Made by a program: the position numbers and the translations under genes
The notes under the pieces: generated by a model
What the model saw: the letters and a program-made list of their open reading frames with translations, nothing else
What the model was told of the DNA's origin: nothing
The model's database searches: none
Source of the DNA: an uncultured Bacteriovoracaceae bacterium
GTDB taxonomy: Bacteria; Desulfobacterota; Desulfomonilia; UBA1062
Reading direction: 5' to 3'
Assembly (NCBI GenBank): GCA_964400685.1
Contig: CAYNVT010000001.1
Coordinates: 41,845-105,844 of the forward strand
DNA length: 64,000 nucleotides
Part shown: positions 1-64,000 of the stretch, in pieces
How positions within the stretch are numbered: position 1 is the stretch's first letter
How the letters are laid out: each line of letters begins with the position of its first letter

Positions 1-1
1 C

Positions 2-1663
2 AAACTAATAAGTGACGGCGACACCGCAAGCGTATTCCAGCTTGAATCTTCAGGCATGAGGCAGATGCTTGCACAGCTGAAGCCGACGGTCTTCGAAGAT
101 ATTATCGCGGCGGTGGCCCTCTACCGTCCAGGCCCTATGGATTTCATCCCTGAATATGCCCGCAAAAAGCACGGGAAGGAAAAGGTGGAATATCTCCATC
201 CGCTTGCCGAGCAGATACTTAAGGAAACGTACGGGATCATGGTCTATCAGGAGCAGGTCATGCAGATAGCCCAGGTGGTGGCAGGCTATTCACTGGGCAA
301 AGCAGACCTGCTCAGAAGGGCGATGGGAAAGAAAAAGCCCGAGGAAATGGCGAAACAGGAACACGATTTCGTTGAAGGAGCCAAGAAAAACGGAGTGCCT
401 GAAGACATAGCAAAAAAAATGTTCTCCAGAATGGAGGAATTCGCCAACTACGGATTCAACAAATCACACGCAGCAGCCTATGCTCTGGTAGCATATCAGA
501 CGGCTTATCTGAAATGCCATTTTTTTAAGGAATTCATGGCGGCGAACTTTACGCTGGACCTCAACAACACGGACAAGGTCGTGCAGCATATAGCCGAATG
601 CCGGAGCAAAGGTGTGAAAATTCTTCCTCCGGACATCAATAAAAGCGCATGGGAATTCGTTACAACACAAGAGGGAATTCTTTTCGGTCTTGGCGGCGTA
701 AAGGGTGTGGGCCATAAAGCCGTGGATATAATCATTGAAGAGCGTCAGAAAGGGGCATTCAAAGATGTACGGGACTTCATCAAGAGGAACAGCCTCTCAG
801 GCGTTAACCGCAGGGTGCTTGAAGCGCTGTTGAAGTCAGGCGCCTTTGACAGTCTTCATGCAAACAGAAGGGCTGTTTTTGAATCTCTTGATGCGCTGAT
901 AGAAGACGCACAGAGGCATGCAAAACAGAAAGATGATATGCAGGGTTCTCTTTTCGACCTGATTGAGGAAAATGAGTCTGAAGAGGAACTGAAATTGCCG
1001 GATATACCGGATTGGCCTGACAATGAAAGACTCAAACAGGAAAAAGAGGCCCTGGGATTTTATATATCAGGGCATCCTCTCAATTCATATTCAGAAATCA
1101 TAGAGCGCTATTCGACCGCCAGCACTCTTACGCTTTCCGAGGTAACGGGCAAGACTATCATAGCAGGGATCATCCAGAACCTTAATATAACAAGGACAAA
1201 AAAAGGCGACCCGATGGCAAGGGGTCTGCTTGAGGATCTGCATGGCACTGTCCCAGTGATCTTTTTCCCTAAATGCTATGCCGAATTTCATCAGGCTATA
1301 ACAGGCGAAGGGCCTGTCGTAATAAAGGCGACAGTCGACCGAAGTGAAGATGACAGCGAGGAAGGGACATCCGTCAAAGTTGACCTGAAAGCTGAAGAGG
1401 TTTATCCTGTTGATCAGGCGGACACGGTTTTTGCAAGCCGTGTCGTGGTGAAGCTGTCCGATATGGACAAACAGCAGGATATTAAGGCTGTAAAAAACAG
1501 CATACTTGACTTCAAGGGCAGCTGTCCGGTCAGCTTTCAAATAAAGTCAAACGGGGCAATGGTAATGATCGATGCAGGAAAGGAATATACAGTAGCGCCG
1601 ATAAAGGCTTTTATTGAAAGGATTCAGAGCATACTGGGGCCGTCAAGGGTGGAGATACAGTGA
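2..1663 (+). CDS. dnaE: DNA polymerase III alpha subunit, C-terminal part (5' end lies outside the window)
   Basis: Frame-2 translation from nt 2 reads KLISDGDTASVFQLESSGMRQML..., then GYSLGKADLLRRAMGKKK, and the C-terminal OB-fold region. These are classic DnaE motifs. The frame is open to the window edge. Confidence 0.9.
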   Translation, partial: KLISDGDTASVFQLESSGMRQMLAQLKPTVFEDIIAAVALYRPGPMDFIPEYARKKHGKEKVEYLHPLAEQILKETYGIMVYQEQVMQIAQVVAGYSLGKADLLRRAMGKKKPEEMAKQEHDFVEGAKKNGVPEDIAKKMFSRMEEFANYGFNKSHAAAYALVAYQTAYLKCHFFKEFMAANFTLDLNNTDKVVQHIAECRSKGVKILPPDINKSAWEFVTTQEGILFGLGGVKGVGHKAVDIIIEERQKGAFKDVRDFIKRNSLSGVNRRVLEALLKSGAFDSLHANRRAVFESLDALIEDAQRHAKQKDDMQGSLFDLIEENESEEELKLPDIPDWPDNERLKQEKEALGFYISGHPLNSYSEIIERYSTASTLTLSEVTGKTIIAGIIQNLNITRTKKGDPMARGLLEDLHGTVPVIFFPKCYAEFHQAITGEGPVVIKATVDRSEDDSEEGTSVKVDLKAEEVYPVDQADTVFASRVVVKLSDMDKQQDIKAVKNSILDFKGSCPVSFQIKSNGAMVMIDAGKEYTVAPIKAFIERIQSILGPSRVEIQ

Positions 1664-2607
1664 AGAAAAGCGGTAAATTTACAGACCTGGATAAAGCGCT
1701 TCAGGAATATGACAAGAGTCTGAAAAGAGCGGAAAATGACATTGACGACAAGGCGAAGAAATCGAGCTCGGAGGCCAGGAAACTGGCCAATGACCTGAGA
1801 AAAGACCTTTATTCCGAGATTACCCGATGGGAATGTATTGAAATAGCAAGACATCCTTCAAGGCCGGGGGTTTGTGAATTCATTACCGGCATATTTGACA
1901 GTTTCATGGAACTGCACGGAGACAGAGCCCTTGGCGATGATCCGGCGATTACCGGAGGGCTGGCGTTTCTTGACAGAAATCCGGTTATCGTTATCGGACA
2001 CAAAAAACATTCAACGGGACAGAAAAATTATCTTGAACATCATTTCGGGATGGCTTCTCCGTCCGGGAACAACAAGGCGGCAAGGCTTATGAAACTTGCC
2101 GAAAAATTTTCAAAGCCGATAATCACTTTTGTAGATACACCGGGGGCTTATCCGGATCCTATGGCAGAGGACAGAGGACAGGCATACAGCATCTCAACTT
2201 GTATAAATGCCATTTCAAGTGCCAGAACACCGGTTATTGCCTGCATAATCGGGGAGGCAGGTTCGGGAGGCGCTCTGGCGCTGGGGTTCGGCGACAGGAT
2301 GATTATGCTGGAGAATGCATTTTACAGCGCCATATCACCTGAGGGTTTTGCATCGATCAAGAGGGGTGATGAGACTACAAAGGAAGAAGCAGCCGAAATA
2401 CTTAAAGGCACAGGCCGGGATTTGTATACTCAGGGACTGATAGACTACATAGTTATTGAACCTCTGGGTGGTGCTCATAACGATCCCGAATCGGTGATTA
2501 AGGAAACGGGAAAAGCTATCCGTCAATATATATCTGAACTTAAGGATGCGGATGCCGAAATGCTCATGAAAAAACGTTCCCAGCGCATTGAAGGATTGAT
2601 GCCTTGA
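1660..2607 (+). CDS. accA: acetyl-CoA carboxylase carboxyltransferase alpha subunit
   Basis: 315 aa. Has the AccA-type motif FDSFMELHGDRALGDDPAITGG..FVDTPGAYPD..GEAGSGGALA. The GTG start overlaps the dnaE stop. Confidence 0.9.
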   Translation: MKKSGKFTDLDKALQEYDKSLKRAENDIDDKAKKSSSEARKLANDLRKDLYSEITRWECIEIARHPSRPGVCEFITGIFDSFMELHGDRALGDDPAITGGLAFLDRNPVIVIGHKKHSTGQKNYLEHHFGMASPSGNNKAARLMKLAEKFSKPIITFVDTPGAYPDPMAEDRGQAYSISTCINAISSARTPVIACIIGEAGSGGALALGFGDRMIMLENAFYSAISPEGFASIKRGDETTKEEAAEILKGTGRDLYTQGLIDYIVIEPLGGAHNDPESVIKETGKAIRQYISELKDADAEMLMKKRSQRIEGLMP

Positions 2608-3383
2608 ATATCGAAGCGGCGTATTATGTTATAGTGGCATTTTTCGGGCTCTTTATCGGGAGTTTCCTGAATGTATGCATCTACCGGATTCCGAGAGATC
2701 TTTCGATAGTATGGCCGGGTTCAAAATGTCCTGGCTGTGATACTCCTATCAGAGCATATGACAATATACCTGTTTTAAGCTGGATTATTCTTATGGGAAA
2801 ATGCAGGAAATGCGGGCAGAGGATCTCTGTCAGATACCCTGTTGTTGAGGCGCTGAGCTGTGTTATTTCGATAGTCTTTTTCCACAAGTACGGACTTACT
2901 CCTCAGTTTTTCATATATTATGCCTTCGCATGCGCGTTGATCGTTGTGACCTATATAGACCTCGATTTCCAGATTATTCCAGACAGGATTTCTCTGGGCG
3001 GCATTATTGTCGGGCTTGTTTGCGTATACTGGCTGCCTGTAAGCTATAAAGACTCTCTTATCGGTATGGTATTTGGAGGAGGGATTCTGCTTTCGATAAT
3101 CTATGGTTATTATTTCCTGACAAAAAAGCAGGGTATGGGTGGCGGAGATGTTAAGCTTCTTGCAATGATAGGAGTATTTACAGGATGGCAGGGTGTGCTG
3201 TTTACCCTTTTCGCTGCATCCCTGACCGGTTCAGTCATAGGTGTTGCCTGGGTTTACCTTAATCGCAAGGATATGAAGGCGGCCATTCCGTTCGGACCGT
3301 TTCTATCGATAGGGGCATTGATTTATATTCTATGGGGTCCGCCCATGATAAGCTGGTATTTCGGGGTCATGAGACATCCATAA
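2604..3383 (+). CDS. pilD: prepilin (type IV leader) peptidase, A24 family
   Basis: N-terminal FGLFIGSFLNVCIYRIP, a CPGC..CRKCG zinc motif and a polytopic membrane core with GGGDVKLLA. The start is TTG and overlaps the accA stop. Confidence 0.8.
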   Translation: MNIEAAYYVIVAFFGLFIGSFLNVCIYRIPRDLSIVWPGSKCPGCDTPIRAYDNIPVLSWIILMGKCRKCGQRISVRYPVVEALSCVISIVFFHKYGLTPQFFIYYAFACALIVVTYIDLDFQIIPDRISLGGIIVGLVCVYWLPVSYKDSLIGMVFGGGILLSIIYGYYFLTKKQGMGGGDVKLLAMIGVFTGWQGVLFTLFAASLTGSVIGVAWVYLNRKDMKAAIPFGPFLSIGALIYILWGPPMISWYFGVMRHP

Positions 3384-3818
3384 GATAAGCAGTCATTAAA
3401 TCTTTATTTCAAGTTCCTTCAGCCTTTTCGGTGCTTCAGTCCACATTTCAACTGCCCTCTCATTTTAGTGGTATCCGATGCCAGAGTCACTTGGGCATCC
3501 TGTCTAAAATCGGGCTTTTACCGGAATGTGCTAATGTTGTACAGACAACCTTTTTTATGTTGAAATATGCCATTTATAAGCAATCATTATGTCAGTTCTT
3601 AGAAATCAGCAAATATTACGAAAGATAAGTGAATTACAATAATGTTATCCAACCCGGTTTGTTTTTATGTAAAAGTATTGCTTTTTGATATGCTGCAATT
3701 ATTATTAAATATAAAGTTGAATTATAATAAAATATATATTATAGATATTTAAATTATTTATTAACATATTGGATATTATAAGTTAAACTATCATTTAATA
3801 GCTGGAGGCTTTAATTTA

Positions 3819-3923
3819 ATGTTTATTGTTTATTGGGATGTGAATGTAATATTGAGGCAGGGCGGTTGTTTGTCCAGAATTAATCCAAAGTACAAATCTA
3901 AAAAAATTATTAATAATTTATAG
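3819..3923 (+). CDS. 34-codon upstream small ORF (MFIVYWDVNVILRQGGCLSRINPKYKSKKIINNL); candidate leader peptide
   Basis: GGAGG at 3804-3808 lies 10 nt upstream of the ATG. Its TAG stop (3921-3923) overlaps the GGAGG Shine-Dalgarno of the downstream 629-aa gene. It lies in a very AT-rich tract and is not in the ORF track because it is under 60 aa. Confidence 0.3.
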   Translation: MFIVYWDVNVILRQGGCLSRINPKYKSKKIINNL

Positions 3924-3932
3924 GAGGTAATA

Positions 3933-5822
3933 ATGTTGAGGAGAAGACATGCATTGTATTTGGTAATTGGAATGACACTGTTTTTCATGTCATCAGGCTT
4001 TCTTGGCATGTGCGTCGGTACTGATTACAAACCGGCAACAATCTCCATCACAAGCCCGGTAAAAGGTACAGTAATTGAAACCGGAACGCCTGCCATAATA
4101 ATCTCCGGAAAGGTAACAGCAGGAGACAGTGAGATACAGACGCTGAAGGCCCAGGGAAAGGTGATTGCATTTAATAATACTACCGGGGCTTTTTCTTACC
4201 AGCTTACAATGAATCAGACTAAAATATTTACGACATGTGAATTTACAGTAATTGATAAAAAGGGGATTGCCAATATTGAAAGGGTTTCCTATTCACTCGG
4301 GCAGGCATCCGAACCCGGGTCAGTCGGCGTAATAGACAATGCAATGAGACTGGTATTGACTGATTCTCTTCTCGATCAGGTTGAGATATTTGCAGGTAAC
4401 TTCATGAATACATGGAAAAATGACCTTGTTTATGGATGGGATAATGCCAGATACGGTTCACAGAATCCTGAAAGCCCGTTCGCTTCAATGTCGCCTGTCA
4501 TACCAACAGCAAGAATACCATTCGATGACGGTATGGACGGGTGGATACAGCTGTCACAGGAATACAGCGCATCTCAGGACAAGGGATACATAAACCTGGG
4601 CAAGATTTCCATATCAACCGACATACTGCCCACCAACCAGATAGCAGCCGGAATATTGATTACCCCTGAAAGCTGGGTAAATCCAAGAGGCGGCAGCGCG
4701 AAGGCCTTATTTGTCCAGGGACACTACAGGACTTATCCTCTCGGTATTGAGACAAGAATACACTTTACGGTTTATACGAACCTGGTAAACGTCTCCAACG
4801 TCAAACTGGGGCTTGGCGTCAATTCCAACAATAAGATTGTTGCAAAGCTGGATTTAAGGCAGGCAGATATTGATCTTGGGAATCCAACAATAGAATTTGG
4901 AGTTTTGGATCTGGAAGATGATCTGATTAACTTCGTACTCGACATAGTCAAGTGTCTGGTGCTGGAAAAGCTGGCCATTGAAATGGAGGTTGTCGGCGTA
5001 AATGACATAGCATTCGATCTTCTTGGATTGAACATCAGCGGCTGGCCAATGATGAGCACCGTATTTACAACGCCGACAGCTGATCAGATGATTATTGATC
5101 TGGGCCTGTCCGCCAAGCTTGCTGAAGACACCACACCGGCCGTACCCGACCTCACGGCATTCTACTCAACGCTTCCAAATACTCAGCCTGCTATAAACAT
5201 GACGTCCAGTGAGAATATCGCAGTTGCGATTTCGGATGATCTGATGAACGAGGCGGCCTTTGACCTGATACAACTCGGTATACTGAAAAATATGGACCTT
5301 ACATCTTATGTAAGGGATCTGCTTGGCAATCTTGCTACCGGCAAGACTATCATTGCAAAAGCGACGCTTGTTACTCCTCCTGTATTTGACTTCTCGGGAA
5401 CTGAGGTCATGCCTGATGGCATTACCCAGGTCGGCAGAGTCATAGTCAAAGATCTGTATTTCGATCTTTATTATAAATCATCTCTGCCGCCCTATCCTTA
5501 TGCGGCAAGAATGTGTGTCGATGTCGACCTTGACCTGCAGCTGAAGCTTTCCGATGACGGAAAGCATATACAGGCAATGCTCGATGTTCCTGAAAGCAGC
5601 TTCACCATCAACTACCTGTATACAAACCTGACAAATGCGGCATTGCTGCCTGAAATCGGGGGCAAGCTCACGGTCACGATTCTTGATATCCTCCTTCAGA
5701 AGCTTGTAGACATTGATATCCCGACTATTGACCTCTTCGGTCAGGGCATAGCGATCGGCATATCGGACACGGCACTGGTTAACAACTGCCTTGTTGCAAA
5801 GGTTAATGTGGCGGTTCAGTAG
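3933..5822 (+). CDS. hypothetical secreted protein (signal peptide, possible lipoprotein), no recognisable family
   Basis: 629 aa. A strong RBS (tAGGAGGtaataATG), an N-terminal hydrophobic signal (LYLVIGMTLFFMSSGFLGMC) and a beta-rich composition. It is preceded by ~550 bp of AT-rich DNA and followed by a strong terminator. Confidence 0.6.
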   Translation: MLRRRHALYLVIGMTLFFMSSGFLGMCVGTDYKPATISITSPVKGTVIETGTPAIIISGKVTAGDSEIQTLKAQGKVIAFNNTTGAFSYQLTMNQTKIFTTCEFTVIDKKGIANIERVSYSLGQASEPGSVGVIDNAMRLVLTDSLLDQVEIFAGNFMNTWKNDLVYGWDNARYGSQNPESPFASMSPVIPTARIPFDDGMDGWIQLSQEYSASQDKGYINLGKISISTDILPTNQIAAGILITPESWVNPRGGSAKALFVQGHYRTYPLGIETRIHFTVYTNLVNVSNVKLGLGVNSNNKIVAKLDLRQADIDLGNPTIEFGVLDLEDDLINFVLDIVKCLVLEKLAIEMEVVGVNDIAFDLLGLNISGWPMMSTVFTTPTADQMIIDLGLSAKLAEDTTPAVPDLTAFYSTLPNTQPAINMTSSENIAVAISDDLMNEAAFDLIQLGILKNMDLTSYVRDLLGNLATGKTIIAKATLVTPPVFDFSGTEVMPDGITQVGRVIVKDLYFDLYYKSSLPPYPYAARMCVDVDLDLQLKLSDDGKHIQAMLDVPESSFTINYLYTNLTNAALLPEIGGKLTVTILDILLQKLVDIDIPTIDLFGQGIAIGISDTALVNNCLVAKVNVAVQ

Positions 5823-5843
5823 CTGATATACAGGCAATAGAGC

Positions 5844-5877
5844 AAAAAGGCGTCCGGTAATTGCCGGACGCCTTTTT
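5844..5877. terminator. bidirectional rho-independent terminator
   Basis: aaaaaGGCGTCCGGtaattgCCGGACGCCttttt: a 9-bp GC stem flanked by an A-run and a T-run. It sits between convergent genes; the minus-strand gene's stop codon overlaps the tail. Confidence 0.75.
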
Positions 5878-6769
5878 ATTTTCTGATGGTATCTCTGTTG
5901 ATGATTGTGACCGGGATTGTGACGTCCGATGTTTCAGATAATAATTTCCTGATATCGATGCCGCCGGATACAAGCACTTCAATTCTTATATTTGAAAATA
6001 CCCTGTATATGAATTCCATGCTTTCAAACGGGAGCGTATTCTTGTAGACCGTCTCAAAACGTGATTTCATTTTCGTCAGACCCTTGATAAGCAGCCGTAT
6101 TCTTGAGGCTGCCTCTTCATGATGCAATGATTCAAAAGCCCCTAAAAAAACGAAGTCAGTTCCTTCAAGTATTAGAAAATCGGCAGGGTAAGCTATCCTG
6201 TAAAATTCCTTTATAAACTGATTTTCAATGGGCAGCGGCTTCAGGTTGCGGCTCAGAAGATACTGCTGCAACTCTTCATCGCTGTGGAGCAATCCAAGCA
6301 GTCCATTCGCAGATGTCTTTAATAATGCCTCTTCAATTATTGTCTGTGCAATTGAGTGAAAATTATCAGGATAGTATAATATTGCGGGCAGCGGTGCAAA
6401 TTTTTCTGCCTCATGAACGGCCTTTTCAAGTGGAATAACGATCTTATCAAAAGCGAGCATTATGCCGTATGAAAGGTGAACATCAGCCGATCGCGCGAGA
6501 TTCTTATCAGTAAATACCAGACAGAACCGGGACGAGATGATCTTTGAACAAACCTGTTCACAAAACATTATTTTATCATGATCTGACAGCTCCGGCATAA
6601 CATAGACATTAAGACCCTTTGCCATGAACAGATCGTTGAGGGTGCTTATCTCCATTTCATACTTCACCTTATCAGGTACGGCGATGAACACGTTTTTTTC
6701 GGAGCCTGCGAAATGACCGCAATAGGGTAGATCCAGCATGCAGGATTTTTTTTGTATAGTCTTTTTCAT
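5876..6769 (-). CDS. hypothetical protein; N-terminal region loosely resembles a Rossmann, TIR or nucleoside-deoxyribosyltransferase-like fold (tentative)
   Basis: 297 aa, contiguous with the upstream gene (stop at 6770, start at 6769). No confident family match by eye. Confidence 0.45.
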   Translation of the reverse strand: MKKTIQKKSCMLDLPYCGHFAGSEKNVFIAVPDKVKYEMEISTLNDLFMAKGLNVYVMPELSDHDKIMFCEQVCSKIISSRFCLVFTDKNLARSADVHLSYGIMLAFDKIVIPLEKAVHEAEKFAPLPAILYYPDNFHSIAQTIIEEALLKTSANGLLGLLHSDEELQQYLLSRNLKPLPIENQFIKEFYRIAYPADFLILEGTDFVFLGAFESLHHEEAASRIRLLIKGLTKMKSRFETVYKNTLPFESMEFIYRVFSNIRIEVLVSGGIDIRKLLSETSDVTIPVTIINRDTIRK

Positions 6770-8038
6770 CTATGAAATGCCGTGGCGCTCGATCATATCA
6801 AGGACAAGAGCCGGCCATGTGAACATGTTCGCCCCTTTGCCGATGCCGGTTTCAGGGTCATAGAATTCGTGAAATCCATTGTTGGTAATAAGCCTTGCAG
6901 TCTTTGCGGTTATGGATGATGCGATATCCTTTCTCCCATAAATTGATGCGGCCTCTGCCGCAGCCCAGCTCATGCTTATCCATATGCATGGCCCCCGCCA
7001 GAGCATGGAATCCCTGAACCATTTCAGGTCATGCTCTTTTGCCGAATTGAACTGAACGCCAAAGTCGCAGGCGAAATGCTCAGTTGAATTTATATATCCT
7101 GTGATTACCCTCTCTGCCCGGTCAAATGATACCAGACCAGAAAGCAGAGGCATGATGCCGTTAAGGCAAGATCTGAAAACACAGACAGGTTTGGGTCTCA
7201 TCCATCTCGGGTAATAAAACCCTCTTCTTTCATCCCACAGCAGGTTTTCACAGGCATTGATAACCTCATCCGCCATGCCTTTGCATTTATCTGCATTCGC
7301 TCCATCCCCTGCTGCTGAAAAAAGCCTGGAGACCGCCATTGCCCCTGCCGCAACGAGACCATTCATTCCCGCGTCCTGGAATACGAAAGCCTCTTTTTCA
7401 AGAGCCGTTTTTCCGTTCCAGCCAAGCCGGGCGATTTCTTTAAGCTGCCTTAAATAGGCGAACGAATATCTTAAGAACCATGTCGGCCTTCGTACATCTA
7501 CTCCGCAGGCTTCATCGAAATAAGGCGCCGTATCGGTGCCCGATTCCCAAGGGTGGATTATGCACACCAGATTGTCACCCAAGAGGTCTCTTTCCCTCAT
7601 CAGGTAATCAAGGCATTTGAGCATTGAAGGGAGTAGCTTTAATATTCTTTCATCCCTGGTCCTGTTATAAACAATCTCTGCTGCGATGAGGTATGAAGGC
7701 GGGTCGATAAACCTGCTCCGGCCCGTGCTGTCGAATTGGACAGAGACGGACTTGATAAGAATCTTCCTGAAAAGGGATTCACTATTCCCAAGGCCTTCTA
7801 TTCTGGCCTCGTGCGGTACAAGACCGGTTTTAAGCTGGAAAGAGAAAACCGCTTCCAGTTCTCTCACGGCAAGTTCGGGCTCGATTACCGAAAGCGCAAT
7901 TGCATGCCAGCCTGAATCCCACGCGAAAAACGACTGGTAGGAACCCGGCGCGGGCTGGTGAAACGTTAGGCCCTGCCAGTTGACGAAGTTTTTTTCAAAC
8001 ACGTCCCGGGCCTGCTTTATAAGGTGTTCTTCTGTCAT
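6770..8038 (-). CDS. six-hairpin (alpha/alpha)6 glycoside-hydrolase-like protein (GH63, glycogen-debranching-enzyme (GDE) or mannosylglycerate-hydrolase-like; tentative)
   Basis: 422 aa. The FFAWDSGWHAIAL motif and overall composition are typical of six-hairpin glycosidases. Its start overlaps the stop of the upstream exonuclease gene by 4 nt. Confidence 0.45.
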   Translation of the reverse strand: MTEEHLIKQARDVFEKNFVNWQGLTFHQPAPGSYQSFFAWDSGWHAIALSVIEPELAVRELEAVFSFQLKTGLVPHEARIEGLGNSESLFRKILIKSVSVQFDSTGRSRFIDPPSYLIAAEIVYNRTRDERILKLLPSMLKCLDYLMRERDLLGDNLVCIIHPWESGTDTAPYFDEACGVDVRRPTWFLRYSFAYLRQLKEIARLGWNGKTALEKEAFVFQDAGMNGLVAAGAMAVSRLFSAAGDGANADKCKGMADEVINACENLLWDERRGFYYPRWMRPKPVCVFRSCLNGIMPLLSGLVSFDRAERVITGYINSTEHFACDFGVQFNSAKEHDLKWFRDSMLWRGPCIWISMSWAAAEAASIYGRKDIASSITAKTARLITNNGFHEFYDPETGIGKGANMFTWPALVLDMIERHGIS

Positions 8039-9345
8039 CCCTTAACCCTGTCCGAGCCGATATTCTTCAGAATCAGCCGTTTGCGGCGATGTTCAAAAGA
8101 GGCCTTTTCATCTTCTGTAAGAAGCTCATATCTCAATGCCTGTTCAACGAGGTCAAGCGCCCGTCCGATATCATGGCTCCTGTGCTCACAGAACTTGGCA
8201 AGTTCAATCAGAGCGAATATGTCGCAGCTGTCCGAAGATACTATATCTTCCCACAAACAGACAGCCTCCTGCCATTGTTCGGATTTTTTGTGCATCAGAG
8301 AGAGCATCTTTTTTGCTTCCTTTGCATATGAAAGATCATCGATTCCGGCTATTGATTTAATCATTGCCCTCATAAGTTCATGGTTTCCCTGGTCATTATG
8401 AAGTTTTGCCGCAGCCAGGATATCTCCGGGATGGGCTTTATCAATGCCGTTTCCCGATACCACCTCTGATAGATGGCTGAGCAGCGTCGCCATCGATACG
8501 ATATCGAAGCGGTTGTGCTCGAAGACATCTCCCATGAGCGATGGATTTCGGGTCCTCAGCCAGTCGAAATAACGCTGCGGGATTTCCGAACCCGGAACAT
8601 CGCCGGTCCTCCTGAAACCCAGCACCTCGTCTTCAAGCGTTACCAGCCTGCAGTTGGTTGTGCGGTGCGAAAGAAGCCTGCGTGAGGGATTGAGAAGATC
8701 AAGGTGCGGCATGGATTTCATAGAGTCTTCGAGACGGTTCAATATAAAACGAGCCGAGAGCAGGTTCAAATCAAAGGCCCTGCCGTTGAACGAGACCAGG
8801 AACTTCTTCTCGGCTGCGCTCTCGTTCAGGAAGACGAGCATGGCTTTTTCATCGGAATAGTCCCTGGCGAAAAGCTGGCATGTAATGAAATCATCACCCT
8901 CGAAGAATCCGAGTCCGATCAGGAAAGGCAGCGTCCCGGTACCTCCTGCAAGCCCTGTTGTCTCGGTATCGAAAAAAAGGGCATCGTGAGGGTTGAAGCC
9001 TCCAATTGCAGAATGGCGTGCGAGGATTGAAGCGGCCTGCATGTTAATTTTCAGGCATTCTCTGATAAGTTTGCCGCCGTGCCGCGAATCGGCCCTGAAT
9101 CTGTTCCTGGAAAAAAAGAACTCACCGTGGTTGTTGCTCACGACCTCGCCTGAAAGTGCAGTTTCAATTGGAACTGAAGCTTTCAGCGTCCGGCTCTGAG
9201 GCCTTTGCTGTATCCTGGTGCCCCTGGCCATTATGGCGTCTATTCTACGCCTGAGCTCTTCAAGGCTGGGTTTATTAGCAGCTGCTCCCTGCTTTGATTT
9301 AGGACCTTCACCTGTAAGTCTTTTCAGTCTGTCTATTGTACTCAT
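8035..9345 (-). CDS. mrfB: MrfB (YprB)-like DEDDh 3'-5' exonuclease with C-terminal TPR-like helical domain
   Basis: Exo I FFDTETTGL, Exo II SFNGRAFDLNLL and Exo III FEHNRFDIVSMATL motifs, then an alpha-helical repeat C-terminus. This architecture matches B. subtilis YprB/MrfB. Confidence 0.6.
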   Translation of the reverse strand: MSTIDRLKRLTGEGPKSKQGAAANKPSLEELRRRIDAIMARGTRIQQRPQSRTLKASVPIETALSGEVVSNNHGEFFFSRNRFRADSRHGGKLIRECLKINMQAASILARHSAIGGFNPHDALFFDTETTGLAGGTGTLPFLIGLGFFEGDDFITCQLFARDYSDEKAMLVFLNESAAEKKFLVSFNGRAFDLNLLSARFILNRLEDSMKSMPHLDLLNPSRRLLSHRTTNCRLVTLEDEVLGFRRTGDVPGSEIPQRYFDWLRTRNPSLMGDVFEHNRFDIVSMATLLSHLSEVVSGNGIDKAHPGDILAAAKLHNDQGNHELMRAMIKSIAGIDDLSYAKEAKKMLSLMHKKSEQWQEAVCLWEDIVSSDSCDIFALIELAKFCEHRSHDIGRALDLVEQALRYELLTEDEKASFEHRRKRLILKNIGSDRVKG

Positions 9346-9423
9346 GCGTTAATCAGCGTAGGTCGAACGCTGAGTTATGTCAACAGCCGGGAACATTATC
9401 TAAGAGAGCCCGTCAGTTTATTT

Positions 9424-10698
9424 TCAGACAAAAAAGATCATCCCTAAAGATATGCATGTCATCATTATGGCGGCGGGCAGGATATAGCGTCTTAGTCCCG
9501 GGCTGCCCATGAATATGACCATCAAACCCTTGGTGGCTGTGTTTGTGGCCGCGGCCAGGATAATTCCGGTTGCAGCGCTTGTCGCATCGAGAGCGCCCTG
9601 GCCTGAATTCATCTTGGCGAGCGTTATGGATATGGCGTCAACGTCTGCGATGCCTGCAAGAACACTGGATACTAGCACTCCGCTGCTGCCCCAGTTCATC
9701 TGGGCGAATTTTGATATGACCAGAATAATGGAAACCAGTATTGCAAAGCTTATTGCTGGCCACAACTCGAACGGGTTGGCAAAGGATACCTCAGCTGCGT
9801 TGTCTGCACGCCCGGCTTTTTTATAAAGCCAGAAACAATAGACGAGCCCAACTACCACCGGTACCAGCATAGGCAGGATGAGCCTTTCGGCCAGGGGCAT
9901 ATTCAACACCCCAACTATCACGATGATCCTGCCGAACATGACAGTCCATGCAATCGTTATTGCGAGGGCGAAGTTTTTTGCCAGCGTCTGCGCCTGCCTG
10001 CTCTGCTGCGTACATGAAAGGGTAAGTGCGGTGGATGACGCCAGCCCGCCCAACAGGCCGGTAAGGCCCATGCCCTTTGAAGGGCCGATCACTTTTATGA
10101 GTATGTAACCTATGAAACTGATGCCAGAAATCAGAATGACCAGAAGCCAAATGTTGAAGGGGTTGATCTGGTTGAACGGTTCCGGGCCGAATGTCCTGTT
10201 CGGAAGTATGGGAAGGATGATAGCGGTTATGACCGCGAACTTGAGTGTTGCAAACAGGTCTTCCCTGGACATGCGTTCCACTATGCCGTGGAGTTCCGGT
10301 TTTATGGATAAGAGCAGCATCGTCATGACGCCAAGTGCACCTGCTATTGCGATCTGGCCGTAATTGCACATGATGCCGCATATAAACGCGATCAGAGCCG
10401 ACACTTCGCCCGTAATGCCTGATTTCTGGTTGAGTGTGTCCGCATACTGAGTCACGGCGAGGATAATGCCGAAGGAACCTATCGTGATGATGAGCGGAAG
10501 GATACTGTGTGTGATATCCGATACAAAGGCGGAGGCGCAGCCCAGAAGCGAAATAAGCGCAAACGTCCTTATCCCGGCGGTGTGCTCCCTTTCCTCGCCC
10601 CTGCTGAATGAGAACTCGCGCTGCATGCCTATGAGGATGCCTATGAGGAGCGCAACGCCGAACCTTAAAAACAGATACGGATCCTGCTGTATGGTCAT
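9424..10698 (-). CDS. MgtC/SapB-family membrane protein with DUF4010-like C-terminal domain
   Basis: 424 aa polytopic membrane protein with N-terminal ALLIGILIGMQREFSF, an MgtC-like signature. Confidence 0.55.
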   Translation of the reverse strand: MTIQQDPYLFLRFGVALLIGILIGMQREFSFSRGEEREHTAGIRTFALISLLGCASAFVSDITHSILPLIITIGSFGIILAVTQYADTLNQKSGITGEVSALIAFICGIMCNYGQIAIAGALGVMTMLLLSIKPELHGIVERMSREDLFATLKFAVITAIILPILPNRTFGPEPFNQINPFNIWLLVILISGISFIGYILIKVIGPSKGMGLTGLLGGLASSTALTLSCTQQSRQAQTLAKNFALAITIAWTVMFGRIIVIVGVLNMPLAERLILPMLVPVVVGLVYCFWLYKKAGRADNAAEVSFANPFELWPAISFAILVSIILVISKFAQMNWGSSGVLVSSVLAGIADVDAISITLAKMNSGQGALDATSAATGIILAAATNTATKGLMVIFMGSPGLRRYILPAAIMMTCISLGMIFFV

Positions 10699-10858
10699 AA
10701 TATCCTTATCGGTTTATAAGCCGATTTATTCAATATTTATGTTGAGTTTATGGGATTAGAGAAATCCGGCAACATAAATTCTTTACAGTTTCATGACTGG
10801 GCTGTAATCTTGATCAACAGATTAATTCAGCTCATTCAAACCAGAAGACGGAGAAGAC

Positions 10859-13210
10859 ATGGCTCAACTCACTTTAAGGGAATGGATTGCAAGGGTCGAG
10901 AACGACAGGCGGTTCATGGAAAATGTCACCGCCTTCAAGAAGATCGATGCTTCATCGGGAGGTTTTTCTCCTTATCCTGAGTGGGTGGACAGAAGAATAA
11001 GAAAAGTGCTCGAAGCCCGGGGGATAAAAAAACTTTACAGCCATCAGTCGGATGCAGTCGAACTGGTGAGGAAAGGCCGAGATGTTGTCCTTGTAACACC
11101 TACGGCCAGCGGAAAGACTCTGTGCTACAATATCCCGGTACTTCAGGCTATCATTGAAAAGCCCGAGACCAGGGCCCTTTACATGTTCCCGACAAAGGCA
11201 CTCGCGCAGGACCAGATGCAGGAGGTCCACAGCCTGATAACCGAGCTCGATATGAATATCAAAACCTTCACCTATGACGGCGACACGCCCGATGATGCCC
11301 GGCAGGCTATCCGCAGGCAGGGCCATATCGTTATTACAAACCCTGACATGCTGCATACCGGCATTCTGCCGCACCATACGAAGTGGCAGAAACTCTTCGC
11401 CAACCTTAAATATATAGTGGTCGACGAGCTTCATATCTACCGCGGGATATTCGGCAGCCACCTTGCAAATGTCTTCAGAAGGCTAAGGCGCATATGCAAT
11501 TTTTACGGGAGCAACCCGGTGTTCATCTGTTGTTCGGCAACCGTTGCCAACCCCAGGGAGCATTCCGAAGCCGTGCTCGGGCGCGAGGCCGAGCTTATTG
11601 ACAAGAGCGGTGCGCCGCGAGGGGAAAGGACGGTTATCCTTTATAATCCGCCTGTGGTGAACCGCGAACTCGGCATCAGACAAAGCGCCATGGTTCCTGC
11701 GCGCGAAATCGCAAAAAGCCTTGTTGATAACGGTATCCAGACAATAATCTTTGCGACCTCAAGGCTAAATGTCGAGGTCCTGACGAAATATCTGAAGGAC
11801 GCGTTTGCTCAGGGCAAGCTTCCCGATGACAGCCGTTTCATTTCAGGCTACAGGGGCGGCTATCTGCCTGAGACAAGGCGCGAGATCGAAAAGGGCCTCA
11901 GGGATAAAGAGGTGATGGGTGTTGTCAGCACGAATGCGCTTGAGCTTGGCATAGACATCGGGAATCTGGAAGCGTGTATAATGACGGGGTATCCAGGTTC
12001 GATTGCAAGCCTCTGGCAGCAGGCGGGCCGGGCGGGCCGCAAGAAGGATGCGAGCCTTGCCGTACTTGTGGGCAAGAGCATGCCGGTCGATCAGTTCATG
12101 ATGGAAAACCCGGATTTTCTTTTCGGCAGTCCGCCCGAGCACTGCCGGATAAACCCTGATAATCTCCTGATATTGCTTCATCACATTAAGTGCGCTGCGT
12201 TCGAGTTGCCGTTTACTGAAGGAGAAAACTTCGGGAACGAAAATATAAAGGAGATACTCGACTATCTTGCCGAAAAAGGTGTTCTCCACAAGGCGGGCGA
12301 ACAATGGCATTTTTCCGCCGACAGCTATCCCGCTGATGATGTGAGCCTGCGTACGGTCAATCCGGACAATGTCGTGGTGGTTGATGAAACAGTTACCGGC
12401 TCAAGCAGGATAATTGCCGAAGTGGACTTCGACAGCGCGTTCACTACGGTTCATGAGGGTGCTATCTACATGCTGGAATCAAGGCAATACCATGTGGACC
12501 ACTTCGATGTCGAGAGGCGCAAAGCCTATGTCCATCAGGTGGACTCCGACTATTATACAGATGCCATGACCTGGACGAATGTCAGTGTGCTGGACGAATT
12601 TTCGAACAAAAAAAGCGGAGTAATAACAGTGGGCCACGGCGAGGTCGAGGTCGTGAGGAAGGTGGCCGGTTTCAAAAAGATAAAATTCTATACCGGCGAA
12701 AATGTAGGGTTCGGCGATGTAAACCTGCCGCAGAACGACATGCATACTACCAGCTATTGGTTCACCATCCCCTGGAATATGCTCGATACCCTTGAAATCA
12801 CGCGTGGACAGATACTGGACGGCCTGATGGGGCTGAGCTATTGTCTGCATCAGCTTGCGGCCATCTGGCTCATGTCTGATGTGCGTGATATAGACCGCGC
12901 TATCGGAGACAAGACCGGCCAGTGGTACATTAAAGGCGGCAGGGACAGGCTGGCTACAACTCAGAGCGCGGAAACGCCGGTTGGCCTTTTCGACCCCACG
13001 ATATTCATTTTTGACGCATACCCCGGCGGCATCGGCTTTTCAGAACTTTTATATGAGATGCACGAAGACATACTTGTTCATGCCAGAACGCTTATTAATG
13101 TCTGCCCCTGTGAAAACGGCTGCCCCTCGTGCGTGGGCCCGCGCCTTGAAGTGGGTCCCGATGCAAAGTATGCCGCCCTTGAGATACTGCAATTGATTCT
13201 GGGAAAATAA
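10859..13210 (+). CDS. mrfA: MrfA (YprA)-like DExH-box helicase with C-terminal DUF1998 four-cysteine zinc domain
   Basis: 783 aa. Walker A TPTASGKT, a DELH box, the QQAGRAGR motif and a C-terminal CPCENGCPSCVGP. These align closely with my recollection of B. subtilis YprA. Confidence 0.85.
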   Translation: MAQLTLREWIARVENDRRFMENVTAFKKIDASSGGFSPYPEWVDRRIRKVLEARGIKKLYSHQSDAVELVRKGRDVVLVTPTASGKTLCYNIPVLQAIIEKPETRALYMFPTKALAQDQMQEVHSLITELDMNIKTFTYDGDTPDDARQAIRRQGHIVITNPDMLHTGILPHHTKWQKLFANLKYIVVDELHIYRGIFGSHLANVFRRLRRICNFYGSNPVFICCSATVANPREHSEAVLGREAELIDKSGAPRGERTVILYNPPVVNRELGIRQSAMVPAREIAKSLVDNGIQTIIFATSRLNVEVLTKYLKDAFAQGKLPDDSRFISGYRGGYLPETRREIEKGLRDKEVMGVVSTNALELGIDIGNLEACIMTGYPGSIASLWQQAGRAGRKKDASLAVLVGKSMPVDQFMMENPDFLFGSPPEHCRINPDNLLILLHHIKCAAFELPFTEGENFGNENIKEILDYLAEKGVLHKAGEQWHFSADSYPADDVSLRTVNPDNVVVVDETVTGSSRIIAEVDFDSAFTTVHEGAIYMLESRQYHVDHFDVERRKAYVHQVDSDYYTDAMTWTNVSVLDEFSNKKSGVITVGHGEVEVVRKVAGFKKIKFYTGENVGFGDVNLPQNDMHTTSYWFTIPWNMLDTLEITRGQILDGLMGLSYCLHQLAAIWLMSDVRDIDRAIGDKTGQWYIKGGRDRLATTQSAETPVGLFDPTIFIFDAYPGGIGFSELLYEMHEDILVHARTLINVCPCENGCPSCVGPRLEVGPDAKYAALEILQLILGK

Positions 13211-13244
13211 ATCCTGATCTGAATAAATCAGGGTTATAATCAAT

Positions 13245-14585
13245 TTAATTATCGATTAGCAGAATCCTGACATCCATTACATTTGTTCGCGTAGGACCTG
13301 TCACGAGCAGATCGCCTGTCTCTTTCAGGAAATTATATGAATCATTGTCTTGAAGGTATGTATCGATATCGAGCCCCTTTGCTTTTCCTCGCGCAGCTGT
13401 TCTGGTATCGACAATTCCTCCGGCCGCATCTGTCGGGCCGTCCGAGCCGTCTGTTCCTCCGCTGAGAACAATGATGTTTTTATCCATGCCGGCGATTTCT
13501 TTTGCGGAAACGAGGGCGAATTCCTGGTTGCGCCCTCCCTTGCCGCTTCCTTTTATCTTCACCGTGGTTTCGCCTCCGCTGATTATGCAGGCGGGAAGAC
13601 TGGCGGAATTGCCTGAAAGGATTATCTGCCGGGCGATCGTGATATGCGCAAGAGCTACTTCTGTCGTATCGCCTTCAATGGCCGAAGAAAGGAGTATTGT
13701 GTGGTAGCTTGTCGATTCTGCCTCTTTCTTTGCTGCAGTGCAGGCCATAAGATTACTGCCGATAATTATGTTCGTTATCTTCTCGAAGATGGGATCTCCT
13801 GCCTTTGGCGTTTCCGGAATACAGCCTTCAGAACCTGCCTTGAGTCTTTCAATTACACTTGCAGGGAGCCTGTCTATGAGATCATATTTATTGATAATTC
13901 CCATTGCGTTATCGAACGAAGACCTGTCAGGTACAAATGGGCCCGAGGCGATTACATCCATGTCATCTCCAATGACATCTGAGAGCATAAGATTAATAAC
14001 CGTTGCAGGATATGCTATTCTGGCAAGCCCGCCACCTTTTGAAGATGAAAGGTGCTTTCTTACTGTATTTATTTCATGAATATCCGCCCCGCATTTGAGC
14101 ATCTCATCAGTTACTTTTCTTTTCTCGGCTAGTGATATTCCCTGAGCCGGCATCGGCAGAAGAGCTGAGCCTCCGCCTGATATGAGAGAGATAACGAGGT
14201 CGTTTTCCGTGCATGCATCAAGGAGATCGGAAATCTTCTGAGTCCCGGCCAAACCGTTCTCATCCGGTACCGGGTGACCTGCCTCGATAAGTTCGATTTT
14301 ATCAAGCTGTATGCCATAGCCGTACTTGATAACAACTGTCCCTTTGTTTATCCTGTCTCCCAGGATGGATTCAACAGCCTTCGCCATGGGTGCCGATGCC
14401 TTGCCTGCACCGACAACGACAACCCTGTGGTATTCATTCAGGTTGTATTTTTTATCGCCTGCGCTCAGCGTGTGATTGGTTAATGTCAGGAAAGATCTTA
14501 CCGCATTTTCAGGATCGACCGCAGCAACAGCGGCCTTGAATATTTTTATTGCATCATCTCTCATACTCGATGTCTTATCCGGCAT
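13245..14585 (-). CDS. glycerate 2-kinase, MOFRL family
   Basis: VVGAGKASAPMA and a MOFRL C-terminus. I prefer the ATG at 14585, preceded by GGAGG, over the ORF-track start at 14642. Confidence 0.8.
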   Translation of the reverse strand: MPDKTSSMRDDAIKIFKAAVAAVDPENAVRSFLTLTNHTLSAGDKKYNLNEYHRVVVVGAGKASAPMAKAVESILGDRINKGTVVIKYGYGIQLDKIELIEAGHPVPDENGLAGTQKISDLLDACTENDLVISLISGGGSALLPMPAQGISLAEKRKVTDEMLKCGADIHEINTVRKHLSSSKGGGLARIAYPATVINLMLSDVIGDDMDVIASGPFVPDRSSFDNAMGIINKYDLIDRLPASVIERLKAGSEGCIPETPKAGDPIFEKITNIIIGSNLMACTAAKKEAESTSYHTILLSSAIEGDTTEVALAHITIARQIILSGNSASLPACIISGGETTVKIKGSGKGGRNQEFALVSAKEIAGMDKNIIVLSGGTDGSDGPTDAAGGIVDTRTAARGKAKGLDIDTYLQDNDSYNFLKETGDLLVTGPTRTNVMDVRILLIDN

Positions 14586-14699
14586 TGAGCCACCTCCGTC
14601 GATCTGACTGACAATAAATGTTATCATGAGAAAAATGTTCATACCATAAATATATCAGGCTCGTTGACATGGGATTGTTATTTCCTTAAGGTACCAGAC

Positions 14700-15296
14700 A
14701 TGCAGATAATCCTTGCATCAGCTTCGCCCAGGAGGAAGGAATTGCTCAAATATCTGGGGATTGAATTTGATATTATAATTCCGGACATACATGAACATTC
14801 CCATGAAAATGAGCCTCCTGAAGCCTTTTGCGCCCGTATCAGCAGGGAAAAGGCCCTTGCGGTAAGAAAGGGGTTTCAGGATTCTCTTATAATTGCGGCT
14901 GACACCATAGTTGTCATCGATGGCGAGATTCTAGGCAAGCCGAAAAGCAGCGATGATGCATGTTCATACCTCAGACGTTTAAACGGCAGGCGGCACACTG
15001 TGTTTACGGCCTACACAATATTATTCCCTAATGGAGATAGTGAGGTGACCAGGGTTGTAAGTTCAACAGTTCACTTTGCCGATATGAGGGAAGATGATAT
15101 CATGTGGTATGTTTCTACGGGTGAACCCATGGATAAGGCGGGAGCATACGGTCTCCAGGGAATAGGGGCGGCATTTGTGGACGCAATTGACGGTTCTTAT
15201 ACCAATGTCATAGGCCTTCCCCTCTCGGAAGTGTTTAAGGATATCAAACCTTATATAATGCTTAAAAAAAATATCTCAGGAGGTATCAATGCGTAA
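14700..15296 (+). CDS. maf: Maf-like nucleoside triphosphate pyrophosphatase / septum formation protein
   Basis: MQIILASASPRRKELL...; the likely start is the ATG at 14700 within the longer ORF. Confidence 0.85.
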   Translation: MQIILASASPRRKELLKYLGIEFDIIIPDIHEHSHENEPPEAFCARISREKALAVRKGFQDSLIIAADTIVVIDGEILGKPKSSDDACSYLRRLNGRRHTVFTAYTILFPNGDSEVTRVVSSTVHFADMREDDIMWYVSTGEPMDKAGAYGLQGIGAAFVDAIDGSYTNVIGLPLSEVFKDIKPYIMLKKNISGGINA

Positions 15297-16776
15297 GTTC
15301 ATCATGGCTATTGACCAGGGAACAACAGGTACAAGGGTGATGATTGTTGATAAGAAGGGCACAATCGTGACAAGCGCCTATACCGAATTTCCCCAGATCT
15401 ACCCGAAGCCTGGATGGGTGGAACACAATGCCGAGATAATATGGGATTCGACAATACAGGTCATGAACCAGGCATTCAAGGATGCAGATATAACGGCAGC
15501 AAACATTTTAGGGATTGGAATAACCAACCAGAGAGAGACCTCGGTTGTCTGGGACAGAAAAACTTTGAAACCCGTGCACAACGCCATCGTCTGGCAATGC
15601 AGAAGAAGCGCCGGTATTTGCGATGAGATGAAGGAAAAAGGGCTTGAGCCGGTTTTCAAGAAAAAGACAGGCCTTGTGCTCGATGCATATTTTTCCGGTA
15701 CAAAGGTGAAATGGCTGCTGGACGAGCATCCCGAAATCAGGAGTAGGGCTGAAGCCGGTGAGCTAGCATTCGGAACCATAGATACATGGATTATTACCAA
15801 ACTCACCGGGGGAAGAGTTCATGTGACTGATTATACGAATGCTTCACGCACTCTTATGTATAATATCCATGAAAAGAAGTGGGATGATGAACTGCTTGAG
15901 CATCTGGGTATCCCCGCATCGCTTCTGCCCAAGGTTGTTTCGTCATCAGAGATTGTCGGTGAAAGCGATCCGCATGTCACAGGCGCTGCAATACCGATTG
16001 CGGGGATTGCCGGCGATCAGCAGGCGGCGCTCTTCGGACAGGGATGTTTTTTGGAAGGTCAGGCGAAGAATACTTACGGCACCGGTTGCTTCATGCTCTT
16101 GAATATCGGCAATAAAAAGGTGGAACCTGAAAGCGGGCTTATTCTGACGCTCGCATGTGACAATGAAGGAAAGCCCTGCTATGCAATGGAAGGGTCCATC
16201 TTTATCGGAGGAGCGGTAATGCAGTGGCTGAGGGACGGCCTGGGACTGGTGTCGTCTGCGGCGGAATCGCAGGCCATTGCCGAGAGCGTGAAAGACACGG
16301 ACGGAGTATATTTTGTTCCCGCCTTTGCTGGCCTGGGCGCTCCCTACTGGGATATGTATGCGAGGGGAGGGATTCTGGGTATCACAAGGGGAACGACGCG
16401 CGCCCATATCATAAGGGCGGCGCTTGAAGGCATTGCTTTCCAGGTCAAGGACCTGATAGGCGCATTCGAGAGCGTAACAGGAGAGAAATTCACTGAGTTG
16501 AGGGTCGATGGAGGCGCGTGCAAGAATAATTTCCTCATGCAGTTCCAGGCTGATACGCTGGGATGTCCGATAGACCGTTCATCGTATATCGAATCAACGG
16601 GAATGGGTGCAGCGTTTCTTGCCGGAATGGCTACAGGTTTCTGGCCTTCGAGTGGAGAGATAAAAAATCTTAGAAAATCGGACAAGGTTTTTTATCCGAA
16701 AATAAATGAAGAATCACGGACAAGGATGTATGACGGCTGGATTGATGCAATCGGCAGAGTAAAGAGCAGGGTTTGA
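15289..16776 (+). CDS. glpK: glycerol kinase
   Basis: 495 aa, near-collinear with E. coli GlpK (AIDQGTT, YPKPGWVEH, GITNQRET, VWQCRR, HVTDYTNASRT). Confidence 0.92.
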   Translation: MRKFIMAIDQGTTGTRVMIVDKKGTIVTSAYTEFPQIYPKPGWVEHNAEIIWDSTIQVMNQAFKDADITAANILGIGITNQRETSVVWDRKTLKPVHNAIVWQCRRSAGICDEMKEKGLEPVFKKKTGLVLDAYFSGTKVKWLLDEHPEIRSRAEAGELAFGTIDTWIITKLTGGRVHVTDYTNASRTLMYNIHEKKWDDELLEHLGIPASLLPKVVSSSEIVGESDPHVTGAAIPIAGIAGDQQAALFGQGCFLEGQAKNTYGTGCFMLLNIGNKKVEPESGLILTLACDNEGKPCYAMEGSIFIGGAVMQWLRDGLGLVSSAAESQAIAESVKDTDGVYFVPAFAGLGAPYWDMYARGGILGITRGTTRAHIIRAALEGIAFQVKDLIGAFESVTGEKFTELRVDGGACKNNFLMQFQADTLGCPIDRSSYIESTGMGAAFLAGMATGFWPSSGEIKNLRKSDKVFYPKINEESRTRMYDGWIDAIGRVKSRV

Positions 16777-17543
16777 TGAAGTTTCTTGAATATCTGGGCC
16801 GCATAGCAATATCTTTTATAGAACAGATAGGAGAGGTAGGAGTTTTCCTCTCCAGTATTATTAAATGGCTTTTCAGAAGGCCATTTTATTTCCAGCAGCT
16901 TTTCAAGCAGATGGAATTTATCGGAGTGAAATCAACCACGGTTATCCTTCTTACTGGAATTTTTACAGGCATGGTAACTGCTCTTCAGATGCATTACGGA
17001 TTCAGGCTATTCGGTGCCGAGGCGCTTGTCGGATCTACAGCCACGCTCAGTATTACAAGAGAGCTTGGTCCTGTCCTTGCAGCGCTTATGGTTACGGCAA
17101 GGGCGGGTTCTGCCATGACGGCCGAGATCGGCACTATGAGAGTCACAGAGCAGATTGACGCCCTTACCGTAATGGGCGTCAATCCATTCCAGTATCTTGT
17201 TATTCCCCGCATAATTGCAGCAATTCTTGTCATGCCCATGCTGACACTTGTTTATGATGCAGTAGGCATGGTCGGGTCATGGATTGTCGGGGTGAAAATC
17301 CTTGGCATTAATGAGAGCATGTTCTGGTACCGTATAACTGAGTATGTTCATTACAAAGACATATTTACCGGGATGTTCAAGGCGACATTCTTCGGCCTTA
17401 TCATTGCAACTGTCGGTAGTTACAAAGGCTATTCGACAACAGGAGGAGCCGAGGGAGTGGGTCAGGCAACAACTTATTCCGTTGTTATTTCTTCAGTGAG
17501 CATTTTGATTGCAGACTATATCCTGACTGCTTTGATGTACTGA
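16776..17543 (+). CDS. mlaE: MlaE-family ABC transporter permease (solitary)
   Basis: ~255 aa five-TM permease with MlaE-like conserved regions. Its ATG overlaps the glpK TGA. No MlaF or MlaD partner lies in the window. Confidence 0.65.
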   Translation: MKFLEYLGRIAISFIEQIGEVGVFLSSIIKWLFRRPFYFQQLFKQMEFIGVKSTTVILLTGIFTGMVTALQMHYGFRLFGAEALVGSTATLSITRELGPVLAALMVTARAGSAMTAEIGTMRVTEQIDALTVMGVNPFQYLVIPRIIAAILVMPMLTLVYDAVGMVGSWIVGVKILGINESMFWYRITEYVHYKDIFTGMFKATFFGLIIATVGSYKGYSTTGGAEGVGQATTYSVVISSVSILIADYILTALMY

Positions 17544-17544
17544 T

Positions 17545-18177
17545 TCAGGAATTAGCGAAACTTCCTGTCAAAAGAAAGTTTTTAACCAGATTGGCAGTCT
17601 TTTCATTCTTATGGACAAGCTGATGAGGCCAGAACCTTCGAAGAACAAAATCATGCATGCCGTTAAATCTCGTTTCTGATACGGCTACCAGATCGTCATT
17701 ATCGCCTGATATGAATGGATTTAATCCGACTTGCATACCTGTCCCTGCTGCAATTACCCCGATTCTTTTTCCGGCAGGAATTTTATCAGCGGGAAATGAC
17801 AGATCAGCAAGGGTTCTGGAAAAATGATCAGCATACGGCAGTGTTGATAAAAATTTCGCTGCGGCTGAACCGTTTACAGGTGTTGAGATAAGAACGATAT
17901 TTCCGATTCCTGGGATGTCATATCTGGTTAGAATATCCATTATAATCCTTCCTCCCGAACTGTGGCCGACCATATGAAGGGTTTCCCAGGAATACCCGGA
18001 CAGGAGATCATACATAAGAGTGCTGCATCTTTCTATACCTGCAGTGGTAACTGGCAAAGTTGGAACGATTGTTTTGAAACCGTTTTTTATAAAAAACCTT
18101 TTCAGGTAATTCATACCCCGCGCTGTCCTCATATAACCATGCAACAGTAAAACAGTCGGGATCTTTGGTTTATTCAT
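17545..18177 (-). CDS. alpha/beta-fold hydrolase (esterase/lipase-like)
   Basis: LLLHGY then a GHSSGG nucleophile elbow. The start is ambiguous: the ORF track uses TTG at 18201 and I prefer ATG at 18177. Confidence 0.6.
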   Translation of the reverse strand: MNKPKIPTVLLLHGYMRTARGMNYLKRFFIKNGFKTIVPTLPVTTAGIERCSTLMYDLLSGYSWETLHMVGHSSGGRIIMDILTRYDIPGIGNIVLISTPVNGSAAAKFLSTLPYADHFSRTLADLSFPADKIPAGKRIGVIAAGTGMQVGLNPFISGDNDDLVAVSETRFNGMHDFVLRRFWPHQLVHKNEKTANLVKNFLLTGSFANS

Positions 18178-18207
18178 CTGAAAAAAACTTACATTATTCA
18201 AAAGAAT

Positions 18208-18243
18208 AAAGGGAATGGTTTTTTTTCTAAAACCATTCCCTTT
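18208..18243. terminator. bidirectional rho-independent terminator
   Basis: Perfect 15-bp inverted repeat AAAGGGAATGGTTTT-ttttct-AAAACCATTCCCTTT with T-rich and A-rich flanks, immediately 3' of the PEP-CTERM gene. Confidence 0.8.
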
Positions 18244-18264
18244 ATTATATTTTCAATTATATCA

Positions 18265-18837
18265 CTAATTATGTGGTCTATTTCTTTTCCTGGCAAGAAA
18301 ACCTACCGACAGCATGCCCAGACCTACCAGTACCATTGATGCAGGTTCAGGTACAGGTGTTGCAGCGCTGTAATTGACTGTAAGCGTTGAAGAGTCGATA
18401 TAGAAATCTCCGCCAAGAGATGCCAGAGTGACTGTCAGGGCCCCGTTCTGTAAGATGACATTGTAGTTATATGTACGGGTGTCAACTTCTCCGATTGACC
18501 ATGACCCTGTATTTGTCCATCCAATGGCGAACTCAGGTCCGTCAAGCCAGCTGTTGCTGTCGTCCCGGAGTCTTAATGATAGCCTGCCTTCAATAGCCTT
18601 GGTATCCGGTGACGGATTAAATGTGAATGCCTGTGTCCATTTAATATAGTCCCCGGATCCATTCAGAAGGTTTACGGAACCTCTGCCATAATCTACAAGT
18701 GACCCTGTTCCATCACCAGAGCTTGTAACCCCTGCTGAGTTAAAGGTTGTTACGTTTGTTAAAGTTATCGGTGCTCCGAATGAACTGCCTGCGAATACAA
18801 AGATAAACAATGCTGTTAAGATTAGACTTTTCCTCAT
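18265..18837 (-). CDS. PEP-CTERM sorting-domain secreted protein
   Basis: Signal peptide plus C-terminal VPEPASMVLVGLGMLSVGFLARKRNR (PEP motif, TM helix, basic tail). GGAGGGGG RBS. Confidence 0.8.
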   Translation of the reverse strand: MRKSLILTALFIFVFAGSSFGAPITLTNVTTFNSAGVTSSGDGTGSLVDYGRGSVNLLNGSGDYIKWTQAFTFNPSPDTKAIEGRLSLRLRDDSNSWLDGPEFAIGWTNTGSWSIGEVDTRTYNYNVILQNGALTVTLASLGGDFYIDSSTLTVNYSAATPVPEPASMVLVGLGMLSVGFLARKRNRPHN

Positions 18838-18912
18838 ATTATTCCCCCTCCATTAAATCAAATTGTTGTCAGCCCTTATTTATTAGTAATCTTTCTTAAT
18901 ATGATAATACCT

Positions 18913-18940
18913 CTTATAATTTTTATACAAGCATTGTCAA
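18913..18940 (-). promoter_or_regulatory. sigma70-like promoter of the PEP-CTERM gene (minus strand: TTGACA -16 nt- TATAAG)
   Basis: On the minus strand: ttctatatTTGACAatgcttgtataaaaatTATAAGag. It shares the 14-mer TTCTATATTGACAA with the GntR promoter at 42604-42617. Confidence 0.5.
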
Positions 18941-18967
18941 TATAGAAAATAACTTATTTCACACTCT

Positions 18968-19981
18968 TTAACAAATTCTTGGTACAAGCTCGCCGGTCGG
19001 CAGGCCTATTTCACGTGAACCACCGATTGCCGTCTTAAGTATGAGTCTCCCGCGGTCTGATGATTCTTCAACAGTCCCTATTAAAGCGGCATTCCTGCCG
19101 CATTGATTCGAACTCATAATTTCAAGGACAAGGCTTACTGATTTTTCAGGGCAGAATAAGGCAAATTTTCCTTCATTTGCCAGATAGAGCACATCCAGGC
19201 CAAAAATCTCACAGGTGCCCCTGACCTGCTCTTTCACGGGAATCAGAGATTCATTAATTATAATTGAGAGTCCTGACTGCTGGGCGATCTCTGCCAGAAT
19301 GGCTCCTAACCCGCCGCGCGTTGCGTCGCGCATACAATGAACATCAGGACAGGCCTCAAGTATCTTTTCGACAAGCTTGTTTAAAGGTGCCGAATCAGAC
19401 AGGATCTCCCCTTCAATACCCATACCTTCACGTACGCTCAAAATTGCAGTGCCATGATCTCCAATAGTGCCGTTTATAATTACGCAATCGCCCGGTCTTA
19501 TGCTTTTTATACCTATAGGGCTCTTGCAGACAATTGTCCCGATACCTGATGTATTTATGAATATACCGTCCGCAGCTCCTCTGGGGACTACCTTTGTATC
19601 ACCAGTGACGATTATCACCCCGGCCTTTTCCGCTGCTTCAGCCATGGAGGCAATGATTTTTTCGAGGTCTTTCATCGGAAAGCCTTCTTCAATGATAAAC
19701 CCCGCACTTATGAACAAAGGCTTCCCGCCGCACATTGAGATGTCGTTAACTGTTCCATGGACAGCAAGAGAGCCAATATTCCCGCCGGGAAAGAATACAG
19801 GCTGGACAACATATGAATCGGTGGAAAAGCAGAGTTTTATTCCCTTTACATCGAAAACCGCGCCATCTTCCAGTTTTTCCAGAAATTTATTTTTGAACAA
19901 TGGGAGAAATTTCTCGATGATCAGTTCATTGCCGAGAAGTCCACCGCCTCCGTGCTCGAGAAGTATCTTTTCATATTTCAT
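18968..19981 (-). CDS. hypE: hydrogenase maturation protein HypE
   Basis: 337 aa, AIR-synthase-like, ending in the canonical PRIC. Confidence 0.9.
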   Translation of the reverse strand: MKYEKILLEHGGGGLLGNELIIEKFLPLFKNKFLEKLEDGAVFDVKGIKLCFSTDSYVVQPVFFPGGNIGSLAVHGTVNDISMCGGKPLFISAGFIIEEGFPMKDLEKIIASMAEAAEKAGVIIVTGDTKVVPRGAADGIFINTSGIGTIVCKSPIGIKSIRPGDCVIINGTIGDHGTAILSVREGMGIEGEILSDSAPLNKLVEKILEACPDVHCMRDATRGGLGAILAEIAQQSGLSIIINESLIPVKEQVRGTCEIFGLDVLYLANEGKFALFCPEKSVSLVLEIMSSNQCGRNAALIGTVEESSDRGRLILKTAIGGSREIGLPTGELVPRIC

Positions 19982-20014
19982 TCTGCCTTCCTTTCCCGAA
20001 TGAGATTGTTAATC

Positions 20015-22306
20015 TTACGGGTACATGTGACGAACAGCAGCGCATACGGCCTGACCTAGTGAAATCCCGCCGTCGTTAGTAGGAACAAGTCTGTGATGAT
20101 ATACATCGAAGCCTTTTTTCTCAAGGAGATTTATCATGCCTTCAAGGAGCAGCCTGTTCTGGAAACACCCGCCGCTTAGGACAATTCTGTTTAAACTGTA
20201 TTTTTCCTTCAATCTGCATGTGACCGCGATTGACCCATGAACGATCGATGCATGAAAACGTCCTCCGACATCGGTTAGCGCCTCACTGGAAATTATATCT
20301 GAAACAATTTGCCTGATCATTGGAGTTGTCTGAAGAATTATCATGTCATCTTTTATGGCAATTTCGTATTCATATGGATCGGTTGAGCCCATATATGAAA
20401 CCGACTCCAGTTCCATTGCAGCCTGTCCCTCGAAGCTCACAGTGCGCCTCAAGCCGGCAAGCGCCGAAATGCCGTCGAACAGCCTTCCCATGCTTGATGT
20501 GAACGGGCTGTTGAGTCCTCTGCTCATGGATTTCTCAATAAGTGTGGTGGATGTTCCGCCTGGGATCAGTCCGAGCTTATCAGCATAAGATGGCCAATCA
20601 TTTCCGAATGCATTTTTTAAAAGGCTTACGGCAATGCGCCAGGGTTCACGGATTGCCTTTTCACCGCCTGGCAGTGTGAACAGGTTCAGATGTCCGGCGC
20701 GAATGAATTCTTTCTCGTCTGCAATAAGAAATTCACCACCCCATACTGTTTTATCTGTCCCGTATCCGGTCCCGTCAAAGGCAATTCCTATTACCTTGTC
20801 AGTAAGGTTATTTTCCGCCATGCAGCTCACAATATGTGCATGATGATGCTGAACTTTATAAAGAGGCTTGCCCATTGATTCGGCTATCCTTGTTGAATAG
20901 TAGCCGGGATGCAGATCACATGCGATGATGTCGGGCCTGCATTCAGTCATCTCCTGCATCAGATTAATACTCTGATGATAAAAGTCCCTGGCCTGCGGCG
21001 TTTCCATATCGCCGATATGAGGGCTCAGATAGGCGGCATTTCCCTTCAGAACGCATATAGTCGACTTCAGATGAGGTCCCATTGCCAGAACTTCAGGATA
21101 GTCTCTGTCAAGCATCACGGGTCTTGGCGCATAGCCGCGCGAACGCCTTATGATGCGGGGAGTTCCTGCTGCCATGAAAGAGACGGAGTCATCGCAGCGA
21201 ACAAGGATATCTCTGTTGTGCACAAGAAAGTAATCGGCTATCCCTTTGAGGCGCTCAAAGGCCTCCCTGTTTCCAGTGCAGATAGGTTCGTCAGTCTGGT
21301 TTGCACTGGTCATGACAAGCGCAGTAAAGCCTTTACTTAAAAGGAGGTGATGAAGCGGTGAATAAGGCAGCATGATTCCGAGACGCGATAGACCGGGTGC
21401 AACCAGTGAAGAAAGGCCGGATGTTTTTTTCTCAAGGAGCACTATGGGTCTCTGATGAGAAACAAGAAGTTTTTCTTCCTCACTGCTTATTTCGGCATAG
21501 AGCCTAGCCGTATCAAGATCCTTAACCATTATCGCAAGAGGTTTTTCTTCGCGGTATTTACGGGTTCTAAGTCCTGCAATGGCTTCATTACTCTCTGCAT
21601 CGACACAAAGATGAAACCCGCCGATGCCTTTGACCGCAATTATCTGCCCCGCTTTTAACAGTTCAACGGTTTTACCGATAGGGTCTGCATTTATTTCGAT
21701 GCCGTCTGGCTGAATAAGCTTCAGCTGCGGTCCGCAGACTGGGCAGGCATTCGGTTCCGCATGGAACCTCCGGTCGGCCGGGTTCTCATATTCTTTGCGG
21801 CATTCGGGACAAAGCTCGAAACATGCCATTGAAGTATTTTCCCTGTCATATGGAATGTCCCTGATGATCGTCAGTCTCGGTCCGCAATCAGTGCAGTTTA
21901 TGAAAGGATAGTGAAAGCGCCTGTTGCTGGGATCGAAGAGCTCCTTCAGGCATACCCCGCATGTGGAGATATCAGGAGTTATGTGGACATTCGTTTCGCC
22001 TGAACAATCGCTTGTAATAATCCTGAAATCATTTTCGCCGGTAGGAGACATTTCGGTTTCTTCAAATGAGGTTATGTCCGCCAGAAGCGGCAGTTCAAAT
22101 CCCAGTGCCTCTTTGAAAGATAGAATGGAACTATGAACTCCCTCAACCTCGGCGATTACTCCATCTGTGCGGTTCTGGACAAAGCCGGTAAGGCCTCTCT
22201 GAACGGCAAGCCTGTAAATAAACGGCCTGAACCCGACCCCCTGGACAATGCCGGAAAAGATGAATCTGATTCTAGTGAGCCCGGTTTTATCCAAATATTT
22301 CTCCAT
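20015..22306 (-). CDS. hypF: carbamoyltransferase HypF
   Basis: 763 aa: an acylphosphatase domain, two CxxC zinc fingers, and YrdC and Kae1-like domains. Confidence 0.9.
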   Translation of the reverse strand: MEKYLDKTGLTRIRFIFSGIVQGVGFRPFIYRLAVQRGLTGFVQNRTDGVIAEVEGVHSSILSFKEALGFELPLLADITSFEETEMSPTGENDFRIITSDCSGETNVHITPDISTCGVCLKELFDPSNRRFHYPFINCTDCGPRLTIIRDIPYDRENTSMACFELCPECRKEYENPADRRFHAEPNACPVCGPQLKLIQPDGIEINADPIGKTVELLKAGQIIAVKGIGGFHLCVDAESNEAIAGLRTRKYREEKPLAIMVKDLDTARLYAEISSEEEKLLVSHQRPIVLLEKKTSGLSSLVAPGLSRLGIMLPYSPLHHLLLSKGFTALVMTSANQTDEPICTGNREAFERLKGIADYFLVHNRDILVRCDDSVSFMAAGTPRIIRRSRGYAPRPVMLDRDYPEVLAMGPHLKSTICVLKGNAAYLSPHIGDMETPQARDFYHQSINLMQEMTECRPDIIACDLHPGYYSTRIAESMGKPLYKVQHHHAHIVSCMAENNLTDKVIGIAFDGTGYGTDKTVWGGEFLIADEKEFIRAGHLNLFTLPGGEKAIREPWRIAVSLLKNAFGNDWPSYADKLGLIPGGTSTTLIEKSMSRGLNSPFTSSMGRLFDGISALAGLRRTVSFEGQAAMELESVSYMGSTDPYEYEIAIKDDMIILQTTPMIRQIVSDIISSEALTDVGGRFHASIVHGSIAVTCRLKEKYSLNRIVLSGGCFQNRLLLEGMINLLEKKGFDVYHHRLVPTNDGGISLGQAVCAAVRHMYP

Positions 22307-22424
22307 TATTAAAAATGCAGGGTATCATTACAAAGCAGACCGCGAAGCGACGAAATTGAGGAGTGAAGCATACTCTTGACGTATGCTGCAAGGACGAGAT
22401 GAGGAGCGACAAAGGTATGCAAAG

Positions 22425-23084
22425 TTATGATGCCCTGAAAGTTTCAATCTGTTTGCTCAACCACTCAACCCAGGCCTGAAGTCCTTCGCCTGTTTTACAG
22501 GAGACCTCGAAGATTCTAAGCCCATTGTTCAGCCCGATGGCATCCCTCCTGGCCCTTTCGAGATCGAAGCTGACATATGGCATAAGGTCCATTTTGTTGA
22601 TTATCAGGACTTTCGACTCCTGAAACATGAGAGGATACTTTGCCGGTTTGTCAGCCCCTTCAGGGGTGCTCAGCACCATAGCCTTGAAATTCTCGCCCAT
22701 CTTGAATTCTGCCGGACATACCAGATTTCCCACATTTTCCACAATCAAAAGGTCTATTTCATCGAGGTTGAGGTCCGGGAATGCGTCCCTTATCATGTTT
22801 CCGTCCAGATGGCATGCGCTGCCAGTGTTTATCTGAACTGCAGGAATGCCGAGCGCTGCAACCCTGTCTGCATCATAGGTGTCCTGAATATCTCCCTCTA
22901 TCACAGCTATACGGTATCTGTCCTTCAGTGCAAGGATGGTCTTTTCGACAAGGCTTGTCTTGCCGGCCCCCGGTCCGCTCATGAGATTGATAACGAATAT
23001 CTTCTTTTCGTCGAAGATTCTCCTGTTTTCCAGTGCGATGCGTTCATTGGCATCCAGGACGTTTCTGACGACGGATATTTTCAT
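22425..23084 (-). CDS. hypB: hydrogenase nickel-incorporation GTPase HypB
   Basis: GPGAGKT P-loop with a CH..C region. The ATG at 23084 is preceded by GGAGG and overlaps the hypD stop; the longer ORF-track N-terminus is rejected. Confidence 0.85.
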   Translation of the reverse strand: MKISVVRNVLDANERIALENRRIFDEKKIFVINLMSGPGAGKTSLVEKTILALKDRYRIAVIEGDIQDTYDADRVAALGIPAVQINTGSACHLDGNMIRDAFPDLNLDEIDLLIVENVGNLVCPAEFKMGENFKAMVLSTPEGADKPAKYPLMFQESKVLIINKMDLMPYVSFDLERARRDAIGLNNGLRIFEVSCKTGEGLQAWVEWLSKQIETFRAS

Positions 23085-24187
23085 AGGGGGCCTCCTTGAT
23101 ATTTGTAGTATGACGAACATGTCCCCTCTGTTGAAACCATGCATGGCCCCAGTGGGTTGGCCGGTGTGCAGACATTTCCGAACAGCGGGCATTCAACAGG
23201 TGTTTTTATTCCTTTAAGTATATCTCCGCATGCGCAGCCTTTTATCTCCTGTGACCTGATAGAGGGAATATCGAAGCGGCTTAATGTGTCAAATGAGCGC
23301 AGAGCATCCTTTATGAAAAGTCCGCTGGCCCTTATTGTTCCAAGCCCGCGCCACTCTGAATCACCTGTTTCAAAGACGGCATCGATAAAGCCCCTTGCTT
23401 TCGGATTGCCTTCCCGGCACACACCCCTTTTGTATTGAATGGCTACATCCGGCCTGTTTTCATGAATTTGTTCAAGTATTAATGAAACTCCTTCGAGAAC
23501 GTCAACCGGCTCAAAACCTGTTATAACGGCAGGTCTTCCGGCATCTGCTATGAATCTGTAAGCTTCCGTCCCGAGCACGATGCTGACATGTCCCGGACAC
23601 ATGAATCCGTCAATATTAAGCCCAGGGTCGGATGCCAGGTTCATCATGGCAGGCGGTATTATTTTGTGAACCGACATTACGCTCAAGTTACTGATGCCAT
23701 TGTCTTTTGCCCGGATAATCATTGCTGCAATGGTAGGGGAGGTTGTTTCGAACCCTATTCCCATGAAAACAATTTCTTCTTCCGGATTGCTATAGGCGAT
23801 CTTCAGGCAATCAAGGGCGGATGAAACGACACGAATATCCGCACCATCGGCACGGAGTTTCTGCAGGCTTGCGCCTGCCGTTCCGGGCACTTTCATCATA
23901 TCGCCGAACGTTGTGAAAATGACGTTTTTTTGCGAAGCAAGCCATATTGCCCTGTCAACATCCGAAATAGGCGTTACGCATACAGGACAACCCGGGCCGG
24001 AAATCAGCCTGATATTTTCAGGCATGAGTTTCCTTATTCCGTATCTGCCTATTGACTGGGTATGGCTGCCGCAGACCTCCATTATTGTGATGGTCCTGCC
24101 GATTTTCAATGCGATAATACTAATCTTTTTTATAAGGGCTTTGGCAAGAGCGGGATTGCGGTATTCGTCAATATATTTCATTTTCAA
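23081..24187 (-). CDS. hypD: hydrogenase maturation factor HypD
   Basis: 368 aa with the CGxH, GPGCPVC and CPVC motifs. Confidence 0.9.
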   Translation of the reverse strand: MKMKYIDEYRNPALAKALIKKISIIALKIGRTITIMEVCGSHTQSIGRYGIRKLMPENIRLISGPGCPVCVTPISDVDRAIWLASQKNVIFTTFGDMMKVPGTAGASLQKLRADGADIRVVSSALDCLKIAYSNPEEEIVFMGIGFETTSPTIAAMIIRAKDNGISNLSVMSVHKIIPPAMMNLASDPGLNIDGFMCPGHVSIVLGTEAYRFIADAGRPAVITGFEPVDVLEGVSLILEQIHENRPDVAIQYKRGVCREGNPKARGFIDAVFETGDSEWRGLGTIRASGLFIKDALRSFDTLSRFDIPSIRSQEIKGCACGDILKGIKTPVECPLFGNVCTPANPLGPCMVSTEGTCSSYYKYQGGPL

Positions 24188-24398
24188 TTATTTCTTTTAA
24201 GGTATCGAGGCTTTCCTTTGCAAAGGCTTCATCCACCTTGTGCATGGCATATCCTGCATGGGCGATCACATAATCTCCGATTGTTACGTCTTCATCCATG
24301 AGGTCGAGGCTTACCTCCCGTTTAGTCCCGCCGATGTCTATTACTGCAAAGTTATTTTCATCAACTGATATGACTTTTCCCGGAAATGCTATGCACAT
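24168..24398 (-). CDS. hypC: hydrogenase assembly chaperone HypC
   Basis: 76 aa starting MCIAFPGKV. Confidence 0.85.
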   Translation of the reverse strand: MCIAFPGKVISVDENNFAVIDIGGTKREVSLDLMDEDVTIGDYVIAHAGYAMHKVDEAFAKESLDTLKEIIENEIY

Positions 24399-24414
24399 AT
24401 TAAATCTTTTCCTT

Positions 24415-24759
24415 TCATTCTACATCCATCTCTTCGAGTCTCAATTCTTCAATGCCGCCGGAAAGCATCACTTCATGGCTATTGCAAAGCGGGCAGACGG
24501 CTTCATATGAATTAACCGTAAAATCCCTGCTGCATGTCATGCAATATATAACCACGGGTTTTATGTCAAATTTGAGTTCGGCACCTTGTGCTATTGTATC
24601 TTCGGATAGTACCTCAAATGCAAAAGTGAGCGAAGCCGGTACTATGGTTGAGGCTTTTCCGAAAGAAAGGGTTATGCTTAAAACTTTATTGAAATTCTTT
24701 TCTGCTGCGTATTCTTTGATAATATCCAGGATAGACTGTACAAGCGACATCTCATGCAT
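24415..24759 (-). CDS. hypA: hydrogenase nickel insertion protein HypA
   Basis: MHEMSL start with CxxC...CxxC zinc motifs. The ORF-track N-terminal extension is rejected. Confidence 0.85.
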   Translation of the reverse strand: MHEMSLVQSILDIIKEYAAEKNFNKVLSITLSFGKASTIVPASLTFAFEVLSEDTIAQGAELKFDIKPVVIYCMTCSRDFTVNSYEAVCPLCNSHEVMLSGGIEELRLEEMDVE

Positions 24760-25243
24760 ACTTTGCCTCTGCCCTGATTCCGAGATATTCAAGCTCTTTT
24801 ATAAGCAGTCTTTCCATAACGGGCAAACTCTTTTTTAAATCCCGGGTCATTTGAAGACCCATTTCTTTGAATTCCTTCGGTATTATACAAAGGAAAACCA
24901 TATCCGGCAGGTCGCTAATCATTTCTGCCTTGATGAGTATATCGGAGAACTTCACTTCATGCGCGGATGTGGGAGGAGGTATCTTTGTGAGGAACTCTTC
25001 ATGTGTGAATCTGAATATGGAACCGGGTTCGTCATCGAGTTTTATGCAGTCGATCACTATCATGGTGTCGCTCCGGTCGAATATGTCTAGCAGAACATAG
25101 CCCATTACGCCGCCGTCGATTATTTCACAATTATCCGGCAGGATGTACCTGTCCTCAAAGTACCTGACAAAATGAACTCCGAAACCTTCATCGGCCAGGA
25201 GTATGTTCCCGAGGCCCAGGATTGTAATGTGTTTTTTGTCCAT
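24752..25243 (-). CDS. [NiFe] hydrogenase maturation endopeptidase (HyaD/HybD family)
   Basis: MDKKHITILGLGNILLADEGFGV. The start is ambiguous (25243, 25276 or 25294); the internal ATG best fits the family N-terminus. Confidence 0.75.
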   Translation of the reverse strand: MDKKHITILGLGNILLADEGFGVHFVRYFEDRYILPDNCEIIDGGVMGYVLLDIFDRSDTMIVIDCIKLDDEPGSIFRFTHEEFLTKIPPPTSAHEVKFSDILIKAEMISDLPDMVFLCIIPKEFKEMGLQMTRDLKKSLPVMERLLIKELEYLGIRAEAKYA

Positions 25244-25311
25244 CGCTTGGAATAAATGGAAGGAGAGTTGACCCATCCTTTCGCAAAGTCTCAATCATTC
25301 TTTCGTAATGA

Positions 25312-25968
25312 TTAGTGTTCATCTTTTTTGAAAAGCCTACCGCCGACCATTGAAGACAGTGTGCCTTCTTTAATGACTGCATCATACCAGAAAGCCATAT
25401 AAATATGGACCGGTATGAAAAGGATAAACAGCCAGGTGAAGATATGGTGCACATATCTGACAGTTGCGAGACCTCCCATCCATCCTGCGAGCGGCTTGAA
25501 TATTGAAGTGAAGCCCACCGAATAGTTGTTGCCCATGAGGGCGAGACCCGTGATCACGATAATTAGCCACATCACGATCAAGGCGCCATATGCAAGAGAC
25601 TGGAGCGGCCCGTAAAGGTATTTGTGTCCGGGCTTTTCCTCGGAGATGAAGGCGTAGAACTTTATCTGCTTCCAGAAATTCCCCCAGTCTGTCCAGGCCA
25701 GGAAGTCCTTCCAGTCCGCATGAAAGCGCGAGAAGAACATCATGTAAAGGCGCCATACGAGCGTAAAGCTCAGGATTATACCGAAGAGGATGTGCACATA
25801 GCGCACATGGCCCATCAGGAACTTGTCAATCGTCTCGCCTGCGCCTACCGAAAACGGGTCTGCAATATAGAACCCGGTCGGGATCAGTATGAAAATCGAC
25901 AACGCCATCAGCCAGTGGTTGGCCCTCATAGACAGAGACCATTCTTTAACCGCTACTCTCGTATCCAT
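25312..25968 (-). CDS. [NiFe] hydrogenase b-type cytochrome subunit
   Basis: 218 aa, four TM helices with the conserved histidines, HyaC/HupC-like. Confidence 0.85.
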   Translation of the reverse strand: MDTRVAVKEWSLSMRANHWLMALSIFILIPTGFYIADPFSVGAGETIDKFLMGHVRYVHILFGIILSFTLVWRLYMMFFSRFHADWKDFLAWTDWGNFWKQIKFYAFISEEKPGHKYLYGPLQSLAYGALIVMWLIIVITGLALMGNNYSVGFTSIFKPLAGWMGGLATVRYVHHIFTWLFILFIPVHIYMAFWYDAVIKEGTLSSMVGGRLFKKDEH

Positions 25969-25979
25969 GGTCTTCTACC

Positions 25980-27641
25980 TTATGTTACCTTGAATACTCT
26001 GACTTCGTTCATGTCGGTGTCGATCAGGTGAACGGCGCATGCCATGCACGGGTCGAATGAATGTATAGTTCTAAGGATTTCGAGCGGCTGTTCGATGTTC
26101 GCGAGTCTGGTCCCGATGAGGGCTTCCTCATACGGGCCTCTCTTGCCGTCCTTGTCTCTTGGAGAGCAGTTCCATGTAGATGGAACAATTGCCTGATAGT
26201 TTGCAATTCTGTGATCCTCAATCCTGATCCAGTGTCCGAGTGCTCCTCTGGGCGCTTCGGTGAGGCCTCTGCCTTTGCCTTCTTTCGGAACATCGCAGCG
26301 TGTACAGGTCCTGGTGTCACCGCTGGCAAGATTGCCTATCAGTTGGTTCACCCAGCCGTCGATCTTGTCTCCGATATAGACTGTCTCGATTCCCCTTGCT
26401 GCTGTTCTGCCCAGAGTTGAGAAGAGGGCGGCCACAGGAATGCCGGCGGTATTCAATGTATTGTCTATAAGCGGTTTTATTTCCTTATGACCCTGGGCAT
26501 ATGCCACGACTATTCTTGCAAGCGGACCGACTTCGTATGGATCGTTGTCGAAACGCGGGGCTTTGCACCATGAATATTTGCCGTCGCCGTCGAGATTGCC
26601 GTTCTTGTAGCCGGTATATTCAGGTTCTGTTGTTTCGACAAAGGGGTGCCCGCCATCGCCCTTATACCAGGAATGCGTGACTTCTTCGGTAATCTTGGTC
26701 TCGTCCAGATCCATAGGATGTGCTATGTCGGCAGCCTTTATCAGACCTTTCGGGAACAGAAGCTCATTCTCGCCGTCGTCAAGCGGGAACCCTCCGTAAG
26801 TAAGATAATTCTTTACGCCTGCGCCGATTCCGGCAACGCCTTCGTCCTTATAGTATGCCGCAGCCAGCAGCAGGTCGGGGATGTATGCGGTCTTTACGAA
26901 ATTGTTGAATTCATAGAGCCTGTATCTGTATGCCGCTATGCGGTCTGAGTCGAGGTCGGCACCGCAGGTTACGCCGCCAACCACAAGCGTCTGCGGGTGC
27001 GGATTTTTGCCGCCGAATATCGCCATCATCTGTGCACCCAACTTAGAGACCTGGAGTGCGTCAAGGTAGTGTGACGTGATAATGAGGTTTGCCTCAGGCG
27101 GCAGTTTGTAGGATGCGTTGCCCCAGTATGCGTTTGCAAAGGGTCCGAGCCTTCCGGATTCAACGAACTTTTTCAGTCTCTTCTGTACGGCTTCGTAATG
27201 TGTTGCCGAGCAGTTATAAGGGTTGTCACAGTAGGCGCGAGCCATCTCGACGGCTTTTTTAGGGTCTGCCGTAAGGCATTGAGTAATATCGACCCAATCT
27301 AGTCCATGGAGATGATAGAAATGCATGACATGGTCTGTGAGATACTGGGCGCCATGAATGAGGTTCCTTATTATGCGTGCGTTTGCAGGCGGTTTGATTT
27401 TGAATGCGTCTTCACATGCCTTGATGCTTGCCTCGTAATGGACATATGTACAAACCCCGCAGAAGCGCTGGACAATAAGTCCGGCATCTCTCGGGTCACG
27501 CCCATTGAGTATCTGCTCGATGCCTCGCCACAGCGTGATGCTGCTCCATGCATCCTTGATAACATTGTTCTCTACCTCGCATTCGATGCGAAGGTGGCCT
27601 TCAATCCTTGTAATCGGGTCAACGACTATTCTGGCTCCCAT
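25980..27641 (-). CDS. [NiFe] hydrogenase large subunit
   Basis: N-terminal RIEGH and a C-terminal DPCMACAVH nickel-binding motif. Confidence 0.95.
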   Translation of the reverse strand: MGARIVVDPITRIEGHLRIECEVENNVIKDAWSSITLWRGIEQILNGRDPRDAGLIVQRFCGVCTYVHYEASIKACEDAFKIKPPANARIIRNLIHGAQYLTDHVMHFYHLHGLDWVDITQCLTADPKKAVEMARAYCDNPYNCSATHYEAVQKRLKKFVESGRLGPFANAYWGNASYKLPPEANLIITSHYLDALQVSKLGAQMMAIFGGKNPHPQTLVVGGVTCGADLDSDRIAAYRYRLYEFNNFVKTAYIPDLLLAAAYYKDEGVAGIGAGVKNYLTYGGFPLDDGENELLFPKGLIKAADIAHPMDLDETKITEEVTHSWYKGDGGHPFVETTEPEYTGYKNGNLDGDGKYSWCKAPRFDNDPYEVGPLARIVVAYAQGHKEIKPLIDNTLNTAGIPVAALFSTLGRTAARGIETVYIGDKIDGWVNQLIGNLASGDTRTCTRCDVPKEGKGRGLTEAPRGALGHWIRIEDHRIANYQAIVPSTWNCSPRDKDGKRGPYEEALIGTRLANIEQPLEILRTIHSFDPCMACAVHLIDTDMNEVRVFKVT

Positions 27642-27668
27642 GATTTATCCTCCGGTTCCCGCTATCCG

Positions 27669-28886
27669 TCAGTGAGCAGAATGCTCTTCTTTTTTGTCAT
27701 CAGCCGCATTTTTCGGCTGACCATGATTTTTTGCCAGTGTAATTCCTGCATGTGTTGCAACACCGACGACCGTTGCGCCGAGGAGACCGGCGCCTATAAG
27801 GTCTACCGGTGCCTCAACTCCGCCCAGTCCGACCGGTTTATCTGCAAGAGGCTTTTCGAAGGGCGCCATTTTGTCCCAGAAATCGGGTTCCGTGCAGCCT
27901 ATGCAGCCGTGGCCCGCCATTACCGGCCAGCTTATGCCGTCATTGAATCTTGCCTTGGCGCAATTTGCGTATGTGTAAGGGCCTTTGCACCCGACTTTGT
28001 AAAGGCACCAACAGTTTAACTGGCCTTCATCGCCCCATTCCTGAACATACTCGCCTGCATCATAGTGAGGCCTTCTCTCACAGAAGTCATGGATGCGTTT
28101 GCCGTATCCGAACAAAGGCCTGCCAAGTGAATCACATGGCGGCAAACCCTTGAACAGAAGGAAATGAAGTAGAGTGCCAACAAAATTTGCCGGGTTCGGC
28201 GGGCATCCGGCAATATTTACGGTCGTTATGCCGATAACGTCACTTATGCTCTTCGCATCTGTCGGATTAGGTTTTGCCGCCGGTATGCCACCGAAAGAAG
28301 AGCAACTCCCAATGCAGATTGTCACTTTAGCATTGCCGCATACTTCTTTGGCTATTTCTTTGCCGGTCCTGCCTTTAGGGCCGAGTCTCATGAAGTCGCC
28401 ATTATGACCGACAGGAATGGAGCCTTCGACTACACATACATACTGGCCCTTGAGATTATTTACGCAGTCTTCAAGACATTTTTCAGCCTGATGGCCTGCT
28501 GCGGCCATAAGAGTCTCATGATACACAAGATCGATTGTATCGAGCAGGATGGAATCGACATTAGGGTAAGATGTTCTAAGGAATGCCTCTGAGCAGCCTG
28601 TACATTCTGCAAAGTGCAGCCAGACAACCGGAAGCCTGCTGATATTTTCAGCTGCCTTGGCCACCATCGGCTTGAACATCGGCGGCAGCATAAGCGCTGC
28701 TGTCATCGCAGTGGTCCACTTCACGAAATCTCTTCTGGATACGCCGCGTTCCTTCAGTTCTTCGGCCAGATTAAACCTTGCAGGTGGCAGAGAGGCGTCC
28801 ATTTCTTCCATGTGCACGCTGCACTTTTCCATGAGCTTTTGGTATTGTTCCTTTACATTCCGGTCGCAAACCTTTTTCCCTGCCAT
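27669..28886 (-). CDS. [NiFe] hydrogenase small subunit, Tat-exported
   Basis: SRRDFVKW twin-arginine motif, FeS cysteine clusters and a C-terminal TM anchor. A GAGGGGG RBS supports the ATG at 28886, giving a ~55-aa region before the RR motif. Confidence 0.9.
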   Translation of the reverse strand: MAGKKVCDRNVKEQYQKLMEKCSVHMEEMDASLPPARFNLAEELKERGVSRRDFVKWTTAMTAALMLPPMFKPMVAKAAENISRLPVVWLHFAECTGCSEAFLRTSYPNVDSILLDTIDLVYHETLMAAAGHQAEKCLEDCVNNLKGQYVCVVEGSIPVGHNGDFMRLGPKGRTGKEIAKEVCGNAKVTICIGSCSSFGGIPAAKPNPTDAKSISDVIGITTVNIAGCPPNPANFVGTLLHFLLFKGLPPCDSLGRPLFGYGKRIHDFCERRPHYDAGEYVQEWGDEGQLNCWCLYKVGCKGPYTYANCAKARFNDGISWPVMAGHGCIGCTEPDFWDKMAPFEKPLADKPVGLGGVEAPVDLIGAGLLGATVVGVATHAGITLAKNHGQPKNAADDKKEEHSAH

Positions 28887-29042
28887 ACCATAACCCCCTC
28901 TTTGTTATCAGGCATTTTTGAGTTAACCATCTGAGGAGCCATAAGCCGGAAAATTAATCAAGAGAAATGTTGAATTGTAATTTCCAGTGAAATAACAACT
29001 AGTTGATATATTATGAGTAAAATAACATAATAAAAAGAAAAT

Positions 29043-29072
29043 AAAAAAGGCTGCCTTCTGGCAGCCTTTTTT
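29043..29072. terminator. rho-independent terminator (fdh operon 3' end), bidirectional geometry
   Basis: aaaaaaGGCTGCCttctGGCAGCCtttttt. Confidence 0.75.
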
Positions 29073-29092
29073 AATCATTAAACTATTACAGT

Positions 29093-29719
29093 CTATTTGA
29101 TTTTGAATTTATTCTCGTATTCCTCAAGCCATCTGGGGCAGTGTGTATTGGCCCAGGCCTTGGTCACCCAGCCGGTGATCATTGCCTGAACCGTTCCAGG
29201 GTTTCCAATGGTTCCGAGATAGATATGTACCATAATGAAGGATGCAAGGACGAAAACCGCCCCGGCATGGAACATGAAGGCAAGTGCCCCGATTGTCGGC
29301 CCGAGAAGCAGAGGGTTCAGCATGATGAGCCCTGTTATGACGATTATCACGCCACAGACTACAAGGAACCAGAAGAAGCCTTTCTGGCCCGCATTATATT
29401 TGTAGACAGGAGGGAGATTCTTTGCCTCCCAGAGATATCCTCCGCCCTGGAGTATCCAGCCCAGGTCATCTTTCTCGAACTTGCAGTCCTTGCTCCACTT
29501 CCAGTAGGCCCAGGCAAGTGCCATGCCGAAAATTATCCCGGAAAAGATATGCAGCCATTTTGTCGCGTAATATCCACCAAGAATCGTAGGTATTATGCTC
29601 CAATGGTGGAACATAAGGCCAAGCCCGGATATTACACAGAACAGGCAGCTTGCAGCCAGAGTCCAGTGGCCGAGCCTTTCCCATCCGTCGGTTATTCTTA
29701 CTTTGTTGTCGTTAGACAT
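29093..29719 (-). CDS. fdnI: formate dehydrogenase cytochrome b556 (gamma) subunit
   Basis: 208 aa with KYNAGQK and a C-terminal HCPRWLEEYE, matching E. coli FdnI. Confidence 0.85.
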   Translation of the reverse strand: MSNDNKVRITDGWERLGHWTLAASCLFCVISGLGLMFHHWSIIPTILGGYYATKWLHIFSGIIFGMALAWAYWKWSKDCKFEKDDLGWILQGGGYLWEAKNLPPVYKYNAGQKGFFWFLVVCGVIIVITGLIMLNPLLLGPTIGALAFMFHAGAVFVLASFIMVHIYLGTIGNPGTVQAMITGWVTKAWANTHCPRWLEEYENKFKIK

Positions 29720-30519
29720 TATTCACCTCCCTCTTTCTTCTCGTGAACTTCATGTGGTCCCTTGAGCAGGTAGTGTATCAGTGCTGCTCCGGCTACACCG
29801 CCTATTCCGAGAAGGGTAAACGGCTTGAAAAGGTTCTTCCAGATGAGCAGAGAGAGAGGCATTCTCGGATTGGGATTCATATCCTTCATATCTTTAATCG
29901 CTACATCTTTGGGGAATATGAAAAGCATGTTGGTTTCATACTTCGGGTTGGATGGATAGATATAACCTTCTATTTGCTCGATCCTTTTCTCAGCCTTTTT
30001 GAGCATCTCATCTCTCAATCCGAACTGGAGCGCGCCTGTACAGCATGAGGTTACACAAGCGGGTTTCATGCCGTCGGTTATCCTGTCATAGCACAGCGTG
30101 CATTTGGAGACCTTTTCCTTTTTCTTGTCGTACTTCGGAACCTCAAACGGGCATGCGACTGCGCACGAACGGCAGCCGATGCAGAATTCATCATTGTGAA
30201 TAACCGCACCCTCTGGTGTTTTTACCAGTGCTCCGGGAGACGGGCAGGCCTTTACGCATGCAGGGTCTTCGCAGTGCATGCAGGCGTCGTGCCTCATGAG
30301 GAATTTTAACCCGTTTTCTTTTTCAAGTTCATAGAACCTGATCAGTGTATATGTATCATAATCAAGGTCAGGCGGGTTCTGCAGAGAACCGGTGCACACT
30401 GTTTTTACCGCCGGAAGACCGTTCCAGTTTTTGCAGGCAACCTGGCAGCCCCTGCAACCCGTGCATTTCGTCACATCGACCAGTTTGATATATTTTGAAT
30501 GATTTTCAGTCTTTGTCAT
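29719..30519 (-). CDS. fdnH: formate dehydrogenase iron-sulfur (beta) subunit
   Basis: Four ferredoxin-type Cys clusters and a C-terminal TM helix. Confidence 0.85.
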   Translation of the reverse strand: MTKTENHSKYIKLVDVTKCTGCRGCQVACKNWNGLPAVKTVCTGSLQNPPDLDYDTYTLIRFYELEKENGLKFLMRHDACMHCEDPACVKACPSPGALVKTPEGAVIHNDEFCIGCRSCAVACPFEVPKYDKKKEKVSKCTLCYDRITDGMKPACVTSCCTGALQFGLRDEMLKKAEKRIEQIEGYIYPSNPKYETNMLFIFPKDVAIKDMKDMNPNPRMPLSLLIWKNLFKPFTLLGIGGVAGAALIHYLLKGPHEVHEKKEGGE

Positions 30520-30529
30520 GGCTTACCCC

Positions 30530-33500
30530 CTATTTCACTTTCTCAATGTTTACCAGGAATGCCTTGTATTCCGGTATCATCGTGTTAGCGTCACCAATAA
30601 ACGGGGTCAGGTCATTCATATTGCCGCCTGTCACCACTCCCTTATATCCGAAATGCCAGGTTGTGCCGACCATGTGATGAATCTGGCCGTCAATGGTAAA
30701 TGGCTTCAAACGCTTTGTAACCATTGCTACAGCTTCAACGCCTTCAACATTTCTGATAGAAACCAGCTTGACTTTGTCGCCATTTTTAATGCCCCGTTCC
30801 TTTGCCAGCTCTTCGCTTAATTCAACAAACTGATTTGGAATCATCTCGCAGAGCCATGGCAACCACCTTGTCATCTGTCCGGTCTGCCAGTGTTCTACGA
30901 CACGGTAGGTAGAACAGATAAGCGGGAAGTTTTTGGAATCAGGATTATTTATTGTTGCCGCTATACAGCCTTCGACGATGAAAGGATCGCACTGTTCCTT
31001 TAAAACTTCTTCGTCGAAGCGTTTTATTACCGGGTTCCATTGATATTTTGACATCATGTTTTTAACCGGTGACTCAAGCGGTTCATAATGTTCAGGGAAC
31101 GGGCCGTCCTTCATTCCGGCTGCGAACAGCATGCCATGTCCATGTGAATTCATGATGAACGGATATTTCTCGCCAGGTTTGCTGGCACCGTCTGAAATAT
31201 CTCCAGCCCATGCCCCTTTGAGAGCGTTCCACCATATGACCGGCTTGTCTTTCGCCCATGGCTTGCCTTCAAGGTTGACGCTGGCAAGATTGTAAACAAT
31301 CCTTCTGTTGACCGGCCATGCCCATGACCAGTTGTGGAACATGCCAAGCCCTGTCGGGTCAGCCGGATCGCGCCTCATCATCAGGTTGTCCTTGTCATTA
31401 ACAGAATTGCAGTATACCCAGCAGCCGCTGCATGTCGAACCGTCATCCTGAAGTAGCGCAAAGGATGGAACCATGTCTCCAGCCTTGAATTTCTTTATTT
31501 CTTTTGTCTTGGCGTCTTCGATTTCCTTGTCAGTCACGAAATAGCCATTGATCTCTTTAGCAACTTCTCTCGGGGACGGTTTTTCGGCAAGCGCGCCATA
31601 CTTCCATGTGAGGTTCAGTATCGGGTCGGGGAATGCCCCGCCTTCTTCCTTGTAAAGCTTTTTGAGCCTTAAAACGAGCTGGTTGATTATCCACAGGTCG
31701 TCTTCGGAATGTCCGATCGGGTCAATGGCCTTATATCGCCACTGCGCCCAGCGGCCCGAATTGGATACAGAACCCTCTTTTTCAACAGAAGAGCATGCGG
31801 GAAGCAGGAAGACTTCGGTCTTTATTTCTGCAGGATCAACACCTGCCTCTTTCTGCCAGAATGCTGAGGTTTCGGTTTCCCAGAGGTCAACCGCGACAAA
31901 CCAGTCAAGCTTGGAAAGCGCCCTGCGAACCATTTTTGAGCTTGGAGCGCCAACAGCGGGATTCATTCCCCAAGCCATAAGACCTTTAATTTTTCCCCTG
32001 GCCATTGTATTGAACATGGGGAGATATGAATAATTCTTTCCGTCGTCGATCTTTGGAAGATATCCATAGGCTGTTTCAAGGTCTGCATCCCGCCACCATG
32101 CCTTCATGAGGCTTGCCAGGTATTTGGGACGGTTGCCCCACCAGTTTATGCTCTTCGGATCTGAATTCTTGGGTGTATTTTTTTCATTGTATGCTGCAAT
32201 TGTATTCAGGCTTGCAGTGGGATATGGCAGATATCCGGGAAGTATGTGGAACAATGCGCCATGGTCGGTCGAGCCCTGAACATTGCTTTCTCCGCGCAGC
32301 GCATTTATGCCGCCCCCAGCTACACCGATATTTCCCAACAGCAACTGCAGGACAGCAAATATCCTTACATTCTGCGAGCCGTATGTATGCTGTGTTGTTC
32401 CCATTGCATACATTATTGTACCGGATTTTTCAGGTTTGAACGTAGAAGTGTATGCATCACAGACAGCTTCATACTGTTTAGGGTCGGTTCCGGTAATAGA
32501 ACAGACTTTTTCCGGTGTGTAGCGGGCATAATGCTTCTTGAGCTGCTGGAATACGCACATGGGGTCCTGCATTGTAAGGTCCTGTTTTGGTATGCCGTTT
32601 TCATCGACCTGATATTTCCATGTGTCAGTATTGTATTTGGAGCCTTCCAGCCCTGAAAATGCACCATCGAGATCGGTAGCGCCTTTGAAGTCAGGGTTAA
32701 CAAGGAATGTCGCATCAGTATAGTTCTTTACATACTCTTCCTGAACTCTGTTCTTTGAAAGTGCGTAGTTTATCATACCGCCAAGGAATGCTATGTCGGT
32801 TCCCGGCCTTAATCGTGCATAGATATCTGCAGTTGCAGACGTTCTGGTAAATCTGGGATCAACGCTTATTAATTTGGCGCCACGTTTGGCCCTGGCTTCA
32901 TTTACCCATTTAAATGAAATCGGATGGTTTTCTGCTGCATTTGAACCCATTATAAGGATTGCATCTGAATGCTGCAGGTCTATCCAGTGGTTTGTCATTA
33001 CACCGCGTCCGAATGATGCCGCCAGACCGGCGACGGTGGCGCTGTGTCAGATACGGGCCTGGTGTTCAACATATACCAGGCCTAAAGAACGGTTGAATTT
33101 TGTAAGACTGTAAACTTCTTCATTGTCGAGGGCTGCGCCGCCGATTGCTGCCATGGCATCGGTCCTGTTTACCACTTCACCCTTGTCGTTCTGAAGTGTG
33201 AATGTTTCATCACGAAGCTTTTTGATTTTCCTTGCTATATTGTCCAATGCCCAGTCCCATTCAACTTCCTGCCACTTGTCAGCGCCGGGAGCCCTGTACT
33301 GAACCTTTGACAATCGTTTGTCATTGTTTGCAATCTGGTAAAGTGCCGCACCTTTTGCGCAGAGCGAGCCTTTGTTTATAGGGTGATCAGGATCACCTTC
33401 AGTACCGATAACCTTGCCGTTGCTGACCTGTGCAATAATTCCGCATCCGACGCCGCAATAAGGGCAGATGGTAGTTACTTCCTTTGCATAGCGGATTTTT

Positions 33501-33604
33501 TTCGGCTGGGCCAGAACAGGCTGTACGCCTATGCTGACGCCGATTCCCGCTGCTGCAAGGCTACCGCCGGAAAGTTTAAGGAAACCCCTTCTGGTAAGTT
33601 CCAT
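30530..33604 (-). CDS. fdnG: formate dehydrogenase alpha subunit, selenocysteine-containing, Tat-exported (in-frame UGA at 33047-33049)
   Basis: ORF-track entries 33047..33604 and 30530..32998 are in the same frame, separated only by TGA. The sequence reads ...VEHQARI-U-HSATVAGLAASFGRG..., matching the FdnG selenocysteine (Sec) context. The N-terminus has a Tat signal, RRGFLK. Confidence 0.9.
33000..33046 (-). other. putative bacterial SECIS stem-loop immediately 3' of the fdnG UGA
   Basis: The mRNA reads UGA CAC AGC GCC ACC GUC GCC GGU CUG GCG GCA UC.... A UCGCC/GGCGG stem with a GGUC(U) apical loop lies ~20 nt after the UGA, resembling the E. coli fdhF SECIS geometry. Confidence 0.4.
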
Positions 33605-33679
33605 GCAACCTCTCCTATTTGTTTTTTTTGGGACTGAACCACGTTATTCAATAATTCAAGTTAAATCAAGCGGAATGAA

Positions 33680-33732
33680 TTATGCACAAACATGCATAAC
33701 TAATTGATTATATTATGCAATATGGTGCATAA
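33680..33732. promoter_or_regulatory. two perfect palindromes TTATGCA-N6-TGCATAA (33680-33699 and 33713-33732), 33 bp centre-to-centre, in the fdnG/fdhE divergent control region
   Basis: Read directly from the sequence: ttatgcaCAAACAtgcataa and ttatgcaATATGGtgcataa. Confidence 0.55.
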
Positions 33733-33778
33733 AATTACCTGTATGATGCTTGACTTGACGTGGTATCTAACCTAATGT

Positions 33779-34495
33779 GTGCAAATGGACTGGGAACTGA
33801 TATTGAAAACATATCCTGATGACAGGGAAGGAATTCTTAAGGCAAAAGGCCTTTATGAAAGCATAACATCCGCCTGCGAAAATTTCATGATCCCTGCAAT
33901 AGATACTGCTAAAATTTCCGATGGAGATTTTCAGCAGCTTGTGCCCCTTCTGGCAGAGATCTGCTCAAAGGCATGGGAGAAACATTTTAAAGCAAAGCCT
34001 GCTTTTGATATGATATCCGCCGCCGACGCTTTTATCTGGGGCGGCAGCATCAATGTGCCTGAATCAGACAGCGCCGCAATCGGTGCTCTTCTGAATAATG
34101 CACTCAGGGCAGTTCTGAGAAGGTTGAGAGAATCATCCCGCGAACCTGGAAAGCCCGAAAATTATTCAGGAAGATGCGCATTCTGCGGCACGCATGCGCG
34201 CATAGCTTTTGACGAGGAGTCGCAGCGGGTTCTTCACTGTCCACTCTGCGATTTTTCATGGAGATTTCCCAGAATCCGGTGCACCTATTGCGGGAATACC
34301 GACCATGAAAAGCTAGGCTTTTTCGAGGCTGAAGGCATTGATGGAGCAAGGATTTATTTCTGCAGGGCGTGCAGCTGTTTTATCAAGGTTATTGATGCAA
34401 AGAATAAAATATCACCCGATGCGGAAACGATTGATGCAATAACGCTGGAACTGGACGAACTTGCGAAAGAAGAAGGCTTTGTCCCTGTTCCCTGA
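33779..34495 (+). CDS. fdhE: formate dehydrogenase accessory protein FdhE
   Basis: Four CxxC pairs (CAFCG, CPLCD, CTYCG, CRAC) in an FdhE arrangement. There is no obvious Shine-Dalgarno sequence. Confidence 0.8.
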   Translation: MQMDWELILKTYPDDREGILKAKGLYESITSACENFMIPAIDTAKISDGDFQQLVPLLAEICSKAWEKHFKAKPAFDMISAADAFIWGGSINVPESDSAAIGALLNNALRAVLRRLRESSREPGKPENYSGRCAFCGTHARIAFDEESQRVLHCPLCDFSWRFPRIRCTYCGNTDHEKLGFFEAEGIDGARIYFCRACSCFIKVIDAKNKISPDAETIDAITLELDELAKEEGFVPVP

Positions 34496-34583
34496 AATAA
34501 TTTCTGCTTGTCGATTAACCTGGAAACCTTATAATGATTGATATCATCCTTCAACATGATTTAACTTAAAATGAGGAGCCATC

Positions 34584-35474
34584 ATGATTTTTAGTTCTCC
34601 CGGAATAATAACCGATCGTATAACGCTTCTGGGCCGAAGGGAATCGTGCACTTATCTTCTTGATGGCGGTACTGAGTATGCGATCCTGGGCGGCGGAATG
34701 ACCTATATAGTCCCTGATGTCGAAAAACAGATTGCCGAATCAGGGATCGACGAGAGGAAAATAAGCCGCCTTGTCATCCATCATGTGGGCATTATCCCTT
34801 ATTTCAAAAAGAAATGGCCTTGGGCAAGGGTGACGGCATCAGCCAGAGGGGCCGGACAGCTTGCCAGGCCAGTAGTTATTGAAGCGATTAAGAACATCAA
34901 TTTCATGCTCCTCTCGAACGCCGGATTGTCGGATAGAGCAGATGAGCTTGGATATGATTTTGACAGCATATCGGTTGACGACACTCCGATAGATGGAGAA
35001 ACGAGAAAAATCGGGGACCTTACACTTCAATTCATGATGGTGCCCGGTCACAGTACATGCTCGATGGCGGTTTATGTGCCTGAGCTGAAGGCGCTTTTCG
35101 CTTCCGACGCAGGGGGTATTCCATTCGAGGGGCAGGTCTTTGCTGCGGCAAACTCTAATTTTGACCTGTATCAAGCCAGCCTTGATAGGATGGCAGGCTA
35201 TGATGTGGATTTTCACGGGGCGGAACATTACGGTGCTTTCACTGGTGATGATGCAAGGTCATTTATTCCGAAATCGATCGATGCGGCAATTGAGACCCGG
35301 AAAATGATAGAGGATTCATTAAAAAGAACAAACAGCGCGGGGTTGACGTCAGAAGAGATAACCGGCTGGATGGCGGAAAATGCTGGCGAATATTTTCTGC
35401 CGATGGACGTTCTGAAAATGGTAGTCGACCAGATGACAGGCTGGCTTGCAAAGAATATGAAGATTCAACCATAA
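34584..35474 (+). CDS. metallo-beta-lactamase (MBL)-fold metallo-hydrolase (tentative)
   Basis: 296 aa with VIHHVG and VPGHSTCS motifs. Confidence 0.45.
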   Translation: MIFSSPGIITDRITLLGRRESCTYLLDGGTEYAILGGGMTYIVPDVEKQIAESGIDERKISRLVIHHVGIIPYFKKKWPWARVTASARGAGQLARPVVIEAIKNINFMLLSNAGLSDRADELGYDFDSISVDDTPIDGETRKIGDLTLQFMMVPGHSTCSMAVYVPELKALFASDAGGIPFEGQVFAAANSNFDLYQASLDRMAGYDVDFHGAEHYGAFTGDDARSFIPKSIDAAIETRKMIEDSLKRTNSAGLTSEEITGWMAENAGEYFLPMDVLKMVVDQMTGWLAKNMKIQP

Positions 35475-35487
35475 CGGAGGATTTCAA

Positions 35488-36507
35488 ATGAAAGATATCC
35501 TGATGACTATCGAACGGCATATAATTGAAGAGCAGAGGCTTTACGGCGGAACTGGTGATTTCAGTTCGGTGTTGACCCAGATAGTCCTGGCTGCAAAGGT
35601 CGTTTCCGCCCAGGTCTCACAGGCAGGTCTTGCGGAAAATATCCTGGGCTCGGCAGGAGCCAGGAATATAACCGGCGACGAACAGCAGAAGCTCGATGTA
35701 TTTGCCGACAGGGCTTTTATTAACGCCCTGAGCTATATCGGAAAGGTATGCGTCATGGCTTCCGAGGAAGATGACGGCATCGTACTTATTCCTGAAGGTT
35801 ATCCGAAGGGTGAATATGTTGTGATGTTCGATCCCCTTGACGGGTCGTCGAATATCGATGTGAATGTTTCCATAGGTACGATTTTTTCAATATATAAAAG
35901 GATAACGGAGGAAGGCGACGGAACCCTCGAGGATTGCCTGCAGCCCGGATACAAGCAGTTCGGTGCTGGTTATGTAATGTATTCAAGTTCGACGGTGATG
36001 GTCTATTCGACGGGTAACGGGGTCAACGGCTTCACCCTTGATCCCAGTGTGGGAGAGTTCGTGCTTTCGCATCCGAATATAAAGATACCATCACGGGGAA
36101 AGATTTACAGTGTTAATGAGTCCTACTATAACTACTGGAAGAAAGGCACCAGGGCATACATCGATCATATAAAGACCGACAAAACTCATATGAAAAAACC
36201 ATATTCTTCAAGATACATCGGATCACTGGTTGCCGATTTTCACAGGAACCTCTTAAAGGGCGGCATATTCCTTTATCCCGAAGACAGCATGGACCCGAAA
36301 AAGACAACCGGAAAACTCAGGCTTCTTTATGAGGCTAACCCGCTTGCGTTTATTGCCGAACATGCGGGCGGGTATGCAAGCACGGGTTATGAGCGCATCC
36401 TTGATATAGTGCCCTCCAAGCTGCATCAGAGGGTGCCCTTGATTATAGGTTCCAAAGAGGATGTACTTGAGTACGAAGAGTTTGCAAAAGACAATAATAT
36501 GGAGTAA
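35488..36507 (+). CDS. fbp: fructose-1,6-bisphosphatase class 1
   Basis: 339 aa with FBPase I conserved blocks (DPLDGSSN, GTIFSIY). Confidence 0.9.
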   Translation: MKDILMTIERHIIEEQRLYGGTGDFSSVLTQIVLAAKVVSAQVSQAGLAENILGSAGARNITGDEQQKLDVFADRAFINALSYIGKVCVMASEEDDGIVLIPEGYPKGEYVVMFDPLDGSSNIDVNVSIGTIFSIYKRITEEGDGTLEDCLQPGYKQFGAGYVMYSSSTVMVYSTGNGVNGFTLDPSVGEFVLSHPNIKIPSRGKIYSVNESYYNYWKKGTRAYIDHIKTDKTHMKKPYSSRYIGSLVADFHRNLLKGGIFLYPEDSMDPKKTTGKLRLLYEANPLAFIAEHAGGYASTGYERILDIVPSKLHQRVPLIIGSKEDVLEYEEFAKDNNME

Positions 36508-36541
36508 TCGCAGACAATTAAAATTCAAGGGAGGATGAAAT

Positions 36542-37810
36542 ATGAGCTACGAAGCTGATTATGCAAAGGCCCTTCAGATAGGCAGACCACCCAATGTCAG
36601 GAAGCTTTTTCCGAATTCGAAGGCGCTTATTGTCAGCGGCAAGGTGATCGACCGAGCAATGAGGGCGAAAGGGCATGCAATGACTATTGCAGCCAACGGC
36701 AGGAGCACAACAGTTATCCGAGGAACACTCAAGGCTGCCCAGAAAGCCAATGCAGCCGTTATAATCGAGATAGCAAAATCAGAGAGCAATTACTGCCATG
36801 TCGGGTTGTGGAACATTGCAAGATATGTGGACTCTTTCTGCAACGAACTTGGGATAACGGTGCCTGTCGCAGTTCATGCTGACCACTTCGGTATCACGAA
36901 TGCCGCCGAACTAGAGAAGGCGAAGACCGATATACCGTCCATCTTCGATGAGGGCATTACATCGATTGCAATCGACGCTTCGCACATGCCTGAAGATGAA
37001 AACCTGCTCGCAAACATCGAAATCAGCAAATATATCCCGTCATGGGCCGGATATGAAACAGAGGTCGGCGAAATCAAAGGGGTGGCCGGACTCTCGACAC
37101 CTGAAGAGGCCCTGTTCCTGATTCAGGGTTTGAATGCACATAAGATTTTTCCTGACTGGATAGCGCTTAATAACGGCACGACCCATGGCATCGAGGAAAG
37201 CGACGCAGGCATTCAGGTAGAACTGACCGCCGAGATTCACAAGGCCATTGAAAAATACGGATTATCCGGGGCGCAGCACGGCACGTCAGGAAACAGCAAT
37301 GTGAGGCTCAAAAAAATAGCTGCCGAGACTCATACCACAAAGGCGAATGTGGCGACAGCCCTGCAAATGCTTTCCTGGGGAGTCAAGGTGAATGAATTCG
37401 GCAATGCTATACTGGATGCCGATAAGAACCTTCTCAAGCTGGAATGCACAGGCATGGACGATAAGCTGTGGTCTGAAATGGTTTCATATGCAAAGGACAA
37501 AGGTCTGAAGGCTGGTGATTTTAAAAAGCTCAATCTTCCTTTCGAAAACAAGATACTTGCTCAAACCCCTGAAGTCAGAGAGCGCATGGAAAAGGCAGTG
37601 GAAGATTTTGTTTATGACCTGCTGGTAAACGTCTTTAATGCAAAAGACACGGCGCCTCTTGCAGTTGAGGCAATACTCAAGGCCGGTTCCTATGACCTTG
37701 GCCCAAAAGGGACGCCGATCGACAATGTCTCCGACTGGACGGTTGAAAAGATAAAATCTAAAGGCAAGGAGAAAACCGACGACAGCCCTGCAGGGAAATA
37801 CGACGACTGA
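36542..37810 (+). CDS. class II fructose-bisphosphate aldolase family protein (long form)
   Basis: 422 aa with the HADH metal site and a class-II aldolase TIM barrel. Confidence 0.7.
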   Translation: MSYEADYAKALQIGRPPNVRKLFPNSKALIVSGKVIDRAMRAKGHAMTIAANGRSTTVIRGTLKAAQKANAAVIIEIAKSESNYCHVGLWNIARYVDSFCNELGITVPVAVHADHFGITNAAELEKAKTDIPSIFDEGITSIAIDASHMPEDENLLANIEISKYIPSWAGYETEVGEIKGVAGLSTPEEALFLIQGLNAHKIFPDWIALNNGTTHGIEESDAGIQVELTAEIHKAIEKYGLSGAQHGTSGNSNVRLKKIAAETHTTKANVATALQMLSWGVKVNEFGNAILDADKNLLKLECTGMDDKLWSEMVSYAKDKGLKAGDFKKLNLPFENKILAQTPEVRERMEKAVEDFVYDLLVNVFNAKDTAPLAVEAILKAGSYDLGPKGTPIDNVSDWTVEKIKSKGKEKTDDSPAGKYDD

Positions 37811-37910
37811 TGTCTGTTTTAAGCAAATAGAGCTTATCAACGAAAGGCCATGAAACAATCATGGCCTTTCGTTATATAATTGCTCCACTATAAGTTTTTT
37901 GAAGTTTCCT

Positions 37911-39029
37911 CTACTTGAGAATATCCGTTAAAGCACTGGTTAATCGCTCAATGTTTACTTTTCGGGCTGCGTGCCCCATAACACCTATTCTCCATATTTT
38001 TCCGGCCAGCGGCCCTAATCCGGCGCCGATCTCGATCTTGTAATCCTGAAGAAGCTTTTTCCTTACCATCGCCTCCTCCACACCATCAGGAACCGTGACG
38101 GCATTCAACATCGGCAGTCGATATTCATTTTCAACAAGCATTGTCAGTCCAAGCTGCTCAAGTGACCGGACCAGAGCAAGGTGATTATCCATGTGTCTTG
38201 CATAAACATTATCCAGCCCCTCATCCAGGATGTTTGCCAGGCACTGGTAAAGTCCATAGAGCATGTTAACCGGAGCAGTATGGTGATAGACTCTTGAACT
38301 GCCCTCCCAGTAATTAATGATCATTGTAAGGTCAAGATACCAGTTGGGGACCTTCTTTTTACGGTTTTTCAGTTTCTCCACCGCTCTTTCTGAAAATGTG
38401 ATGGGAGAAAGTCCGGGAGGACAAGAAAGACATTTCTGTGTTCCGCTGTACATGGCGTCCACGTGCCAGGAATCAGCTTCAACTGCTATTCCGCCAAGAC
38501 TTGTAACAGTATCCACAAGGTAAAGGGCATCCTTGCCTTTGAGTAGTCCTGAAATTTCAGCTACGGGATTATTTACGCCAGTGGATGTTTCAGCATGGAC
38601 GATTCCCACAAGAGAGTAATCCTTTTTATCGAGCTGTTCCTTCACCTTCGCCGGTTCAACAGGTGTTCCCCATTCAAACTCAACAACATCGACACATGCC
38701 CCGAGGCGGCAAGCTACATCCGCCATCCTCATCCCAAAGACACCATTTATTAAAATCAGTACATCATCACCAGGCTCAACAAGATTGACGAAACAAGTCT
38801 CCATACCGGCAGATCCCGTTCCAGAAACAGGGATTGTCAGTCTATTCTTTGTATTCATGACGTTTTGAAGCATTTCCTTGATCTCGTTCATAATGCTGAT
38901 GAATTTAGGGTCGAGATGCCCGATAGTCGGCTTCGAAAGTGCCAGATATACCTCCGGATATACACAAGAGGGACCCGGTCCCATCAATAATACTTCTTCT
39001 ATTGTATCGAGTTGATTTTTCATATTCAC
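37911..39029 (-). CDS. class V aminotransferase (serine-pyruvate / alanine-glyoxylate aminotransferase family)
   Basis: 372 aa; LLMGPGPS N-terminus and a PLP fold. Confidence 0.8.
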   Translation of the reverse strand: MNMKNQLDTIEEVLLMGPGPSCVYPEVYLALSKPTIGHLDPKFISIMNEIKEMLQNVMNTKNRLTIPVSGTGSAGMETCFVNLVEPGDDVLILINGVFGMRMADVACRLGACVDVVEFEWGTPVEPAKVKEQLDKKDYSLVGIVHAETSTGVNNPVAEISGLLKGKDALYLVDTVTSLGGIAVEADSWHVDAMYSGTQKCLSCPPGLSPITFSERAVEKLKNRKKKVPNWYLDLTMIINYWEGSSRVYHHTAPVNMLYGLYQCLANILDEGLDNVYARHMDNHLALVRSLEQLGLTMLVENEYRLPMLNAVTVPDGVEEAMVRKKLLQDYKIEIGAGLGPLAGKIWRIGVMGHAARKVNIERLTSALTDILK

Positions 39030-39040
39030 ACCTCTCAGGA

Positions 39041-40447
39041 CTATAAAATATTCTTAATTGATTCTTCGTCGTACTCTTTTCCTTCGTTCTTCAATCTGAT
39101 TGCCTGTTTCAGTAATTCATGACGCTTTCGGGTCATGGGAAGGAGATAAGCCCCCAGAACACTGAGGAATAAGAAAAAGGCAACACCTGCGGCATAAAGA
39201 AGCCTGATACCGAAGAGGGCATGTTCTGTTTGCACCTGATCGGGAACATATCCTACCAGGGAGAGTATTATACCGATAAACCATAGAAAAAGGGCCACCG
39301 TGGACTTTCTTGTAAAAGAAATCACACCGAAAAAAAGTCCTTCCCTTCTCTGTCCGAATTTGAATTCATCAACCTCAACTGCGTCGGGAATCATTGACCA
39401 GATGGTCATGGAGATCGACATTACCCCGCCTGAAGCAAGGACCATCATTATATAAAAGGTGATGATCATTGAGGGTTTAACCAGCATTCCGCCAACTGCC
39501 TGTACAATAGCCCAGATCCCTATAAAGATCATATAGGATTCCCGCTTGCCATATCTTGAAGACAGCCAGTTGATAACCGGAATCCATAATATCGTGCAAG
39601 CAAATAGAAAAAGGAAAGCCAGGGATTGCTGCGTATCGTTAAATTTCATGTAATACTTCATAAAGTAGACCATGACAGCAGCAGCCGAACTTAATCCAAC
39701 GCTTCCGGCTGCATAAAGTCCCATAGTATATAAAAAGGTTCGATTTCTTAATGGGCCGGTGAAAACATCCTTTAGTTTAACAGAAACATTTTCAGGGAAA
39801 AGCTCCCTTCCTCTTGTGGCTCGCCATGTAATAAGTATAGGAAAAACAGAGAAAATTCCGAACATCGCGGCCATGAGAGACCATCCACCCCTGTTGCTTC
39901 CCATAATATCCTTACAAAATGTAACCAGTGTCCAGGGTAAGGCTGCAGCCAGAATTGCCGCAATTTGACTGAATGCAGCCCTGAATCCGTTTAAGTTGGT
40001 TCTTTCGTCGTAATCCTGAGTCATCTCCGCCCCAAGTGATGTGTAAGGAATATCAAGGAGGGTGGCGGCAGTATAATACATCATAATGGCAAGGCAGAAA
40101 TAAATTTTCGTGCTGAACTCTCCTAATCCGAAATCAGTAAATAAAAGCCATGTGATCAAACCGAAGGGAACAGCAACGCCCAGCAGAAAGGGACGCCTTC
40201 TTCCCCATTTTGACTTTACGCGGTCTGATAATATGCCTACCATGGGATCGGTCACAGCATCCCAGAGGGTTCCAAGCATCAGTATAAAACCGGCAAAAGC
40301 AGGTGTGATACCAACCACATCAGTAAGATAGAAAAGAAAAATGACGGAAACCATTGTCCAGGTCAAAGTGCTTGAAAGTTCAGCTGAACCATAGCCCAGT
40401 TTAACGTAAAATGGGAGTTTTACGGTATTATCCAAGGCTTTATCCAT
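39041..40447 (-). CDS. glycoside-pentoside-hexuronide (GPH):cation symporter (MelB-like MFS)
   Basis: 468 aa, 12 TM; GPH signature DAVTDPMVGILSDRVKSKWGRRRPF. Confidence 0.8.
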   Translation of the reverse strand: MDKALDNTVKLPFYVKLGYGSAELSSTLTWTMVSVIFLFYLTDVVGITPAFAGFILMLGTLWDAVTDPMVGILSDRVKSKWGRRRPFLLGVAVPFGLITWLLFTDFGLGEFSTKIYFCLAIMMYYTAATLLDIPYTSLGAEMTQDYDERTNLNGFRAAFSQIAAILAAALPWTLVTFCKDIMGSNRGGWSLMAAMFGIFSVFPILITWRATRGRELFPENVSVKLKDVFTGPLRNRTFLYTMGLYAAGSVGLSSAAAVMVYFMKYYMKFNDTQQSLAFLFLFACTILWIPVINWLSSRYGKRESYMIFIGIWAIVQAVGGMLVKPSMIITFYIMMVLASGGVMSISMTIWSMIPDAVEVDEFKFGQRREGLFFGVISFTRKSTVALFLWFIGIILSLVGYVPDQVQTEHALFGIRLLYAAGVAFFLFLSVLGAYLLPMTRKRHELLKQAIRLKNEGKEYDEESIKNIL

Positions 40448-40486
40448 TTTGACAACTCCTTTAATAAAACTGTTATAAGGCTCTAT

Positions 40487-41830
40487 TTAATCGATTCTGA
40501 CTCCCTGTCTTTTAAGGGCCTTTTGCACTTTTTTTATATCAACCTCTCTGCAAGTAACACCGTCCTTAAGGGATTGTGCCGCAGCAATTCCAGCACCCTG
40601 TCCTGTTACTGTGCAGCACATCATCTGTCTTGTAGCTGCATGGGACAGTTTATCACCGGCGACACAACGGCCAGCTACTAGGAGGTTTTCAACCTTCAGA
40701 GGAAGAATTATACCATAGGGAACATGAAAGTAACGGCCAGTACTTGGCATTATGGCGGTTTTATTGCCGTCAAGAAATTCAGGGAATATTCCAATGGAGT
40801 CATCAAAATGCGCCTGGTTTAACATCTCTTCACCGGTGATATTATATTCACCAATGATTTTTCTCGATTCCCTTGTACCAAGGGAAGCGCCCATTGTTCT
40901 GAGTCTGGATTTTTCAAAACCGGGAGTAAATTTCTTCAAGGCCTCAACCGCCCACATGACATGCTGCCTTCCCTCGATTTCAGCCTTTGTAAGATCCCAG
41001 ACATCTGTACAGTCATAATTCGGCATATGAACTGCGTTGAGTGTCCTGATCTCTCCCGCATCGGTAAAGTCGTTCCAGTAGCTTTCCAGATGGGCATATT
41101 CCGGTATATCGCCGTTTTTCTTTGCCTTTTCAAAAGGCTCAACAAGGTAGGTGCTGAACTCGCCTCCTTCTTTATCACCGGAGTTCTGGCCCCAGTCCGC
41201 AATCGTCGTTCCCCTGTTTAATATATAATCAAGAAATACCTGGACATCTACGCCACTGCATCCGAAATTCACAGATACAGGCTCCAATATCTCTTTCGGG
41301 TCGAGACGGTATGGAGCACCGGCATGAAAGGCAACATCCGCATCACCCGAGGCATCGATAACTCTCTTGGCAAGAATCGCCTGTCTTCCTGACTTGCTCT
41401 CTGTAACAACACCAGCAATGGTATTTCCCTCCATGATCACATTTACTGTTGTGCAATGAAGAAGGGGAATTATCCCCGCTTCCTTGACCATTGTATCAGC
41501 GATATACTTGAAGACTTCAGTATCAAGAATTTCATAAAAGAATATGCTGAGGCTTGCCCCCATCTCTTTTGCACGTTTCTCGAATTCAACACCTATTCCA
41601 CCGGCATCCACAACCTTCTCATTGGACCTGTACCAGGCAATAGTCCCAACAATTGATTGTGTTATGTTGCCTCCAAAGCATCCGTAACGTTCAACGAGCA
41701 TCGTATCAACACCTTCTCTTGCGGATGCCAGGGCTGCAGAGAGACCGCCTGGTCCGCCGCCGATTACAAGAACATCAGTTTCAGCAATTACTGGAATCTT
41801 TCTTATTCTTTCTTCAATGTATTTAATCAA
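40487..41830 (-). CDS. FAD-dependent oxidoreductase (PF12831-like)
   Basis: N-terminal DVLVIGGGPGGLSAALASAREG dinucleotide-binding motif. Confidence 0.7.
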   Translation of the reverse strand: MIKYIEERIRKIPVIAETDVLVIGGGPGGLSAALASAREGVDTMLVERYGCFGGNITQSIVGTIAWYRSNEKVVDAGGIGVEFEKRAKEMGASLSIFFYEILDTEVFKYIADTMVKEAGIIPLLHCTTVNVIMEGNTIAGVVTESKSGRQAILAKRVIDASGDADVAFHAGAPYRLDPKEILEPVSVNFGCSGVDVQVFLDYILNRGTTIADWGQNSGDKEGGEFSTYLVEPFEKAKKNGDIPEYAHLESYWNDFTDAGEIRTLNAVHMPNYDCTDVWDLTKAEIEGRQHVMWAVEALKKFTPGFEKSRLRTMGASLGTRESRKIIGEYNITGEEMLNQAHFDDSIGIFPEFLDGNKTAIMPSTGRYFHVPYGIILPLKVENLLVAGRCVAGDKLSHAATRQMMCCTVTGQGAGIAAAQSLKDGVTCREVDIKKVQKALKRQGVRID

Positions 41831-42540
41831 ATGCTACCTCCAGCAATATCCTTTTTCGATATAAATGATGCGCATATTGTTGCATGTTCCCGGGCAAGTT
41901 TTCTTGCCAGCTCCACATCCTTATCTATGATAGCCTCCAATATGGGCCTGTGCCTTTCAAGGGCTTCCACCCTATCTTCAATGCTTCGGGCATACCTGAT
42001 CAGGAATGCCTGGATATGGCGGAAGAGAGCCTGATACATGGCAATAAAAAACTGGTTGCCTGACATTTCAACAAGAGCGAAGTGGAAGTCATAGTCCCGT
42101 CTGGCAAATAGTTCAGGGTCATCTAATACATTTTCATCATATTTAAGCAGACCTTCAAGGAAGGTGATCTGATCGGCTGTGCGAGTTTTTGAAACTTTAG
42201 CAGCAACTTCAGATTCAATCAGGTTCCTGGCTTCAACAAGATCATTCATCCGATTGAAATCATGGTTTGGAAATAGAGGAATGAGAACATTATCCAGGGC
42301 GGAAACGCTGATGGATTTTGTGACATATGCGCCCTTGCCATGTCGCACATGAATAATTCCGAGTGCTGCCAGTCTTGCAAGGGCTTCTCGCAGGGTAAGA
42401 CGGCTCACAGAGTATTCCTGCAGCATTACCTGTTCACTTGGCAACTGATCTCCAGGCCCGAATTCACCGTTCCTGATGCGTTCTTTTAAACTTTCGACAA
42501 TGGCTTTCGTGGCTGTAACCCGAAGAAGGGGAATAGACAT
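41827..42540 (-). CDS. GntR-family transcriptional regulator (FadR subfamily: wHTH + FCD)
   Basis: An EQVMLQEYSVSRLTLREAL helix-turn-helix (HTH) and a C-terminal helical FadR C-terminal domain (FCD). Its start overlaps the FAD-oxidoreductase stop. Confidence 0.85.
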   Translation of the reverse strand: MSIPLLRVTATKAIVESLKERIRNGEFGPGDQLPSEQVMLQEYSVSRLTLREALARLAALGIIHVRHGKGAYVTKSISVSALDNVLIPLFPNHDFNRMNDLVEARNLIESEVAAKVSKTRTADQITFLEGLLKYDENVLDDPELFARRDYDFHFALVEMSGNQFFIAMYQALFRHIQAFLIRYARSIEDRVEALERHRPILEAIIDKDVELARKLAREHATICASFISKKDIAGGSI

Positions 42541-42581
42541 AAATCCTCCTGAAGAAACGTATATCTTATATAACCATGTTA

Positions 42582-42610
42582 CTTATATTACTCATCTGAT
42601 GAGTTGTCAA
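42582..42610 (-). promoter_or_regulatory. sigma70 promoter of the GntR operon with an embedded operator
   Basis: On the minus strand: TTGACA (from 42605-42610), a 17-nt spacer, then TATAAG (from 42582-42587). The 15-bp palindrome ACTCATCtGATGAGT at 42590-42604 sits inside the spacer. A GGAGG RBS follows before the ATG at 42540. Confidence 0.6.
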
Positions 42611-42821
42611 TATAGAATTCTTTTGCCAATCACTTAAGGTTCTTGCAAGAGTCCATTTTGAGTCAAATCAGATACTTTCGAGAACCGTCATGTTGAGAAA
42701 GTCATTAATAAAACCTTTTAAAGTGATACAACTAAACATTTTTGATTTTGCGTGTGTTTTGGTGATTTAAATTTGAGAAAATTTAGTCTGTTTTGATATT
42801 TACATAGTCCTCCCGGAATAT

Positions 42822-45131
42822 TCAAACTGACGGGCCACTCTTTATCATAGCTGTTAATGAAGTATTTATGGAAGCCTTTATTGTCAGGACACCTGAAGCG
42901 TTATCATATAAGTCTTTATCTATAGTACATCTATTTGCCTCGATCCTGTATGAGACAAAGTTCCTGCCGTGCAAGATGAAAGAAACATCTCTTTTTCGAG
43001 GCTGGCCGGAAAAGGCCCCAGTGGCAGGATCAACTGTTATTTCAATACCGGAATCCGGGTAATTACTGAAAGTGAATTTCTGTGTGGATGATTCGCCCTG
43101 CTGATAGGAAAGAGTGGAGAAGTCGTCTTCATATAATACGGCAGCACCGTCAAACGGAGGGAAGATGTGGACTTCGATTTCATCGAACCTGTGGCTATCA
43201 GGAATGAATTGAAGGATTTTACCCAGGATTACTGGTTTGCCGCCCCTTATAAAAAGCGGCAGGTGTCCGTCATCCACAGGCACATCGAACCATCCCGGCC
43301 CTTCGAACCTTTTCTCATTCCACCATGAGTACCAGGGTCCTTTCGGGAAATAGACCTTGATTGATTTTACCCCGGGTTCAAGCACGGGGGCCAACATCAG
43401 CGCATCGCCGATCATCGGTTGTTGCCAGACGGGTCTTGAGTGAGGGTCATCGGGGAACTCCAGATAAAGAGGCCTGATAATAGGAATGCCCGTGTCAAAG
43501 GCTTCGCGTGCAAGACGGTAATAATACGGCAGCAGCCTCATTTTCAGATTGATATGCCGCCTGAAGTTTTCCTCGCATTCCTTATCAATCCCCCAGGGAT
43601 TCCTGTTAGGATCATGGGGCGAGGAAAAATATCTCGACAAGGGGCTGAAAATTGACCACTGGGAATAGCGGCGGTGAAGTTCGGCTGACGGAGATTTGTA
43701 GAGCGAAAGCACATCTGCACCCCAATACGCATAGCCCAGCAGGCTCATGTTGAGTCCGCATCTCATGGTTGCAGCGATATGTTTGAATTCCGGTGTCTGG
43801 TCGCCCAAAAATATTCCGGGAAAGCGCTGGGTGCCTGCCCAGTTTGTCCTGGAAAAGACAAGGGCCCTTTTATCTCCATGGTATTCCTGGCATCTTTCGA
43901 AAAGCGCCTTCGTATAATAGAAACAGTAGATGTTATGATATTCCTCGTCATCAAGCCCGATTGATGATCTGGAGCCCTTCGGGAGATATTCCGCACCGTC
44001 GTTCTTGAAGAAATAAACGCCCTGATCGAGAAGCGGCTTCTGCTTGTCAAACCACCAGTCGCATGCTTTCTCATTTGTGAAGTCGACAGCGCCACCCCTG
44101 CCCAGCCACCATGTGACATTGTCGTGGGCGAAGTAGCCTTTTCTTATGCCCTCATTGAAATTGTCCATTGCATAGTCTTTTGACAGCAAAGGGACACCAT
44201 CCGGGGCGTTTTTGACATAAAGCCTTACAAGAAATTTATATAAAGGATACGTATCCCTGTTTATATATGGCGTATAGATAAGGCCTGTCTTTATCCCTGT
44301 TTCTTTCATCTGAGAGAGCATCTTTACCGGATCGGGGAAAATGGACCTGCGCCACTTGAAATCGGAAAAGGCCTGCTGCCAGTGATAATCAAAGATGACT
44401 GCATCCAGCGGGATCTGCTTTTCTCTGTGCTTTCGTATGCGGGTCAGGGTTTCATTCTGGTTTTCGACAGGGTAGGCGGTATTCCACAGGCCGAAGGCCC
44501 AGAGAGGCAAAAGGGGCGGCCTGCCTGTGAGAGTTGTATAATTTGTAATTATCTCCTTGAAGTCAGTCCCGGCTATTACGAAAAAATCAAGACTTCCGCC
44601 TGAAAACCTGACTGACAGCTTTCCCACGGGTTTGTTGATTTTAACTTTTGCCCTGTGTGCATTCAAGATGAATATCATATAGCCGCGGTCGCTCAAAAAG
44701 CATGGGAACGCCGAATATGTCTGCTTATGCTGCAGGAAGGCCGGTGATTCGAGGTTGTGAATGGTAAACACACCACTTTTTCTTCTGAATGCGTTAAACC
44801 ATTCACCGAAACCGTAAAAGCCTTCGTCTTCACAGGTGTCGATTTCAAACGAATGCCGGACAGGGTCGGCATGAATCTTAAGGGTTTTATCTCTAAAACT
44901 TATTATAACCTGTCCTTTGTTTCCATCATATGAGATTCCCGAAAAGCATGTCGAAGAAATGTTTTCGTGATATTCATGAGGGATAAGCACATCCCTGACG
45001 AATCGCGCTTCACTAGAATCGTCATCTGAAAGAGTTATCCTGACAATATTTTTTCCGGTAAAAAGAATCCTTGAATCAGAAGAAATATTTTTTCGGATAA
45101 TATTATTTAAAAAACCAAGTTGATTTTTCAT
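42822..45131 (-). CDS. glycoside hydrolase family 31 (alpha-glucosidase / alpha-xylosidase / sulfoquinovosidase-type)
   Basis: 769 aa. GH31 blocks: IPLDAVIFDYHWQ, a GGAVDFTNE catalytic region and GIFLGDQ. Confidence 0.85.
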   Translation of the reverse strand: MKNQLGFLNNIIRKNISSDSRILFTGKNIVRITLSDDDSSEARFVRDVLIPHEYHENISSTCFSGISYDGNKGQVIISFRDKTLKIHADPVRHSFEIDTCEDEGFYGFGEWFNAFRRKSGVFTIHNLESPAFLQHKQTYSAFPCFLSDRGYMIFILNAHRAKVKINKPVGKLSVRFSGGSLDFFVIAGTDFKEIITNYTTLTGRPPLLPLWAFGLWNTAYPVENQNETLTRIRKHREKQIPLDAVIFDYHWQQAFSDFKWRRSIFPDPVKMLSQMKETGIKTGLIYTPYINRDTYPLYKFLVRLYVKNAPDGVPLLSKDYAMDNFNEGIRKGYFAHDNVTWWLGRGGAVDFTNEKACDWWFDKQKPLLDQGVYFFKNDGAEYLPKGSRSSIGLDDEEYHNIYCFYYTKALFERCQEYHGDKRALVFSRTNWAGTQRFPGIFLGDQTPEFKHIAATMRCGLNMSLLGYAYWGADVLSLYKSPSAELHRRYSQWSIFSPLSRYFSSPHDPNRNPWGIDKECEENFRRHINLKMRLLPYYYRLAREAFDTGIPIIRPLYLEFPDDPHSRPVWQQPMIGDALMLAPVLEPGVKSIKVYFPKGPWYSWWNEKRFEGPGWFDVPVDDGHLPLFIRGGKPVILGKILQFIPDSHRFDEIEVHIFPPFDGAAVLYEDDFSTLSYQQGESSTQKFTFSNYPDSGIEITVDPATGAFSGQPRKRDVSFILHGRNFVSYRIEANRCTIDKDLYDNASGVLTIKASINTSLTAMIKSGPSV

Positions 45132-46837
45132 TCCAAGACAGCTCCCCTTGCCGCGGAACCAACCAGCTTTACATATCTCTGCATATAACCCTGCGGGATA
45201 TGTTTTGATAAGGGTTTAAAGCCTGCAAGCCTTGACTCAAGTTCCTTTTCCGTCAGATTAACGGTGAGTTTCCTGTTCGGAATGTCGATTGTTATTTCAT
45301 CTCCGTTATTTATTACGGCAATTGGACCGCCTGAAAAGGCCTCAGGTGATACATGACCTATGCATGGACCGGATGTCGCACCGGAAAACCGGCCATCTGT
45401 TATCAGTGCTACACGTTTGAACCCGGCCAGATCCAACCCCATTGTCATAGCAAGTGTCTCAGCCATTCCCGGTCCGCCTTTAGGTCCCTCGTACCTGATA
45501 ACGACAACTTCGCCCTCCGTGATATTCTTTTCTCGGATAGCCTTGAGTGCGTCGGCTTCTGAATCAAATATATGAGCGGGTCCGGTAAAAACCAGCATGT
45601 CATTTGCGACTGCAGACTGCTTGACTATAGCCCCGTCGGGTGCAAGATTTCCGAACAGTGCTACTGTTCCCCCTTCAGTAAGATATGGGGAGTCTTTGCT
45701 TCTTATTACTGATGAATCCTTAATAGCTGCAAAGGAGGTAATTTCTCCCATCGTGTATCCGGAAACCGTTATGCAGTCCAGGTGCAAATCATCGGCTAGC
45801 ACTTTCATTACACCCGGAATGCCTCCTGCGGTAAACAGGTCGATAATTCCATGCGGGCCGTTAGGTGAAATGCTCAATAAGGTAGGTATTTTCCTGTTGA
45901 AATCATTAAATTTTGAAATGGGAAATTCGACGCCCAGCTCATTTGCGATTGCCGGAAGGTGAAGGGCCGAATTGGTTGAGCCTCCTATTGCAAGGTCTAC
46001 TATCAGGGCGTTTTCAATGGACTTTTCCGTAAGTATTTTTCTTGCGGTCAGGCCCTCTTCAACCATCGCCACTATCCGCTTTCCTGAATTCCTTGCCGCA
46101 AGGAGCTTTCCTGAATGCCAGGCCGGAATGCTGGCCGTACCCGGCAGGGTAAGTCCAAAGGCCTCTGCAAGGGATTGCATCGTGTTTGCAGTTCCCATCA
46201 GTTCACAGGAGCCGCATGTCACTGCAGTTGCGCAGGAAAGTTTATCGAGAAGGTCATCATAAGTCTTGTGGTCTATGCTGCCCTCGTAGGTGTGCTTCAG
46301 CCTGATTTCCCAGGCATTCGGCCCTCCGGTTATAAAGATGGAAGGCAGGTCAAGCCTGGCTGCAGCCATTATCATTCCCGGGATTATCTTGTCGCAGCCT
46401 GCAATAAAGATTATCCCATCATACCGCATGCTTCTTACATGGGTTTCTATAATGTCTGCAATCAGGTCGCGCTGTGCCAGAACAAATCGCATGCCTTCAT
46501 GACCTTCGGTAATGCCGTCGCATGGCGCAGGGACATTGAACTCAAAAGGAACCCCGCCGGCTGCATGAACCCCTTCTTTGGCCCGCTGCGCGAGGAGCGA
46601 CAAATGCATATGTCCCGGATTAATATCGGTTGCAGAAGATGCTATTGCTATCAGGGGCTTTTCTTTAAGCTCCTCCATATCGCATCCAGTACCCTGAAAA
46701 ATGTGCTTACGGACCAGGCTTATAGGAAAATCAGCATCATCGAAAATAGGCATACTCTGTGGCTTTTTCATTAATTCCTCCAAACAGTGGATTAAGTACT
46801 TATTTTTAAGCAATATGTCAGATTTAAAAGTTGTCAA
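45128..46837 (-). CDS. IlvD/EDD-family dehydratase (dihydroxy-acid or sugar-acid dehydratase)
   Basis: Collinear with IlvD (IASSATDINPGHMHL, FEFN..CDGITEGHEGM, AGCDKIIPG). The start is uncertain. Its stop overlaps the GH31 start as ATGA. Confidence 0.8.
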   Translation of the reverse strand: MTTFKSDILLKNKYLIHCLEELMKKPQSMPIFDDADFPISLVRKHIFQGTGCDMEELKEKPLIAIASSATDINPGHMHLSLLAQRAKEGVHAAGGVPFEFNVPAPCDGITEGHEGMRFVLAQRDLIADIIETHVRSMRYDGIIFIAGCDKIIPGMIMAAARLDLPSIFITGGPNAWEIRLKHTYEGSIDHKTYDDLLDKLSCATAVTCGSCELMGTANTMQSLAEAFGLTLPGTASIPAWHSGKLLAARNSGKRIVAMVEEGLTARKILTEKSIENALIVDLAIGGSTNSALHLPAIANELGVEFPISKFNDFNRKIPTLLSISPNGPHGIIDLFTAGGIPGVMKVLADDLHLDCITVSGYTMGEITSFAAIKDSSVIRSKDSPYLTEGGTVALFGNLAPDGAIVKQSAVANDMLVFTGPAHIFDSEADALKAIREKNITEGEVVVIRYEGPKGGPGMAETLAMTMGLDLAGFKRVALITDGRFSGATSGPCIGHVSPEAFSGGPIAVINNGDEITIDIPNRKLTVNLTEKELESRLAGFKPLSKHIPQGYMQRYVKLVGSAARGAVLE

Positions 46838-47022
46838 GATTTACTTCAATCAAGCATGGATTTGACTGGCATCTATTAAACGGTTAAAGTCCTGCCTCTG
46901 ATAGAAAAAGTCGACATCAAGAGGGGAACACAAGTCTGACAAAGGGAACACGCAAGTATTGACGTATCAATAATATTATGGCATGAGGCTATCACTTCTA
47001 AAAAACCAAAGGAAATTAAGCC

Positions 47023-48320
<1,298 letters not shown>

Positions 48321-48376
48321 GTGTTTTGTAAATATCTTTTCTTGACTGACAGCGCGAGGAAACCTAAATTCTGACA

Positions 48377-49303
48377 ATGGAGAATCTGATATTATTTATC
48401 GTGAGGCTTATTCCGAGAGATATCGGATTGTCATTCTTCAGAATCCTTGGCCTTATCCTCTTTTATCTGATGCCAAACCGCAGAAGGATAGCTTTAACAA
48501 ATCTTGAAATCTGTCTCGGCAGAGAGAAGAACACAGAGGAAAGGAAAAGGATAGCAAAAGAAAGCTTCAAGAATTCCATTGCAATCGGGTTTGATTTTCT
48601 GAAGGTATTGCAGTTGCCCCCTGAAGAGCAGTCAAAACTGGTGAAAGTATCTGGCGAGGAAAACCTGATCGATGCCCTTGAGATGAAAAAGGGTATCTTT
48701 GCCGTAAGCGCTCACCTAGGGAATTTCCCTCTCATGCTTACCTTCATGTCAAAAAGGGGCTTGAAGGTAAATGTCGTGACAAGGCAGATCAAGGCGAAAT
48801 GGGCTGACAGGCTGTATACAGGAATGCTTAACCGTTTTGGAACGGGTACTATCACTAAAGACAGGGTCGCGCTGGGCATCATAAAGGCATTAAAAAATAA
48901 AGAGATCATCGGATATGTTCTGGATCAGAACATGCAGACGGATACCGGGATATTTGTGGATTTCTTCGGCAGAAAGGCCTCCACTATAAGAGGGCTTGCC
49001 ACATTTACAAACAAATACGGCAGTCCGATCCTTCCAGCATATGTCGTAAGTTCTCCAGAAGGTCACAGGATATTTATTGATAAACCCTATATATTTGATT
49101 CTTCACAGGAGAATGAACTCGAGCTTACACAGCGCTTCACTTCTCTAATCGAGAGCTGGATAAGAAAATATCCCGAACAGTGGATATGGTATCACCGTAG
49201 ATTTAAAACGAGGCCGGCAGGAGAGGATCGTATCTATCCGAGAAAATTGAGTCTGACAAAACGCTACAGGAGATGGAAAAGGCAGAGGCATATAAATGAC
49301 TGA
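48377..49303 (+). CDS. lipid A biosynthesis (Kdo2-lipid IVA) acyltransferase, LpxL/LpxM family
   Basis: 308 aa with a hydrophobic N-terminal anchor and a lysophospholipid acyltransferase (LPLAT) fold; LpxL/HtrB-like. Confidence 0.7.
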   Translation: MENLILFIVRLIPRDIGLSFFRILGLILFYLMPNRRRIALTNLEICLGREKNTEERKRIAKESFKNSIAIGFDFLKVLQLPPEEQSKLVKVSGEENLIDALEMKKGIFAVSAHLGNFPLMLTFMSKRGLKVNVVTRQIKAKWADRLYTGMLNRFGTGTITKDRVALGIIKALKNKEIIGYVLDQNMQTDTGIFVDFFGRKASTIRGLATFTNKYGSPILPAYVVSSPEGHRIFIDKPYIFDSSQENELELTQRFTSLIESWIRKYPEQWIWYHRRFKTRPAGEDRIYPRKLSLTKRYRRWKRQRHIND

Positions 49304-50729
49304 AAAGGGCAGGATACCCGAAGGATTCAAAAGAGAGCTTGAATCGCGGTTCGAAGGGTATTCCTGGGAAATAATCAAATCCTCATCAAAACGTAGTGTT
49401 TATCACCTCCTCAGAGGCGGGCATCCGGGAGTTTATCTAAAGGTTTACCACCCGAAAGGTTTATTTCAGAAAATAAATAATCTCATTTCCCCAAGAACAA
49501 AAAGAGAGGCGGATATGCTGGAAAAGCTTGCTGCTTCAGGAATATCTGCAGCAGAGGTGCTGGCTCATTTCCGTTCCGGTGTATATTCGGCCATTGCTGT
49601 CAGGGAAGTCGAAAACATCCGGCTTCTGAGCTGTTTCGAAAGAGATTTTCAGGAGAGGATCCTATTTTCAGTTACAAAGGATTTTCTTGAACGCGGTTTT
49701 GTACATTTTGATCTCCATCCGGGCAACATATTGATTGATAAAAGCAATAATTACGTACTGATTGACTGTTATGAGGTTCAGAAAAAAAATAGTATCGGTA
49801 TTTCAAACTGGATCAGTTCGTTTGCTTCGGCGGCATCTGTATATGGCACAACACTGCCTGAACTGAAAACGCTGATTCCGGAAGAGTTTGAAAGTATGCT
49901 GGGTACTGTTTCAGAAATGGCTGGCAGTATCCGTCGTAAAAGGGCAGCAAGGCATATCAGAAGGTCTCTCTCGGAAGGCAGCTTCAGCAGAATTGAAAAT
50001 AACGGAGATTATAAGGCAATAGTGAGAAGAGATGAAACACTTGATCTGAATCAGATTATAAATCTTCATTGCGAGAATCTCCGGGAAGGTTCAAATCTTC
50101 TGAAGGTACAGGAAAAGACGCAGGTTTCGATTTCCGGTACATATTGCGCAAAGTCCTATAAAAGGTCTCCGGCATTTCTTGAACCTTATGCGCAAAGGTC
50201 ATGGAAAGGTTCGCTTGTCCTTATGTTCAACGGGTTCAGAACGGCTGAACCTGCCGCCTGCATAGTCTTCAGAGATAGATCGAGCATGCTCATCAGCAGG
50301 AAGCTCGAGTATCCACAGCTGGACAGGCTTCTTCACAGCGGGGGATTGGCTGGGACTGAACGGAAAAACCTGGCAGCCATGCTCGGCCGGACCGTCGGAA
50401 TGATGCACATGTCCGGCATCTTTCATGCAGATCTGAAGGCATGCAATATATTCATCGATACAGAAAGGAACGAGGCAGTCTTCATCGATACCGACAGGAT
50501 TGTTCAGTCAGGACGTGTTGCAAGAGAAAAGAGGTTCAGAAACCTCATGCAGATCGGGCTCAGTATCCCGCGATGTTTTGCGATGGAATCTGGCAGGGAC
50601 ATGATCAATGCATATGCGGCCCGGACCGGCGATGATGCACAATTTCTGATCGGTGAATTGAAAAGACAGATGAAAGGTAAAGAAGTAATTTATACAACGG
50701 AAAAAGGGGACAGATTCGAGGTGTTTTAG
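49296..50729 (+). CDS. lipopolysaccharide kinase (Kdo/WaaP/InaA) family protein with two tandem kinase-like domains
   Basis: First half has FVHFDLHPGNILID; second half has GIFHADLKACNIFID..DTDRI. It overlaps the upstream acyltransferase gene by 8 nt. Confidence 0.6.
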   Translation: MTEKGRIPEGFKRELESRFEGYSWEIIKSSSKRSVYHLLRGGHPGVYLKVYHPKGLFQKINNLISPRTKREADMLEKLAASGISAAEVLAHFRSGVYSAIAVREVENIRLLSCFERDFQERILFSVTKDFLERGFVHFDLHPGNILIDKSNNYVLIDCYEVQKKNSIGISNWISSFASAASVYGTTLPELKTLIPEEFESMLGTVSEMAGSIRRKRAARHIRRSLSEGSFSRIENNGDYKAIVRRDETLDLNQIINLHCENLREGSNLLKVQEKTQVSISGTYCAKSYKRSPAFLEPYAQRSWKGSLVLMFNGFRTAEPAACIVFRDRSSMLISRKLEYPQLDRLLHSGGLAGTERKNLAAMLGRTVGMMHMSGIFHADLKACNIFIDTERNEAVFIDTDRIVQSGRVAREKRFRNLMQIGLSIPRCFAMESGRDMINAYAARTGDDAQFLIGELKRQMKGKEVIYTTEKGDRFEVF

Positions 50730-51064
50730 CTTTCCTTGAGGATGCTGCCAGGGTCTGTTCTGACCTTTTCAAGCTTTGCCTTGAAATCATCCGATGGTTC
50801 AACGCCGGCCTTTTTGAGCATGCGTTCCGCTTCCAGTCCAATGTTGCGGGTGTCGCTGAAGAAGCTGTCGGATTTTCTTGAACTCGGATCATAAGAGGCG
50901 AGTCTGTCAGATTGAGACCCGTGGTAATTGACCTTTGAGATGATCTTGTTAAGCGCGTCCGAACCGCATGATTCACATTTGAGTCCTGCAGGGGATGAAA
51001 ATCCCTGAACCAGGACACTCGTTACATGAAGGCAAGATGTGCATTTGTATTCATAAATCGGCAT
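50726..51064 (-). CDS. FmdB-family zinc-ribbon protein
   Basis: MPIYEYKCTSC...CESCG. Confidence 0.7.
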   Translation of the reverse strand: MPIYEYKCTSCLHVTSVLVQGFSSPAGLKCESCGSDALNKIISKVNYHGSQSDRLASYDPSSRKSDSFFSDTRNIGLEAERMLKKAGVEPSDDFKAKLEKVRTDPGSILKES

Positions 51065-51074
51065 AGGTCTAATA

Positions 51075-51108
51075 AAAAAGGGCGGGGCGACAGCCCCGCC
51101 CTTTTGTT
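51075..51108 (-). terminator. rho-independent terminator after dnaK
   Basis: Plus strand aaaaagGGCGGGGCgacaGCCCCGCCcttttgtttt; on the minus strand this is a hairpin followed by a U-run. Confidence 0.8.
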
Positions 51109-53025
51109 TTAAAATTTGTTCTGATCTCCCTTGACCTCTTCAAACTCGGCATCAACTACGTCATCAGGCTTTCCGCCGCCTGGACCTTCGCTGCCGCCGC
51201 TGGCCTGTCCTGCGGCCTCCTTTGCCGACGCATACATCATTTCCGCCAGTTTGTGGGAGGCCTGTGTAAGGGCGTCCATTCTCTGGTTTATAAGATCCGG
51301 ATTCTCACCCTTGACGGCATCTTTAAGGTCGATAATCGCATTTTCGATCCTGTTCCTTGTCATGCCGTCAACCTTGTCTCCATTATCCTTCATGGTCTTT
51401 TCAGTTGCATAGATGAGACTGTCGGCCTTGTTTTTAGCCTCTGCCAGCGCCTGACGATTCTTGTCTTCCTGGGCATGGTCTTCTGCCTCATGGATCATCC
51501 GGTTTATGTCTTCTTCCGTCAGACCTGAGGAACTTGTAATCCTGATGGACTGTTCCTTGTTGGTCGCTTTGTCTTTGGCTGACACATGCAGTATTCCGTT
51601 CGCATCGATATCGAAGGACACCTCGATCTGCGGTATTCCTCTCGGTGCGGGCGGTATGCCGAGAAGGTCGAATTGACCGAGAAGCTTATTGTCGGTCGCC
51701 ATCGGACGCTCTCCCTGGAATACCCTTATTGTAACTGCATTCTGGCTGTCTTCCGCAGTGGAGAATATCTGGGATTTCTTTGTCGGAATGGTGGTGTTCC
51801 TCTCAATAACCTTTGTGAATACCCCTCCAAGGGTTTCGATGCCGAGTGAAAGCGGTGTGACATCAAGGAGAAGAACATCCTTTACATCACCGCCAAGGAC
51901 GCCGCCCTGAATAGCCGCACCTACGGCTACGACCTCGTCAGGGTTCACTCCGCGATGAGGTTCTTTGCCGAAGATCTCCTTAACCTTTTCAACTACTTTC
52001 GGCATTCTGGTTTGTCCGCCGACGAGAATGACTTCGTCGATCTGTGATGCTGAAAGGCCGGCATCTGCAAGGGCTTTACGGCATGGGCCCTCGAGTTTCT
52101 GGATTATATCATCAACCAGGCCTTCGAGTTTTGCCCTGGAAAGCCTCATGTTGAGATGCTTAGGTCCGTTCTGGTCTGCCGTTATGAAAGGCAGGTTGAT
52201 TTCTGTTTCCATCATGGATGAAAGCTCGTGTTTTGCGCGTTCAGCCGCTTCCTTGAGTCTCTGCAGGGCCATACGGTCCTTGCTGAGATCAACACCCGAT
52301 TCCTTTTTGAATTCGCTTACAAGATAGTCGATTACATGATTGTCGATGTCTTCGCCGCCGAGATGCGTATCTCCGTTTGTTGCCTTTACCTCGAAAACGC
52401 CGTCGCCTATTTCGAGAATCGATATATCGAATGTTCCTCCGCCCAGGTCGAAGACTGCTACCTTTTCTTCCTTCTTTCTGTCCAGGCCATATGCAAGCGC
52501 CGCCGCAGTCGGCTCGTTGATTATGCGCTTGACGTTGAACCCGGCAATTTTTCCTGCATCTTTTGTCGCCTGGCGTTGACTGTCGTTGAAATAAGCAGGT
52601 ACGGTGATTACAACGTCTTCTATTTTTTCACCCAGGTATGCTTCAGCGTCTATTTTTAGTTTTTGAAGCACCATTGCCGAGATTTCAGGTGCCGAATAAG
52701 TCCTGCCGTCAACATCGATTGCCGCATCTCCGTTCACCGTATCTACTATTTTGAAAGGCATTATTTTGATGTCACGCTGTACTTCGTTGTCTGTGAATTT
52801 TCTTCCAATAAGCCTTTTTATTGCATAAAGGGTGCGTTCGGAATTTGTTACTGCCTGGCGTCTCGCTACCTGGCCCACAAGCCTTTCACCGCTTCCCGTG
52901 AAAGCTACTACGGATGGTGTTGTACGTGCCCCTTCAGCATTAGGTATAACTTTGGGGTCGCCGCCTTCCATAATGGCCATGCAAGAATTTGTTGTACCTA
53001 AATCAATTCCCAGGATTTTTCCCAT
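51109..53025 (-). CDS. dnaK: chaperone DnaK (Hsp70)
   Basis: 638 aa with [16 protein letters not shown] and a C-terminal lid. Confidence 0.97.
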
Positions 53026-53039
53026 GTCTATATTCCTCC

Positions 53040-53618
53040 TTAGTTAGTAGCTGCTGTATTAACAATCGATACGGAAACTTTTGCAGGTCTCAGTACCCTG
53101 TCGTAAAGCATGAACCCTTTTTCAAACTCATCGATCACTATGTCAGGCTCGTTTATATCATCATCGACCCTTTGCATCATAGCCTCATGATAATTCGGAT
53201 TAAAGGGCGTGCCTTTCTCAGAATCTATAGGTTCAACATGATTACGTTTCAAGGTCTCAATAAAAAGTTTTTCAACCATTACAAGACCCTCTATGAAATT
53301 CGAATCGTCCGGATGCAGCTCTTTTGCCACCTGCACGGATTTATTGATAGAGTCATAGACTCTTAACATGTCCCTCAAAAGGTCTTCATTGCCGTATTTG
53401 ATGATGTTTTCCCTGTCCCTTTTGAGCCTCTTCTTCATGTTCTCCATCTCGGCCAGTGCCCTTAAATACTTATCCTTCATTTCATCAAGCTGACCGACAA
53501 GGTTTTGAATATCATTGTCCAGTTCTTCCATTGCCGGGCTTTCAGCAGGGGTTTCTTCAGGTGTATCAAAGTAGCCGGTCAATTCTTCTGTTACATTCTT
53601 TTTCTTTGTGCTGCTCAT
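53040..53618 (-). CDS. grpE: nucleotide exchange factor GrpE
   Basis: 192 aa with a coiled-coil N-terminus and the GrpE fold. Confidence 0.9.
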
Positions 53619-53620
53619 TT

Positions 53621-54655
53621 TTAAATCTCCTCGATCATGGTACTCAGTAGTTTGGCCATATATTCGACCAGGGGTATTACCCTTTTATAGTTCATCCTCA
53701 TGGGACCTATAACTCCGAGGGAACCCGCAGGGGTGTCTCCGTGAAAGTAACCGCTGGCAACCATGGACAAGTCGTTCATCCCTATGTTGCCGATTTCCTC
53801 ACCTATAAATATTTTTACACCTGTTCCTTCAAATACCTGATTCAGTATGCTGAGCATACGTCCTTTATCTTCGAATGCCCTTACGATTTCTCTGAGCTTT
53901 TCTATGTCAGAGAGCTCGGGGCAGTTGAAGACAATTTCCTTGCCTTCAATAACCATATCCTGGGCATCTTCAACGTTATCAAGAGCCATCATCCCCATGT
54001 GCACGGCCTCTTTTACCAGATTGTCGAACCTTGCTTTTTCGCTTTTCATTTCTTTGGAGAGGGATTCTCTCATTTTTTCGATACTTAACCCGGAATATTT
54101 CTGATTCAGGAAGTTGCTGTATTTCGTAAGATCGTCCTGATTGATATCATCGCTTTGTACAACATGATTATAAACAAGACCGGATTTGCTGATCAATATT
54201 ACCAGTATCCTGTTTGTCCCGAGTTTTACGAATTCTATTCTTTTGAAGGTGAATGTGCTGATTTTCGGCAGGATAACTACGGAAGCATTGCCCGATATTT
54301 CCGATAAAAGCAGGCTTGCCTCACGTAGAGTCTCTTTAAGGCCTCCGGTGTTTTTGTTCATTTGTCTGGAAATTATTGATTTTTCTTCCTTCGGCAGCGC
54401 CTTCATCTTGATTATTTCATTTAAATAATAATGAATGCCCTCTTTTGTGGGGATTCTGCCCGCACTGACATGCGGTTGCAAAAGAAAACCGAGCTCTTCA
54501 AGGTCGGACATTATATTTCTGATAGTAGCCGGAGACAGGTCCAGATCGTATCTGCGGGAGACCGAACGTGATCCTACCGGTTCACCGGTACTGATGAACT
54601 CCTGCATGATAAACCCGAAAATCTGCTTCTCCCGCTGGTTGATCACTATTCCCAT
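53621..54655 (-). CDS. hrcA: heat-inducible transcription repressor HrcA
   Basis: N-terminal GEPVGSRSVS..DLSPATIRNIMSDLEELG. I prefer the ATG at 54655 because the ORF-track GTG at 54667 lies inside the CIRCE element. Confidence 0.85.
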   Translation of the reverse strand: MGIVINQREKQIFGFIMQEFISTGEPVGSRSVSRRYDLDLSPATIRNIMSDLEELGFLLQPHVSAGRIPTKEGIHYYLNEIIKMKALPKEEKSIISRQMNKNTGGLKETLREASLLLSEISGNASVVILPKISTFTFKRIEFVKLGTNRILVILISKSGLVYNHVVQSDDINQDDLTKYSNFLNQKYSGLSIEKMRESLSKEMKSEKARFDNLVKEAVHMGMMALDNVEDAQDMVIEGKEIVFNCPELSDIEKLREIVRAFEDKGRMLSILNQVFEGTGVKIFIGEEIGNIGMNDLSMVASGYFHGDTPAGSLGVIGPMRMNYKRVIPLVEYMAKLLSTMIEEI

Positions 54656-54660
54656 AATTT

Positions 54661-54687
54661 TTAGCACTCGCTTATCTTATCTGCTAA
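54661..54687. promoter_or_regulatory. CIRCE-like HrcA operator (TTAGCACTC-N9-atcTGCTAA)
   Basis: The outer arms TTAGCA/TGCTAA are perfect and the 9-bp spacing is canonical; the inner three bp of the right arm diverge. It lies immediately upstream of hrcA-grpE-dnaK. Confidence 0.6.
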
Positions 54688-54873
54688 CAATCCTTCTATA
54701 GAAACTCATTGCCTTTATGTCAATACCCTGGTATTTCGAGTAAGCCATGTTTGACTTTTCGGCATTACGCACATCAATAGTAAATCTTATTAAAGACTCC
54801 GATTAAATCTGGACAAAAGCCTCTGATGTGTTATTGATTTCCTAACCATAATGAGCATGTAAAAGGGACACTG

Positions 54874-56535
54874 ATGAAGGATAAGGTTGAGGCTATACTG
54901 AACGAGGTTCTAAAAAATATCTTAAATGAAGGCGATGTAACATTACCGGAGACTTTCAAACCAGGCGTCAGTATACCTGCTGATAAACAATTTGGCGATT
55001 ATGCCACCAATGCGGCCATGATACTTGCAAAGCCGATGAAAAAAAATCCGCGCGAGTTGGCAGCATTGATCTCGAGTACAATCCTAAGCAGTTCTGACTT
55101 ATTTTCAAAGGTAGAAGTTGCAGGTCCCGGTTTTATAAACTTCTTTATCAAGGTTGATGCATGGGGAGGGATTCTTGAAGAAACAAGCACGCGGAAGGCT
55201 CAGTTCGGAAGGAGCAATTTCGGTTCAAACAAGAAGGTTCAGATCGAGTTTGTCAGTGCGAACCCTACAGGTCCCCTTCATGTAGGACACGGAAGAGGGG
55301 CTGCTGTCGGCGATACCCTTGCAAGGATACTTGATGCGGCAGGGTTCGATGTTAAGCGCGAGTACTATATCAATGATACAGGCAACCAGATGAATATGCT
55401 CGGCTTGTCTGTTTTTTCTCGTTACAGGGAATTGCTGGGAAAGGATTCGGATTTTCCTGAAAACGGGTACAAGGGCGATTATATAAAAGAGACTGCATCA
55501 GAGATTCTCAGGATTCATGGGAAAAGCCTGCTTGATCTGCCCGAGAAAGATGCCGTGGCAATATGCCGGGACTATGCAGGAAAAAATATTCTTGAAGGCA
55601 TAAACAGGGATCTCAGGGAATTCAATATCAGTTTTGATGTATGGTTCAGCGAGTCGGAATTATACAAAGACGATATGGTCGGGAAAACCCTTGAAGCAAT
55701 GAAGGAAAAAGGGCTTACGTTTGAAGAAGACAATGCCCTGTGGTTCAGAAGCACTCAATTCGGGGATGAGAAGGACAGGGTTTTGAGAAAATCTGATGGT
55801 GCCCTTACATATTTTGCACCTGATATCGCTTATCATAAAAACAAGCTTGAGCGTGGTTTTGAAAAGATAATTGATATATGGGGTGCCGACCATCACGGTT
55901 ATGTACCCAGAATGTCGGCTGCCATGAAAGCCCTTGGCGCAGAAGACGACTGTTTCCATGCCCTGCTTATACAGCTTGTTTCCCTGGTAAGGTCGGGAGT
56001 GCCGGTCCAGATGTCTACGCGTTCAGGAGAGTTCGTTACATTAAAGGAAGTCGTTGATGAAGTGGGCAGGGATGCCGCGAGGTTCTTTTTTATGATGAGG
56101 CGGTGTGACAGTCAGCTGGTGTTTGACCTTGAACTGGCAAAGAAAAAAGGCGAGGAAAATCCGGTCTTCTATGTTCAATATGCACATGCCAGGATATGTT
56201 CTATAATAAGAAAAGCCGCACTGTCAGAGCAAAAACCGGAAACAGGATTAAAATATTTAAAGAAACTTATAACGGATGACGAGATAGATCTTATGAAGAT
56301 GATCGCCCAGTATCCGGATACGGTTGTATCAGCCGCCTCTGATCTGGAACCGCATCGTATTGCCTATTATGTCCTTGAACTTGCCACTGCCTTTCACCGC
56401 TTTTACAATAAGAACAAGGTTATCGGAGAGGATTATGAAGTCTCTGCTGCGAGGCTTCTTCTTATTGATTGTGTAAGACAGGTCATTGCCAATGGTCTGT
56501 CTCTCATGGGTGTTGACGCGCCCGATTCCATGTAA
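54874..56535 (+). CDS. argS: arginine--tRNA ligase
   Basis: 553 aa with a HIGH-type PTGPLHVGHGR motif, an anticodon-binding C-terminus, and a terminal Met. Confidence 0.95.
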   Translation: MKDKVEAILNEVLKNILNEGDVTLPETFKPGVSIPADKQFGDYATNAAMILAKPMKKNPRELAALISSTILSSSDLFSKVEVAGPGFINFFIKVDAWGGILEETSTRKAQFGRSNFGSNKKVQIEFVSANPTGPLHVGHGRGAAVGDTLARILDAAGFDVKREYYINDTGNQMNMLGLSVFSRYRELLGKDSDFPENGYKGDYIKETASEILRIHGKSLLDLPEKDAVAICRDYAGKNILEGINRDLREFNISFDVWFSESELYKDDMVGKTLEAMKEKGLTFEEDNALWFRSTQFGDEKDRVLRKSDGALTYFAPDIAYHKNKLERGFEKIIDIWGADHHGYVPRMSAAMKALGAEDDCFHALLIQLVSLVRSGVPVQMSTRSGEFVTLKEVVDEVGRDAARFFFMMRRCDSQLVFDLELAKKKGEENPVFYVQYAHARICSIIRKAALSEQKPETGLKYLKKLITDDEIDLMKMIAQYPDTVVSAASDLEPHRIAYYVLELATAFHRFYNKNKVIGEDYEVSAARLLLIDCVRQVIANGLSLMGVDAPDSM

Positions 56536-56541
56536 CCTTAT

Positions 56542-57102
56542 ATGGGAAGAAGAACAAAAGCATCCAGGCATACCAAGACGCTCAAAAAAAATATTTTTCT
56601 CTTCTTTCTGTCGATATCAATCCTTGCAGGTACCACATGGCTCTTTTTGAATATTATTGAACTTCCGGGATTGCCCTTTAGAATAGATAAGATAAAACCT
56701 GGGGAAGTCATATCAGCAATCAAGGCCAGGCTCGGTAATAAGGAAATTGATGACAGACATATAGCTGAGAACGATATAAACAAAAAAAAGAAAGTTGAAG
56801 CAACAGCCGCTGTCGAAAAGGACTATAAATATTCATTCTATGATATCCTTTATCATCAGAAACAAACCAAGTCCTCTGACAGTCATTTTTCGGTCCAGAT
56901 AGATATATTCAAGTCAAGAAAATTCGCCGAGGATTTTATGAAAGAACTTGAAAGTGACAGGAGGTTAACCTGCAGGATTGTAAAAAAAGGAAGCCATTAT
57001 TCAGTCCTGTGGGGTGGCTTTCCGTCAAGGGCTACAGCCGAACGCTATAACAGGCAGCTTTCAGGGATGCTGGGCAGGGAATGCCTGGTCGTGGAGATGT
57101 AG
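56542..57102 (+). CDS. SPOR-domain protein with N-terminal membrane anchor
   Basis: A TM segment then a C-terminal SPOR-like ~80 aa (FSVQIDIFKSRKFAEDF...YSVLWGGFPSRATAERY). Confidence 0.65.
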   Translation: MGRRTKASRHTKTLKKNIFLFFLSISILAGTTWLFLNIIELPGLPFRIDKIKPGEVISAIKARLGNKEIDDRHIAENDINKKKKVEATAAVEKDYKYSFYDILYHQKQTKSSDSHFSVQIDIFKSRKFAEDFMKELESDRRLTCRIVKKGSHYSVLWGGFPSRATAERYNRQLSGMLGRECLVVEM

Positions 57103-57150
57103 GCTGTAATCCCGGGCCTGGTAAAAGAATTATGAAGTGTATATCAGTCT

Positions 57151-58764
57151 TTATTTCAGCATGCCCTCCGAATACATTTTTCTGAGCTCTTTTTTGTTGA
57201 ACTTGCCCACGCTTGTCTTCGGGATCATTGACATAAAAACGAATTTCTCCGGTATCCACCAGTCCGCAACGCTGCCTTTGAGAAAATCTTTTAATTCATC
57301 TTCCGATATGGTTTCACCGGGGACTGGAACAATGCATCCCATAGGCCTTTCCTGCCACTTCTGGTGGGGTATGCCGATGACAGTTGCCTCAAGGACTTTC
57401 GGATGCGCCATGATTGCATTTTCCAGGTCAACCGAGGATATCCATTCGCCGCCGCTCTTTATCAGGTCGCCTTTCCTGTCAACGAGCCTTACATAGCCTT
57501 CCTCGTCCATTGTCGCGATATCGCCGGTTTTAAGCCATCCGTCAGAGAATAGTCTTGTTGATGATGCATCATCCCTGTAATATTCCTTTGCAATCCATGG
57601 GCCGCGGAACCATATTTCACCCCATTCTTTGCCATCCATTCTGATATCTTTACCATCATCGTTGACTATACGCATTTCAACACCGGGTGCAGGTATGCCT
57701 GCGCTTGCACGGATGTCATAGATCTTATCCATCGGCCAGTCGGCCATATAGCTCTTGGGCAATGCCGCTGTCGCCATCGGGTATGTTTCCGTCATTCCAT
57801 AGGCCTGACGTACCGGGAAGCCGTATTTTTCATTAAGACTCTTCATTAAGGAGATCGGGCAGGCGGAGCCTCCGCTGAAAATTCCTTTCAATGATGAAAA
57901 GTCGTGCGATCCTCCTTTTTCAAGGTAATCATGCAGCATCATCCAGATTGTCGGGACGCCGGCAGTGAAAGTCACTTTTTCGTCGGCAATCACCCTGCAC
58001 AGCTTTTCCATATTAAGGACCTCTCTACCGGGCAACACCTGTTTGCAGCCAAGGGCCACTGCCCCGAAAGGCGCTCCCCATGCGTTTGCATGAAACATCG
58101 GTACGATATGGATTACGCAGTCACCCTCGCCAACGCCCAGAGTGACGCCGATTCCGTATGTATGGAGCACTATGCCCCTATGACTGTATACAACCCCTTT
58201 GGGTGTTCCCGTTGTAGCGGATGTGTAGCATATCAGGGCTGGGTCGAACTCGCTCATATCAATCGGCCAGTCATAGTTCTCGGGAAATTCTTTAATCATA
58301 TCATCATAAAGAAGGACGTTCGGCAGTGTTGTTTGAGGCATCTTGCCGGATTGTGAGAGTATTACATAATGTTCGACTGTTTTGAGCTGATCTGCAATCG
58401 GTTCGATAAGAAAGACAAGGTCTTCTTCGATAAACAGAATCTTGTCCTCTGCATGGTTGATGATATAAACCATGTGCTCATGAGGCAGTCTGATATTGAC
58501 TGTATGCAGCACGCCTCCCATGCACGGTACTCCGAAATAAAGCTCCAGATGTCTTTGATTGTTCAATGCAAAACTTGCAACCCGTTCTCCACGCTTTATT
58601 CCGAGGTTATCAAGTGCATGTGCAAGCTGGCATGTGCGCCTGTAATAGTCTGCATAAGTATACCGGTGAATTTCATTGGGATAGACTGAGACGATCTCTT
58701 TTTTAGGAAAAAACTTGGCGGTCCTTATCAGGAAAGTCCTTAAAAGAAGCTGGTAATCCATCAT
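57151..58764 (-). CDS. AMP-dependent acyl-CoA synthetase/ligase
   Basis: YTSATTGTPKGV AMP-binding motif with a GEICxRG-like region. Confidence 0.85.
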   Translation of the reverse strand: MMDYQLLLRTFLIRTAKFFPKKEIVSVYPNEIHRYTYADYYRRTCQLAHALDNLGIKRGERVASFALNNQRHLELYFGVPCMGGVLHTVNIRLPHEHMVYIINHAEDKILFIEEDLVFLIEPIADQLKTVEHYVILSQSGKMPQTTLPNVLLYDDMIKEFPENYDWPIDMSEFDPALICYTSATTGTPKGVVYSHRGIVLHTYGIGVTLGVGEGDCVIHIVPMFHANAWGAPFGAVALGCKQVLPGREVLNMEKLCRVIADEKVTFTAGVPTIWMMLHDYLEKGGSHDFSSLKGIFSGGSACPISLMKSLNEKYGFPVRQAYGMTETYPMATAALPKSYMADWPMDKIYDIRASAGIPAPGVEMRIVNDDGKDIRMDGKEWGEIWFRGPWIAKEYYRDDASSTRLFSDGWLKTGDIATMDEEGYVRLVDRKGDLIKSGGEWISSVDLENAIMAHPKVLEATVIGIPHQKWQERPMGCIVPVPGETISEDELKDFLKGSVADWWIPEKFVFMSMIPKTSVGKFNKKELRKMYSEGMLK

Positions 58765-59075
58765 TTTCCACCTCCAGGATTTATGTAATATTATATGACA
58801 AGCTTACTTGATAAAGACATAATTGCAATTTCAGATAAGTCAATATCGTATTGCAATGTGACACCATTCAAAAGCCTTAAAAATGCTGATGAATGCTGTA
58901 AAAAATGAAAGGTAAAAAATATTTCAAGACTTGATTTAAGAATATTCACTGGTATTATTTACGAATCACTTTGAATGCCGGATTTCTTATAGAATATTAC
59001 ACCATAAGGCTAATCAGGTGCTGTTCTATTTGTGCACCTGTTAGAGCGGAGCTATATAAATAGTAAGGAGATAAT

Positions 59076-60218
59076 ATGCAGTTTATTGACCTGAAGAAAC
59101 AGCAGGAAAGGATAAGGGAAAAAATTGAATCCGGTATTAGAAGGGTTCTGGATAGCGGCCAGTATATAATGGGGGCTGAAATCAAGGAGCTTGAAAAGAA
59201 ACTGTCAGAATATGTCGGCGCAAAAAATGCAATCGGATGCGCTTCCGGGACCGATGCCCTCTTGATGGCGCTTATGGCTTATGAAGTAGGCCCAGGTGAT
59301 GCTGTCTTTACAACGCCATTTACCTTTGTAGCGACTGCCGAAGTCATTTCGCTTCTCGGTGCTACGCCGGTTTTTGTTGATATTGAACCGGATACTTTCA
59401 ATATCGATCCTCAAAAACTTGAACAGGCGATTCTTGCGGTTGAGGACGGCGGCAGTAAGGAATATCCCCTTCCCATTGGGGCCGATGGACTGGTACCGAA
59501 AGGGATAATTCCTGTTGACCTTTTCGGGCAGACTGCAGATTACGCAAGGATCAATGATATAGCAGAAAGACACGGGCTTTTTGTGATCGAAGATGCCTGT
59601 CAATCATTCGGTGCTGAATACAAAGGTAAAAAAGCATGCTCCCTTGCCGATATTGCCTGTACATCTTTCTTTCCTGCAAAGCCTCTTGGCTGCTATGGAG
59701 ATGGGGGCATGGTTTTCACTGATGATGATGAGCTTGCGAAAAAAATGATTTCAATAAGGGTTCATGGTTCGGGCTCGGACAAGTATGACAATATCCGACT
59801 TGGAATCAATGGCAGGCTTGATACGATTCAGGCGGCCATACTACTTGCTAAGTTTGAAATATTTCCAGAAGAAATAGAGTTGAGGCAGGAAGTTGCAGAG
59901 AGGTATTCAAGGCTTTTAAAGGGTAAAGTAACAGTTCCCTTTGTTGAAAAAGGTTGTAAAAGTGCATGGGCGCAGTATTCAATTCTTTGCGAAAACCGTG
60001 ATGGAGTAATCGACAAGCTTAAGTCATCAGGCATCCCGACAGCCATATACTATCCGATACCTCTTCATCTTCAGGGCGCCTACAGGTATCTTGGCTACCA
60101 GAAAGGGGCGTTTCACGTTTCTGAAGAAATTGCGGGAAAAATCTTCAGTATTCCGATGCATCCATATCTTACAGAGGAAGAACAGGAAAATATTGCGAGT
60201 TTTTTGAGTGAGGCGTAA
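59076..60218 (+). CDS. DegT/DnrJ/EryC1/StrS-family sugar-nucleotide aminotransferase (WbpE/WlbC-like)
   Basis: 380 aa with a PLP-dependent fold; the start MQFIDLKKQQERI is typical of the family. AAGGAG RBS. Confidence 0.85.
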   Translation: MQFIDLKKQQERIREKIESGIRRVLDSGQYIMGAEIKELEKKLSEYVGAKNAIGCASGTDALLMALMAYEVGPGDAVFTTPFTFVATAEVISLLGATPVFVDIEPDTFNIDPQKLEQAILAVEDGGSKEYPLPIGADGLVPKGIIPVDLFGQTADYARINDIAERHGLFVIEDACQSFGAEYKGKKACSLADIACTSFFPAKPLGCYGDGGMVFTDDDELAKKMISIRVHGSGSDKYDNIRLGINGRLDTIQAAILLAKFEIFPEEIELRQEVAERYSRLLKGKVTVPFVEKGCKSAWAQYSILCENRDGVIDKLKSSGIPTAIYYPIPLHLQGAYRYLGYQKGAFHVSEEIAGKIFSIPMHPYLTEEEQENIASFLSEA

Positions 60219-60454
60219 GGAGTGAGGAGTGAAGAGAGTTCATTGCGATCTTAAAGTTTGGCAGGAATCGATGGAGCTTTTAAAAAAATATGTATGAATT
60301 TTCGTATAATATTCAAGTTGAGGAGACTTACGGTTTGAAAATCCAGAGATCATTTCTGAGCAGATTGAAAAAAGTTTCTGGCCTCCTCGGTGGCTTAATT
60401 AACTCTATAAGAGAAAGGAATATACAATGACTCCTCACTCCTCACGCCTCACTC
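60206..60454. repeat. 24-bp inverted repeat pair (60206-60229 and 60431-60454, 23/24 complementary) bracketing the degT / wbpB-D intergenic region
   Basis: gagtgaggcgtaaggagtgaggag versus the reverse complement of ctcctcactcctcacgcctcactc. The left copy spans the degT stop codon; the right copy encodes residues 2-9 (TPHSSRLT) of the next gene. Confidence 0.7.
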
Positions 60455-62016
60455 CTCACATAGCAATCACAGGTGCAGGATACTGGGGGAAAAACCTTGT
60501 AAGGAATTACATGGAATTAGGGGTATTGAAAACTGTCTGTGACACCAGTGTTCAAAATCTTACAGAGCTTGAAAAACAGTATCAGGGTCTCAGTCTCACG
60601 AGCAGTTTCAGTGAAGTTCTTGATGATAAAGATATAAAAGGTGTAGTGATTTCAGCACCTGCGGCGATGCATTTCTCTCTTGCAAGAGAGGCGCTTCTTT
60701 CTGGAAAGGATGTATTTGTTGAGAAACCGCTTTCCCTTGACCTGAGAGATGCAGAAGAACTTAGAGACATTGCCCTTAAAAAATCAAGAATCCTTATGGT
60801 AGGCCACCTGCTTCAGTACCATCCTTGTTTTATCAGACTCAAGGGGATGATCAGGGATGGACTGCTAGGACGCATTGACTATGTTTATTCAACAAGACTT
60901 AACTTTGGTAAAATCAGACGGGAGGAGGATATTTTGTGGAGTTTCGCCCCTCACGACATCTCAATGATCCTTTCGCTTGCCAATGAAACGCCTGAAGCTG
61001 TGATAGCAACCGGCGGCTATTATCTTCATAAAAAAATTGCTGATGTAACTACAACACACCTTGAATTTTCATCAGGGTTAAGGGCGCATGTTTTTGTTTC
61101 ATGGCTACATCCTTTCAAAGAGCAGAAACTCGTAGTTGTCGGCGAAAAAGGCATGGCGGTATTTAATGACACATTAACCTGGGCGGATAAGCTCCTGCTG
61201 TATCCTCATAATGTAAAATGGGAAAACGGCATTCCCGTACCGGATAAAAAAGATGCGATCAGGATTGAAGTGGAAAATGAGGAACCGCTCAAAAAAGAAT
61301 GCGAGCATTTCATATCATGCATTGAGACCAGGAATGAACCGTTAACCGACGGCAACGAAGGAATTGATGTTTTAAGGATTCTGAAGGCGGGGCAGCTTTC
61401 ACTTGATAATGCCAGCCAGAAAATATTCATCTCTGATCTTAGCCGGAAAGAGAAAACTTATTTTGTGCACAATTCTAGCTATATAGATGATGGTGTCGAA
61501 ATTGGCGAGGGTTCAAAGATCTGGCATTTCAGCCACATACTTAAAGGAACGAAGATAGGGAAAGAATGCAATATAGGCCAGAACGTGGTTATAGGTCCGG
61601 ATTCCACGATAGGTAACGGGTGCAAGATTCAGAACAATGTATCGATCTATAAAGGTGTCATGCTGGAGGACGATGTCTTCTGCGGTCCTTCAATGGTCTT
61701 CACAAATGTCTATAATCCCAGGGCACACATTTCAAAGATGAATGAAATGAGGCCGACTCTCTTAAAAAAAGGTGTGACAATTGGAGCGAATGCAACGATA
61801 GTATGCGGCCACACGATCGGCGAATACGCATTTATAGGTGCAGGAGCAGTTGTCACAAGGGGTGCCTCCGCACATGCTCTTATGGTAGGTAACCCTGCAA
61901 AACAGATCGGCTGGATGTGCCAGTGCGGTGAAAAACTGGATGATGACCTGATTTGCAGCCATTGCGGGAAAGCATATACGAATACTCAATCAGAAGGGCT
62001 AGCATTAAAGAAATAA
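60427..62016 (+). CDS. bifunctional fusion: N-terminal Gfo/Idh/MocA oxidoreductase (WbpB-like) plus C-terminal hexapeptide-repeat N-acetyltransferase (WbpD/WlbB-like)
   Basis: N-terminal [12 protein letters not shown] Rossmann motif and a GFO_IDH_MocA core. The C-terminal ~190 aa is a left-handed beta-helix with repeated [LIV]G hexapeptides and a CxxC..CxxC tail. Confidence 0.75.
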
Positions 62017-62189
62017 ATTTTTTTGCTTTGTTACCTGGTTTATAATTTATAATAAATTAATTATCGATTCTTTTTAAGAAATTTGTAGTTGCGATTTCCA
62101 GTTTTCAATGGTTAGATGAAAGCAGATTGATTCCATTTAAATTGCGATCAGTTAATTTGATTAATTGTATATTCAACAGGGAGGATGTT

Positions 62190-62396
62190 ATGGATTGGCT
62201 GCTGACTGTTGAACTGGAAGAGTCAATAGTGGAGAAAATTGACAGGACTGCAAAAAGATTGGGAAAAACGAGAATAGAGATAGCGAATGTGATAGTGGGT
62301 CATATCCTTGAAAATCTCATGGCTGAAAAACAGAATAAAGAATATGACATGAAGATGAATCTGTTTGATGCATTAAAAAAGAATAATCCAAAATAG
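62190..62396 (+). CDS. ribbon-helix-helix (RHH; CopG/Arc-like) DNA-binding protein, orphan
   Basis: I prefer the start MDWLLTVELEESIVEKIDRTAKRLGKTRIEIANVIVGHILENL (beta strand, helix, helix), with GGGAGGA 6 nt upstream of the ATG at 62190. The ORF-track start at 62127 lacks an RBS. Confidence 0.5.
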   Translation: MDWLLTVELEESIVEKIDRTAKRLGKTRIEIANVIVGHILENLMAEKQNKEYDMKMNLFDALKKNNPK

Positions 62397-62611
62397 TCAG
62401 GATTAGTTTCTCTGATGTCCCTACATTGGAATAATAATTCGAAACTGCACATTCCTCTGAACGAGCTCTTTAGACTCTCTGAAATATCTCAAATAATCTG
62501 CCTGATAAAAGATTAACAAGAAATTTATATTATGGCATGATTAATTTCAAGCAAACGGAAGATCATGGTATATTTAAAAAAGTATGCCAATTAATAAATA
62601 TGGAGGATTAA

Positions 62612-64000
62612 ATGGAATCCAGCAAAGGCAAGACAAATAATACAGAAGAAAGATTTGAAGAAAAAGAAATTGACTTCATGAAGATTTTTCTCATGATCAA
62701 AAGGCATAAATGGCTAATTATATCAATTATTGGTGCGTGTATTTTAATTGGGTGTGTTTTAATTTTAATAAGTGCGCACAGTGTATCCGAGTGCAAGGTT
62801 GCCTTGACCTTTTCCGGTATCGACAAGCATGAGTATCCGAACGGCAAAAAATTTGAGATGAGTGATCTGATACCATCAGATGCAGCCATTAAGGCGGCCA
62901 ATGTTATTCAGAACCCCAAGAAGAGGAAAATTTTCGAAAAAAATCCCAAATCATTTCTTTTTGTGGACCCTTTCATTCCGGTTGAGGTTCAGGAAAAGAT
63001 AATCGAGATAAAAAAAGTCAAAAAGGAAACTATGCATTACCTGCCTAATCAGTACTATATCAGATTCGTTCAGAAACTTGGCGGCCCCATCAGCGGAAGA
63101 GAGAGAAAGCAGATACTCTATAGTCTTGTGCAATCTTACGAACAGGGATTCTATGAAGATTTTGTGGGCAGACAGCTTCTGACAATCGAATTGCCTCAGA
63201 GTCTCATAAAAAACAGTGATTATATCGATTCATTCGAAGTGCTTAACAACACTGCTGATAACTACAATAAATTCCTGGAAAAAAGGAAAGAGGATGCCGG
63301 ATACTTTCAATCGACAAAGACAGGAAAATCATTTGTTGACCTTCAAACAGAGTTGAAAAATCTTATGGAAATCGAATTGGTCGGAGTTGATTCTTTGATA
63401 TACTATTATCATCTGTCAAAGTATAAAGATTTCCTTTTGACAAGAACACAGTACAAGATCAAACGGATGGAACAGGCCAGAGAGAAAAAGATGCTGGAAA
63501 CCGAGATGGTGAATAACCTTCTCAAGCAGGTCCTGGAAAAGGATAAAAGTGGCACAAATACCACAATGCCTATAGGAACACCTAACACGCAAATCGTTGT
63601 TGATGCAGATACGATAGAAAAGCTGAACCAGAAAGAGTATTTGAATCTGCTTATTAAGAGATCTCTCGAATCAGGGGTTGAGTCTCAGAACCTGGGGGTC
63701 GATAAAAAATACCTGCAGGAATATATCGAGCTCCTGCAGAAATCACAGGTAAAAGAAACTGATGTAGCCTCGGCGAAGAAATTTGTCGAGAGCAGGCTTG
63801 AAGCTATAAGGCTTGAATTAATCCGTATTGCAAAGGGAGCAAATGAACTGAATCAGGAATTCATGAGTACAAAGTATTCGAAAGTGATTATGATAACCGA
63901 GGAACCTCATAACCTGAAATCATATGACAGGAGTCCACTTGTGGTTATGGTAGTCTCTATCTTTGCAGGAATTGTTATATCATTTGTCCTGGCATATATC
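62612..64000 (+). CDS. Wzz/GumC-like polysaccharide co-polymerase (PCP; chain-length determinant), 3' end beyond the window
   Basis: Not in the ORF track because there is no stop in the window. The frame from the ATG at 62612 is open for 463 codons. GGAGGA RBS, an N-terminal TM segment (LIISIIGACILIGCVLILI), a long charged coiled-coil periplasmic region, and a second TM at the window end (VVMVVSIFAGIVISFVLAYI). Confidence 0.55.
   Translation, partial: MESSKGKTNNTEERFEEKEIDFMKIFLMIKRHKWLIISIIGACILIGCVLILISAHSVSECKVALTFSGIDKHEYPNGKKFEMSDLIPSDAAIKAANVIQNPKKRKIFEKNPKSFLFVDPFIPVEVQEKIIEIKKVKKETMHYLPNQYYIRFVQKLGGPISGRERKQILYSLVQSYEQGFYEDFVGRQLLTIELPQSLIKNSDYIDSFEVLNNTADNYNKFLEKRKEDAGYFQSTKTGKSFVDLQTELKNLMEIELVGVDSLIYYYHLSKYKDFLLTRTQYKIKRMEQAREKKMLETEMVNNLLKQVLEKDKSGTNTTMPIGTPNTQIVVDADTIEKLNQKEYLNLLIKRSLESGVESQNLGVDKKYLQEYIELLQKSQVKETDVASAKKFVESRLEAIRLELIRIAKGANELNQEFMSTKYSKVIMITEEPHNLKSYDRSPLVVMVVSIFAGIVISFVLAYI

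Follow-up and report, generated by a model that had tools for sequence, protein, structure and literature searches.

MrfA and MrfB (YprA and YprB), which make up the mitomycin-C repair pathway of B. subtilis, have been regarded as a repair module of two genes, with the YprA repair branch set apart from the defence branches (PMC11194089; bioRxiv 10.1101/2025.09.15.676423). The catalytic residues of the exonuclease MrfB and its wedge residue Leu113 were listed in PMC11194089. Among MGH1-like glycoside hydrolases (GH), D182 and E419 act as the catalytic acid and base of MhGgH (PMC6608630). When cells recover from nitrogen starvation, the nearest characterised relatives of the hydrolase described below degrade glucosylglycerate and mannosylglycerate, which are compatible solutes (PMC6608630 among others); its solved relatives bind small cytoplasmic glycosides in a closed pocket, not nucleic acids (PMC6608630).

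Here, we analysed a 64,000-nucleotide stretch of bacterial DNA (the window), in which an mrfB gene is followed by a glycosidase gene and a gene for a TIR-like protein. The most probable reading, to which we give a probability of about 0.65, is that a MrfA/MrfB repair pair was rearranged in one shallow Desulfomonilia-type clade and that two unrelated genes were appended to it.

Operon anatomy

Three minus-strand open reading frames make up the triplet as it had been annotated, namely 5876-6769(-) encoding 297 aa, 6770-8038(-) encoding 422 aa, and 8035-9345(-) encoding 436 aa. The 4-nt overlap claimed between the mrfB stop and the GH start is present as ATGA, and the claimed abutment is also found, as the 297-aa frame begins with an ATG immediately after the GH stop codon TAG. 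This long start of the 297-aa frame is the real one, because Cys10 is conserved family-wide and the same GH/TIR-like abutment occurs in two related loci, L001 and L004. The strong terminator proposed at 5844-5877 was confirmed as a bidirectional intrinsic terminator with a 15-bp stem (8 G-C pairs) and a 4-nt loop, flanked by an A-run and a T-run. Its folding energy is far beyond that of shuffled sequence (RNA MFE -26.2 kcal/mol, z = -8.1; 0 of 200 shuffles fold equally well), and it is common to the triplet and a convergent 629-aa gene at 3933-5822(+). Judged from these junctions, mrfB, the GH gene and the TIR-like gene form a single tightly coupled operon. An Rfam scan of positions 3000-14000 at E <= 0.1 gave no matches.

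The description as a three-gene operon holds for the anatomy of the triplet, but it omitted an MgtC/DUF4010 gene and a full-length MrfA gene next to it. The former (9424-10698, minus strand) encodes a 424-aa membrane protein with Pfam matches to DUF4010 (5.7e-60) and MgtC (6.3e-19); it lies 78 nt upstream of mrfB, between mrfB and the divergent promoter region. It occupies the same position in L001 and L004 and is absent from the canonical mrfAB operon of L005. In the MgtC-mrfB spacer, the best-conserved block among the window, L001 and L004 is a promoter-like element at 9355-9383 (minus strand), consisting of TTGACA, a 17-nt spacer and TACGCT. Since this element ends 9 nt before the mrfB ATG and no Shine-Dalgarno sequence precedes that ATG, the mrfB transcript is predicted to be near-leaderless. 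A consensus sigma-70 scan found promoter-like sites no commoner than in shuffled sequence and missed the conserved element, whose -10 matches the consensus at 3 of 6 positions. The divergent intergenic region between mrfA and the MgtC/DUF4010 gene contains an inverted repeat, TTACAG-N13-CTGTAA, at 10783-10807, which is invariant in the three-genome alignment while its flanks vary and is a candidate shared operator.

The MrfAB pair

The first gene of the triplet (8035-9345, minus strand) encodes a 436-aa MrfB/YprB 3'-5' DEDDh exonuclease with a Pfam match to RNase_H_2 (2.5e-37). Its MrfB-like identity was borne out by PDB entry 8UN9, 'Exonuclease MrfB', with E = 1.7e-29 over residues 101-295. 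All five catalytic DEDDh residues were found by alignment to B. subtilis MrfB, with D126, E128, D192, H277 and D281 corresponding to D107, E109, D172, H258 and D262, and wedge residue L132 aligns to L113. The protein has many homologues (n=3930), which include full-length ones at about 50% identity that carry PF13428 TPR_14 and bear the JGI name 'YprB with RNaseH-like and TPR domain'; the window protein itself had no Pfam TPR match at E <= 0.01. By analogy with B. subtilis, it is predicted to be a 3'-5' DNA exonuclease that depends on Mg2+/Mn2+ and takes part in the repair of mitomycin-C adducts.

The locus had been regarded as unusual on the premise that mrfB lacked its mrfA partner. This premise was wrong: a complete MrfA/YprA SF2 helicase gene of 783 aa (10859-13210, plus strand) lies 1.5 kb from mrfB in divergent orientation, an arrangement kept in L001 and L004. 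The protein matches Pfam DEAD (5e-36), Helicase_C, WHD_HRQ1 (3e-10) and MZB, the MrfA Zn-binding domain (9e-15), as well as TIGR03817 (1.3e-201), and it shows strong similarity (phmmer E = 0) to the L005 helicase, which is encoded in an overlapping mrfA-mrfB operon.

The GH63-type hydrolase

The second gene (6770-8038, minus strand) encodes a 422-aa GH63-type (MGH1-like) alpha-glycoside hydrolase that is probably cytoplasmic. The earlier glycosidase-like call was well founded, as the protein matches Pfam MGH1-like_GH (PF22422, 2.4e-49) over profile positions 5-355 of 356, and its profile (A2) matches 2Z07 (TTHA0978/MgH) at 6e-48 and mycobacterial GgH at 1.8e-23. According to the alignment, the catalytic acid Asp169 (HPWESGTD) and base Glu391 (HEFYDP) are intact; within profile A2, E391 is invariant and D169 nearly invariant. 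No N-terminal signal peptide was evident by eye in the translation.

The enzyme is assigned on sequence grounds to the MGH1-like group and not to GgH or MgH, because it reaches only 94.5 bits against the cutoff of 550 of the NCBIfam glucosylglycerate-hydrolase equivalog (GluglyHdase), and the glycerate (+1 subsite) contacts of MhGgH are not conserved in the alignment. Specifically, W40, Q115 and Y375 of MhGgH are replaced by F, D and L, and its glycerate contacts Y88 and R216 align to non-equivalent residues. Members of this small, patchily distributed subfamily come from Desulfomonilia-type MAGs, Spirochaetes, Asgard archaea and Actinomycetota. A nearby DUF4147/MOFRL glycerate-kinase-type gene was considered as a partner of the GH, but it more likely reflects ancestral synteny, because the GH-less L006 has a member of that gene family some 8 kb away from its mrfB, and the flanks of L004 contain none.

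The TIR-like protein

The 297-aa protein (5876-6769, minus strand), which had been described as belonging to no recognisable family, turned out to belong, as a diverged member, to a TIR/NDT-fold family that comprises 187 representative clusters. It consists of three parts: a Cys-rich N-terminus (C10, C17, C70, C74), a domain at residues ~24-155 for which a TIR/flavodoxin-like fold of the TIR / nucleoside-2-deoxyribosyltransferase type was found, and a C-terminal alpha/beta domain that gave no structural match. Cys10 is conserved across the whole family. The window protein has no direct Pfam match and does not exceed the gathering score of PF10137 (24.7 bits), which only distant relatives pass (P0260, 32.0; P0262, 30.0; P0369, 29.6 bits).

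The wider family has an invariant Glu in the motif PNxNVxxEYG, whereas in the window clade this position is occupied by S or L (Ser100, in DVHLSYG) and preceded by an 8-residue deletion. Its topology (opening turns of the helix that follows strand C) and the general features of these families suggest that the invariant Glu is the TIR/NDT catalytic Glu. Sequence alone gave no anchor for its column in a solved TIR, because the family profile (A3) had only non-significant matches among PDB sequences (PycTIR, E = 1.7; SAC3, E = 0.15). Near the window gene, no CD-NTase, pyrimidine cyclase or fused STING/SAVED was found, and the 81 wider-family loci showed no recurrent neighbour, with only duplicate contigs clustering. 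The GC content of the gene is only mildly lower than that of the window (0.41 versus 0.46). A 266-aa Pfam-less gene, located after a 53%-identical GH in L007, was rejected as a distant homologue of the 297-aa protein (hhalign probability 0.5%, BLASTP E = 15).

Distribution and conservation of the linkage

We defined the block as five genes: mrfA, MgtC/DUF4010, mrfB, GH and TIR-like. The full block was present in three genomes, those of the window, L001 and L004. Conservation of the triplet, on which the earlier reading had been made to depend, was only partly upheld: its closest relatives retain it, but its distribution is shallow and it is absent from the wider GH and TIR-like loci. No MrfB, MrfA, MgtC or TIR-like gene was found within 8 kb of 78 of the 80 species-representative GH loci; the two that carry an MrfB, MrfA or TIR-like gene are both from Desulfomonilia-type MAGs. 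Likewise, 80 of 81 loci of the TIR-like family lack a GH, the single exception belongs to the same lineage, and MrfB is found at none of the 81. Among the surveyed loci, none of the three families is linked to the other two outside this clade.

MrfB orthologues at 62%, 55% and 52% identity are not accompanied by a GH, and the 55% one lies in a canonical overlapping mrfA-mrfB operon. Such GH-less loci include L006, L171 and L005, the last with overlapping mrfA and mrfB and no MgtC gene; as read from its gene order, L005 displays the ancestral state.

In L001 and L004, the five-gene block is kept together with the promoter block and the coupling junctions. The outer flanks differ in L004, which has a mechanosensitive-channel gene after the block. 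Purifying selection acts on all genes (dN/dS 0.04-0.19). Between the window and L004, dS is 1.0-1.6, so synonymous sites are beyond saturation, yet the operon architecture is intact. The surroundings of the locus are syntenic housekeeping genes (dnaE, accA, guaB, hypEF), and no mobile-element genes were found there.

Some of these observations speak against operon accretion. The mrfB/GH overlap, the GH/TIR-like abutment and the promoter block outlasted the dS 1.0-1.6 divergence while the outer flanks changed, a persistence greater than purely neutral accretion predicts. Genes with tight translational coupling usually have to be co-expressed in stoichiometric amounts, which also counts against accretion; the full block is known from only three genomes, a thin sample.

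Interpretation

In the rearranged locus that we propose, mrfA now faces away from the MgtC/DUF4010 gene and from mrfB. The latter leads a unit of three cistrons, which has a conserved promoter-like element, a predicted near-leaderless start, translational coupling between stop and start codons, and a strong terminator; the GH and TIR-like genes would have been appended to this unit by operon accretion. By analogy with B. subtilis, MrfB may act with MrfA, the helicase unwinding around a bulky adduct and the 3'-5' exonuclease removing the damaged strand. The predicted substrate of the GH is an alpha-glucoside or alpha-mannoside, small and cytoplasmic. Glucosylglycerate itself is an improbable one, given the differences at several aglycone-contact residues. 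The TIR-like protein would no longer cleave NAD or nucleotides in the canonical way and may have a ligand-binding or scaffolding role. Co-transcription would then reflect accretion, with at most shared stress-type regulation, rather than a single biochemical pathway.

A deliberate co-expression of distinct functions, for example in recovery from starvation, osmotic or Mg2+ stress, is unlikely. Under it, breakdown of compatible-solute-type glycosides by the GH, MgtC-type homeostasis and DNA repair by MrfAB would be required together, with the TIR-like protein as a small-molecule-binding regulator. The role of the nearest characterised GH relatives in recovery from nitrogen starvation would fit, as would the MgtC/DUF4010 gene inside the block, the mechanosensitive-channel gene after it in L004, the conserved inverted repeat in the divergent region common to mrfA, and the coupling junctions conserved under purifying selection. 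However, the aglycone contacts of GgH and its equivalog model both fail for this GH, and the same families are not co-located outside the clade. Quite improbable, in our judgement, is a module whose joint target would be glycosylated nucleic acid or nucleotides, in which the TIR-like protein would bind a modified nucleotide or base, the GH would remove the sugar, and MrfB with MrfA would excise or degrade the strand. The 297-aa protein does share the fold of nucleotide N-glycosidases (NDT, MilB, BcmB, TIR NADases), the translational coupling is tight and conserved, and the TPR domain of MrfB is without a known partner (PMC11194089); but the TIR-like protein has lost the invariant Glu of its family, the solved GH relatives hold small glycosides in a closed pocket, the carrier clade is shallow, and the families do not co-occur elsewhere. 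Highly improbable is the specific version in which the mrfB-GH-TIR-like operon encodes a three-component machine whose Glu-less TIR-like protein recognises a sugar-modified nucleotide, DNA lesion or nucleotide signal, for the GH to deglycosylate and for MrfB and MrfA to excise the strand; if true, it would represent an undescribed repair or restriction route for glycosylated DNA.

Least probable of all is anti-phage defence, with a TIR-like sensor/effector, a nuclease and a YprA-family helicase. Models of CBASS/Pycsar TIR effectors are matched by distant members of the 297-aa family, one of which lies near toxin-antitoxin-type genes, but the window protein has no such match and has lost the putative catalytic Glu. 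PADLOC returned no system-level or protein-level match for the triplet, the 297-aa and 422-aa proteins having none, beyond a marginal generic DEDDh match to MrfB (E = 0.0088). The architecture of MrfA is that of the repair branch (WHD_HRQ1 + MZB), no insertion of a defence-type domain was detected in it, and its match at phmmer E = 0 is to the helicase of a canonical mrfAB operon, that of L005. The housekeeping context without mobile-element genes or a cyclase, and the only mildly lower GC, also stand against defence.

Returning to the remodelled repair operon, the gene identifications and operon anatomy of the first-pass annotation were correct, and the outcomes by which it expected to fail did not occur outright, as a strong glycosidase match, the DEDDh residues and retention of the triplet by its closest relatives were all found. 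Its functional reading, a repurposed nucleic-acid-targeting module or a defence-like system, is not supported: mrfA is present, the linkage is shallow, PADLOC is negative, the context is housekeeping genes, and the GH relatives act on small glycosides. Nothing at the locus points to a new nucleic-acid or defence system. What looked like an orphaned MrfB in an odd operon would be an ordinary MrfAB pair, with an operon that a single shallow clade has remodelled; the nearby MrfA had been missed, and the false lead is cleared up. Two by-products emerged, neither of which changes the understanding of MrfAB repair or bacterial defence. One is an uncharacterised family of ~190 clusters combining a Cys cluster, a TIR/NDT-fold domain and a C-terminal domain; most members keep the putative catalytic Glu, while one subclade lost it and became translationally coupled to a glycosidase, possibly an example of a TIR-like enzyme turned non-catalytic. 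The other is the small, patchy MGH1-like GH subfamily, with an aglycone pocket unlike that of characterised glucosyl- and mannosyl-glycerate hydrolases.

Comparison with known systems

Compared with the TIR domains of CAP12/Pycsar (PF10137), the window protein lacks a PF10137 match, has Ser/Leu in place of Glu and carries the 8-residue deletion; unlike those systems, it is not accompanied by a STING, SAVED or cyclase partner. It differs from them, and from NDT, MilB, BcmB and SARM1, by its N-terminal Cys cluster and unmatched C-terminal domain. Along its whole length (6e-48), the GH has the (alpha/alpha)6 catalytic domain of GgH/MgH (MhGgH, 5OHC; Thermus TTHA0978, 2Z07). It also has their acid Asp (WESGxD), base Glu and -1 subsite residues Tyr, Trp, Asp and Trp, as well as a similar size and a probable cytoplasmic location.

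With B. subtilis MrfAB, the domain content of both proteins agrees. The DnaQ-type DEDDh core, the five catalytic residues, the wedge Leu and a putative helical C-terminal extension of MrfB are the same, as is the DEAD/Helicase_C + WHD + MZB/DUF1998 organisation of MrfA, and the two genes are neighbours. The two genes do not form a two-gene operon as in B. subtilis: mrfA in the window is divergent, the MgtC/DUF4010 gene lies in between, and behind mrfB come two additional cistrons with translational coupling.

Organization of the mrfB operon

The triplet lies on the minus strand and consists of an mrfB ORF of 436 aa (8035-9345), a glycoside hydrolase (GH) ORF of 422 aa (6770-8038), and an ORF of 297 aa (5876-6769) whose product has a TIR/nucleoside-2-deoxyribosyltransferase (NDT) fold and is termed TIR-like. 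The mrfB stop overlaps the GH start in the motif ATGA, and the TAG stop of the GH gene directly abuts the ATG of the 297-aa ORF. At 5844-5877, a bidirectional terminator hairpin with a stem of 15 bp folds at -26.2 kcal/mol as RNA (z = -8.1 against shuffles), and since an A-run and a T-run stand at its two sides, it would serve both the triplet and a convergent 629-aa gene (3933-5822, plus strand). The first-pass annotation had thus placed the three ORFs, the 4-nt overlap, the abutment and the strong terminator exactly. The 629-aa protein has a hydrophobic N-terminus and gave no match in Pfam, NCBIfam or PADLOC; its gene is kept in L001, a locus of one relative carrying the full block, and, on the P0016 contig, beside a homologue 59% identical to the 297-aa protein, and is absent from L004, a locus of a second such relative. 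The interval upstream of it (3400-3930) is low in GC, ~0.35.

The 436-aa product, annotated earlier as MrfB/YprB-like, matches Pfam RNase_H_2 at 2.5e-37 and the solved core of Bacillus subtilis MrfB (8UN9) at 1.7e-29. The catalytic DEDDh of MrfB was experimentally defined as D107, E109, D172, H258, and D262, with L113 as the wedge (PMC11194089), and all five catalytic residues are present in the window protein (D126, E128, D192, H277, and D281; wedge L132). On this basis it is a true MrfB/YprB. A complete MrfA helicase (10859-13210, plus strand; DEAD, Helicase_C, WHD_HRQ1, and MrfA Zn-binding domains; TIGR03817 at 1.3e-201) had been overlooked earlier, so that MrfB is not separated from its partner. 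The gene divergent from mrfA, encoding an MgtC/DUF4010 membrane protein (9424-10698, minus strand) 78 nt upstream of mrfB, had also escaped notice.

The spacer between the MgtC gene and mrfB contains a promoter-like element on the minus strand, TTGACA, 17 nt, TACGCT (9355-9383), which is kept in all three genomes (window, L001, and L004, the last with TACGTT). A gap of 9 nt separates its end from the mrfB ATG, which no Shine-Dalgarno precedes, so that the mrfB mRNA may be leaderless or nearly so; the element is probably the triplet's own promoter. The divergent genes for MrfA and the MgtC/DUF4010 protein stand 160 bp apart, and between them an inverted repeat, TTACAG-N13-CTGTAA (10783-10807), is invariant across the three genomes while its flanks vary, making it a candidate operator that may co-regulate both divergent arms. 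A scan of 3000-14000 at E <= 0.1 found no Rfam family.

Glycoside hydrolase

The suspicion of a glycosidase fold in the 422-aa protein was confirmed by a strong match to PF22422 (2.4e-49), and with a family profile the protein aligned end to end with Thermus TTHA0978 (2Z07; 6e-48), which we take to be a mannosylglycerate hydrolase, as well as with the mycobacterial glucosylglycerate hydrolase (GgH) at 1.8e-23. The protein is accordingly placed, from its sequence, as a GH63-type MGH1-like hydrolase. It shares the catalytic pair of the glucosylglycerate and mannosylglycerate hydrolases, the acid Asp and base Glu of characterised relatives (PMC6608630) being retained as D169 and E391, whereas several residues that hold glycerate or position substrate differ from GgH, and the NCBIfam equivalog for GgH scores far below cutoff (94.5 vs 550 bits). 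For these reasons we would call it a presumably active alpha-glycosidase, not a GgH. No signal peptide was obvious by eye in its translation; some longer forms of the subfamily have a TAT signal.

Outside the clade, the nearest GH relatives reach 45-58% identity only (L012-L042) and are scattered among Spirochaetes, Asgard (Promethearchaeota) archaea, other Thermodesulfobacteriota, and Actinomycetota, a patchy pattern which suggests that the subfamily may have spread horizontally. Anaerolineae loci L043-L048 carry two paralogous copies in tandem. Past mrfA lie a DUF4147/MOFRL (glycerate-kinase-type) gene (13245-14642, minus strand) and an FGGY sugar kinase (15289-16776, plus strand), which are suggestive because the GH relatives release glycerate and hexose. 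However, a MOFRL gene also occurs near mrfB in L006, a locus without the GH, and is absent from the L004 flanks, which counts against the link.

TIR-like protein

The 297-aa protein is a member of a Cys-rich TIR/NDT-fold family, so far uncharacterised, that comprises ~190 clusters. Most members (P0259-P0407; L090-L170) are encoded by stand-alone genes of ~320 aa whose contexts vary, and no Pfam model spans the whole family. These proteins combine an N-terminal Cys cluster, the TIR/NDT-fold domain, and a C-terminal alpha/beta domain without a match; there are also members (e.g., P0312, P0365, and P0377) in which the TIR-like domain forms the C-terminal end of a longer protein. Cys10, Cys17, Cys70, and Cys74 are conserved throughout the alignment and may form a metal site. 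In distant members, the motif PNxNVxxEYG includes an invariant Glu, which lies in the helix after strand C and is probably the counterpart of the catalytic Glu of TIR/NDT proteins. Ser or Leu takes its place in the window clade, immediately preceded by a deletion of 8 residues.

Conservation and genomic context

The block of mrfA facing MgtC-mrfB-GH-TIR-like recurs in the NCBI MAG of L001/L010 (proteins 83-95% identical) and the Desulfomonilia MAG of L004/L011 (66-93%). In L004 the outer flanks are unlike the window's, and the junctions are retained but altered (TGATG at mrfB/GH; TGA-ATG at GH/TIR-like). Purifying selection acts on all five genes (dN/dS 0.04-0.19), and the TIR-like gene has changed fastest. 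The triplet proposed earlier is a conserved unit, but only inside one shallow clade; beyond it the association is gone. Thousands of full-length MrfB homologues (~50% identity) occur in genomes of Syntrophales and of the Desulfomonilia type, and six MrfB contexts were sampled. In L005 (MrfB 55% identical), mrfA and mrfB overlap in a canonical operon and an unrelated hydrolase comes next; in L006 (52%) the MrfB stands alone; and in L171 (62%) the next gene is unrelated and 391 nt away. MrfB, MrfA, MgtC, or TIR-like genes were absent within 8 kb of the GH in 78 of 80 species-representative GH loci, the other two being the MAGs of L001/L010 and L004/L011. Three further GH contexts likewise showed no such link; one candidate neighbour there proved unrelated. 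Among 81 wider TIR-like-family loci, the GH is present at one only (L091, 66% identical, same lineage as the window), MrfB is near none, and no neighbour recurs.

Housekeeping genes surround the block (dnaE, accA, prepilin peptidase, Maf, FGGY kinase, mlaE, and hypEF). GC is 0.50 in mrfB and GH, 0.41 in the TIR-like gene, and 0.46 in the window. Homologues of every protein carry the names Desulfomonilia, Syntrophales, or Deltaproteobacteria, and the Bacteriovoracaceae label of the closest species-level genome (GCA_964513375.1, L001/L010) looks doubtful; the next closest is Desulfomonilia.

Origin and possible function

The best-supported reading, at a probability of about 65%, is that the known repair pair MrfAB had its operon remodelled in one lineage: mrfA would have been inverted, the MgtC gene interposed, and two unrelated genes, GH and TIR-like, accreted downstream of mrfB. 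A variant invoking shared stress regulation is rather unlikely. Some room is left for a real functional tie among the triplet genes, since the tight coupling persists past dS > 1.

The first-pass annotation had proposed a repurposed nucleic-acid-targeting module or a defence-like system. Curiously, the third protein has the fold of a nucleotide N-glycosidase, which recalls the former idea; however, the invariant Glu is lost, the relatives of the GH have a small-molecule pocket, and the families do not co-occur elsewhere, which makes a nucleic-acid module very improbable and an anti-phage role slightly more so. PADLOC gave no match for the triplet, and a recent survey of YprA-family proteins assigns MrfAB to a repair branch apart from the defence branches, with no mention of a glycosidase or TIR partner (bioRxiv 10.1101/2025.09.15.676423). 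Side findings of modest specialist interest are an atypical MGH1-like subfamily and the Cys-rich TIR/NDT-fold family, one subclade of which lacks the Glu. What is new here is a lineage-specific arrangement of the MrfAB locus, not a new system.

Follow-up and report, generated by a model that had tools for sequence, protein, structure and literature searches.

In Escherichia coli, the transcription factor ModE represses modABCD and enhances the expression of moa, dmsA, napF, hyc and nar, and ModE is able both to activate and to repress. The Mo-boxes of Rhodobacter capsulatus MopA and MopB are palindromes of the ModE type, and whether they mediate repression or activation depends on where they lie relative to the promoter. 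In syntrophs and sulfate reducers, tungsten and molybdenum affect the expression of formate dehydrogenases; to our knowledge, most regulators of this response are still to be identified.

The E. coli ModE consensus reads atCGnTATATA-N6-TATATAnCGat (PMC545781), and full-length ModE occurs in only some delta-proteobacteria (Rodionov et al., PMC545781). Recombinant ModE of Methanosarcina acetivorans binds RTTATGT-N8-RCATAAY in EMSA, and mutation or deletion of the half-sites abolishes binding (PMC12327845). In that archaeon, ModE boxes precede Mo ABC transporters, formylmethanofuran dehydrogenase (fmd operon) and nitrogenases, and four of them lie in the divergent anf/vnf intergenic region (PMC12327845). 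A Mo/W regulator site of the Desulfovibrio type, CGGTCACG-N14-CGTGACCG, was assigned to ModE (PMC545781). The sequence studied here bears no likeness to this GC-rich 8-N14-8 inverted repeat. The Desulfovibrio-type site is said to have been attributed later to TunR.

Twin palindromes between fdnG and fdhE

The window, by which we mean the whole 64-kb stretch of DNA that was analysed, contains an fdnGHI operon for a periplasmic formate dehydrogenase and a divergent fdhE. The original prediction placed two TTATGCA-N6-TGCATAA sites with identical arms, 33 bp apart, between the Tat-FdnG operon on the minus strand and fdhE on the plus strand, and both the sites and the gene context were found exactly so. 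The features of the locus are as follows.

29093-29719, minus strand: fdnI (Pfam Ni_hydr_CYTB)
29719-30519, minus strand: fdnH (Pfam Fer4_11, Form-deh_trans)
30530-33604, minus strand: fdnG, catalytic subunit of the periplasmic Mo/W formate dehydrogenase (Pfam Molybdop_Fe4S4, Molybdopterin, Molydop_binding)
32994-33052, minus strand: SECIS-like element in fdnG, starting at the in-frame TGA (SECIS_3, E = 4.9e-7, a match that scores below the Rfam gathering score)
33047-33049, minus strand: selenocysteine codon, the in-frame TGA of fdnG
33605-33784: divergent fdnG/fdhE intergenic control region, 180 bp
33641-33669, minus strand: putative fdnG promoter-like element TTGATT-N17-TAACGT, called by hand
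33679-33700: ModE-type box 1, A-TTATGC-acaaacat-GCATAA-C, fdnG-proximal, the copy kept clade-wide
33680-33699: core palindrome of box 1, TTATGCA-CAAACA-TGCATAA, exact in the window sequence
33700-33712: linker between the boxes, 13 bp, sequence not conserved among relatives
33712-33733: ModE-type box 2, A-TTATGC-aatatggt-GCATAA-A, fdhE-proximal, lineage-specific
33713-33732: core palindrome of box 2, TTATGCA-ATATGG-TGCATAA, exact in the window sequence
33750-33778, plus strand: putative fdhE promoter-like element TTGACT-N17-TAATGT, called by hand
33785-34495, plus strand: FdhE-like maturation gene, divergent from fdnG (weak Pfam FdhE_C match)

The fdnG product has a Tat-type N-terminus, and its selenocysteine (Sec) context, HQARI*HSATV, is common to relatives. 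The true start of fdhE is the ATG at 33785; its FdhE-like homologues are 236 aa long, part of them named FdhE by JGI. A NiFe hydrogenase/hyp cluster comes after fdnI. The fdnGHI operon (window 29093-33604), which lies between the NiFe hydrogenase operon and fdhE, was missing in L002 (8515-10714) and in the P0003 contig. In these, hyaA and fdhE adjoin each other in divergent orientation, and the operon thus behaves as an inserted or deleted cassette. The FdhE-like gene is retained in both without an adjoining formate dehydrogenase. Related contigs came from anaerobic digesters, sludge and sediments. At NCBI, assembly CAZEMO01 is labelled 'uncultured Bacteriovoracaceae bacterium', whereas Desulfomonilia bacterium is the label of a sequence in the same FBPase cluster (90% identity); the Sec formate dehydrogenases, the Hya hydrogenase and the digester origin fit the Desulfomonilia label better.

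Box 1 and box 2 are 33 bp apart from start to start, with the 13-bp linker between them. Besides the two boxes, no further TTATGCA-N6-TGCATAA copy with <3 mismatches was found in the 64-kb window, in which 3.6e-4 exact sites are expected by chance from base composition. The half-site TTATGCA alone was not enriched there (15 observed, 11.6 expected). Between the two boxes, the arms were identical at 14/14 positions and the spacer plus linker at ~4/19, and the copies of the 21-nt direct repeat were 76% identical. With identical arms and a diverged spacer and linker, the twin boxes are no fresh duplication; the copies are old, and the arms alone have been maintained. The AT-rich setting and the 33-bp indel between one-box and two-box relatives would suit chance palindromes or the functionless residue of a recent tandem duplication, but this reading is barely credible given the chance expectation, the divergence outside the arms and the conservation of the boxes down to 69% FdnG identity.

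Read as R-TTATGY-N8-RCATAA-Y, box 1 matched the Methanosarcina ModE motif RTTATGT-N8-RCATAAY at 13/14 positions and box 2 at 12/14. The boxes also share the hexamer-N6-hexamer geometry of the E. coli ModE operator. Against its TATATA core they matched at only 8/12 positions, and they lacked the CG flanks; this low core match explains why the original prediction missed the likeness to ModE, and its statement that the motif does not match ModE is not supported. It was right that they do not match the FNR/CRP consensus, the half-site here being TATGYA and not that of TTGAT-N4-ATCAA or TGTGA-N6-TCACA. The spacers CAAACA and ATATGG were not conserved and lacked the central CG of LacI operators, which excluded a LacI site. 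Sites for ArgR, LacI, CRP/FNR, NtcA, NsrR/Rrf2, Rex, LexA and sigma-54/EBP were rejected by spacing, half-site or context. Since the boxes match a known ModE recognition sequence, they point to an ordinary metal-cofactor control element rather than to the site of an unknown regulator.

We consider it likely that the twin palindromes are Mo-boxes for a molybdate/tungstate-responsive transcription factor of the ModE family, which couples fdnGHI (and fdhE) to metal. A winged-helix dimer would sit on each R-TTATGY-N8-RCATAA-Y box, box occupancy would couple transcription of the Mo/W-dependent Sec fdnGHI to the availability of the cofactor metal, and the divergent maturation gene fdhE would probably come under the same metal control. 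We infer ModE itself as the binder, molybdate or tungstate as the signal, and the sign of regulation. The 14-base pattern also occurs in operators of the PadR and LacI families, so sequence alone cannot name the binding protein. Neither the 64-kb window nor the examined clade loci yielded a modE gene (HTH_1 + TOBE).

The window gene set held no regulator gene adjoining the twin boxes, and the 64-kb window held no Mo/W transporter gene. Several other genes were rejected as the cognate regulator: the GntR/FCD gene at 41827-42540 sits in a sugar-catabolism cluster, HrcA is part of a heat-shock cluster, and the ORF at 62127-62396 has merely a weak RHH match. The divergent 116-aa and 202-aa ORFs in L130-132, tried as regulators, appear spurious.

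Box conservation, box number and promoter placement

Relatives were gathered with a 185-aa N-terminal fragment of FdnG (FdnG-N), a query free of motif bias, which gave 80 metagenomic loci. One or two sites (<=3 mismatches) were present 85-180 bp upstream of fdnG in 22 of the 27 loci with FdnG-N at least 69% identical, and in none of the 53 more distant loci (<=63% FdnG-N identity) was a site found in the same upstream zone. Coding-DNA controls gave one site match in ~120 kb. Lack of conservation upstream of fdnG in relatives had been named as grounds for refutation; the conservation seen supports the sites as operators of a dimeric regulator in the fdnG/fdhE control region.

The consensus of 21 non-redundant proximal sites was TATGYA-N6-TRCATA, with T2, G5, A7, C16, A17 and A19 invariant and an AT-rich, otherwise free spacer, the apparent conservation of the arms being inflated because orthologous sites were selected by likeness to the motif. 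At <=1 mismatch, this consensus matched 30 times in 391 kb of loci, and all 30 matches lay upstream of clade fdnG. Orthologues of box 1 at the same distance from fdnG were present in L003, L124, L125, L127, L128, L129, L207 and L211; in the very close relatives L207 and L211, both boxes stayed within the consensus and the spacers differed. The box tracks fdnG and not fdhE, since it persists where the upstream neighbour gene differs, and no box was found upstream of fdhE in L002, which has no fdnGHI and in which fdhE faces the hydrogenase operon. We found that the arms alone are under purifying selection, and that the sites track fdnG across the clade and recur at other Mo/W genes in related genomes.

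Each palindrome can make a 7-10 bp stem, the L055 copy was flagged as terminator-like and the L064 Shewanella copy resembles an intercistronic stem-loop, which would accord with RNA leader hairpins, cruciforms or a terminator in place of protein sites. The predicted hairpins were weak, however (-5.7 to -9 kcal/mol), no Rfam family match was obtained in the fdnG/fdhE intergenic region, and the genes on either side are both transcribed away from the sites. Among the 46 arm departures in 31 orthologous sites, 1 was compensated, 12 were G-T and 33 broke pairing. Conserved arms, drifting spacers and uncompensated arm changes indicate a predicted protein-binding site and not a hairpin, and a role as nucleic-acid structures appears highly improbable.

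The original prediction had listed formate, selenium, molybdate and redox state as possible signals. Molybdate is the best supported of these, and specificity for selenium was not borne out, since boxes precede both the Sec (TGA) and the Cys (TGC) forms of FdnG. The upstream regions of L138 and L140, which encode Cys FdnG, are nearly the same as those of L139 and L143, which encode Sec FdnG.

A second conserved palindrome, AATGAAT-N4-ATTCATT (equivalent to ATGAA-N6-TTCAT), was observed 4-8 bp downstream of the proximal ModE-type box in the fdnG upstream regions of L133 (2905-2930), L136, L141, L144-149 and L152. A TAnAAT hexamer often precedes it, and it could serve as another operator or belong to the core promoter. 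In the window group, only TTCATT is present, immediately next to box 1.

Alignment of the control regions (A1) showed that a clean 33-bp indel, consisting of box 2 and the linker, separates one-box from two-box loci. L124 and L125 carry a single box in an intergenic region 33 bp shorter; box 2 is present in the window, L128, L207 and L211 and has decayed in L003 and L127. Elsewhere, the boxes of a pair are spaced by 29 bp (L133, L136, L152), 47 bp (L139, L143) or 62 bp (L130-132). With spacings of 29, 33, 47 and 62 bp all found and close relatives carrying one box, conserved helical phasing of the pair was rejected, and the original suggestion of cooperative binding over three helical turns as the design of the site fell with it. 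Where relatives carry only one box, it is 10 bp away from the conserved TTGATT on the fdnG side and 18 bp away from the conserved TTGACT on the fdhE side; in the window, box 1 keeps the 10-bp distance on the fdnG side and box 2 nearly keeps that on the fdhE side (17 bp). In the ancestral Desulfomonilia-like state, one box would have served two back-to-back promoters, and the extra 33-bp segment (linker and box) would have given each promoter its own box in the window sublineage.

We examined the placement of the boxes relative to promoters. A strict sigma-70 scan of the window called no promoter facing fdnG or fdhE; the hand-called fdnG promoter-like element fails it because its -10 is weak. 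This fdnG block was almost invariant in six relatives in alignment A1, and box 1 ends 10 bp upstream of its -35-like element. The fdhE promoter-like element is kept in L002, L003, L124, L125, L127 and L128; it stops 6 nt before the ATG at 33785, and box 2 ends 17 bp upstream of its -35. The hand-called promoters thus place both window boxes upstream of the -35, which favors activation. The promoters of L213, L219 and L055 are close to consensus (10-11 of 12 matches), and a box covers their -10, spacer or start point of transcription; this overlap favors repression. The best promoter of L133 has boxes near -74 and -103, and box placement relative to predicted promoters varies among loci. The minus strand of the linker (33712 to 33707) reads a perfect TATAAT, which might be an alternative -10 element of fdnG; if it is used, box 2 would lie over the alternative promoter and box 1 downstream of its start.

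Two further observations concern this region. The fdhE gene has no Shine-Dalgarno sequence, and TTGACT-N17-TAAnGT stands 6 nt before the ATG in relatives as well (window 33750-33787), which together suggest a leaderless fdhE mRNA. The -35-like blocks at 33657-33671 (GCTTGATTTAAC) and 33748-33762 (GCTTGACTTGAC) are inverted copies of each other and give the control region an overall mirror symmetry about the boxes.

Recurrence of the boxes at other Mo/W genes

L207 shares synteny and 88% nucleotide identity with the window over 6.7 kb, and it belongs to the same assembly, CAZEMO01, as L055, in which one exact box and one box with a single mismatch lie upstream of a second, NAD-type Sec formate dehydrogenase. 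NAD-type fdhA is preceded by boxes in L055, L212, L213, L216 and L219, and in L216 boxes lie upstream of both tandem fdhA copies. Among the fdhA relatives, 16/16 boxes with <=1 mismatch were intergenic, and two boxes were perfect 14/14 matches to the ModE motif. In two lineages (L213/L216 and L219), boxes are located 26-27 bp upstream of SBP_bac_11 genes, which encode a Mo/W-binding protein. Genes for FmdE, MoCF biosynthesis and TOBE/Mop proteins neighbour the boxed fdhA and transporter genes, including a 69-aa TOBE/Mop gene beside the transporter in L213-218. The archaeal MAG L106 has the identical half-sites, GTTATGCAatccatTGCATAAC, in the intergenic region that separates modA/modB-like genes from a divergent ModE gene (HTH_1 + TOBE). 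Matches to an approximate E. coli ModE sequence were counted as ModE genes only when Pfam bore them out. A Thermomicrobiales Sec-fdnG (L028) has ATCGTTATGCA-N6-TGCATAACG, with CG flanks of the E. coli type, ~175 bp upstream.

These loci bear on whether the sites belong to an uncharacterised regulator dedicated to formate dehydrogenase and sensing formate, selenium or redox state. No regulator gene is tied to the sites in this lineage and boxes stand at two different formate dehydrogenase operons, both as such a regulator would have it, but boxes stand upstream of Mo/W ABC transporter genes too, they match a ModE motif that EMSA has validated, and their presence at Sec and Cys FdnG argues against a regulator specific for selenium. 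We regard a dedicated regulator as improbable, and the original suggestion of an uncharacterised one gives way before the boxes at Mo/W transporters and a second formate dehydrogenase and the identical half-sites between modAB and modE.

A genome scan had been proposed to define a regulon. The exact 14-base pattern was scanned in 185,579 species genomes and was found at at least 120 loci. Among the matches listed were LacI operators (15 loci with an adjacent lacI-type gene, with aaCGtt spacers), PadR operators (8 loci), tandem ARG boxes by argB/argC/argR, group II intron hairpins, extended stem-loops and apparent chance matches. With such a mixture of unrelated operators, hairpins and chance, the 14-base pattern defines no regulon, and the proposed scan did not serve its purpose; L055, L028 and L106 were the useful loci among the scan matches listed. 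The ~550-aa proteins near sites in L010, L035 and L087, considered as formate-THF ligase, are alpha-amylases. The raw palindrome sequence gave incidental matches only in the literature.

The canonical PadR operator is ATGT-N8-ACAT (PMC3506622, PMC5050560), and the window sites, which read ATGY-N8-RCAT, have the same inverted-repeat geometry and a near-identical half-site. Among the matches listed, 8 unrelated genomes have a padR gene beside exact TTATGCA-N6-TGCATAA sites, and these are often twin sites with a spacing of 27-42 bp. On these grounds the boxes could be operators of a PadR-family or other winged-helix protein without metal sensing, sharing the ATGY-N8-RCAT geometry with Mo-boxes by chance. 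PadR sites normally stand beside padR and its detoxification/efflux targets, however, and neither is found at the window boxes, nor is there a padR gene in the window or related loci. The PadR-linked sites keep a palindromic spacer (acatgt), whereas the spacer is free in the fdnG clade, and the targets, two formate dehydrogenases and Mo/W transporters, are those predicted for a ModE regulon and not for PadR. PadR-type operators are an unlikely explanation, and we retain the reading as ModE-type Mo-boxes.

Additional features were noted at these loci. A third ModE-like box, A-TTATGA-gtaaaata-ACATAA-T, is located at window 29010-31, ~125 bp upstream of the NiFe hydrogenase gene hyaA and just past the fdnI terminator; it matches the archaeal motif at 13/14 positions, a match of which ~0.5 are expected by chance in the window, differs from the clade consensus by 3 mismatches and is not conserved in L002. 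M. acetivorans ModE likewise binds upstream of a hydrogenase operon, vht. L176 (1446-2642) encodes a 118-aa protein with the ModE N-domain only (HTH_1), next to fdhD and divergent from fdnG; L176 (57% FdnG identity) has no TATGYA box, so its ModE-like protein may recognise another sequence. A small conserved ORF of 66-118 aa (..EI.VF.SR.AA..W..), which matches no Pfam family, separates the boxes from fdhA in L212 (~5642-5850), L213 (5616-5816) and L219 (5563-5919), and in L216 the unit of small ORF and fdhA occurs twice in tandem, a HisKA/HATPase gene lying between the two.

L055 also contains TTGTCGACAA-like boxes (~855-892, ~5455-5465), which occur between Fe-ADH and fdhA and ahead of a GntR/FCD gene (5626-6285). 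Such boxes are typical of operators of FadR-subfamily GntR proteins and suggest a second regulator of the alcohol/aldehyde dehydrogenase and fdhA cluster beside the ModE-type boxes. L064 (Shewanella sp. c952, 1100-1125) has the exact motif inside a palindrome with a 10-bp stem, GGGTTATGCAccaaggTGCATAACCC. This copy falls within the 44 bp that separate the fdhB-like gene from the cytochrome b gene in a formate dehydrogenase operon, and it probably forms an intercistronic stem-loop in the RNA rather than an operator.

A possible Mo/W regulon and its relation to known ModE systems

A broader reading, which we hold to be possible but doubtful, joins these observations into a lineage-wide Mo/W regulon of ModE-type boxes with an unusual or non-ModE binder, in which the 33-bp module tunes the divergent promoters. 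Such a regulon would coordinate the periplasmic Sec and Cys FdnGHI, the cytoplasmic NAD-type Sec FdhA, the maturation gene and Mo/W uptake, and possibly the neighbouring NiFe hydrogenase. The binder could be a protein with the ModE DNA-binding domain only, acting alongside a separate Mop/TOBE protein; alternatively, a factor other than ModE could have taken the box over. Whether the promoters share an operator or have one each would be set by gain or loss of the 33-bp module. If true, this reading would supply the missing regulator of the W/Mo-dependent switching between formate dehydrogenase isoenzymes that has been reported for syntrophs and sulfate reducers.

The transfer of formate and hydrogen between species in anaerobic digesters and sediments centres on formate dehydrogenases. 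Taken as Mo-boxes, the palindromes would be a concrete cis-element by which, in an uncultured Desulfomonilia-like group, a ModE-type factor is tied to Mo/W uptake and to two or more formate dehydrogenase operons, and the locus would illustrate the doubling of an operator common to divergent promoters. This is a modest extension of the known ModE regulon and a useful annotation, with no new mechanism.

The boxes resemble those of M. acetivorans ModE in half-sites and spacing (13/14, 12/14), in the presence of several boxes per divergent region, in the Mo/W enzyme and transporter targets, and in the alternation of T/C and A/G at the same half-site position. They differ in that the host is a bacterium (a Desulfomonilia-like MAG), the targets are a periplasmic Sec formate dehydrogenase and fdhE, the sites are predicted, TTATGC is the commoner left half-site, and no modE gene was seen in the examined lineage loci. 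Compared with E. coli ModE, the clade core is TATGYA and not TATATA (8/12), and the CG flanks are absent in the window and present in L028 and L106. The archaeal ModE motif is also without the E. coli-type TATATA core and CG flanks, which are a feature of the proteobacterial subtype. MopA and MopB of R. capsulatus differ in their targets (anfA, mop, modABC, morAB) and in a box sequence that is E. coli-like. With the E. coli ModE operator, the boxes have in common a hexamer-N6-hexamer inverted repeat, which a dimer binds there, and membership, predicted here, of a metal-cofactor regulon with molybdoenzyme genes in it. Repression or activation according to box position is a further common trait, likewise predicted here from the placement of the boxes.

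Follow-up and report, generated by a model that had tools for sequence, protein, structure and literature searches.

In cell-free and engineered pathways, IlvD/EDD-superfamily dehydratases form a bottleneck. In E. coli, the yagE-yagF-yagG-yagH-xynR cluster (and also yjhGHI) keeps an IlvD/EDD dehydratase, a GPH transporter, a glycosidase and a regulator together, as does the locus described here. The yag cluster includes a 2-keto-3-deoxy-acid aldolase and its glycosidase belongs to GH43, whereas here the transporter lies in a separate cassette, the glycosidase is a GH31 enzyme, and identity is only 24-36%. Characterised dihydroxy-acid dehydratases (DHADs) that serve branched-chain amino-acid (BCAA) synthesis have a conserved pocket Met (Met100 of Mtb DHAD), and the sugar-acid dehydratases (SADHT class) have a fully conserved C-terminal His that enters the neighbouring active site (PMC11316719). 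A Gly at the position of AtDHAD Cys66, a [2Fe-2S] Cys, indicates the [4Fe-4S] type (PMC9543379). The best characterised relative of the GH31 enzyme is E. coli YicI (30% identity), with which it shares the catalytic Asp pair. YicI has a symporter, YicJ, whereas homologues of our enzyme in other lineages have no adjacent transporter.

The locus lies in a stretch of 64 kb, the whole of which we call the window. Six minus-strand open reading frames (ORFs) at 37911-46771 were assigned to families by Pfam and NCBIfam, and the six genes named in a previous sequence-only reading of this DNA were all confirmed. They are flanked by rpoZ-dnaJ on one side and by a convergent fba-like/fbp pair on the other. 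The features are as follows.

45128-46771, minus strand: IlvD/EDD dehydratase (ILVD_EDD_N and ILV_EDD_C), 547 aa; from Pfam, NCBIfam, ribosome-binding site plus ATG, and orthologues
45128-45131, minus strand: ATGA stop/start overlap of the dehydratase and GH31 genes; read directly from the sequence, with the same overlap in L001
42822-45131, minus strand: GH31 alpha-glycosidase, four GH31 domains, 769 aa; from Pfam
42582-42610, minus strand: cassette promoter and presumed GntR operator; from the sequence, with the architecture kept in L001, L012 and L013
41827-42540, minus strand: GntR plus FCD regulator (FadR subfamily); from Pfam GntR and FCD
40487-41830, minus strand: FAD-dependent oxidoreductase (PF12831), 447 aa; from Pfam, 314 bits
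39041-40447, minus strand: GPH (MFS_2) cation symporter; from TIGR00792
37911-39029, minus strand: AGXT-type class V aminotransferase, probable start at ATG 39023; from its PDB 1vjo match and motifs
37839-37873, no strand: bidirectional terminator hairpin with perfect 15-nt arms, between the aminotransferase gene and the convergent aldolase gene

The dehydratase had been taken to start at 46837, where the open frame only has its first TTG. The true start is the ATG at 46771, which is preceded by a GGAGG site and yields a protein of 547 aa; nearly all orthologues among the matches listed have this length. For the aminotransferase, the most likely start is the ATG at 39023 (370 aa), as called in L001.

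We lean towards reading the locus as a mosaic of three units that became neighbours recently in one Desulfomonilia lineage, and not as a new sugar pathway. All three units lie on the minus strand of what would be a Desulfomonilia (Desulfobacterota) chromosome. The first would be an oxygen-sensitive [4Fe-4S] IlvD/EDD dehydratase that turns a 2,3-dihydroxy acid into a 2-oxo acid; its substrate is presumably polar and not branched-chain, because the pocket Met is replaced by Glu, the C-terminal His is absent, and the usual partner is a D-2-hydroxyacid dehydrogenase. The second would be a cytoplasmic retaining GH31 alpha-glycosidase, a stand-alone gene elsewhere, which may have come to lie beside the dehydratase gene in this lineage, with later compaction to the ATGA overlap. 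The third would be a portable cassette (GntR, FAD oxidoreductase, GPH symporter, AGXT-type aminotransferase) with its own promoter. Its GntR protein may act as a repressor through a palindrome until a carboxylate effector binds, its symporter may import the substrate, and its flavoenzyme and aminotransferase may convert that substrate via a 2-oxo-acid or glyoxylate-type intermediate.

By their arrangement, the dehydratase and GH31 genes are co-transcribed and translationally coupled in the window: the TGA of the former and the ATG of the latter share four nucleotides at 45128-45131, as the sequence-only reading had stated. Such an overlap is nothing unusual for this genome, and 4-nt overlaps also join functionally unrelated genes. 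There are four other same-strand overlaps of this length in the window, or five when the GntR/FAD junction of the cassette is counted, and the unrelated pairs include a DNA polymerase III alpha fragment with accA, accA with a prepilin peptidase gene, and a glycerol kinase gene with MlaE.

Adjacency of the two genes was found only in this Desulfomonilia lineage. The GH31 gene was absent from 40 other dehydratase loci (58-76% identity), and the dehydratase gene was absent from about seven other, independent GH31 contexts (44-67% identity); the sampling of related genomes carries a bias from the peptide patterns that guided the scans. In the annotated GH31 contexts (L009-L011, L099 and L100), the neighbours were unrelated genes. 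Within the lineage, the pair is kept adjacent in at least three related genomes, with a spacing of -4 nt in the window and L001; in L008/L018 it is about 40 nt, and in L097 it is 217 nt, where the spacer holds a terminator-like hairpin with a 15-bp stem. In L008/L018 (88% identity for the dehydratase and 80% for GH31) the order rpoZ / dehydratase-GH31 / fba is found at the same site. With adjacency limited to one lineage and a terminator-like hairpin between the genes in a relative, the functional link that had been drawn from the overlap is not supported. The adjacency in at least three genomes, its tightening to an overlap, and the lack of any terminator between GH31 and the cassette are compatible with selection for co-expression, which speaks against our reading.

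The four downstream genes have their own promoter, TTGACA (42610-42605) and TATAAG (42587-42582) with a 17-nt spacer. Within the spacer, between -35 and -10, lies the palindrome ACTCATCAGATGAGT (42604-42590), the presumed GntR operator. L001, L012 and L013 show the same promoter architecture 5′ of their GntR genes. The window and the unrelated genomes L012 and L013 share a conserved core of TTGAC(A/T)-CTCATCNGATGAG with an A/T-rich -10-like hexamer after it; the L001 operator has one mismatch in the palindrome. The exact operator sequence occurs once in the 64 kb window, with no exact match 5′ of the dehydratase gene, and an Rfam search of the whole window detected no riboswitch or leader there. 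The regulator has an HTH and an FCD domain, and a palindrome in its own promoter as presumed operator, the sequence marks of an autoregulated GntR/FadR operon.

All six genes are present in the window and in L001/L061. GntR, aminotransferase and FAD oxidoreductase genes occur together in L012 and L013, where the module likewise begins with a GntR homologue (69% identity), and FAD oxidoreductase and aminotransferase genes in L110-L112, with no GH31 or dehydratase gene in any of these. The cassette is absent from the syntenic relatives L008/L018. In L018, a homologous hairpin immediately follows the GH31 stop codon; in the window it follows the aminotransferase gene, and the cassette lies between the GH31 stop and this old terminator. 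Neither flanking direct repeats nor mobility genes were found at the cassette boundaries, and there was no GC anomaly; insertion here and loss in L018 are therefore indistinguishable. By sequence and distribution, the four genes are an independent, presumably self-regulated cassette. The view of all six as one locus and one pathway thus failed on a cassette that is separable, has its own promoter, and occurs without GH31 and dehydratase genes elsewhere.

The dehydratase has the same two Pfam domains as the BCAA IlvD enzymes (E. coli, [4Fe-4S]; Mtb and Synechocystis, [2Fe-2S]) and all of the motifs C(DG), GCDK, GSC, YEGP and GRFSG. Its signature residues are NPGH, PCDGITEGHEGM and a C-terminus ending in GAVLE. 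In common with BCAA IlvD, it keeps the catalytic Ser, both Fe-S cysteines (that of CDK and a second one for the cluster) and the Mg ligands (Asp, Asp-Lys of CDK, Glu). At the AtDHAD Cys66 position it has Gly, the marker of the E. coli type, and is therefore predicted to be [4Fe-4S]-type. Its highest overall similarity is to true DHADs (39% to EcIlvD, 417 bits to Mtb DHAD).

The pocket differs. Where the Mtb, Synechocystis and E. coli DHADs have Met, the dehydratase and all 46 of 46 clade members have Glu, so that 'GIAMGH' or 'GISMGH' of BCAA IlvD corresponds to 'GITEGH' here; likewise 'SLPSRE' or 'SLVSRE' corresponds to 'VLAQRD'. Because this pocket position is variable across the superfamily, the Glu is suggestive and not diagnostic. 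Met-type 'CDGIAMGH' relatives reach only 44-50% identity, and the orthologues of 547 aa are at 58-96%. On the ilvD equivalog model TIGR00110 (cut-off 618.15 bits) the dehydratase scored 616.4, a borderline miss by about 2 bits, and on PRK00911 it scored 620.5 against a cut-off of 644. The L066 orthologue scored 599.9 bits on the equivalog model. We rejected the NCBIfam ilvD cut-off as a discriminator: a second L066 paralogue, which has Gln in the pocket and lies beside IolD- and IolG-like genes, passes at 657 bits.

The sugar-acid dehydratases (RlArDHT, CcXyDHT and PuDHT; YagF/YjhG; Edd) belong to the same superfamily, and Edd and YjhG also have a polar pocket residue, which is Gln in them and Glu in our enzyme. 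The sugar-acid dehydratases and our enzyme have in common a Cys that precedes the Mg-binding Asp, and it occurs in Met-type relatives too; the 'CDG' motif, which Edd and YjhG also carry, was rejected as a sugar-acid sign, as 21 'CDG' relatives in a representative search have the BCAA-type Met. In contrast to the sugar-acid enzymes, the dehydratase and every clade member lack the C-terminal His, and the dehydratase has no [2Fe-2S] Cys and no adjacent aldolase, lactonase or sugar dehydrogenase gene. Its scores were far below the cut-offs for L-arabinonate dehydratase (410.3 against 882 bits), YjhG/YagF (299.9 against 808) and Edd (TIGR01196, 257.5 against 708.25). In the sequence-only reading, the enzyme was probably outside BCAA synthesis and acted on a sugar acid. 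The first part stands, with Glu for Met, the score just under the ilvD cut-off and the neighbourhoods described below: the enzyme is probably not an ordinary BCAA DHAD. The second part, membership among the xylonate, arabinonate or Edd dehydratases, does not.

It is unlikely that the dehydratase is a housekeeping anaerobe-type [4Fe-4S] IlvD whose coupling to GH31 is incidental operon packing. Such an enzyme would have true DHADs as its best family and structure matches and would keep every Fe-S, Mg and catalytic Ser residue, as found; housekeeping genes are also nearby (rpoZ, dnaJ and dnaK in the window, bioB in Smithellaceae), and no second ilvD was seen within the 64 kb window, so that the enzyme may yet be the only DHAD of the cell. 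Against this stand the Glu for Met, with Met-type relatives so distant, and the neighbourhoods: no ilv or leu gene was found beside the dehydratase gene in the window or in any of 40 orthologous loci, and the recurring neighbours are genes for 2-hydroxyacid dehydrogenase, IclR, acyl-CoA enzymes and sigma-54 regulators. The clade, moreover, has a patchy distribution among phyla (60-76% identity); two members occur in some genomes (L040/L049), or an additional paralogue (L066). A D-2-hydroxyacid dehydrogenase gene adjoins the dehydratase gene on the same strand in 11 loci from three subclades, with a gap of 10-59 nt in seven of them. The dehydrogenase is glyoxylate/hydroxypyruvate-reductase-like, and the window dehydratase nests within the clade that has this partner. 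The three-unit reading leaves here an uncharacterised, strongly conserved IlvD/EDD clade of interest, with a pocket signature of neither BCAA nor sugar-acid type and a conserved 2-hydroxyacid dehydrogenase partner.

The GH31 enzyme matched PF01055 at 242 bits together with N- and C-terminal GH31 domains, and its nucleophile D378 and acid/base D444 are invariant among the aligned relatives. Its best PDB match is YicI (254-268 bits). A sulfoquinovosidase, one of the activities proposed for it, is not supported by a comparison with the YihQ pocket: the R301, W304 and Y508 positions fall in deletions in our enzyme and five aligned relatives, with equivalents of the catalytic YihQ D405 and D472 present. 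The alpha-xylosidase (YicI-type) proposal fared no better, since YicI C307/F308/W345/H540 are replaced by Y249/H250/I285/F502 and the PRK10658 score was 373.3 bits against a cut-off of 606. His250, at the YicI F308 position, was rejected as a diagnostic residue, as CjAgd31B has Tyr there and the position varies among bacterial GH31s. In the literature, we found no GH31 subfamily scheme that places this enzyme. It is predicted to be a cytoplasmic alpha-glycosidase of a YicI-related, uncharacterised clade, and the atypical -1 subsite makes that clade of interest.

It is doubtful that the two enzymes form a two-step pair, in which GH31 would hydrolyse an alpha-glycoside with a 2,3-dihydroxy-acid aglycone (such as glucosyl- or glycosyl-glycerate) and the dehydratase would turn the freed acid directly into a 2-oxo acid, pyruvate for example. 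Such a pair would need no sugar dehydrogenase or aldolase, and the coupling in the window and the atypical -1 subsite would suit it. The reductase-like partner found elsewhere would also deliver D-glycerate, an MGH1-like (glucosylglycerate-hydrolase-like) enzyme and a glycerate 2-kinase are also encoded in the window, and the AGXT-type aminotransferase could link serine and hydroxypyruvate. The pairing is nonetheless confined to one lineage with shared synteny, with the hairpin of the close relative between its genes; GH31 homologues elsewhere have no acid-metabolism neighbours; and glycerate dehydration is known only as a weak DHAD side activity. As a more speculative and improbable extension, the 547-aa Glu-type clade might naturally dehydrate a short polar 2,3-dihydroxy acid, D-glycerate for example, and be fed in most lineages by the hydroxypyruvate-reductase-like dehydrogenase and here by GH31 freeing the acid from a glycosyl-glycerate-type compound. 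If true, anaerobes would have a kinase-free route to pyruvate, and the neighbouring cassette could connect glycerate, hydroxypyruvate and serine.

A single non-canonical pathway of glycoside oxidation (Weimberg/Dahms-like or sulfo-ED-like) that uses all six genes, with the FAD enzyme as sugar dehydrogenase and the neighbouring class II aldolase for cleavage, is highly improbable and largely refuted. In its favour, the gene content superficially resembles the E. coli yag cluster (aldolase, xylonate dehydratase, GPH transporter, glycosidase, regulator), and glycosidase-like, GPH, RraA-type aldolase and aldehyde-oxidoreductase genes do accompany IlvD/EDD clades that are more distant. Against it, the cassette is separable and has a promoter and a presumed operator of its own, the pocket residues of sulfoquinovosidases and of YicI are missing from GH31, the dehydratase is without the sugar-acid His and scores far under those families' cut-offs, no lactonase gene was found, and the aldolase gene is convergent, lies past the bidirectional terminator and stays with fbp in the cassette-free relative. 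The glycerate kinase that had also been recruited to this scheme is encoded 23 kb away. The noted absence of a KDPG-type aldolase and a sugar dehydrogenase was borne out, with no such gene, nor one for a KDSG aldolase, in or beside the locus. The case calls for caution: a stop/start overlap and a credible combination of families led to the idea of a new oxidative route for sugars, where comparative genomics points to three units that recently met.

The widespread GntR-flavoenzyme-aminotransferase cassette is of interest in itself, as its flavoenzyme is without a solved relative beyond the FAD-binding domain. The FAD oxidoreductase has about 7,900 relatives at E <= 1e-20, the best 120 of which are 73-81% identical, with one at 100%. 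No solved homologue was found beyond the FAD-binding motif, and a PF12831 literature search gave nothing useful on function. A predicted structure was poor (pLDDT 57) and was set aside; with Foldseek against PDB its only matches were to the generic FAD-binding domain, as in Thi4, fumarate reductase and similar proteins. The symporter scored 264.6 bits on TIGR00792, above the cut-off of 231.35, and is only 24-26% identical to E. coli YihO, YihP, YagG and YicJ. The aminotransferase fell below every NCBIfam equivalog cut-off and matched PDB 1vjo (alanine-glyoxylate aminotransferase) at 367 bits and PucG at 292 bits. It has the SGTQK (Lys197) and C-terminal RIGVMG (Arg345) motifs of the AGXT family (Nostoc alr1004, PucG, human AGT), which would provide the PLP-binding Lys and the carboxylate-binding Arg. 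Unlike these named members, it is embedded in a GntR-FAD oxidoreductase cassette.

The six genes that the sequence-only reading had joined into one glycoside pathway were recovered from ORFs and family profiles on the minus strand of a Desulfomonilia MAG, spanning 46771 to 37911:

ATG at 46771, minus strand: IlvD/EDD dehydratase, 547 aa, GGAGG ahead of the start
45131-42822, minus strand: GH31 glycosidase
42540-41827, minus strand: GntR/FCD regulator, separated from GH31 by a 281-nt gap
41830-40487, minus strand: FAD oxidoreductase (PF12831)
40447-39041, minus strand: GPH symporter
39029-37911, minus strand: class V aminotransferase

As had been claimed, the dehydratase stop overlaps the GH31 start in ATGA at 45128-45131. 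The left boundary was moved from 46837, merely the first TTG in the open frame, to 46771, where the ATG with GGAGG gives the 547 aa of nearly all orthologues listed. Divergent genes upstream are rpoZ, dnaJ, lipid A acyltransferase and dnaK; downstream lie two convergent genes, a class II aldolase-like gene of divergent sequence and then class 1 fbp. The genes are new members of known families and their arrangement is probably incidental. The locus is probably a mosaic of three units: the dehydratase, the GH31 glycosidase and a cassette of the other four genes. The aminotransferase (from ATG 39023) and GH31 share the N-terminus MKNQL, and their start regions (39011-39024 and 45119-45132) match at 13 of 14 nt (repeat family D2), probably by coincidence.

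The cassette is absent from a relative (L008, identical to L018; dehydratase 88%, GH31 80% identity) that has rpoZ, dehydratase-GH31 and fba-fbp at the same chromosomal site. A hairpin, AAGGCCATGA...TCATGGCCTT, lies directly 3' of the GH31 stop in L018, but its window counterpart (37839-37873) is 3' of the aminotransferase stop, which puts the cassette after the GH31 stop and before the old terminator. Conversely, GntR-aminotransferase-FAD genes (69-78% identity; L012, L013) and FAD-aminotransferase genes (L110-L112) occur elsewhere without GH31 or dehydratase. The 281-nt gap contains TTGACA and TATAAG separated by a 17-nt spacer, within which lies the palindrome ACTCATCAGATGAGT. L012 and L013 carry the same -35 box and palindrome, then an A/T-rich -10-like hexamer, upstream of GntR; L001, with all six genes, has one mismatch in the palindrome. 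Across the 64 kb window the palindrome has no second exact match, and the region upstream of the dehydratase has none. Retention of this promoter and palindrome with GntR elsewhere, and the uniqueness of the palindrome here, make the cassette a self-contained unit, probably autoregulated via a putative operator.

The ATGA overlap by itself tells little about function because 4-nt overlaps are common in the window, between unrelated genes as well (DNA polymerase III alpha fragment/accA/prepilin peptidase; glycerol kinase/MlaE). A further 40 loci with a dehydratase orthologue (58-76% identity) contained no GH31, and no dehydratase was found beside GH31 homologues of 44-67% identity, whose annotated neighbours are all unrelated (molybdopterin oxidoreductase, Na/H exchanger, a diacylglycerol-kinase-like gene, EF-G, sensor kinases). 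Among the loci compared, the dehydratase-GH31 pair is confined to this Desulfomonilia lineage. The two genes overlap by 4 nt (spacing -4) in the window and L001, stand about 40 nt apart in L018, and are separated in the locus L097 by 217 nt that include a terminator-like hairpin (15-bp stem). Since flanking housekeeping genes are also syntenic at such short evolutionary distances, the kept adjacency carries no functional weight. A unified pathway is not upheld, with the cassette separable under its own promoter and the pair in one lineage only.

Overall, the dehydratase is closest to true dihydroxy-acid dehydratases (DHADs; Mtb, 417 bits; Synechocystis, 383 bits; EcIlvD, 39% identity), ahead of L-arabinonate dehydratase (312 bits) and YagF (36% identity), and falls 2 bits under the ilvD equivalog cut-off. 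That it is a housekeeping IlvD is nevertheless unlikely. A conserved C-terminal His marks sugar-acid dehydratases, and in enzymes for branched-chain amino acids (BCAAs) a conserved Met (Met100 of Mtb DHAD) occupies its spatial position (PMC11316719); the Cys of [2Fe-2S] enzymes is Gly in [4Fe-4S] enzymes (PMC9543379). The window enzyme has Gly ('NPGH') at the Cys position, Glu at the Met position ('PCDGITEGHEGM') and ends in ...GAVLE, a state common to 46 of 46 members of its clade. These features predict an oxygen-labile [4Fe-4S] enzyme that carries neither the BCAA nor the sugar-acid marker. Glu is suggestive of a non-BCAA role but no proof, since the position varies across the superfamily (Met ~35, Gln ~22, others fewer, among cluster representatives in a control search); relatives of the Met type ('CDGIAMGH') reach no more than 50% identity.

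A non-BCAA role also fits the gene neighbourhoods: no ilv or leu genes were found at the window locus or 40 orthologous loci. Most often the neighbour is a D-2-hydroxyacid dehydrogenase, resembling glyoxylate/hydroxypyruvate reductase and phosphoglycerate dehydrogenase, which in 11 loci of three subclades adjoins the dehydratase in the same orientation (gap 10-59 nt in 7 of 11); the window enzyme nests within the clade holding these partners. IclR, SDR, acyl-CoA ligase and dehydrogenase, MaoC and sigma-54 regulators recur; in Smithellaceae the gene next door is bioB. The dehydratase is thus probably not the standard BCAA enzyme, as had been proposed; the sugar-acid role given to it is not supported, the C-terminal His being absent. 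On the Dehalococcoidia contig L066, a Glu-type member (2695-4281, minus) lies 6 kb from an IlvD paralogue (10001-11644, plus) that adjoins IolD-like and IolG-like genes. The paralogue exceeds the NCBIfam ilvD cut-off yet has Gln at the pocket position, which indicates that the model over-calls.

No signal peptide was found in GH31, which retains the catalytic D378 and D444. The positions of the sulfonate pocket of YihQ (R301, W304, Y508) are deleted, so the sulfoquinovosidase option was rejected. Nor is the pocket of the alpha-xylosidase YicI present: C307/F308/W345 are replaced by Y249/H250/I285. The F308 position varies even between characterised bacterial GH31s. Phe502 stands where YicI H540 and YihQ H537 share His. 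Replacements and deletions are constant across aligned clade members. If GH31 and the dehydratase were true partners on a glycosylated dihydroxy acid (glucosylglycerate, for instance), the tight spacing would fit but not the single-lineage distribution; we consider this improbable. Elsewhere in the window are an MGH1-like glycosidase, weakly matching glucosylglycerate hydrolase (94 bits where the cut-off is 550), and a DUF4147/MOFRL glycerate 2-kinase-like gene (6770-8038 and 13245-14642, both minus), a hint that the organism metabolises glycosyl-glycerate compounds.

The concept behind the proposed oxidative route has examples elsewhere: E. coli yagE-yagF-yagG-yagH-xynR unites aldolase, IlvD/EDD xylonate dehydratase, GPH transporter, glycosidase and regulator. 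In contrast, the window locus lacks the defining aldolase and oxidising step, and the route is very improbable here. The class II aldolase enlisted for it is convergent, past the terminator, and paired with fbp with or without the cassette; the glycerate 2-kinase lies at a distance of 23 kb. The aldolase-like protein (36542-37810, plus; 422 aa), conserved beside class 1 fbp in relatives, matches fructose-bisphosphate aldolase models weakly (74 bits; cut-off 343) and may be an atypical FBP aldolase.

Remoter IlvD/EDD clades (42-54% identity; Asgard archaea, Bacillota) adjoin RraA-type aldolase, LarA-like, GH38/57-like, GPH and aldehyde:ferredoxin oxidoreductase genes. A distinct clade among them with Asn at the pocket position (loci L058, L062, L084, L085, L093; also L067, L070) sits with these genes and an NAD-epimerase, in what looks like an anaerobic, non-phosphorylative glycoside/sugar-acid route yet to be characterised. 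Homologues in nine other loci (L075, L076, L081, L082, L086, L090-L092, L096) have a hydroxyproline-type context of proline-racemase-like, DHDPS-like and AcnX genes; their Mg-binding Asp is Gly and their CDK Lys is Ser or Asn, suggesting altered chemistry.

The cassette aminotransferase is AGXT-type (367 bits to Nostoc alanine-glyoxylate aminotransferase), with PLP-Lys-type and Arg motifs recognisable in its sequence. The flavoenzyme has about 7,900 relatives at E <= 1e-20, the best 120 being 73-81% identical; no solved relative was found past the FAD motif. In other contexts the neighbours are a second flavoenzyme paralogue, OATP-like MFS transporters or a glycyl-radical enzyme, among others. 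On a JGI 3300072015 contig, a close homologue adjoins a glycyl-radical enzyme with activase and an OATP-like MFS transporter, and others (L014-L016) lie near a PFL-like fragment. These contexts hint at a link to the anaerobic degradation of some small organic anion or amine.

At 30530-33604 (minus), an in-frame TGA (EHQARI*HSATV) divides a molybdopterin oxidoreductase that looks like a selenocysteine-containing formate dehydrogenase; on that reading the two ORFs are probably one gene. The same six-gene locus occurs in GCA_964513375.1 (L061; 90-98% protein identity), labelled 'uncultured Bacteriovoracaceae'; other close relatives are labelled Desulfomonilia, and the former label is probably wrong.

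Follow-up and report, generated by a model that had tools for sequence, protein, structure and literature searches.

Organisation of the locus

The locus lies within a 64-kb stretch of DNA (the window), at the junction between two genes of sugar biosynthesis, a degT aminotransferase gene and a gene coding for a 529-aa fusion protein of the WbpB-WbpD type. The gap from the degT stop codon to the ATG of the fusion gene is 208 nt (60219-60426), as the first-pass annotation had reported, and it is bracketed by the two arms of an inverted repeat. The following features were distinguished.

60206-60236, + strand: left arm, GAGTGAG GCGTAAG GAGTGAG GAGTGAA GAG (TRF period 7 x 4.4); alignable with its counterpart in the related locus L086
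60216-60218, + strand: degT stop codon TAA (ORF 59076-60218), inside the left arm
60229-60430, + strand: pseudogene of PF05635 (23S_rRNA_IVP / S23p / Avd-like four-helix bundle), with the GTG start at 60229 and the original TGA stop at 60428-60430
60283-60289, + strand: A7 run; the stretch that holds it exceeds its L086 counterpart by 1 nt (alignment; frame translations)
60290-60430, + strand: residual 46-codon ORF (ORF listing; comparison with the L086 protein)
60336-60337, + strand: junction of a deletion of about 163 bp, L086 positions of about 5748-5910 being absent (alignment columns 208-370)
60368-60373, + strand: A6 run with one A more than L086 (alignment; translations)
60415-60419, + strand: Shine-Dalgarno-like AAGGA, 7 nt 5' of the fusion-gene ATG (read from the sequence)
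60427-60429, + strand: fusion-gene ATG, identical in the cassette-free relative L089 (alignment and L089 sequence)
60430-60459, + strand: right arm, ACTCCTC ACTCCTC ACGCCTC ACTCCTC AC (TRF period 7 x 4.3)

The inverted repeat, initially described as 24 bp with 23/24 complementary positions, is real, and the repeat search brought it to 25 nt with 24/25 complementary positions (96%; 60206-60230 and 60430-60454). A looser pairing of 60208-60236 with 60431-60459 covers 29 nt at 86%. Both arms are tandem heptamer arrays, with (GAGTGAG)n making up the left arm and (ACTCCTC)n the right arm, a feature that had been overlooked before. The first units of the left arm specify the final DegT residues (..SEA) and the degT stop codon, so the earlier statement that this arm spans the stop is correct; its G-rich end is located immediately 5' of the GTG start of the pseudogene and overlaps it. 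The right arm is C-rich and free of stop codons in all frames; it can therefore be read into the downstream protein, where it constitutes codons 2-11 of the fusion gene and gives a 10-residue N-terminal extension. The 14-mer GAGTGAGGAGTGAG, with up to 2 mismatches allowed, occurs 7 times in the 64-kb window, always within the two arms, against an expectation of 0.26, and 0 of 100 shuffles reached 7.

A decayed PF05635 gene between the arms

The 208-bp spacer proved to be a PF05635 pseudogene, the intact form of which encodes a 23S-rRNA-IVS protein (S23p). When the intact L086 protein was used as a tblastn query, the pseudogene was matched at an E value of 7e-10, and at the nucleotide level it is 85-87% identical to the retained stretches of the intact L086 gene. 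Its lesions comprise the internal deletion of about 163 bp and two single-A indels. The stretch with the A7 run is 1 nt longer than in L086, and as a result the GTG frame closes at TGA 60295-60297. The 163-bp deletion and the extra A of the A6 run together give a net loss of 162 nt, due to which the last 19 or so codons regain the original frame. The residual ORF keeps the frame at its two ends but not midway; it terminates in ATGA and so overlaps the fusion-gene start. The repaired conceptual peptide of 67 aa matched PF05635 at an E value of 0.0033 and NF008911 at 1.7e-4, both under the curated cutoffs (for PF05635, 18 bits against a cutoff of 33.8 bits). The sole database homolog of this peptide, P0001, matches it at both ends, with an internal gap of about 52 aa.

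The search for promoters and terminators inside the spacer yielded nothing beyond shuffle expectation, and no terminator-like site was found between degT and the fusion gene. The AAGGA falls within the final pseudogene codons (..RERNIQ*), in the part that the predicted stem would enclose as its loop, and GAAAGGA is kept in L086 and in L001, a locus of another lineage. From its sequence and position, AAGGA is the putative ribosome-binding site of the fusion gene, whose ATG at 60427-60429 is the only start in the fusion ORF that retains the GxGxxG Rossmann motif. PADLOC gave no match for the intact cassette protein. The 64-kb window contained no further copy of the motif and no further PF05635 remnant; a candidate at 13145-13477 (minus strand), with weak tblastn matches and many stop codons, was rejected as noise.

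Intact, decayed and empty junctions in related genomes

The gene order of the window (HrcA-ArgS-SPOR-AMP ligase-DegT-X-fusion) is shared by the relatives L086-L088, in which the fusion protein is 91% identical. At the same junction, X is an intact 120-aa gene flanked by homologous arms, and the L086 protein matches PF05635 at 125 bits and PDB 2GSC at 4.9e-33. The next relative, L089, has the same synteny, an 84% identical fusion protein and the same ATG, and its spacer is just 47 nt long. The PF05635 gene is also missing from the junction in the contigs P0004, P0005 and P0006, and cassette-free relatives carry the same gene pair with a plain spacer of 43-59 nt. One junction is therefore found intact with arms (L086), decayed (window) and empty (L089). 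The L089 spacer was also checked for being an eroded cassette, and its local alignment with the cassette was no better than for shuffles (77-288 of 500 reached the score). A metagenome scan with the L086 protein revealed no closer relatives, the best match being 63% identical.

The empty junction also clarifies the coding ends of the neighbours. DegT has 380 aa in the window and in L086 and 379 aa in the cassette-free relatives. Orthologs of the fusion protein without the element begin directly with M-IAI..., which bears out the proposal that the odd N-terminus originates from the right arm. The proposal that the element supplies a new start codon does not hold, since L089 reads ...ACAATG followed directly by ATAGCAAT... 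and shares the ATG. As L089 has this ATG and no cassette, the right arm amounts to 30 nt inserted in frame directly after codon 1. The array lengths of the window and L086 differ by whole units, the right arm of the window being three units shorter in the alignment, and two arm positions have changed between them on both arms in a complementary manner.

PF05635 loci in other bacteria

Inverted repeats bracket 86 of 150 PF05635 loci from many phyla and 3 of 694 controls (two sets pooled). In the first survey (n = 79 loci), where an inverted flank match was counted at a score of at least 12, such a match was present in 36/79 loci and 3/404 controls, and dominant period-7 arrays occupied both flanks in 24/79 loci and 0/404 controls. 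The corresponding values for the independent metagenome set were 50/71 against 0/290 and 17/71 against 0/290, and period 7 was dominant in 60 of its 73 strong flanks. The arrays usually comprise at least three tandem units, mostly of 7 nt, which differ by lineage and change jointly on both arms. They are polar, G-rich on the left and C-rich on the right; 25/43 right arrays are free of stops whatever the frame, and in 14/30 left arrays each of the three frames has a stop. In 106/121 loci the cassette gene points the same way as its upstream neighbour, and in 94/110 the same way as its downstream one; 17/81 of the genes end in ATGA. The gene maps showed no transposase or recombinase consistently adjoining the cassettes. 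Rfam contained no family matching 59900-60800 (no rRNA either) or any of ten intact cassettes. Further repeat-encoded N-terminal extensions comprise the starts of MetF in L008 and L010, together with 7-residue repeats in P0067 (TRNPQPA) and P0097 (HPSPxTH).

Predicted RNA structure

The RNA fold of 60190-60470, a calculation that the first-pass annotation had proposed, has a predicted energy of -91.1 kcal/mol (z = -5.8), and 0 of 200 shuffles fold as well. The arms form the predicted closing stem in both the MFE and the centroid structures. For the L086 cassette a terminal stem is predicted too, with an overall fold not above shuffles (z = -0.83). Arm mismatches of the G·U type and of the A·C type were counted in 96 loci (82 vs 100, p = 0.21), and this comparison gave no RNA-specific signal. 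In view of this lack of a G·U excess, the pairing is not shown to be selected specifically in the sense RNA, and a process acting on DNA would yield the same arm symmetry as selection on RNA.

Discussion

A decayed PF05635 gene fills the spacer, its intact, decayed and empty states occur at one orthologous junction, and the same architecture recurs at PF05635 loci in general. The arms are very probably the terminal heptamer inverted repeats of a small PF05635 cassette with IVS-like anatomy, located between the degT stop codon and codon 2 of the fusion gene, in which the gene is dead and the arms have survived. The earlier idea of an inserted element thus stands insofar as the arms are its termini, present in the window and L086 and absent from the next relatives; its MITE-like character was not upheld. 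The cassette is accommodated without harm to its neighbours: the left array ends degT, AAGGA is provided within the cassette and the right array is free of stops. The present copy is most likely a tolerated relic of a selfish cassette.

What the surviving arms may do in RNA is a separate question. If degT and the fusion gene are co-transcribed, the arms could close a helix of 25-29 bp over the remnant of about 200 nt, and by analogy with the rRNA IVS this helix could be a substrate of RNase III. Because AAGGA and the ATG are on the loop side, a stable stem or a cut would silence the fusion gene and not release it. Ribosomes that finish degT translation inside the left arm would hold the helix apart. 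It is rather more likely than not that the helix forms at least transiently. Its cleavage by RNase III at this locus, proposed by analogy, is rather doubtful, and an adaptive regulatory role here is unlikely. Cleavage would part the fusion ORF from AAGGA and the ATG. For a gene that is conserved and presumably expressed this is hard to explain, except where cuts are infrequent or translation keeps the stem from forming.

The alternative that retains most plausibility, while still being distinctly less probable than not, is that the arms act at the DNA level, as terminal repeats for insertion and excision through a hairpin or cruciform, slippage or an unknown recombinase. Pairing in the RNA would in that case be incidental, and the window copy a non-autonomous relic that is only loosely MITE-like. 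Such a process is consistent with the presence and absence of the cassette at the orthologous junction among close relatives, with the occupation of the same gene start in other lineages (L001, L170 and L171) by cassettes with different units, and with arm mismatches that lack a G·U bias. Array length also varies by whole units, both between the window and L086 and among Coxiella strains (PMC4990558). However, inspection by eye revealed no target-site duplication at the window junctions: the flanks read ...GTTTTTT before GAGTGAG... and ...CTCCTCAC before ATAGCAAT..., with no shared direct repeat, the empty site of L089 being ACAATG followed by ATAGCAAT. The lack of a consistently adjacent transposase or recombinase and of a second motif copy in the 64-kb window also argues against it, as do L051 and L055, both from Adhaeribacter soli, whose repeat units and orientation differ from each other, unlike transposase-bound terminal inverted repeats. 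Finally, the equivalent stem in rRNA is a demonstrated RNA substrate (PMC4990558).

It is also conceivable, but improbable, that the heptamer arrays bind the cassette's own pentameric Avd-like ring, each subunit taking up roughly one repeat, in the service of autoregulation or mobilisation, and that the sites in the window have outlived the protein. The family is homopentameric (2GSC) and Avd-like, Avd is essential for the retrohoming of diversity-generating retroelements, and arrays of typically three or more units, whose lineage-specific sequence shifts together on both arms, would fit such binding. Nevertheless, this reasoning is purely inferential, the arms are well paired here though the protein is gone, and the Coxiella protein is probably not made (PMC4990558).

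According to another proposal of the first-pass annotation, the stem serves as a riboregulator or RNase III site; on this view it would have arisen in place as a control of the WbpB-WbpD fusion gene. A strong stem is indeed predicted over fusion codons 2-10, and the degT stop in the left arm would permit translational coupling at a distance. However, the arms already flank an intact gene in L086, they are general to PF05635 cassettes in unrelated operons, and in close relatives the gene pair is expressed with nothing but the plain spacer between. Evolution of a riboregulator in place is therefore very unlikely: the arms belong to the cassette, and the synteny series goes most of the way to refuting the idea. 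Chance complementarity or a low-complexity artefact, which had already been called very unlikely, can practically be dismissed: tandem repeats do raise alignment scores, and nothing else speaks in its favour, but the shuffles do not reproduce the motif count or the fold (z = -5.8), homologous arms occur in L086 and L001, and the control rates are only 3/404 and 0/290.

The locus provides a clean natural series (empty, intact and decayed) at one junction and points to hundreds of equivalent operon cassettes. Owing to this series and the many cassettes, the insertion, the 7-nt unit and the pairing of the arms can be addressed by comparative genomics and simple assays. The origin and function of bacterial rRNA IVS and of the S23p/PF05635 ORF have been in question since about 1990 (PMC4990558). 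A literature search found no description of a PF05635 cassette in protein-coding operons, of PF05635 together with heptamers or of a link to STRR, and the only relevant papers were PMC4990558, PMC4679880 and PMC10053308. It may tentatively be suggested that PF05635 cassettes with co-evolving heptamer arms are widespread, largely undescribed selfish cassettes embedded in operons, of which the ORF-bearing rRNA IVS would be the rRNA-resident minority. Their arms appear suited to harmless insertion at gene boundaries, the left one with stops in all three frames and a G-rich sequence resembling a ribosome-binding site, the right one open in all frames and hence readable into the downstream protein. 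The arms would be kept complementary by selection on RNase III cleavage or RNA structure, by a DNA hairpin process or by binding of an Avd-like pentamer. For genome annotation, odd repeat-encoded N-terminal extensions are scars of cassettes and not real domain features, and spacers of this sort conceal pseudogenes.

Comparison with known systems

Tandem heptamers near start codons have been described before. Intergenic direct repeats of this length include TAACTGA in Beggiatoaceae, cyanobacteria and Bacteroidetes, and the cyanobacterial STRR. The arrays reported here share with them tandem 7-nt units adjoining start codons and a 7-nt period that gives stops in three frames in one direction and a readable sequence in the other (PMC4679880). 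Those repeats, in contrast, have been described mainly as direct repeats that enclose no PF05635 gene, whereas here an inverted pair surrounds the gene; no link between heptamer repeats and a PF05635 cassette was found in PMC4679880.

With MITEs the element has in common its small size, terminal inverted repeats, intergenic position and presence or absence among relatives. It differs in that its interior is a frameshifted and deleted PF05635 gene, whose intact ortholog occupies the corresponding position in L086, and no transposase remnant. It also lacks a target-site duplication visible by eye and, within the 64-kb window, a multi-copy family, and its arms are tandem heptamers which differ between cassettes, so that the MITE-like label does not apply.

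PF05635 resembles Avd, the pentameric four-helix bundle of diversity-generating retroelements and an accessory protein essential for their retrohoming (PMC10053308). The cassette copy of L171 has a weak match to PF22296 (bAvd). Unlike DGR avd genes, the L086 cassette has no reverse transcriptase beside it (Pfam gene map, 6 kb on either side), and the repeat searches found no template/variable repeat pair in the 64-kb window. To our knowledge, DGR Avd genes have not been described as bracketed by heptamer inverted repeats.

The ORF-bearing 23S rRNA IVS of Coxiella burnetii, Leptospira and other bacteria with an S23p ORF offer a further comparison. The Coxiella IVS comprises an S23p ORF, tandem heptamers (GACAGAT x3) and a 28-bp terminal stem, which is cut by RNase III in vitro; strains differ in the number of heptamers, and in one of them the ORF has lost 176 bp by deletion (PMC4990558). 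The suggestion that RNase III may act on the stem in the window thus has a real precedent, by analogy. In contrast to the rRNA IVS, which reside in helix 25 or 45, the window cassette is placed in a protein-coding operon between degT and the fusion gene, and its arms overlap the coding ends of the neighbours (the degT stop and fusion codons 2-11). Excision is harmless in rRNA, whereas here, by the same analogy, it would take away the downstream start signals. Apart from the location in an rRNA helix, the features of a PF05635-type IVS are present in the window: the gene, as a pseudogene, the 5' tandem heptamers of variable number and the long terminal inverted repeats that can close a stem over the ORF. 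Common to both, too, is a tendency of the ORF to decay through deletions that leave the RNA structure in place (PMC4990558).

The inverted repeat and its heptamer arms

The ORF upstream of the arms encodes a DegT-family aminotransferase, and the 529-aa downstream protein is regarded as a WbpB-WbpD-type fusion because profile search found GFO/IDH/MocA and hexapeptide-transferase domains in it. The inverted repeat described between them in the first-pass annotation is real and has the sequence reported there; in the repeat search of the window its arms are complementary at 24 of 25 positions (60206-60230 / 60430-60454), and a second, looser pairing spans 29 nt (60208-60236 / 60431-60459). The tandem-repeat search revealed a feature overlooked in that annotation, namely that both arms consist of tandem heptamers:

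60206-60236, left arm, tandem heptamers (GAGTGAG)x4.4
60216-60218, degT stop codon TAA, within the left arm
60430-60459, right arm, tandem heptamers (ACTCCTC)x4.3

The right arm starts 1 base past the ATG at 60427 and codes for residues 2-11 of the fusion protein. The heptamer motif has seven matches in the 64-kb window, all in the two arms, against 0.26 expected, and folding of 60190-60470 gave -91.1 kcal/mol (z = -5.8); a chance origin of the arms is excluded by these values. The fold bears out the pairing that had been anticipated, as in this model the arms form the closing stem and are predicted to be able to close a strong one. In the C-terminal tail of the fusion protein (61920-62016), a CxC...CxxC pattern with a weak zinc-ribbon match (PF13248, E 0.04) was also noted, a possible zinc-ribbon tail that is an unusual addition to a WbpD-type acetyltransferase.

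Intact and empty states of the junction

Two kinds of N-terminus were seen among the orthologs of the fusion protein. Most begin directly with M..IA(I/V)xGxGYWG, and the closest one (P0002, 91% identical) begins with MTPHPSSLTPNSSHLLSH-IAII. The contigs encoding P0002 (L086-L088) have the gene order of the window, which is HrcA, ArgS, SPOR, AMP ligase (minus strand), DegT, X and fusion, where X stands for a PF05635 gene that is intact (120 aa) and whose stop overlaps the fusion ATG as ATGA. The L086 cassette protein scores 125 bits against PF05635 and matches PDB 2GSC with an E of 4.9e-33. The spacer, whose presence in orthologous loci the first-pass annotation had taken as informative, is absent from other relatives: the next one, L089 (fusion 84% identical), shares the synteny and has a spacer of 47 nt with no cassette, and in the contigs of the orthologs P0004, P0005 and P0006 DegT is followed directly by the fusion gene. 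When the cassette is compared with the 47-nt spacer of L089, gain and loss both fit.

At the empty site the sequence is ...GGAGAACACAATG / ATAGCAATT..., and in the window it is ...GGAATATACAATG / 30-nt arm / ATAGCAATC...; both therefore have one and the same ATG, behind which the right arm is inserted in frame, separating codon 1 from codon 2. The proposal that the cassette had supplied a new start codon is contradicted by this comparison. The related idea of a MITE-like insertion holds for an inserted element with terminal repeats, as the intact and empty relatives indicate, but not for a MITE, the interior being a PF05635 pseudogene.

Two further observations concern the region 3' of the fusion gene. 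A small window ORF (62127-62396) has a weak ribbon-helix-helix match (CopG, PF01402; E 0.0021, under the cutoff), and small uncharacterised ORFs occupy the matching position in L086 and L089. An IS110-family transposase (L086:9913-11151) lies a few kb 3' of the fusion gene, and the genes flanking it adjoin in L089.

Decay of the PF05635 gene and the arms of relatives

Frame translations of the spacer gave the small-protein piece ...DLKVWQESMELLKK in one frame, and the piece MYEFSYNIQVEETYGL... together with a second 16-residue piece in another. The repaired 67-aa conceptual peptide matched PF05635 (23S_rRNA_IVP, Pfam; E 0.0033) and NCBIfam NF008911 (E 1.7e-4), both under the curated cutoff. 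Its sole match in the large protein database was P0001, a 118-aa PF05635 protein, in which the N-terminal 45 and C-terminal 20 residues were matched with a gap of ~52 residues between them. A three-way alignment showed four differences from the L086 cassette: in the window, ~163 bp are missing from the interior (junction 60336/60337), the stretch around the A-run 60283-60289 is longer by one base, the run 60368-60373 is longer by one A, and the right arm is shorter by three heptamers. Because of the deletion and indels, the surviving ORF of 46 codons (60290-60430) is out of frame in its middle part and, judging from the alignment, the cassette gene of the window is dead. The nucleotide identity of the remnant to the L086 cassette (85-87%) is near that of the neighbouring degT (86%, with 123 of 160 differences at third codon positions) and fusion gene (88%); therefore, either the decay is recent or the remnant is still not evolving freely. 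Taken as a whole, the spacer is very probably a decayed PF05635 cassette.

The left arm of the window and the reverse complement of its right arm read GGAGTGAGGAGTGA and GGAGTGAGGAGTGA, and those of L086 read GGAGTTAAGGGTGA and GGAGTTAGGGGTGA, respectively. Two positions are changed on both arms in a complementary manner and one is uncompensated; as far as this alignment tells, the two arms change together. The arms of the decayed window element pair better (24/25) than those of L086 with its intact gene (20/23). In the far more distant L001 (downstream gene 54% identical), an intact cassette with degenerate heptamers occupies the same gene start, and the upstream gene differs from that of the window.

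At the fusion-gene start of two other loci, L170 carries (CCATCAC)n units beside a shortened 51-aa PF05635 ORF and L171 carries (CAACCCG)n units with no recognisable ORF remaining beside them; further intact cassettes are close by in both. The 51-aa ORF (within L170:1-2500) is a C-terminal PF05635 fragment adjoining a large serine recombinase gene of opposite orientation. A second, intact PF05635 gene (L170:6228-6632) follows two genes further downstream, so several cassettes can be present in a polysaccharide cluster. Immediately upstream of the translated heptamer array of the L171 fusion gene, a 31-nt inverted repeat (L171:313-343 / 532-562) of ~10-nt tandem units (GACACAGATT...) surrounds 188 nt without a recognisable ORF; L171:313-562 could be what is left of a cassette after complete erosion, or another hairpin element.

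Generality and polarity of the cassette architecture

Relatives of P0001 were surveyed at 80 loci in reference genomes (79 scored, with 404 control positions) from Proteobacteria, Bacteroidota, Acidobacteriota, Planctomycetota, Nitrospirota, Firmicutes, candidate phyla and others. An independent survey of metagenomes, comprising 71 PF05635 loci and 290 control positions, replicates the result. Both surveys cover relatives of two query proteins (~44-64% identity), and their scores are heuristic.

Flank signals at PF05635 loci versus control positions
Inverted flank match, score at least 12: reference genomes, 36/79 versus 3/404; metagenomes, 50/71 versus 0/290
Dominant period-7 run, at least one flank: reference genomes, 44/79 versus 14/404; metagenomes, 44/71 versus 10/290
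Dominant period-7 run, both flanks: reference genomes, 24/79 versus 0/404; metagenomes, 17/71 versus 0/290
Direct (same-orientation) match, score at least 12: reference genomes, 13/79 versus 1/404

Among the strong flanks of the metagenome set, period 7 was dominant in 60/73 and period 8 in 9/73; 8-nt units were also seen at L012, L028, L043 and L077. The repeat unit varies by lineage (GGTGACA, CGTGAAT, GGGACAA, GGGAATG, GGTTAGT, GGTTTTC, etc.), and that of L008, a Betaproteobacteria MAG, is the same as in the window. At 13/79 loci (e.g. L013, L030, L040, L073, L051 and L052; PF05635 gene near 4000), the flanks carry a same-orientation array or both orientations per flank, which points to hairpins in tandem, cassettes lying side by side or 'solo' hairpins that lack an ORF.

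The architecture is general and polar, and the cassettes are embedded in operons. G outnumbers C in the left arrays (428 to 116), and C outnumbers G in the right arrays (488 to 198). Of the left arrays, 14/30 contain stops in each of the three frames and 12/30 contain the stop of the upstream ORF; of the right arrays, 25/43 are free of stop codons in every frame, 10/43 lie inside the downstream ORF and 22/43 upstream of its start. Cassette genes end in ATGA in 17/81 cases and are co-oriented with the upstream neighbour in 106/121, the downstream one in 94/110 and both in 74/93. SAH riboswitches (RF01057, over the gathering score) were found ~1.5 kb upstream of the cassettes of L008 and L010 (L008:2404-2492 and L010:2381-2457), with a gene between that is presumably ahcY. 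In both loci, the gene directly 3' of the cassette encodes a product beginning with SFEFFP, a motif typical of MetF, and the arm encodes an N-terminal extension of this protein. With the riboswitch upstream and the MetF-like gene downstream, these cassettes appear to ride in a riboswitch-controlled operon. It follows from the survey pattern that the layout in the window is one of those that recur within a general design.

Possible consequences of the stem

As no terminator-like site was found in the spacer, a single transcript probably spans degT and the fusion gene, and in this RNA the arms would be able to pair. In such a transcript, the arms would form a helix that may be a substrate of RNase III, by analogy with the intervening sequences (IVS) of 23S rRNA. 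On its loop side the helix has a Shine-Dalgarno-like AAGGA (60415-60419) and the ATG at 60427, so the fusion gene would be silenced if the stem were stable or were cut. The stop codon of degT is situated 10 nt into the left arm, and ribosomes terminating there should therefore hold the stem open. The net effect could be a coupling of fusion-gene translation to that of degT, or just a tolerated relic. Transient formation of the stem seems somewhat favoured, its cleavage by RNase III is a more tentative proposal that leans on the IVS analogy, and the stem is unlikely to serve an adaptive role here. Of the riboregulator or RNase III site proposed in the first-pass annotation, the RNase III-type stem is thus still plausible, but a stem evolved here as a regulator is not upheld.

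Among the arm mismatches at 96 loci, the G·U type was not in excess over the A·C type (82 versus 100, p = 0.21), so selection acting on the sense RNA is not specifically supported. This null result leaves room for maintenance of the arms by a DNA-level process or through protein binding.

Comparison with known systems

Rfam contains no family matching the arms, either for the window spacer region or for intact cassettes. A literature search returned no account of PF05635 cassettes flanked by heptamer inverted repeats in protein-coding operons, which is weak evidence given its incomplete coverage. Heptamer direct repeats beside start codons are known from Beggiatoaceae, cyanobacteria and Bacteroidetes, with no link to a PF05635 gene (PMC4679880). 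PF05635 resembles Avd of diversity-generating retroelements (PMC10053308), yet the gene map of the syntenic L086 has no reverse transcriptase near the cassette. The closest likeness is to the 23S rRNA IVS of Coxiella burnetii, which carries a PF05635 ('S23p') ORF preceded by three tandem heptamers (GACAGAT), whose number differs among strains, and terminal inverted repeats forming a 28-bp stem that is cut by RNase III in vitro at RACE-mapped sites (PMC4990558). The IVS ORF shows signs of decay, among them the loss of 176 bp in one strain, and the authors of that study consider the IVS RNA more important than the protein, the origin and function being still unclear (PMC4990558). The window element has every structural feature of this IVS but its defining location, as it lies in mRNA and the IVS in rRNA. 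The window instance is an ordinary relic of a class that appears under-described, and this class connects to the long-standing IVS question.
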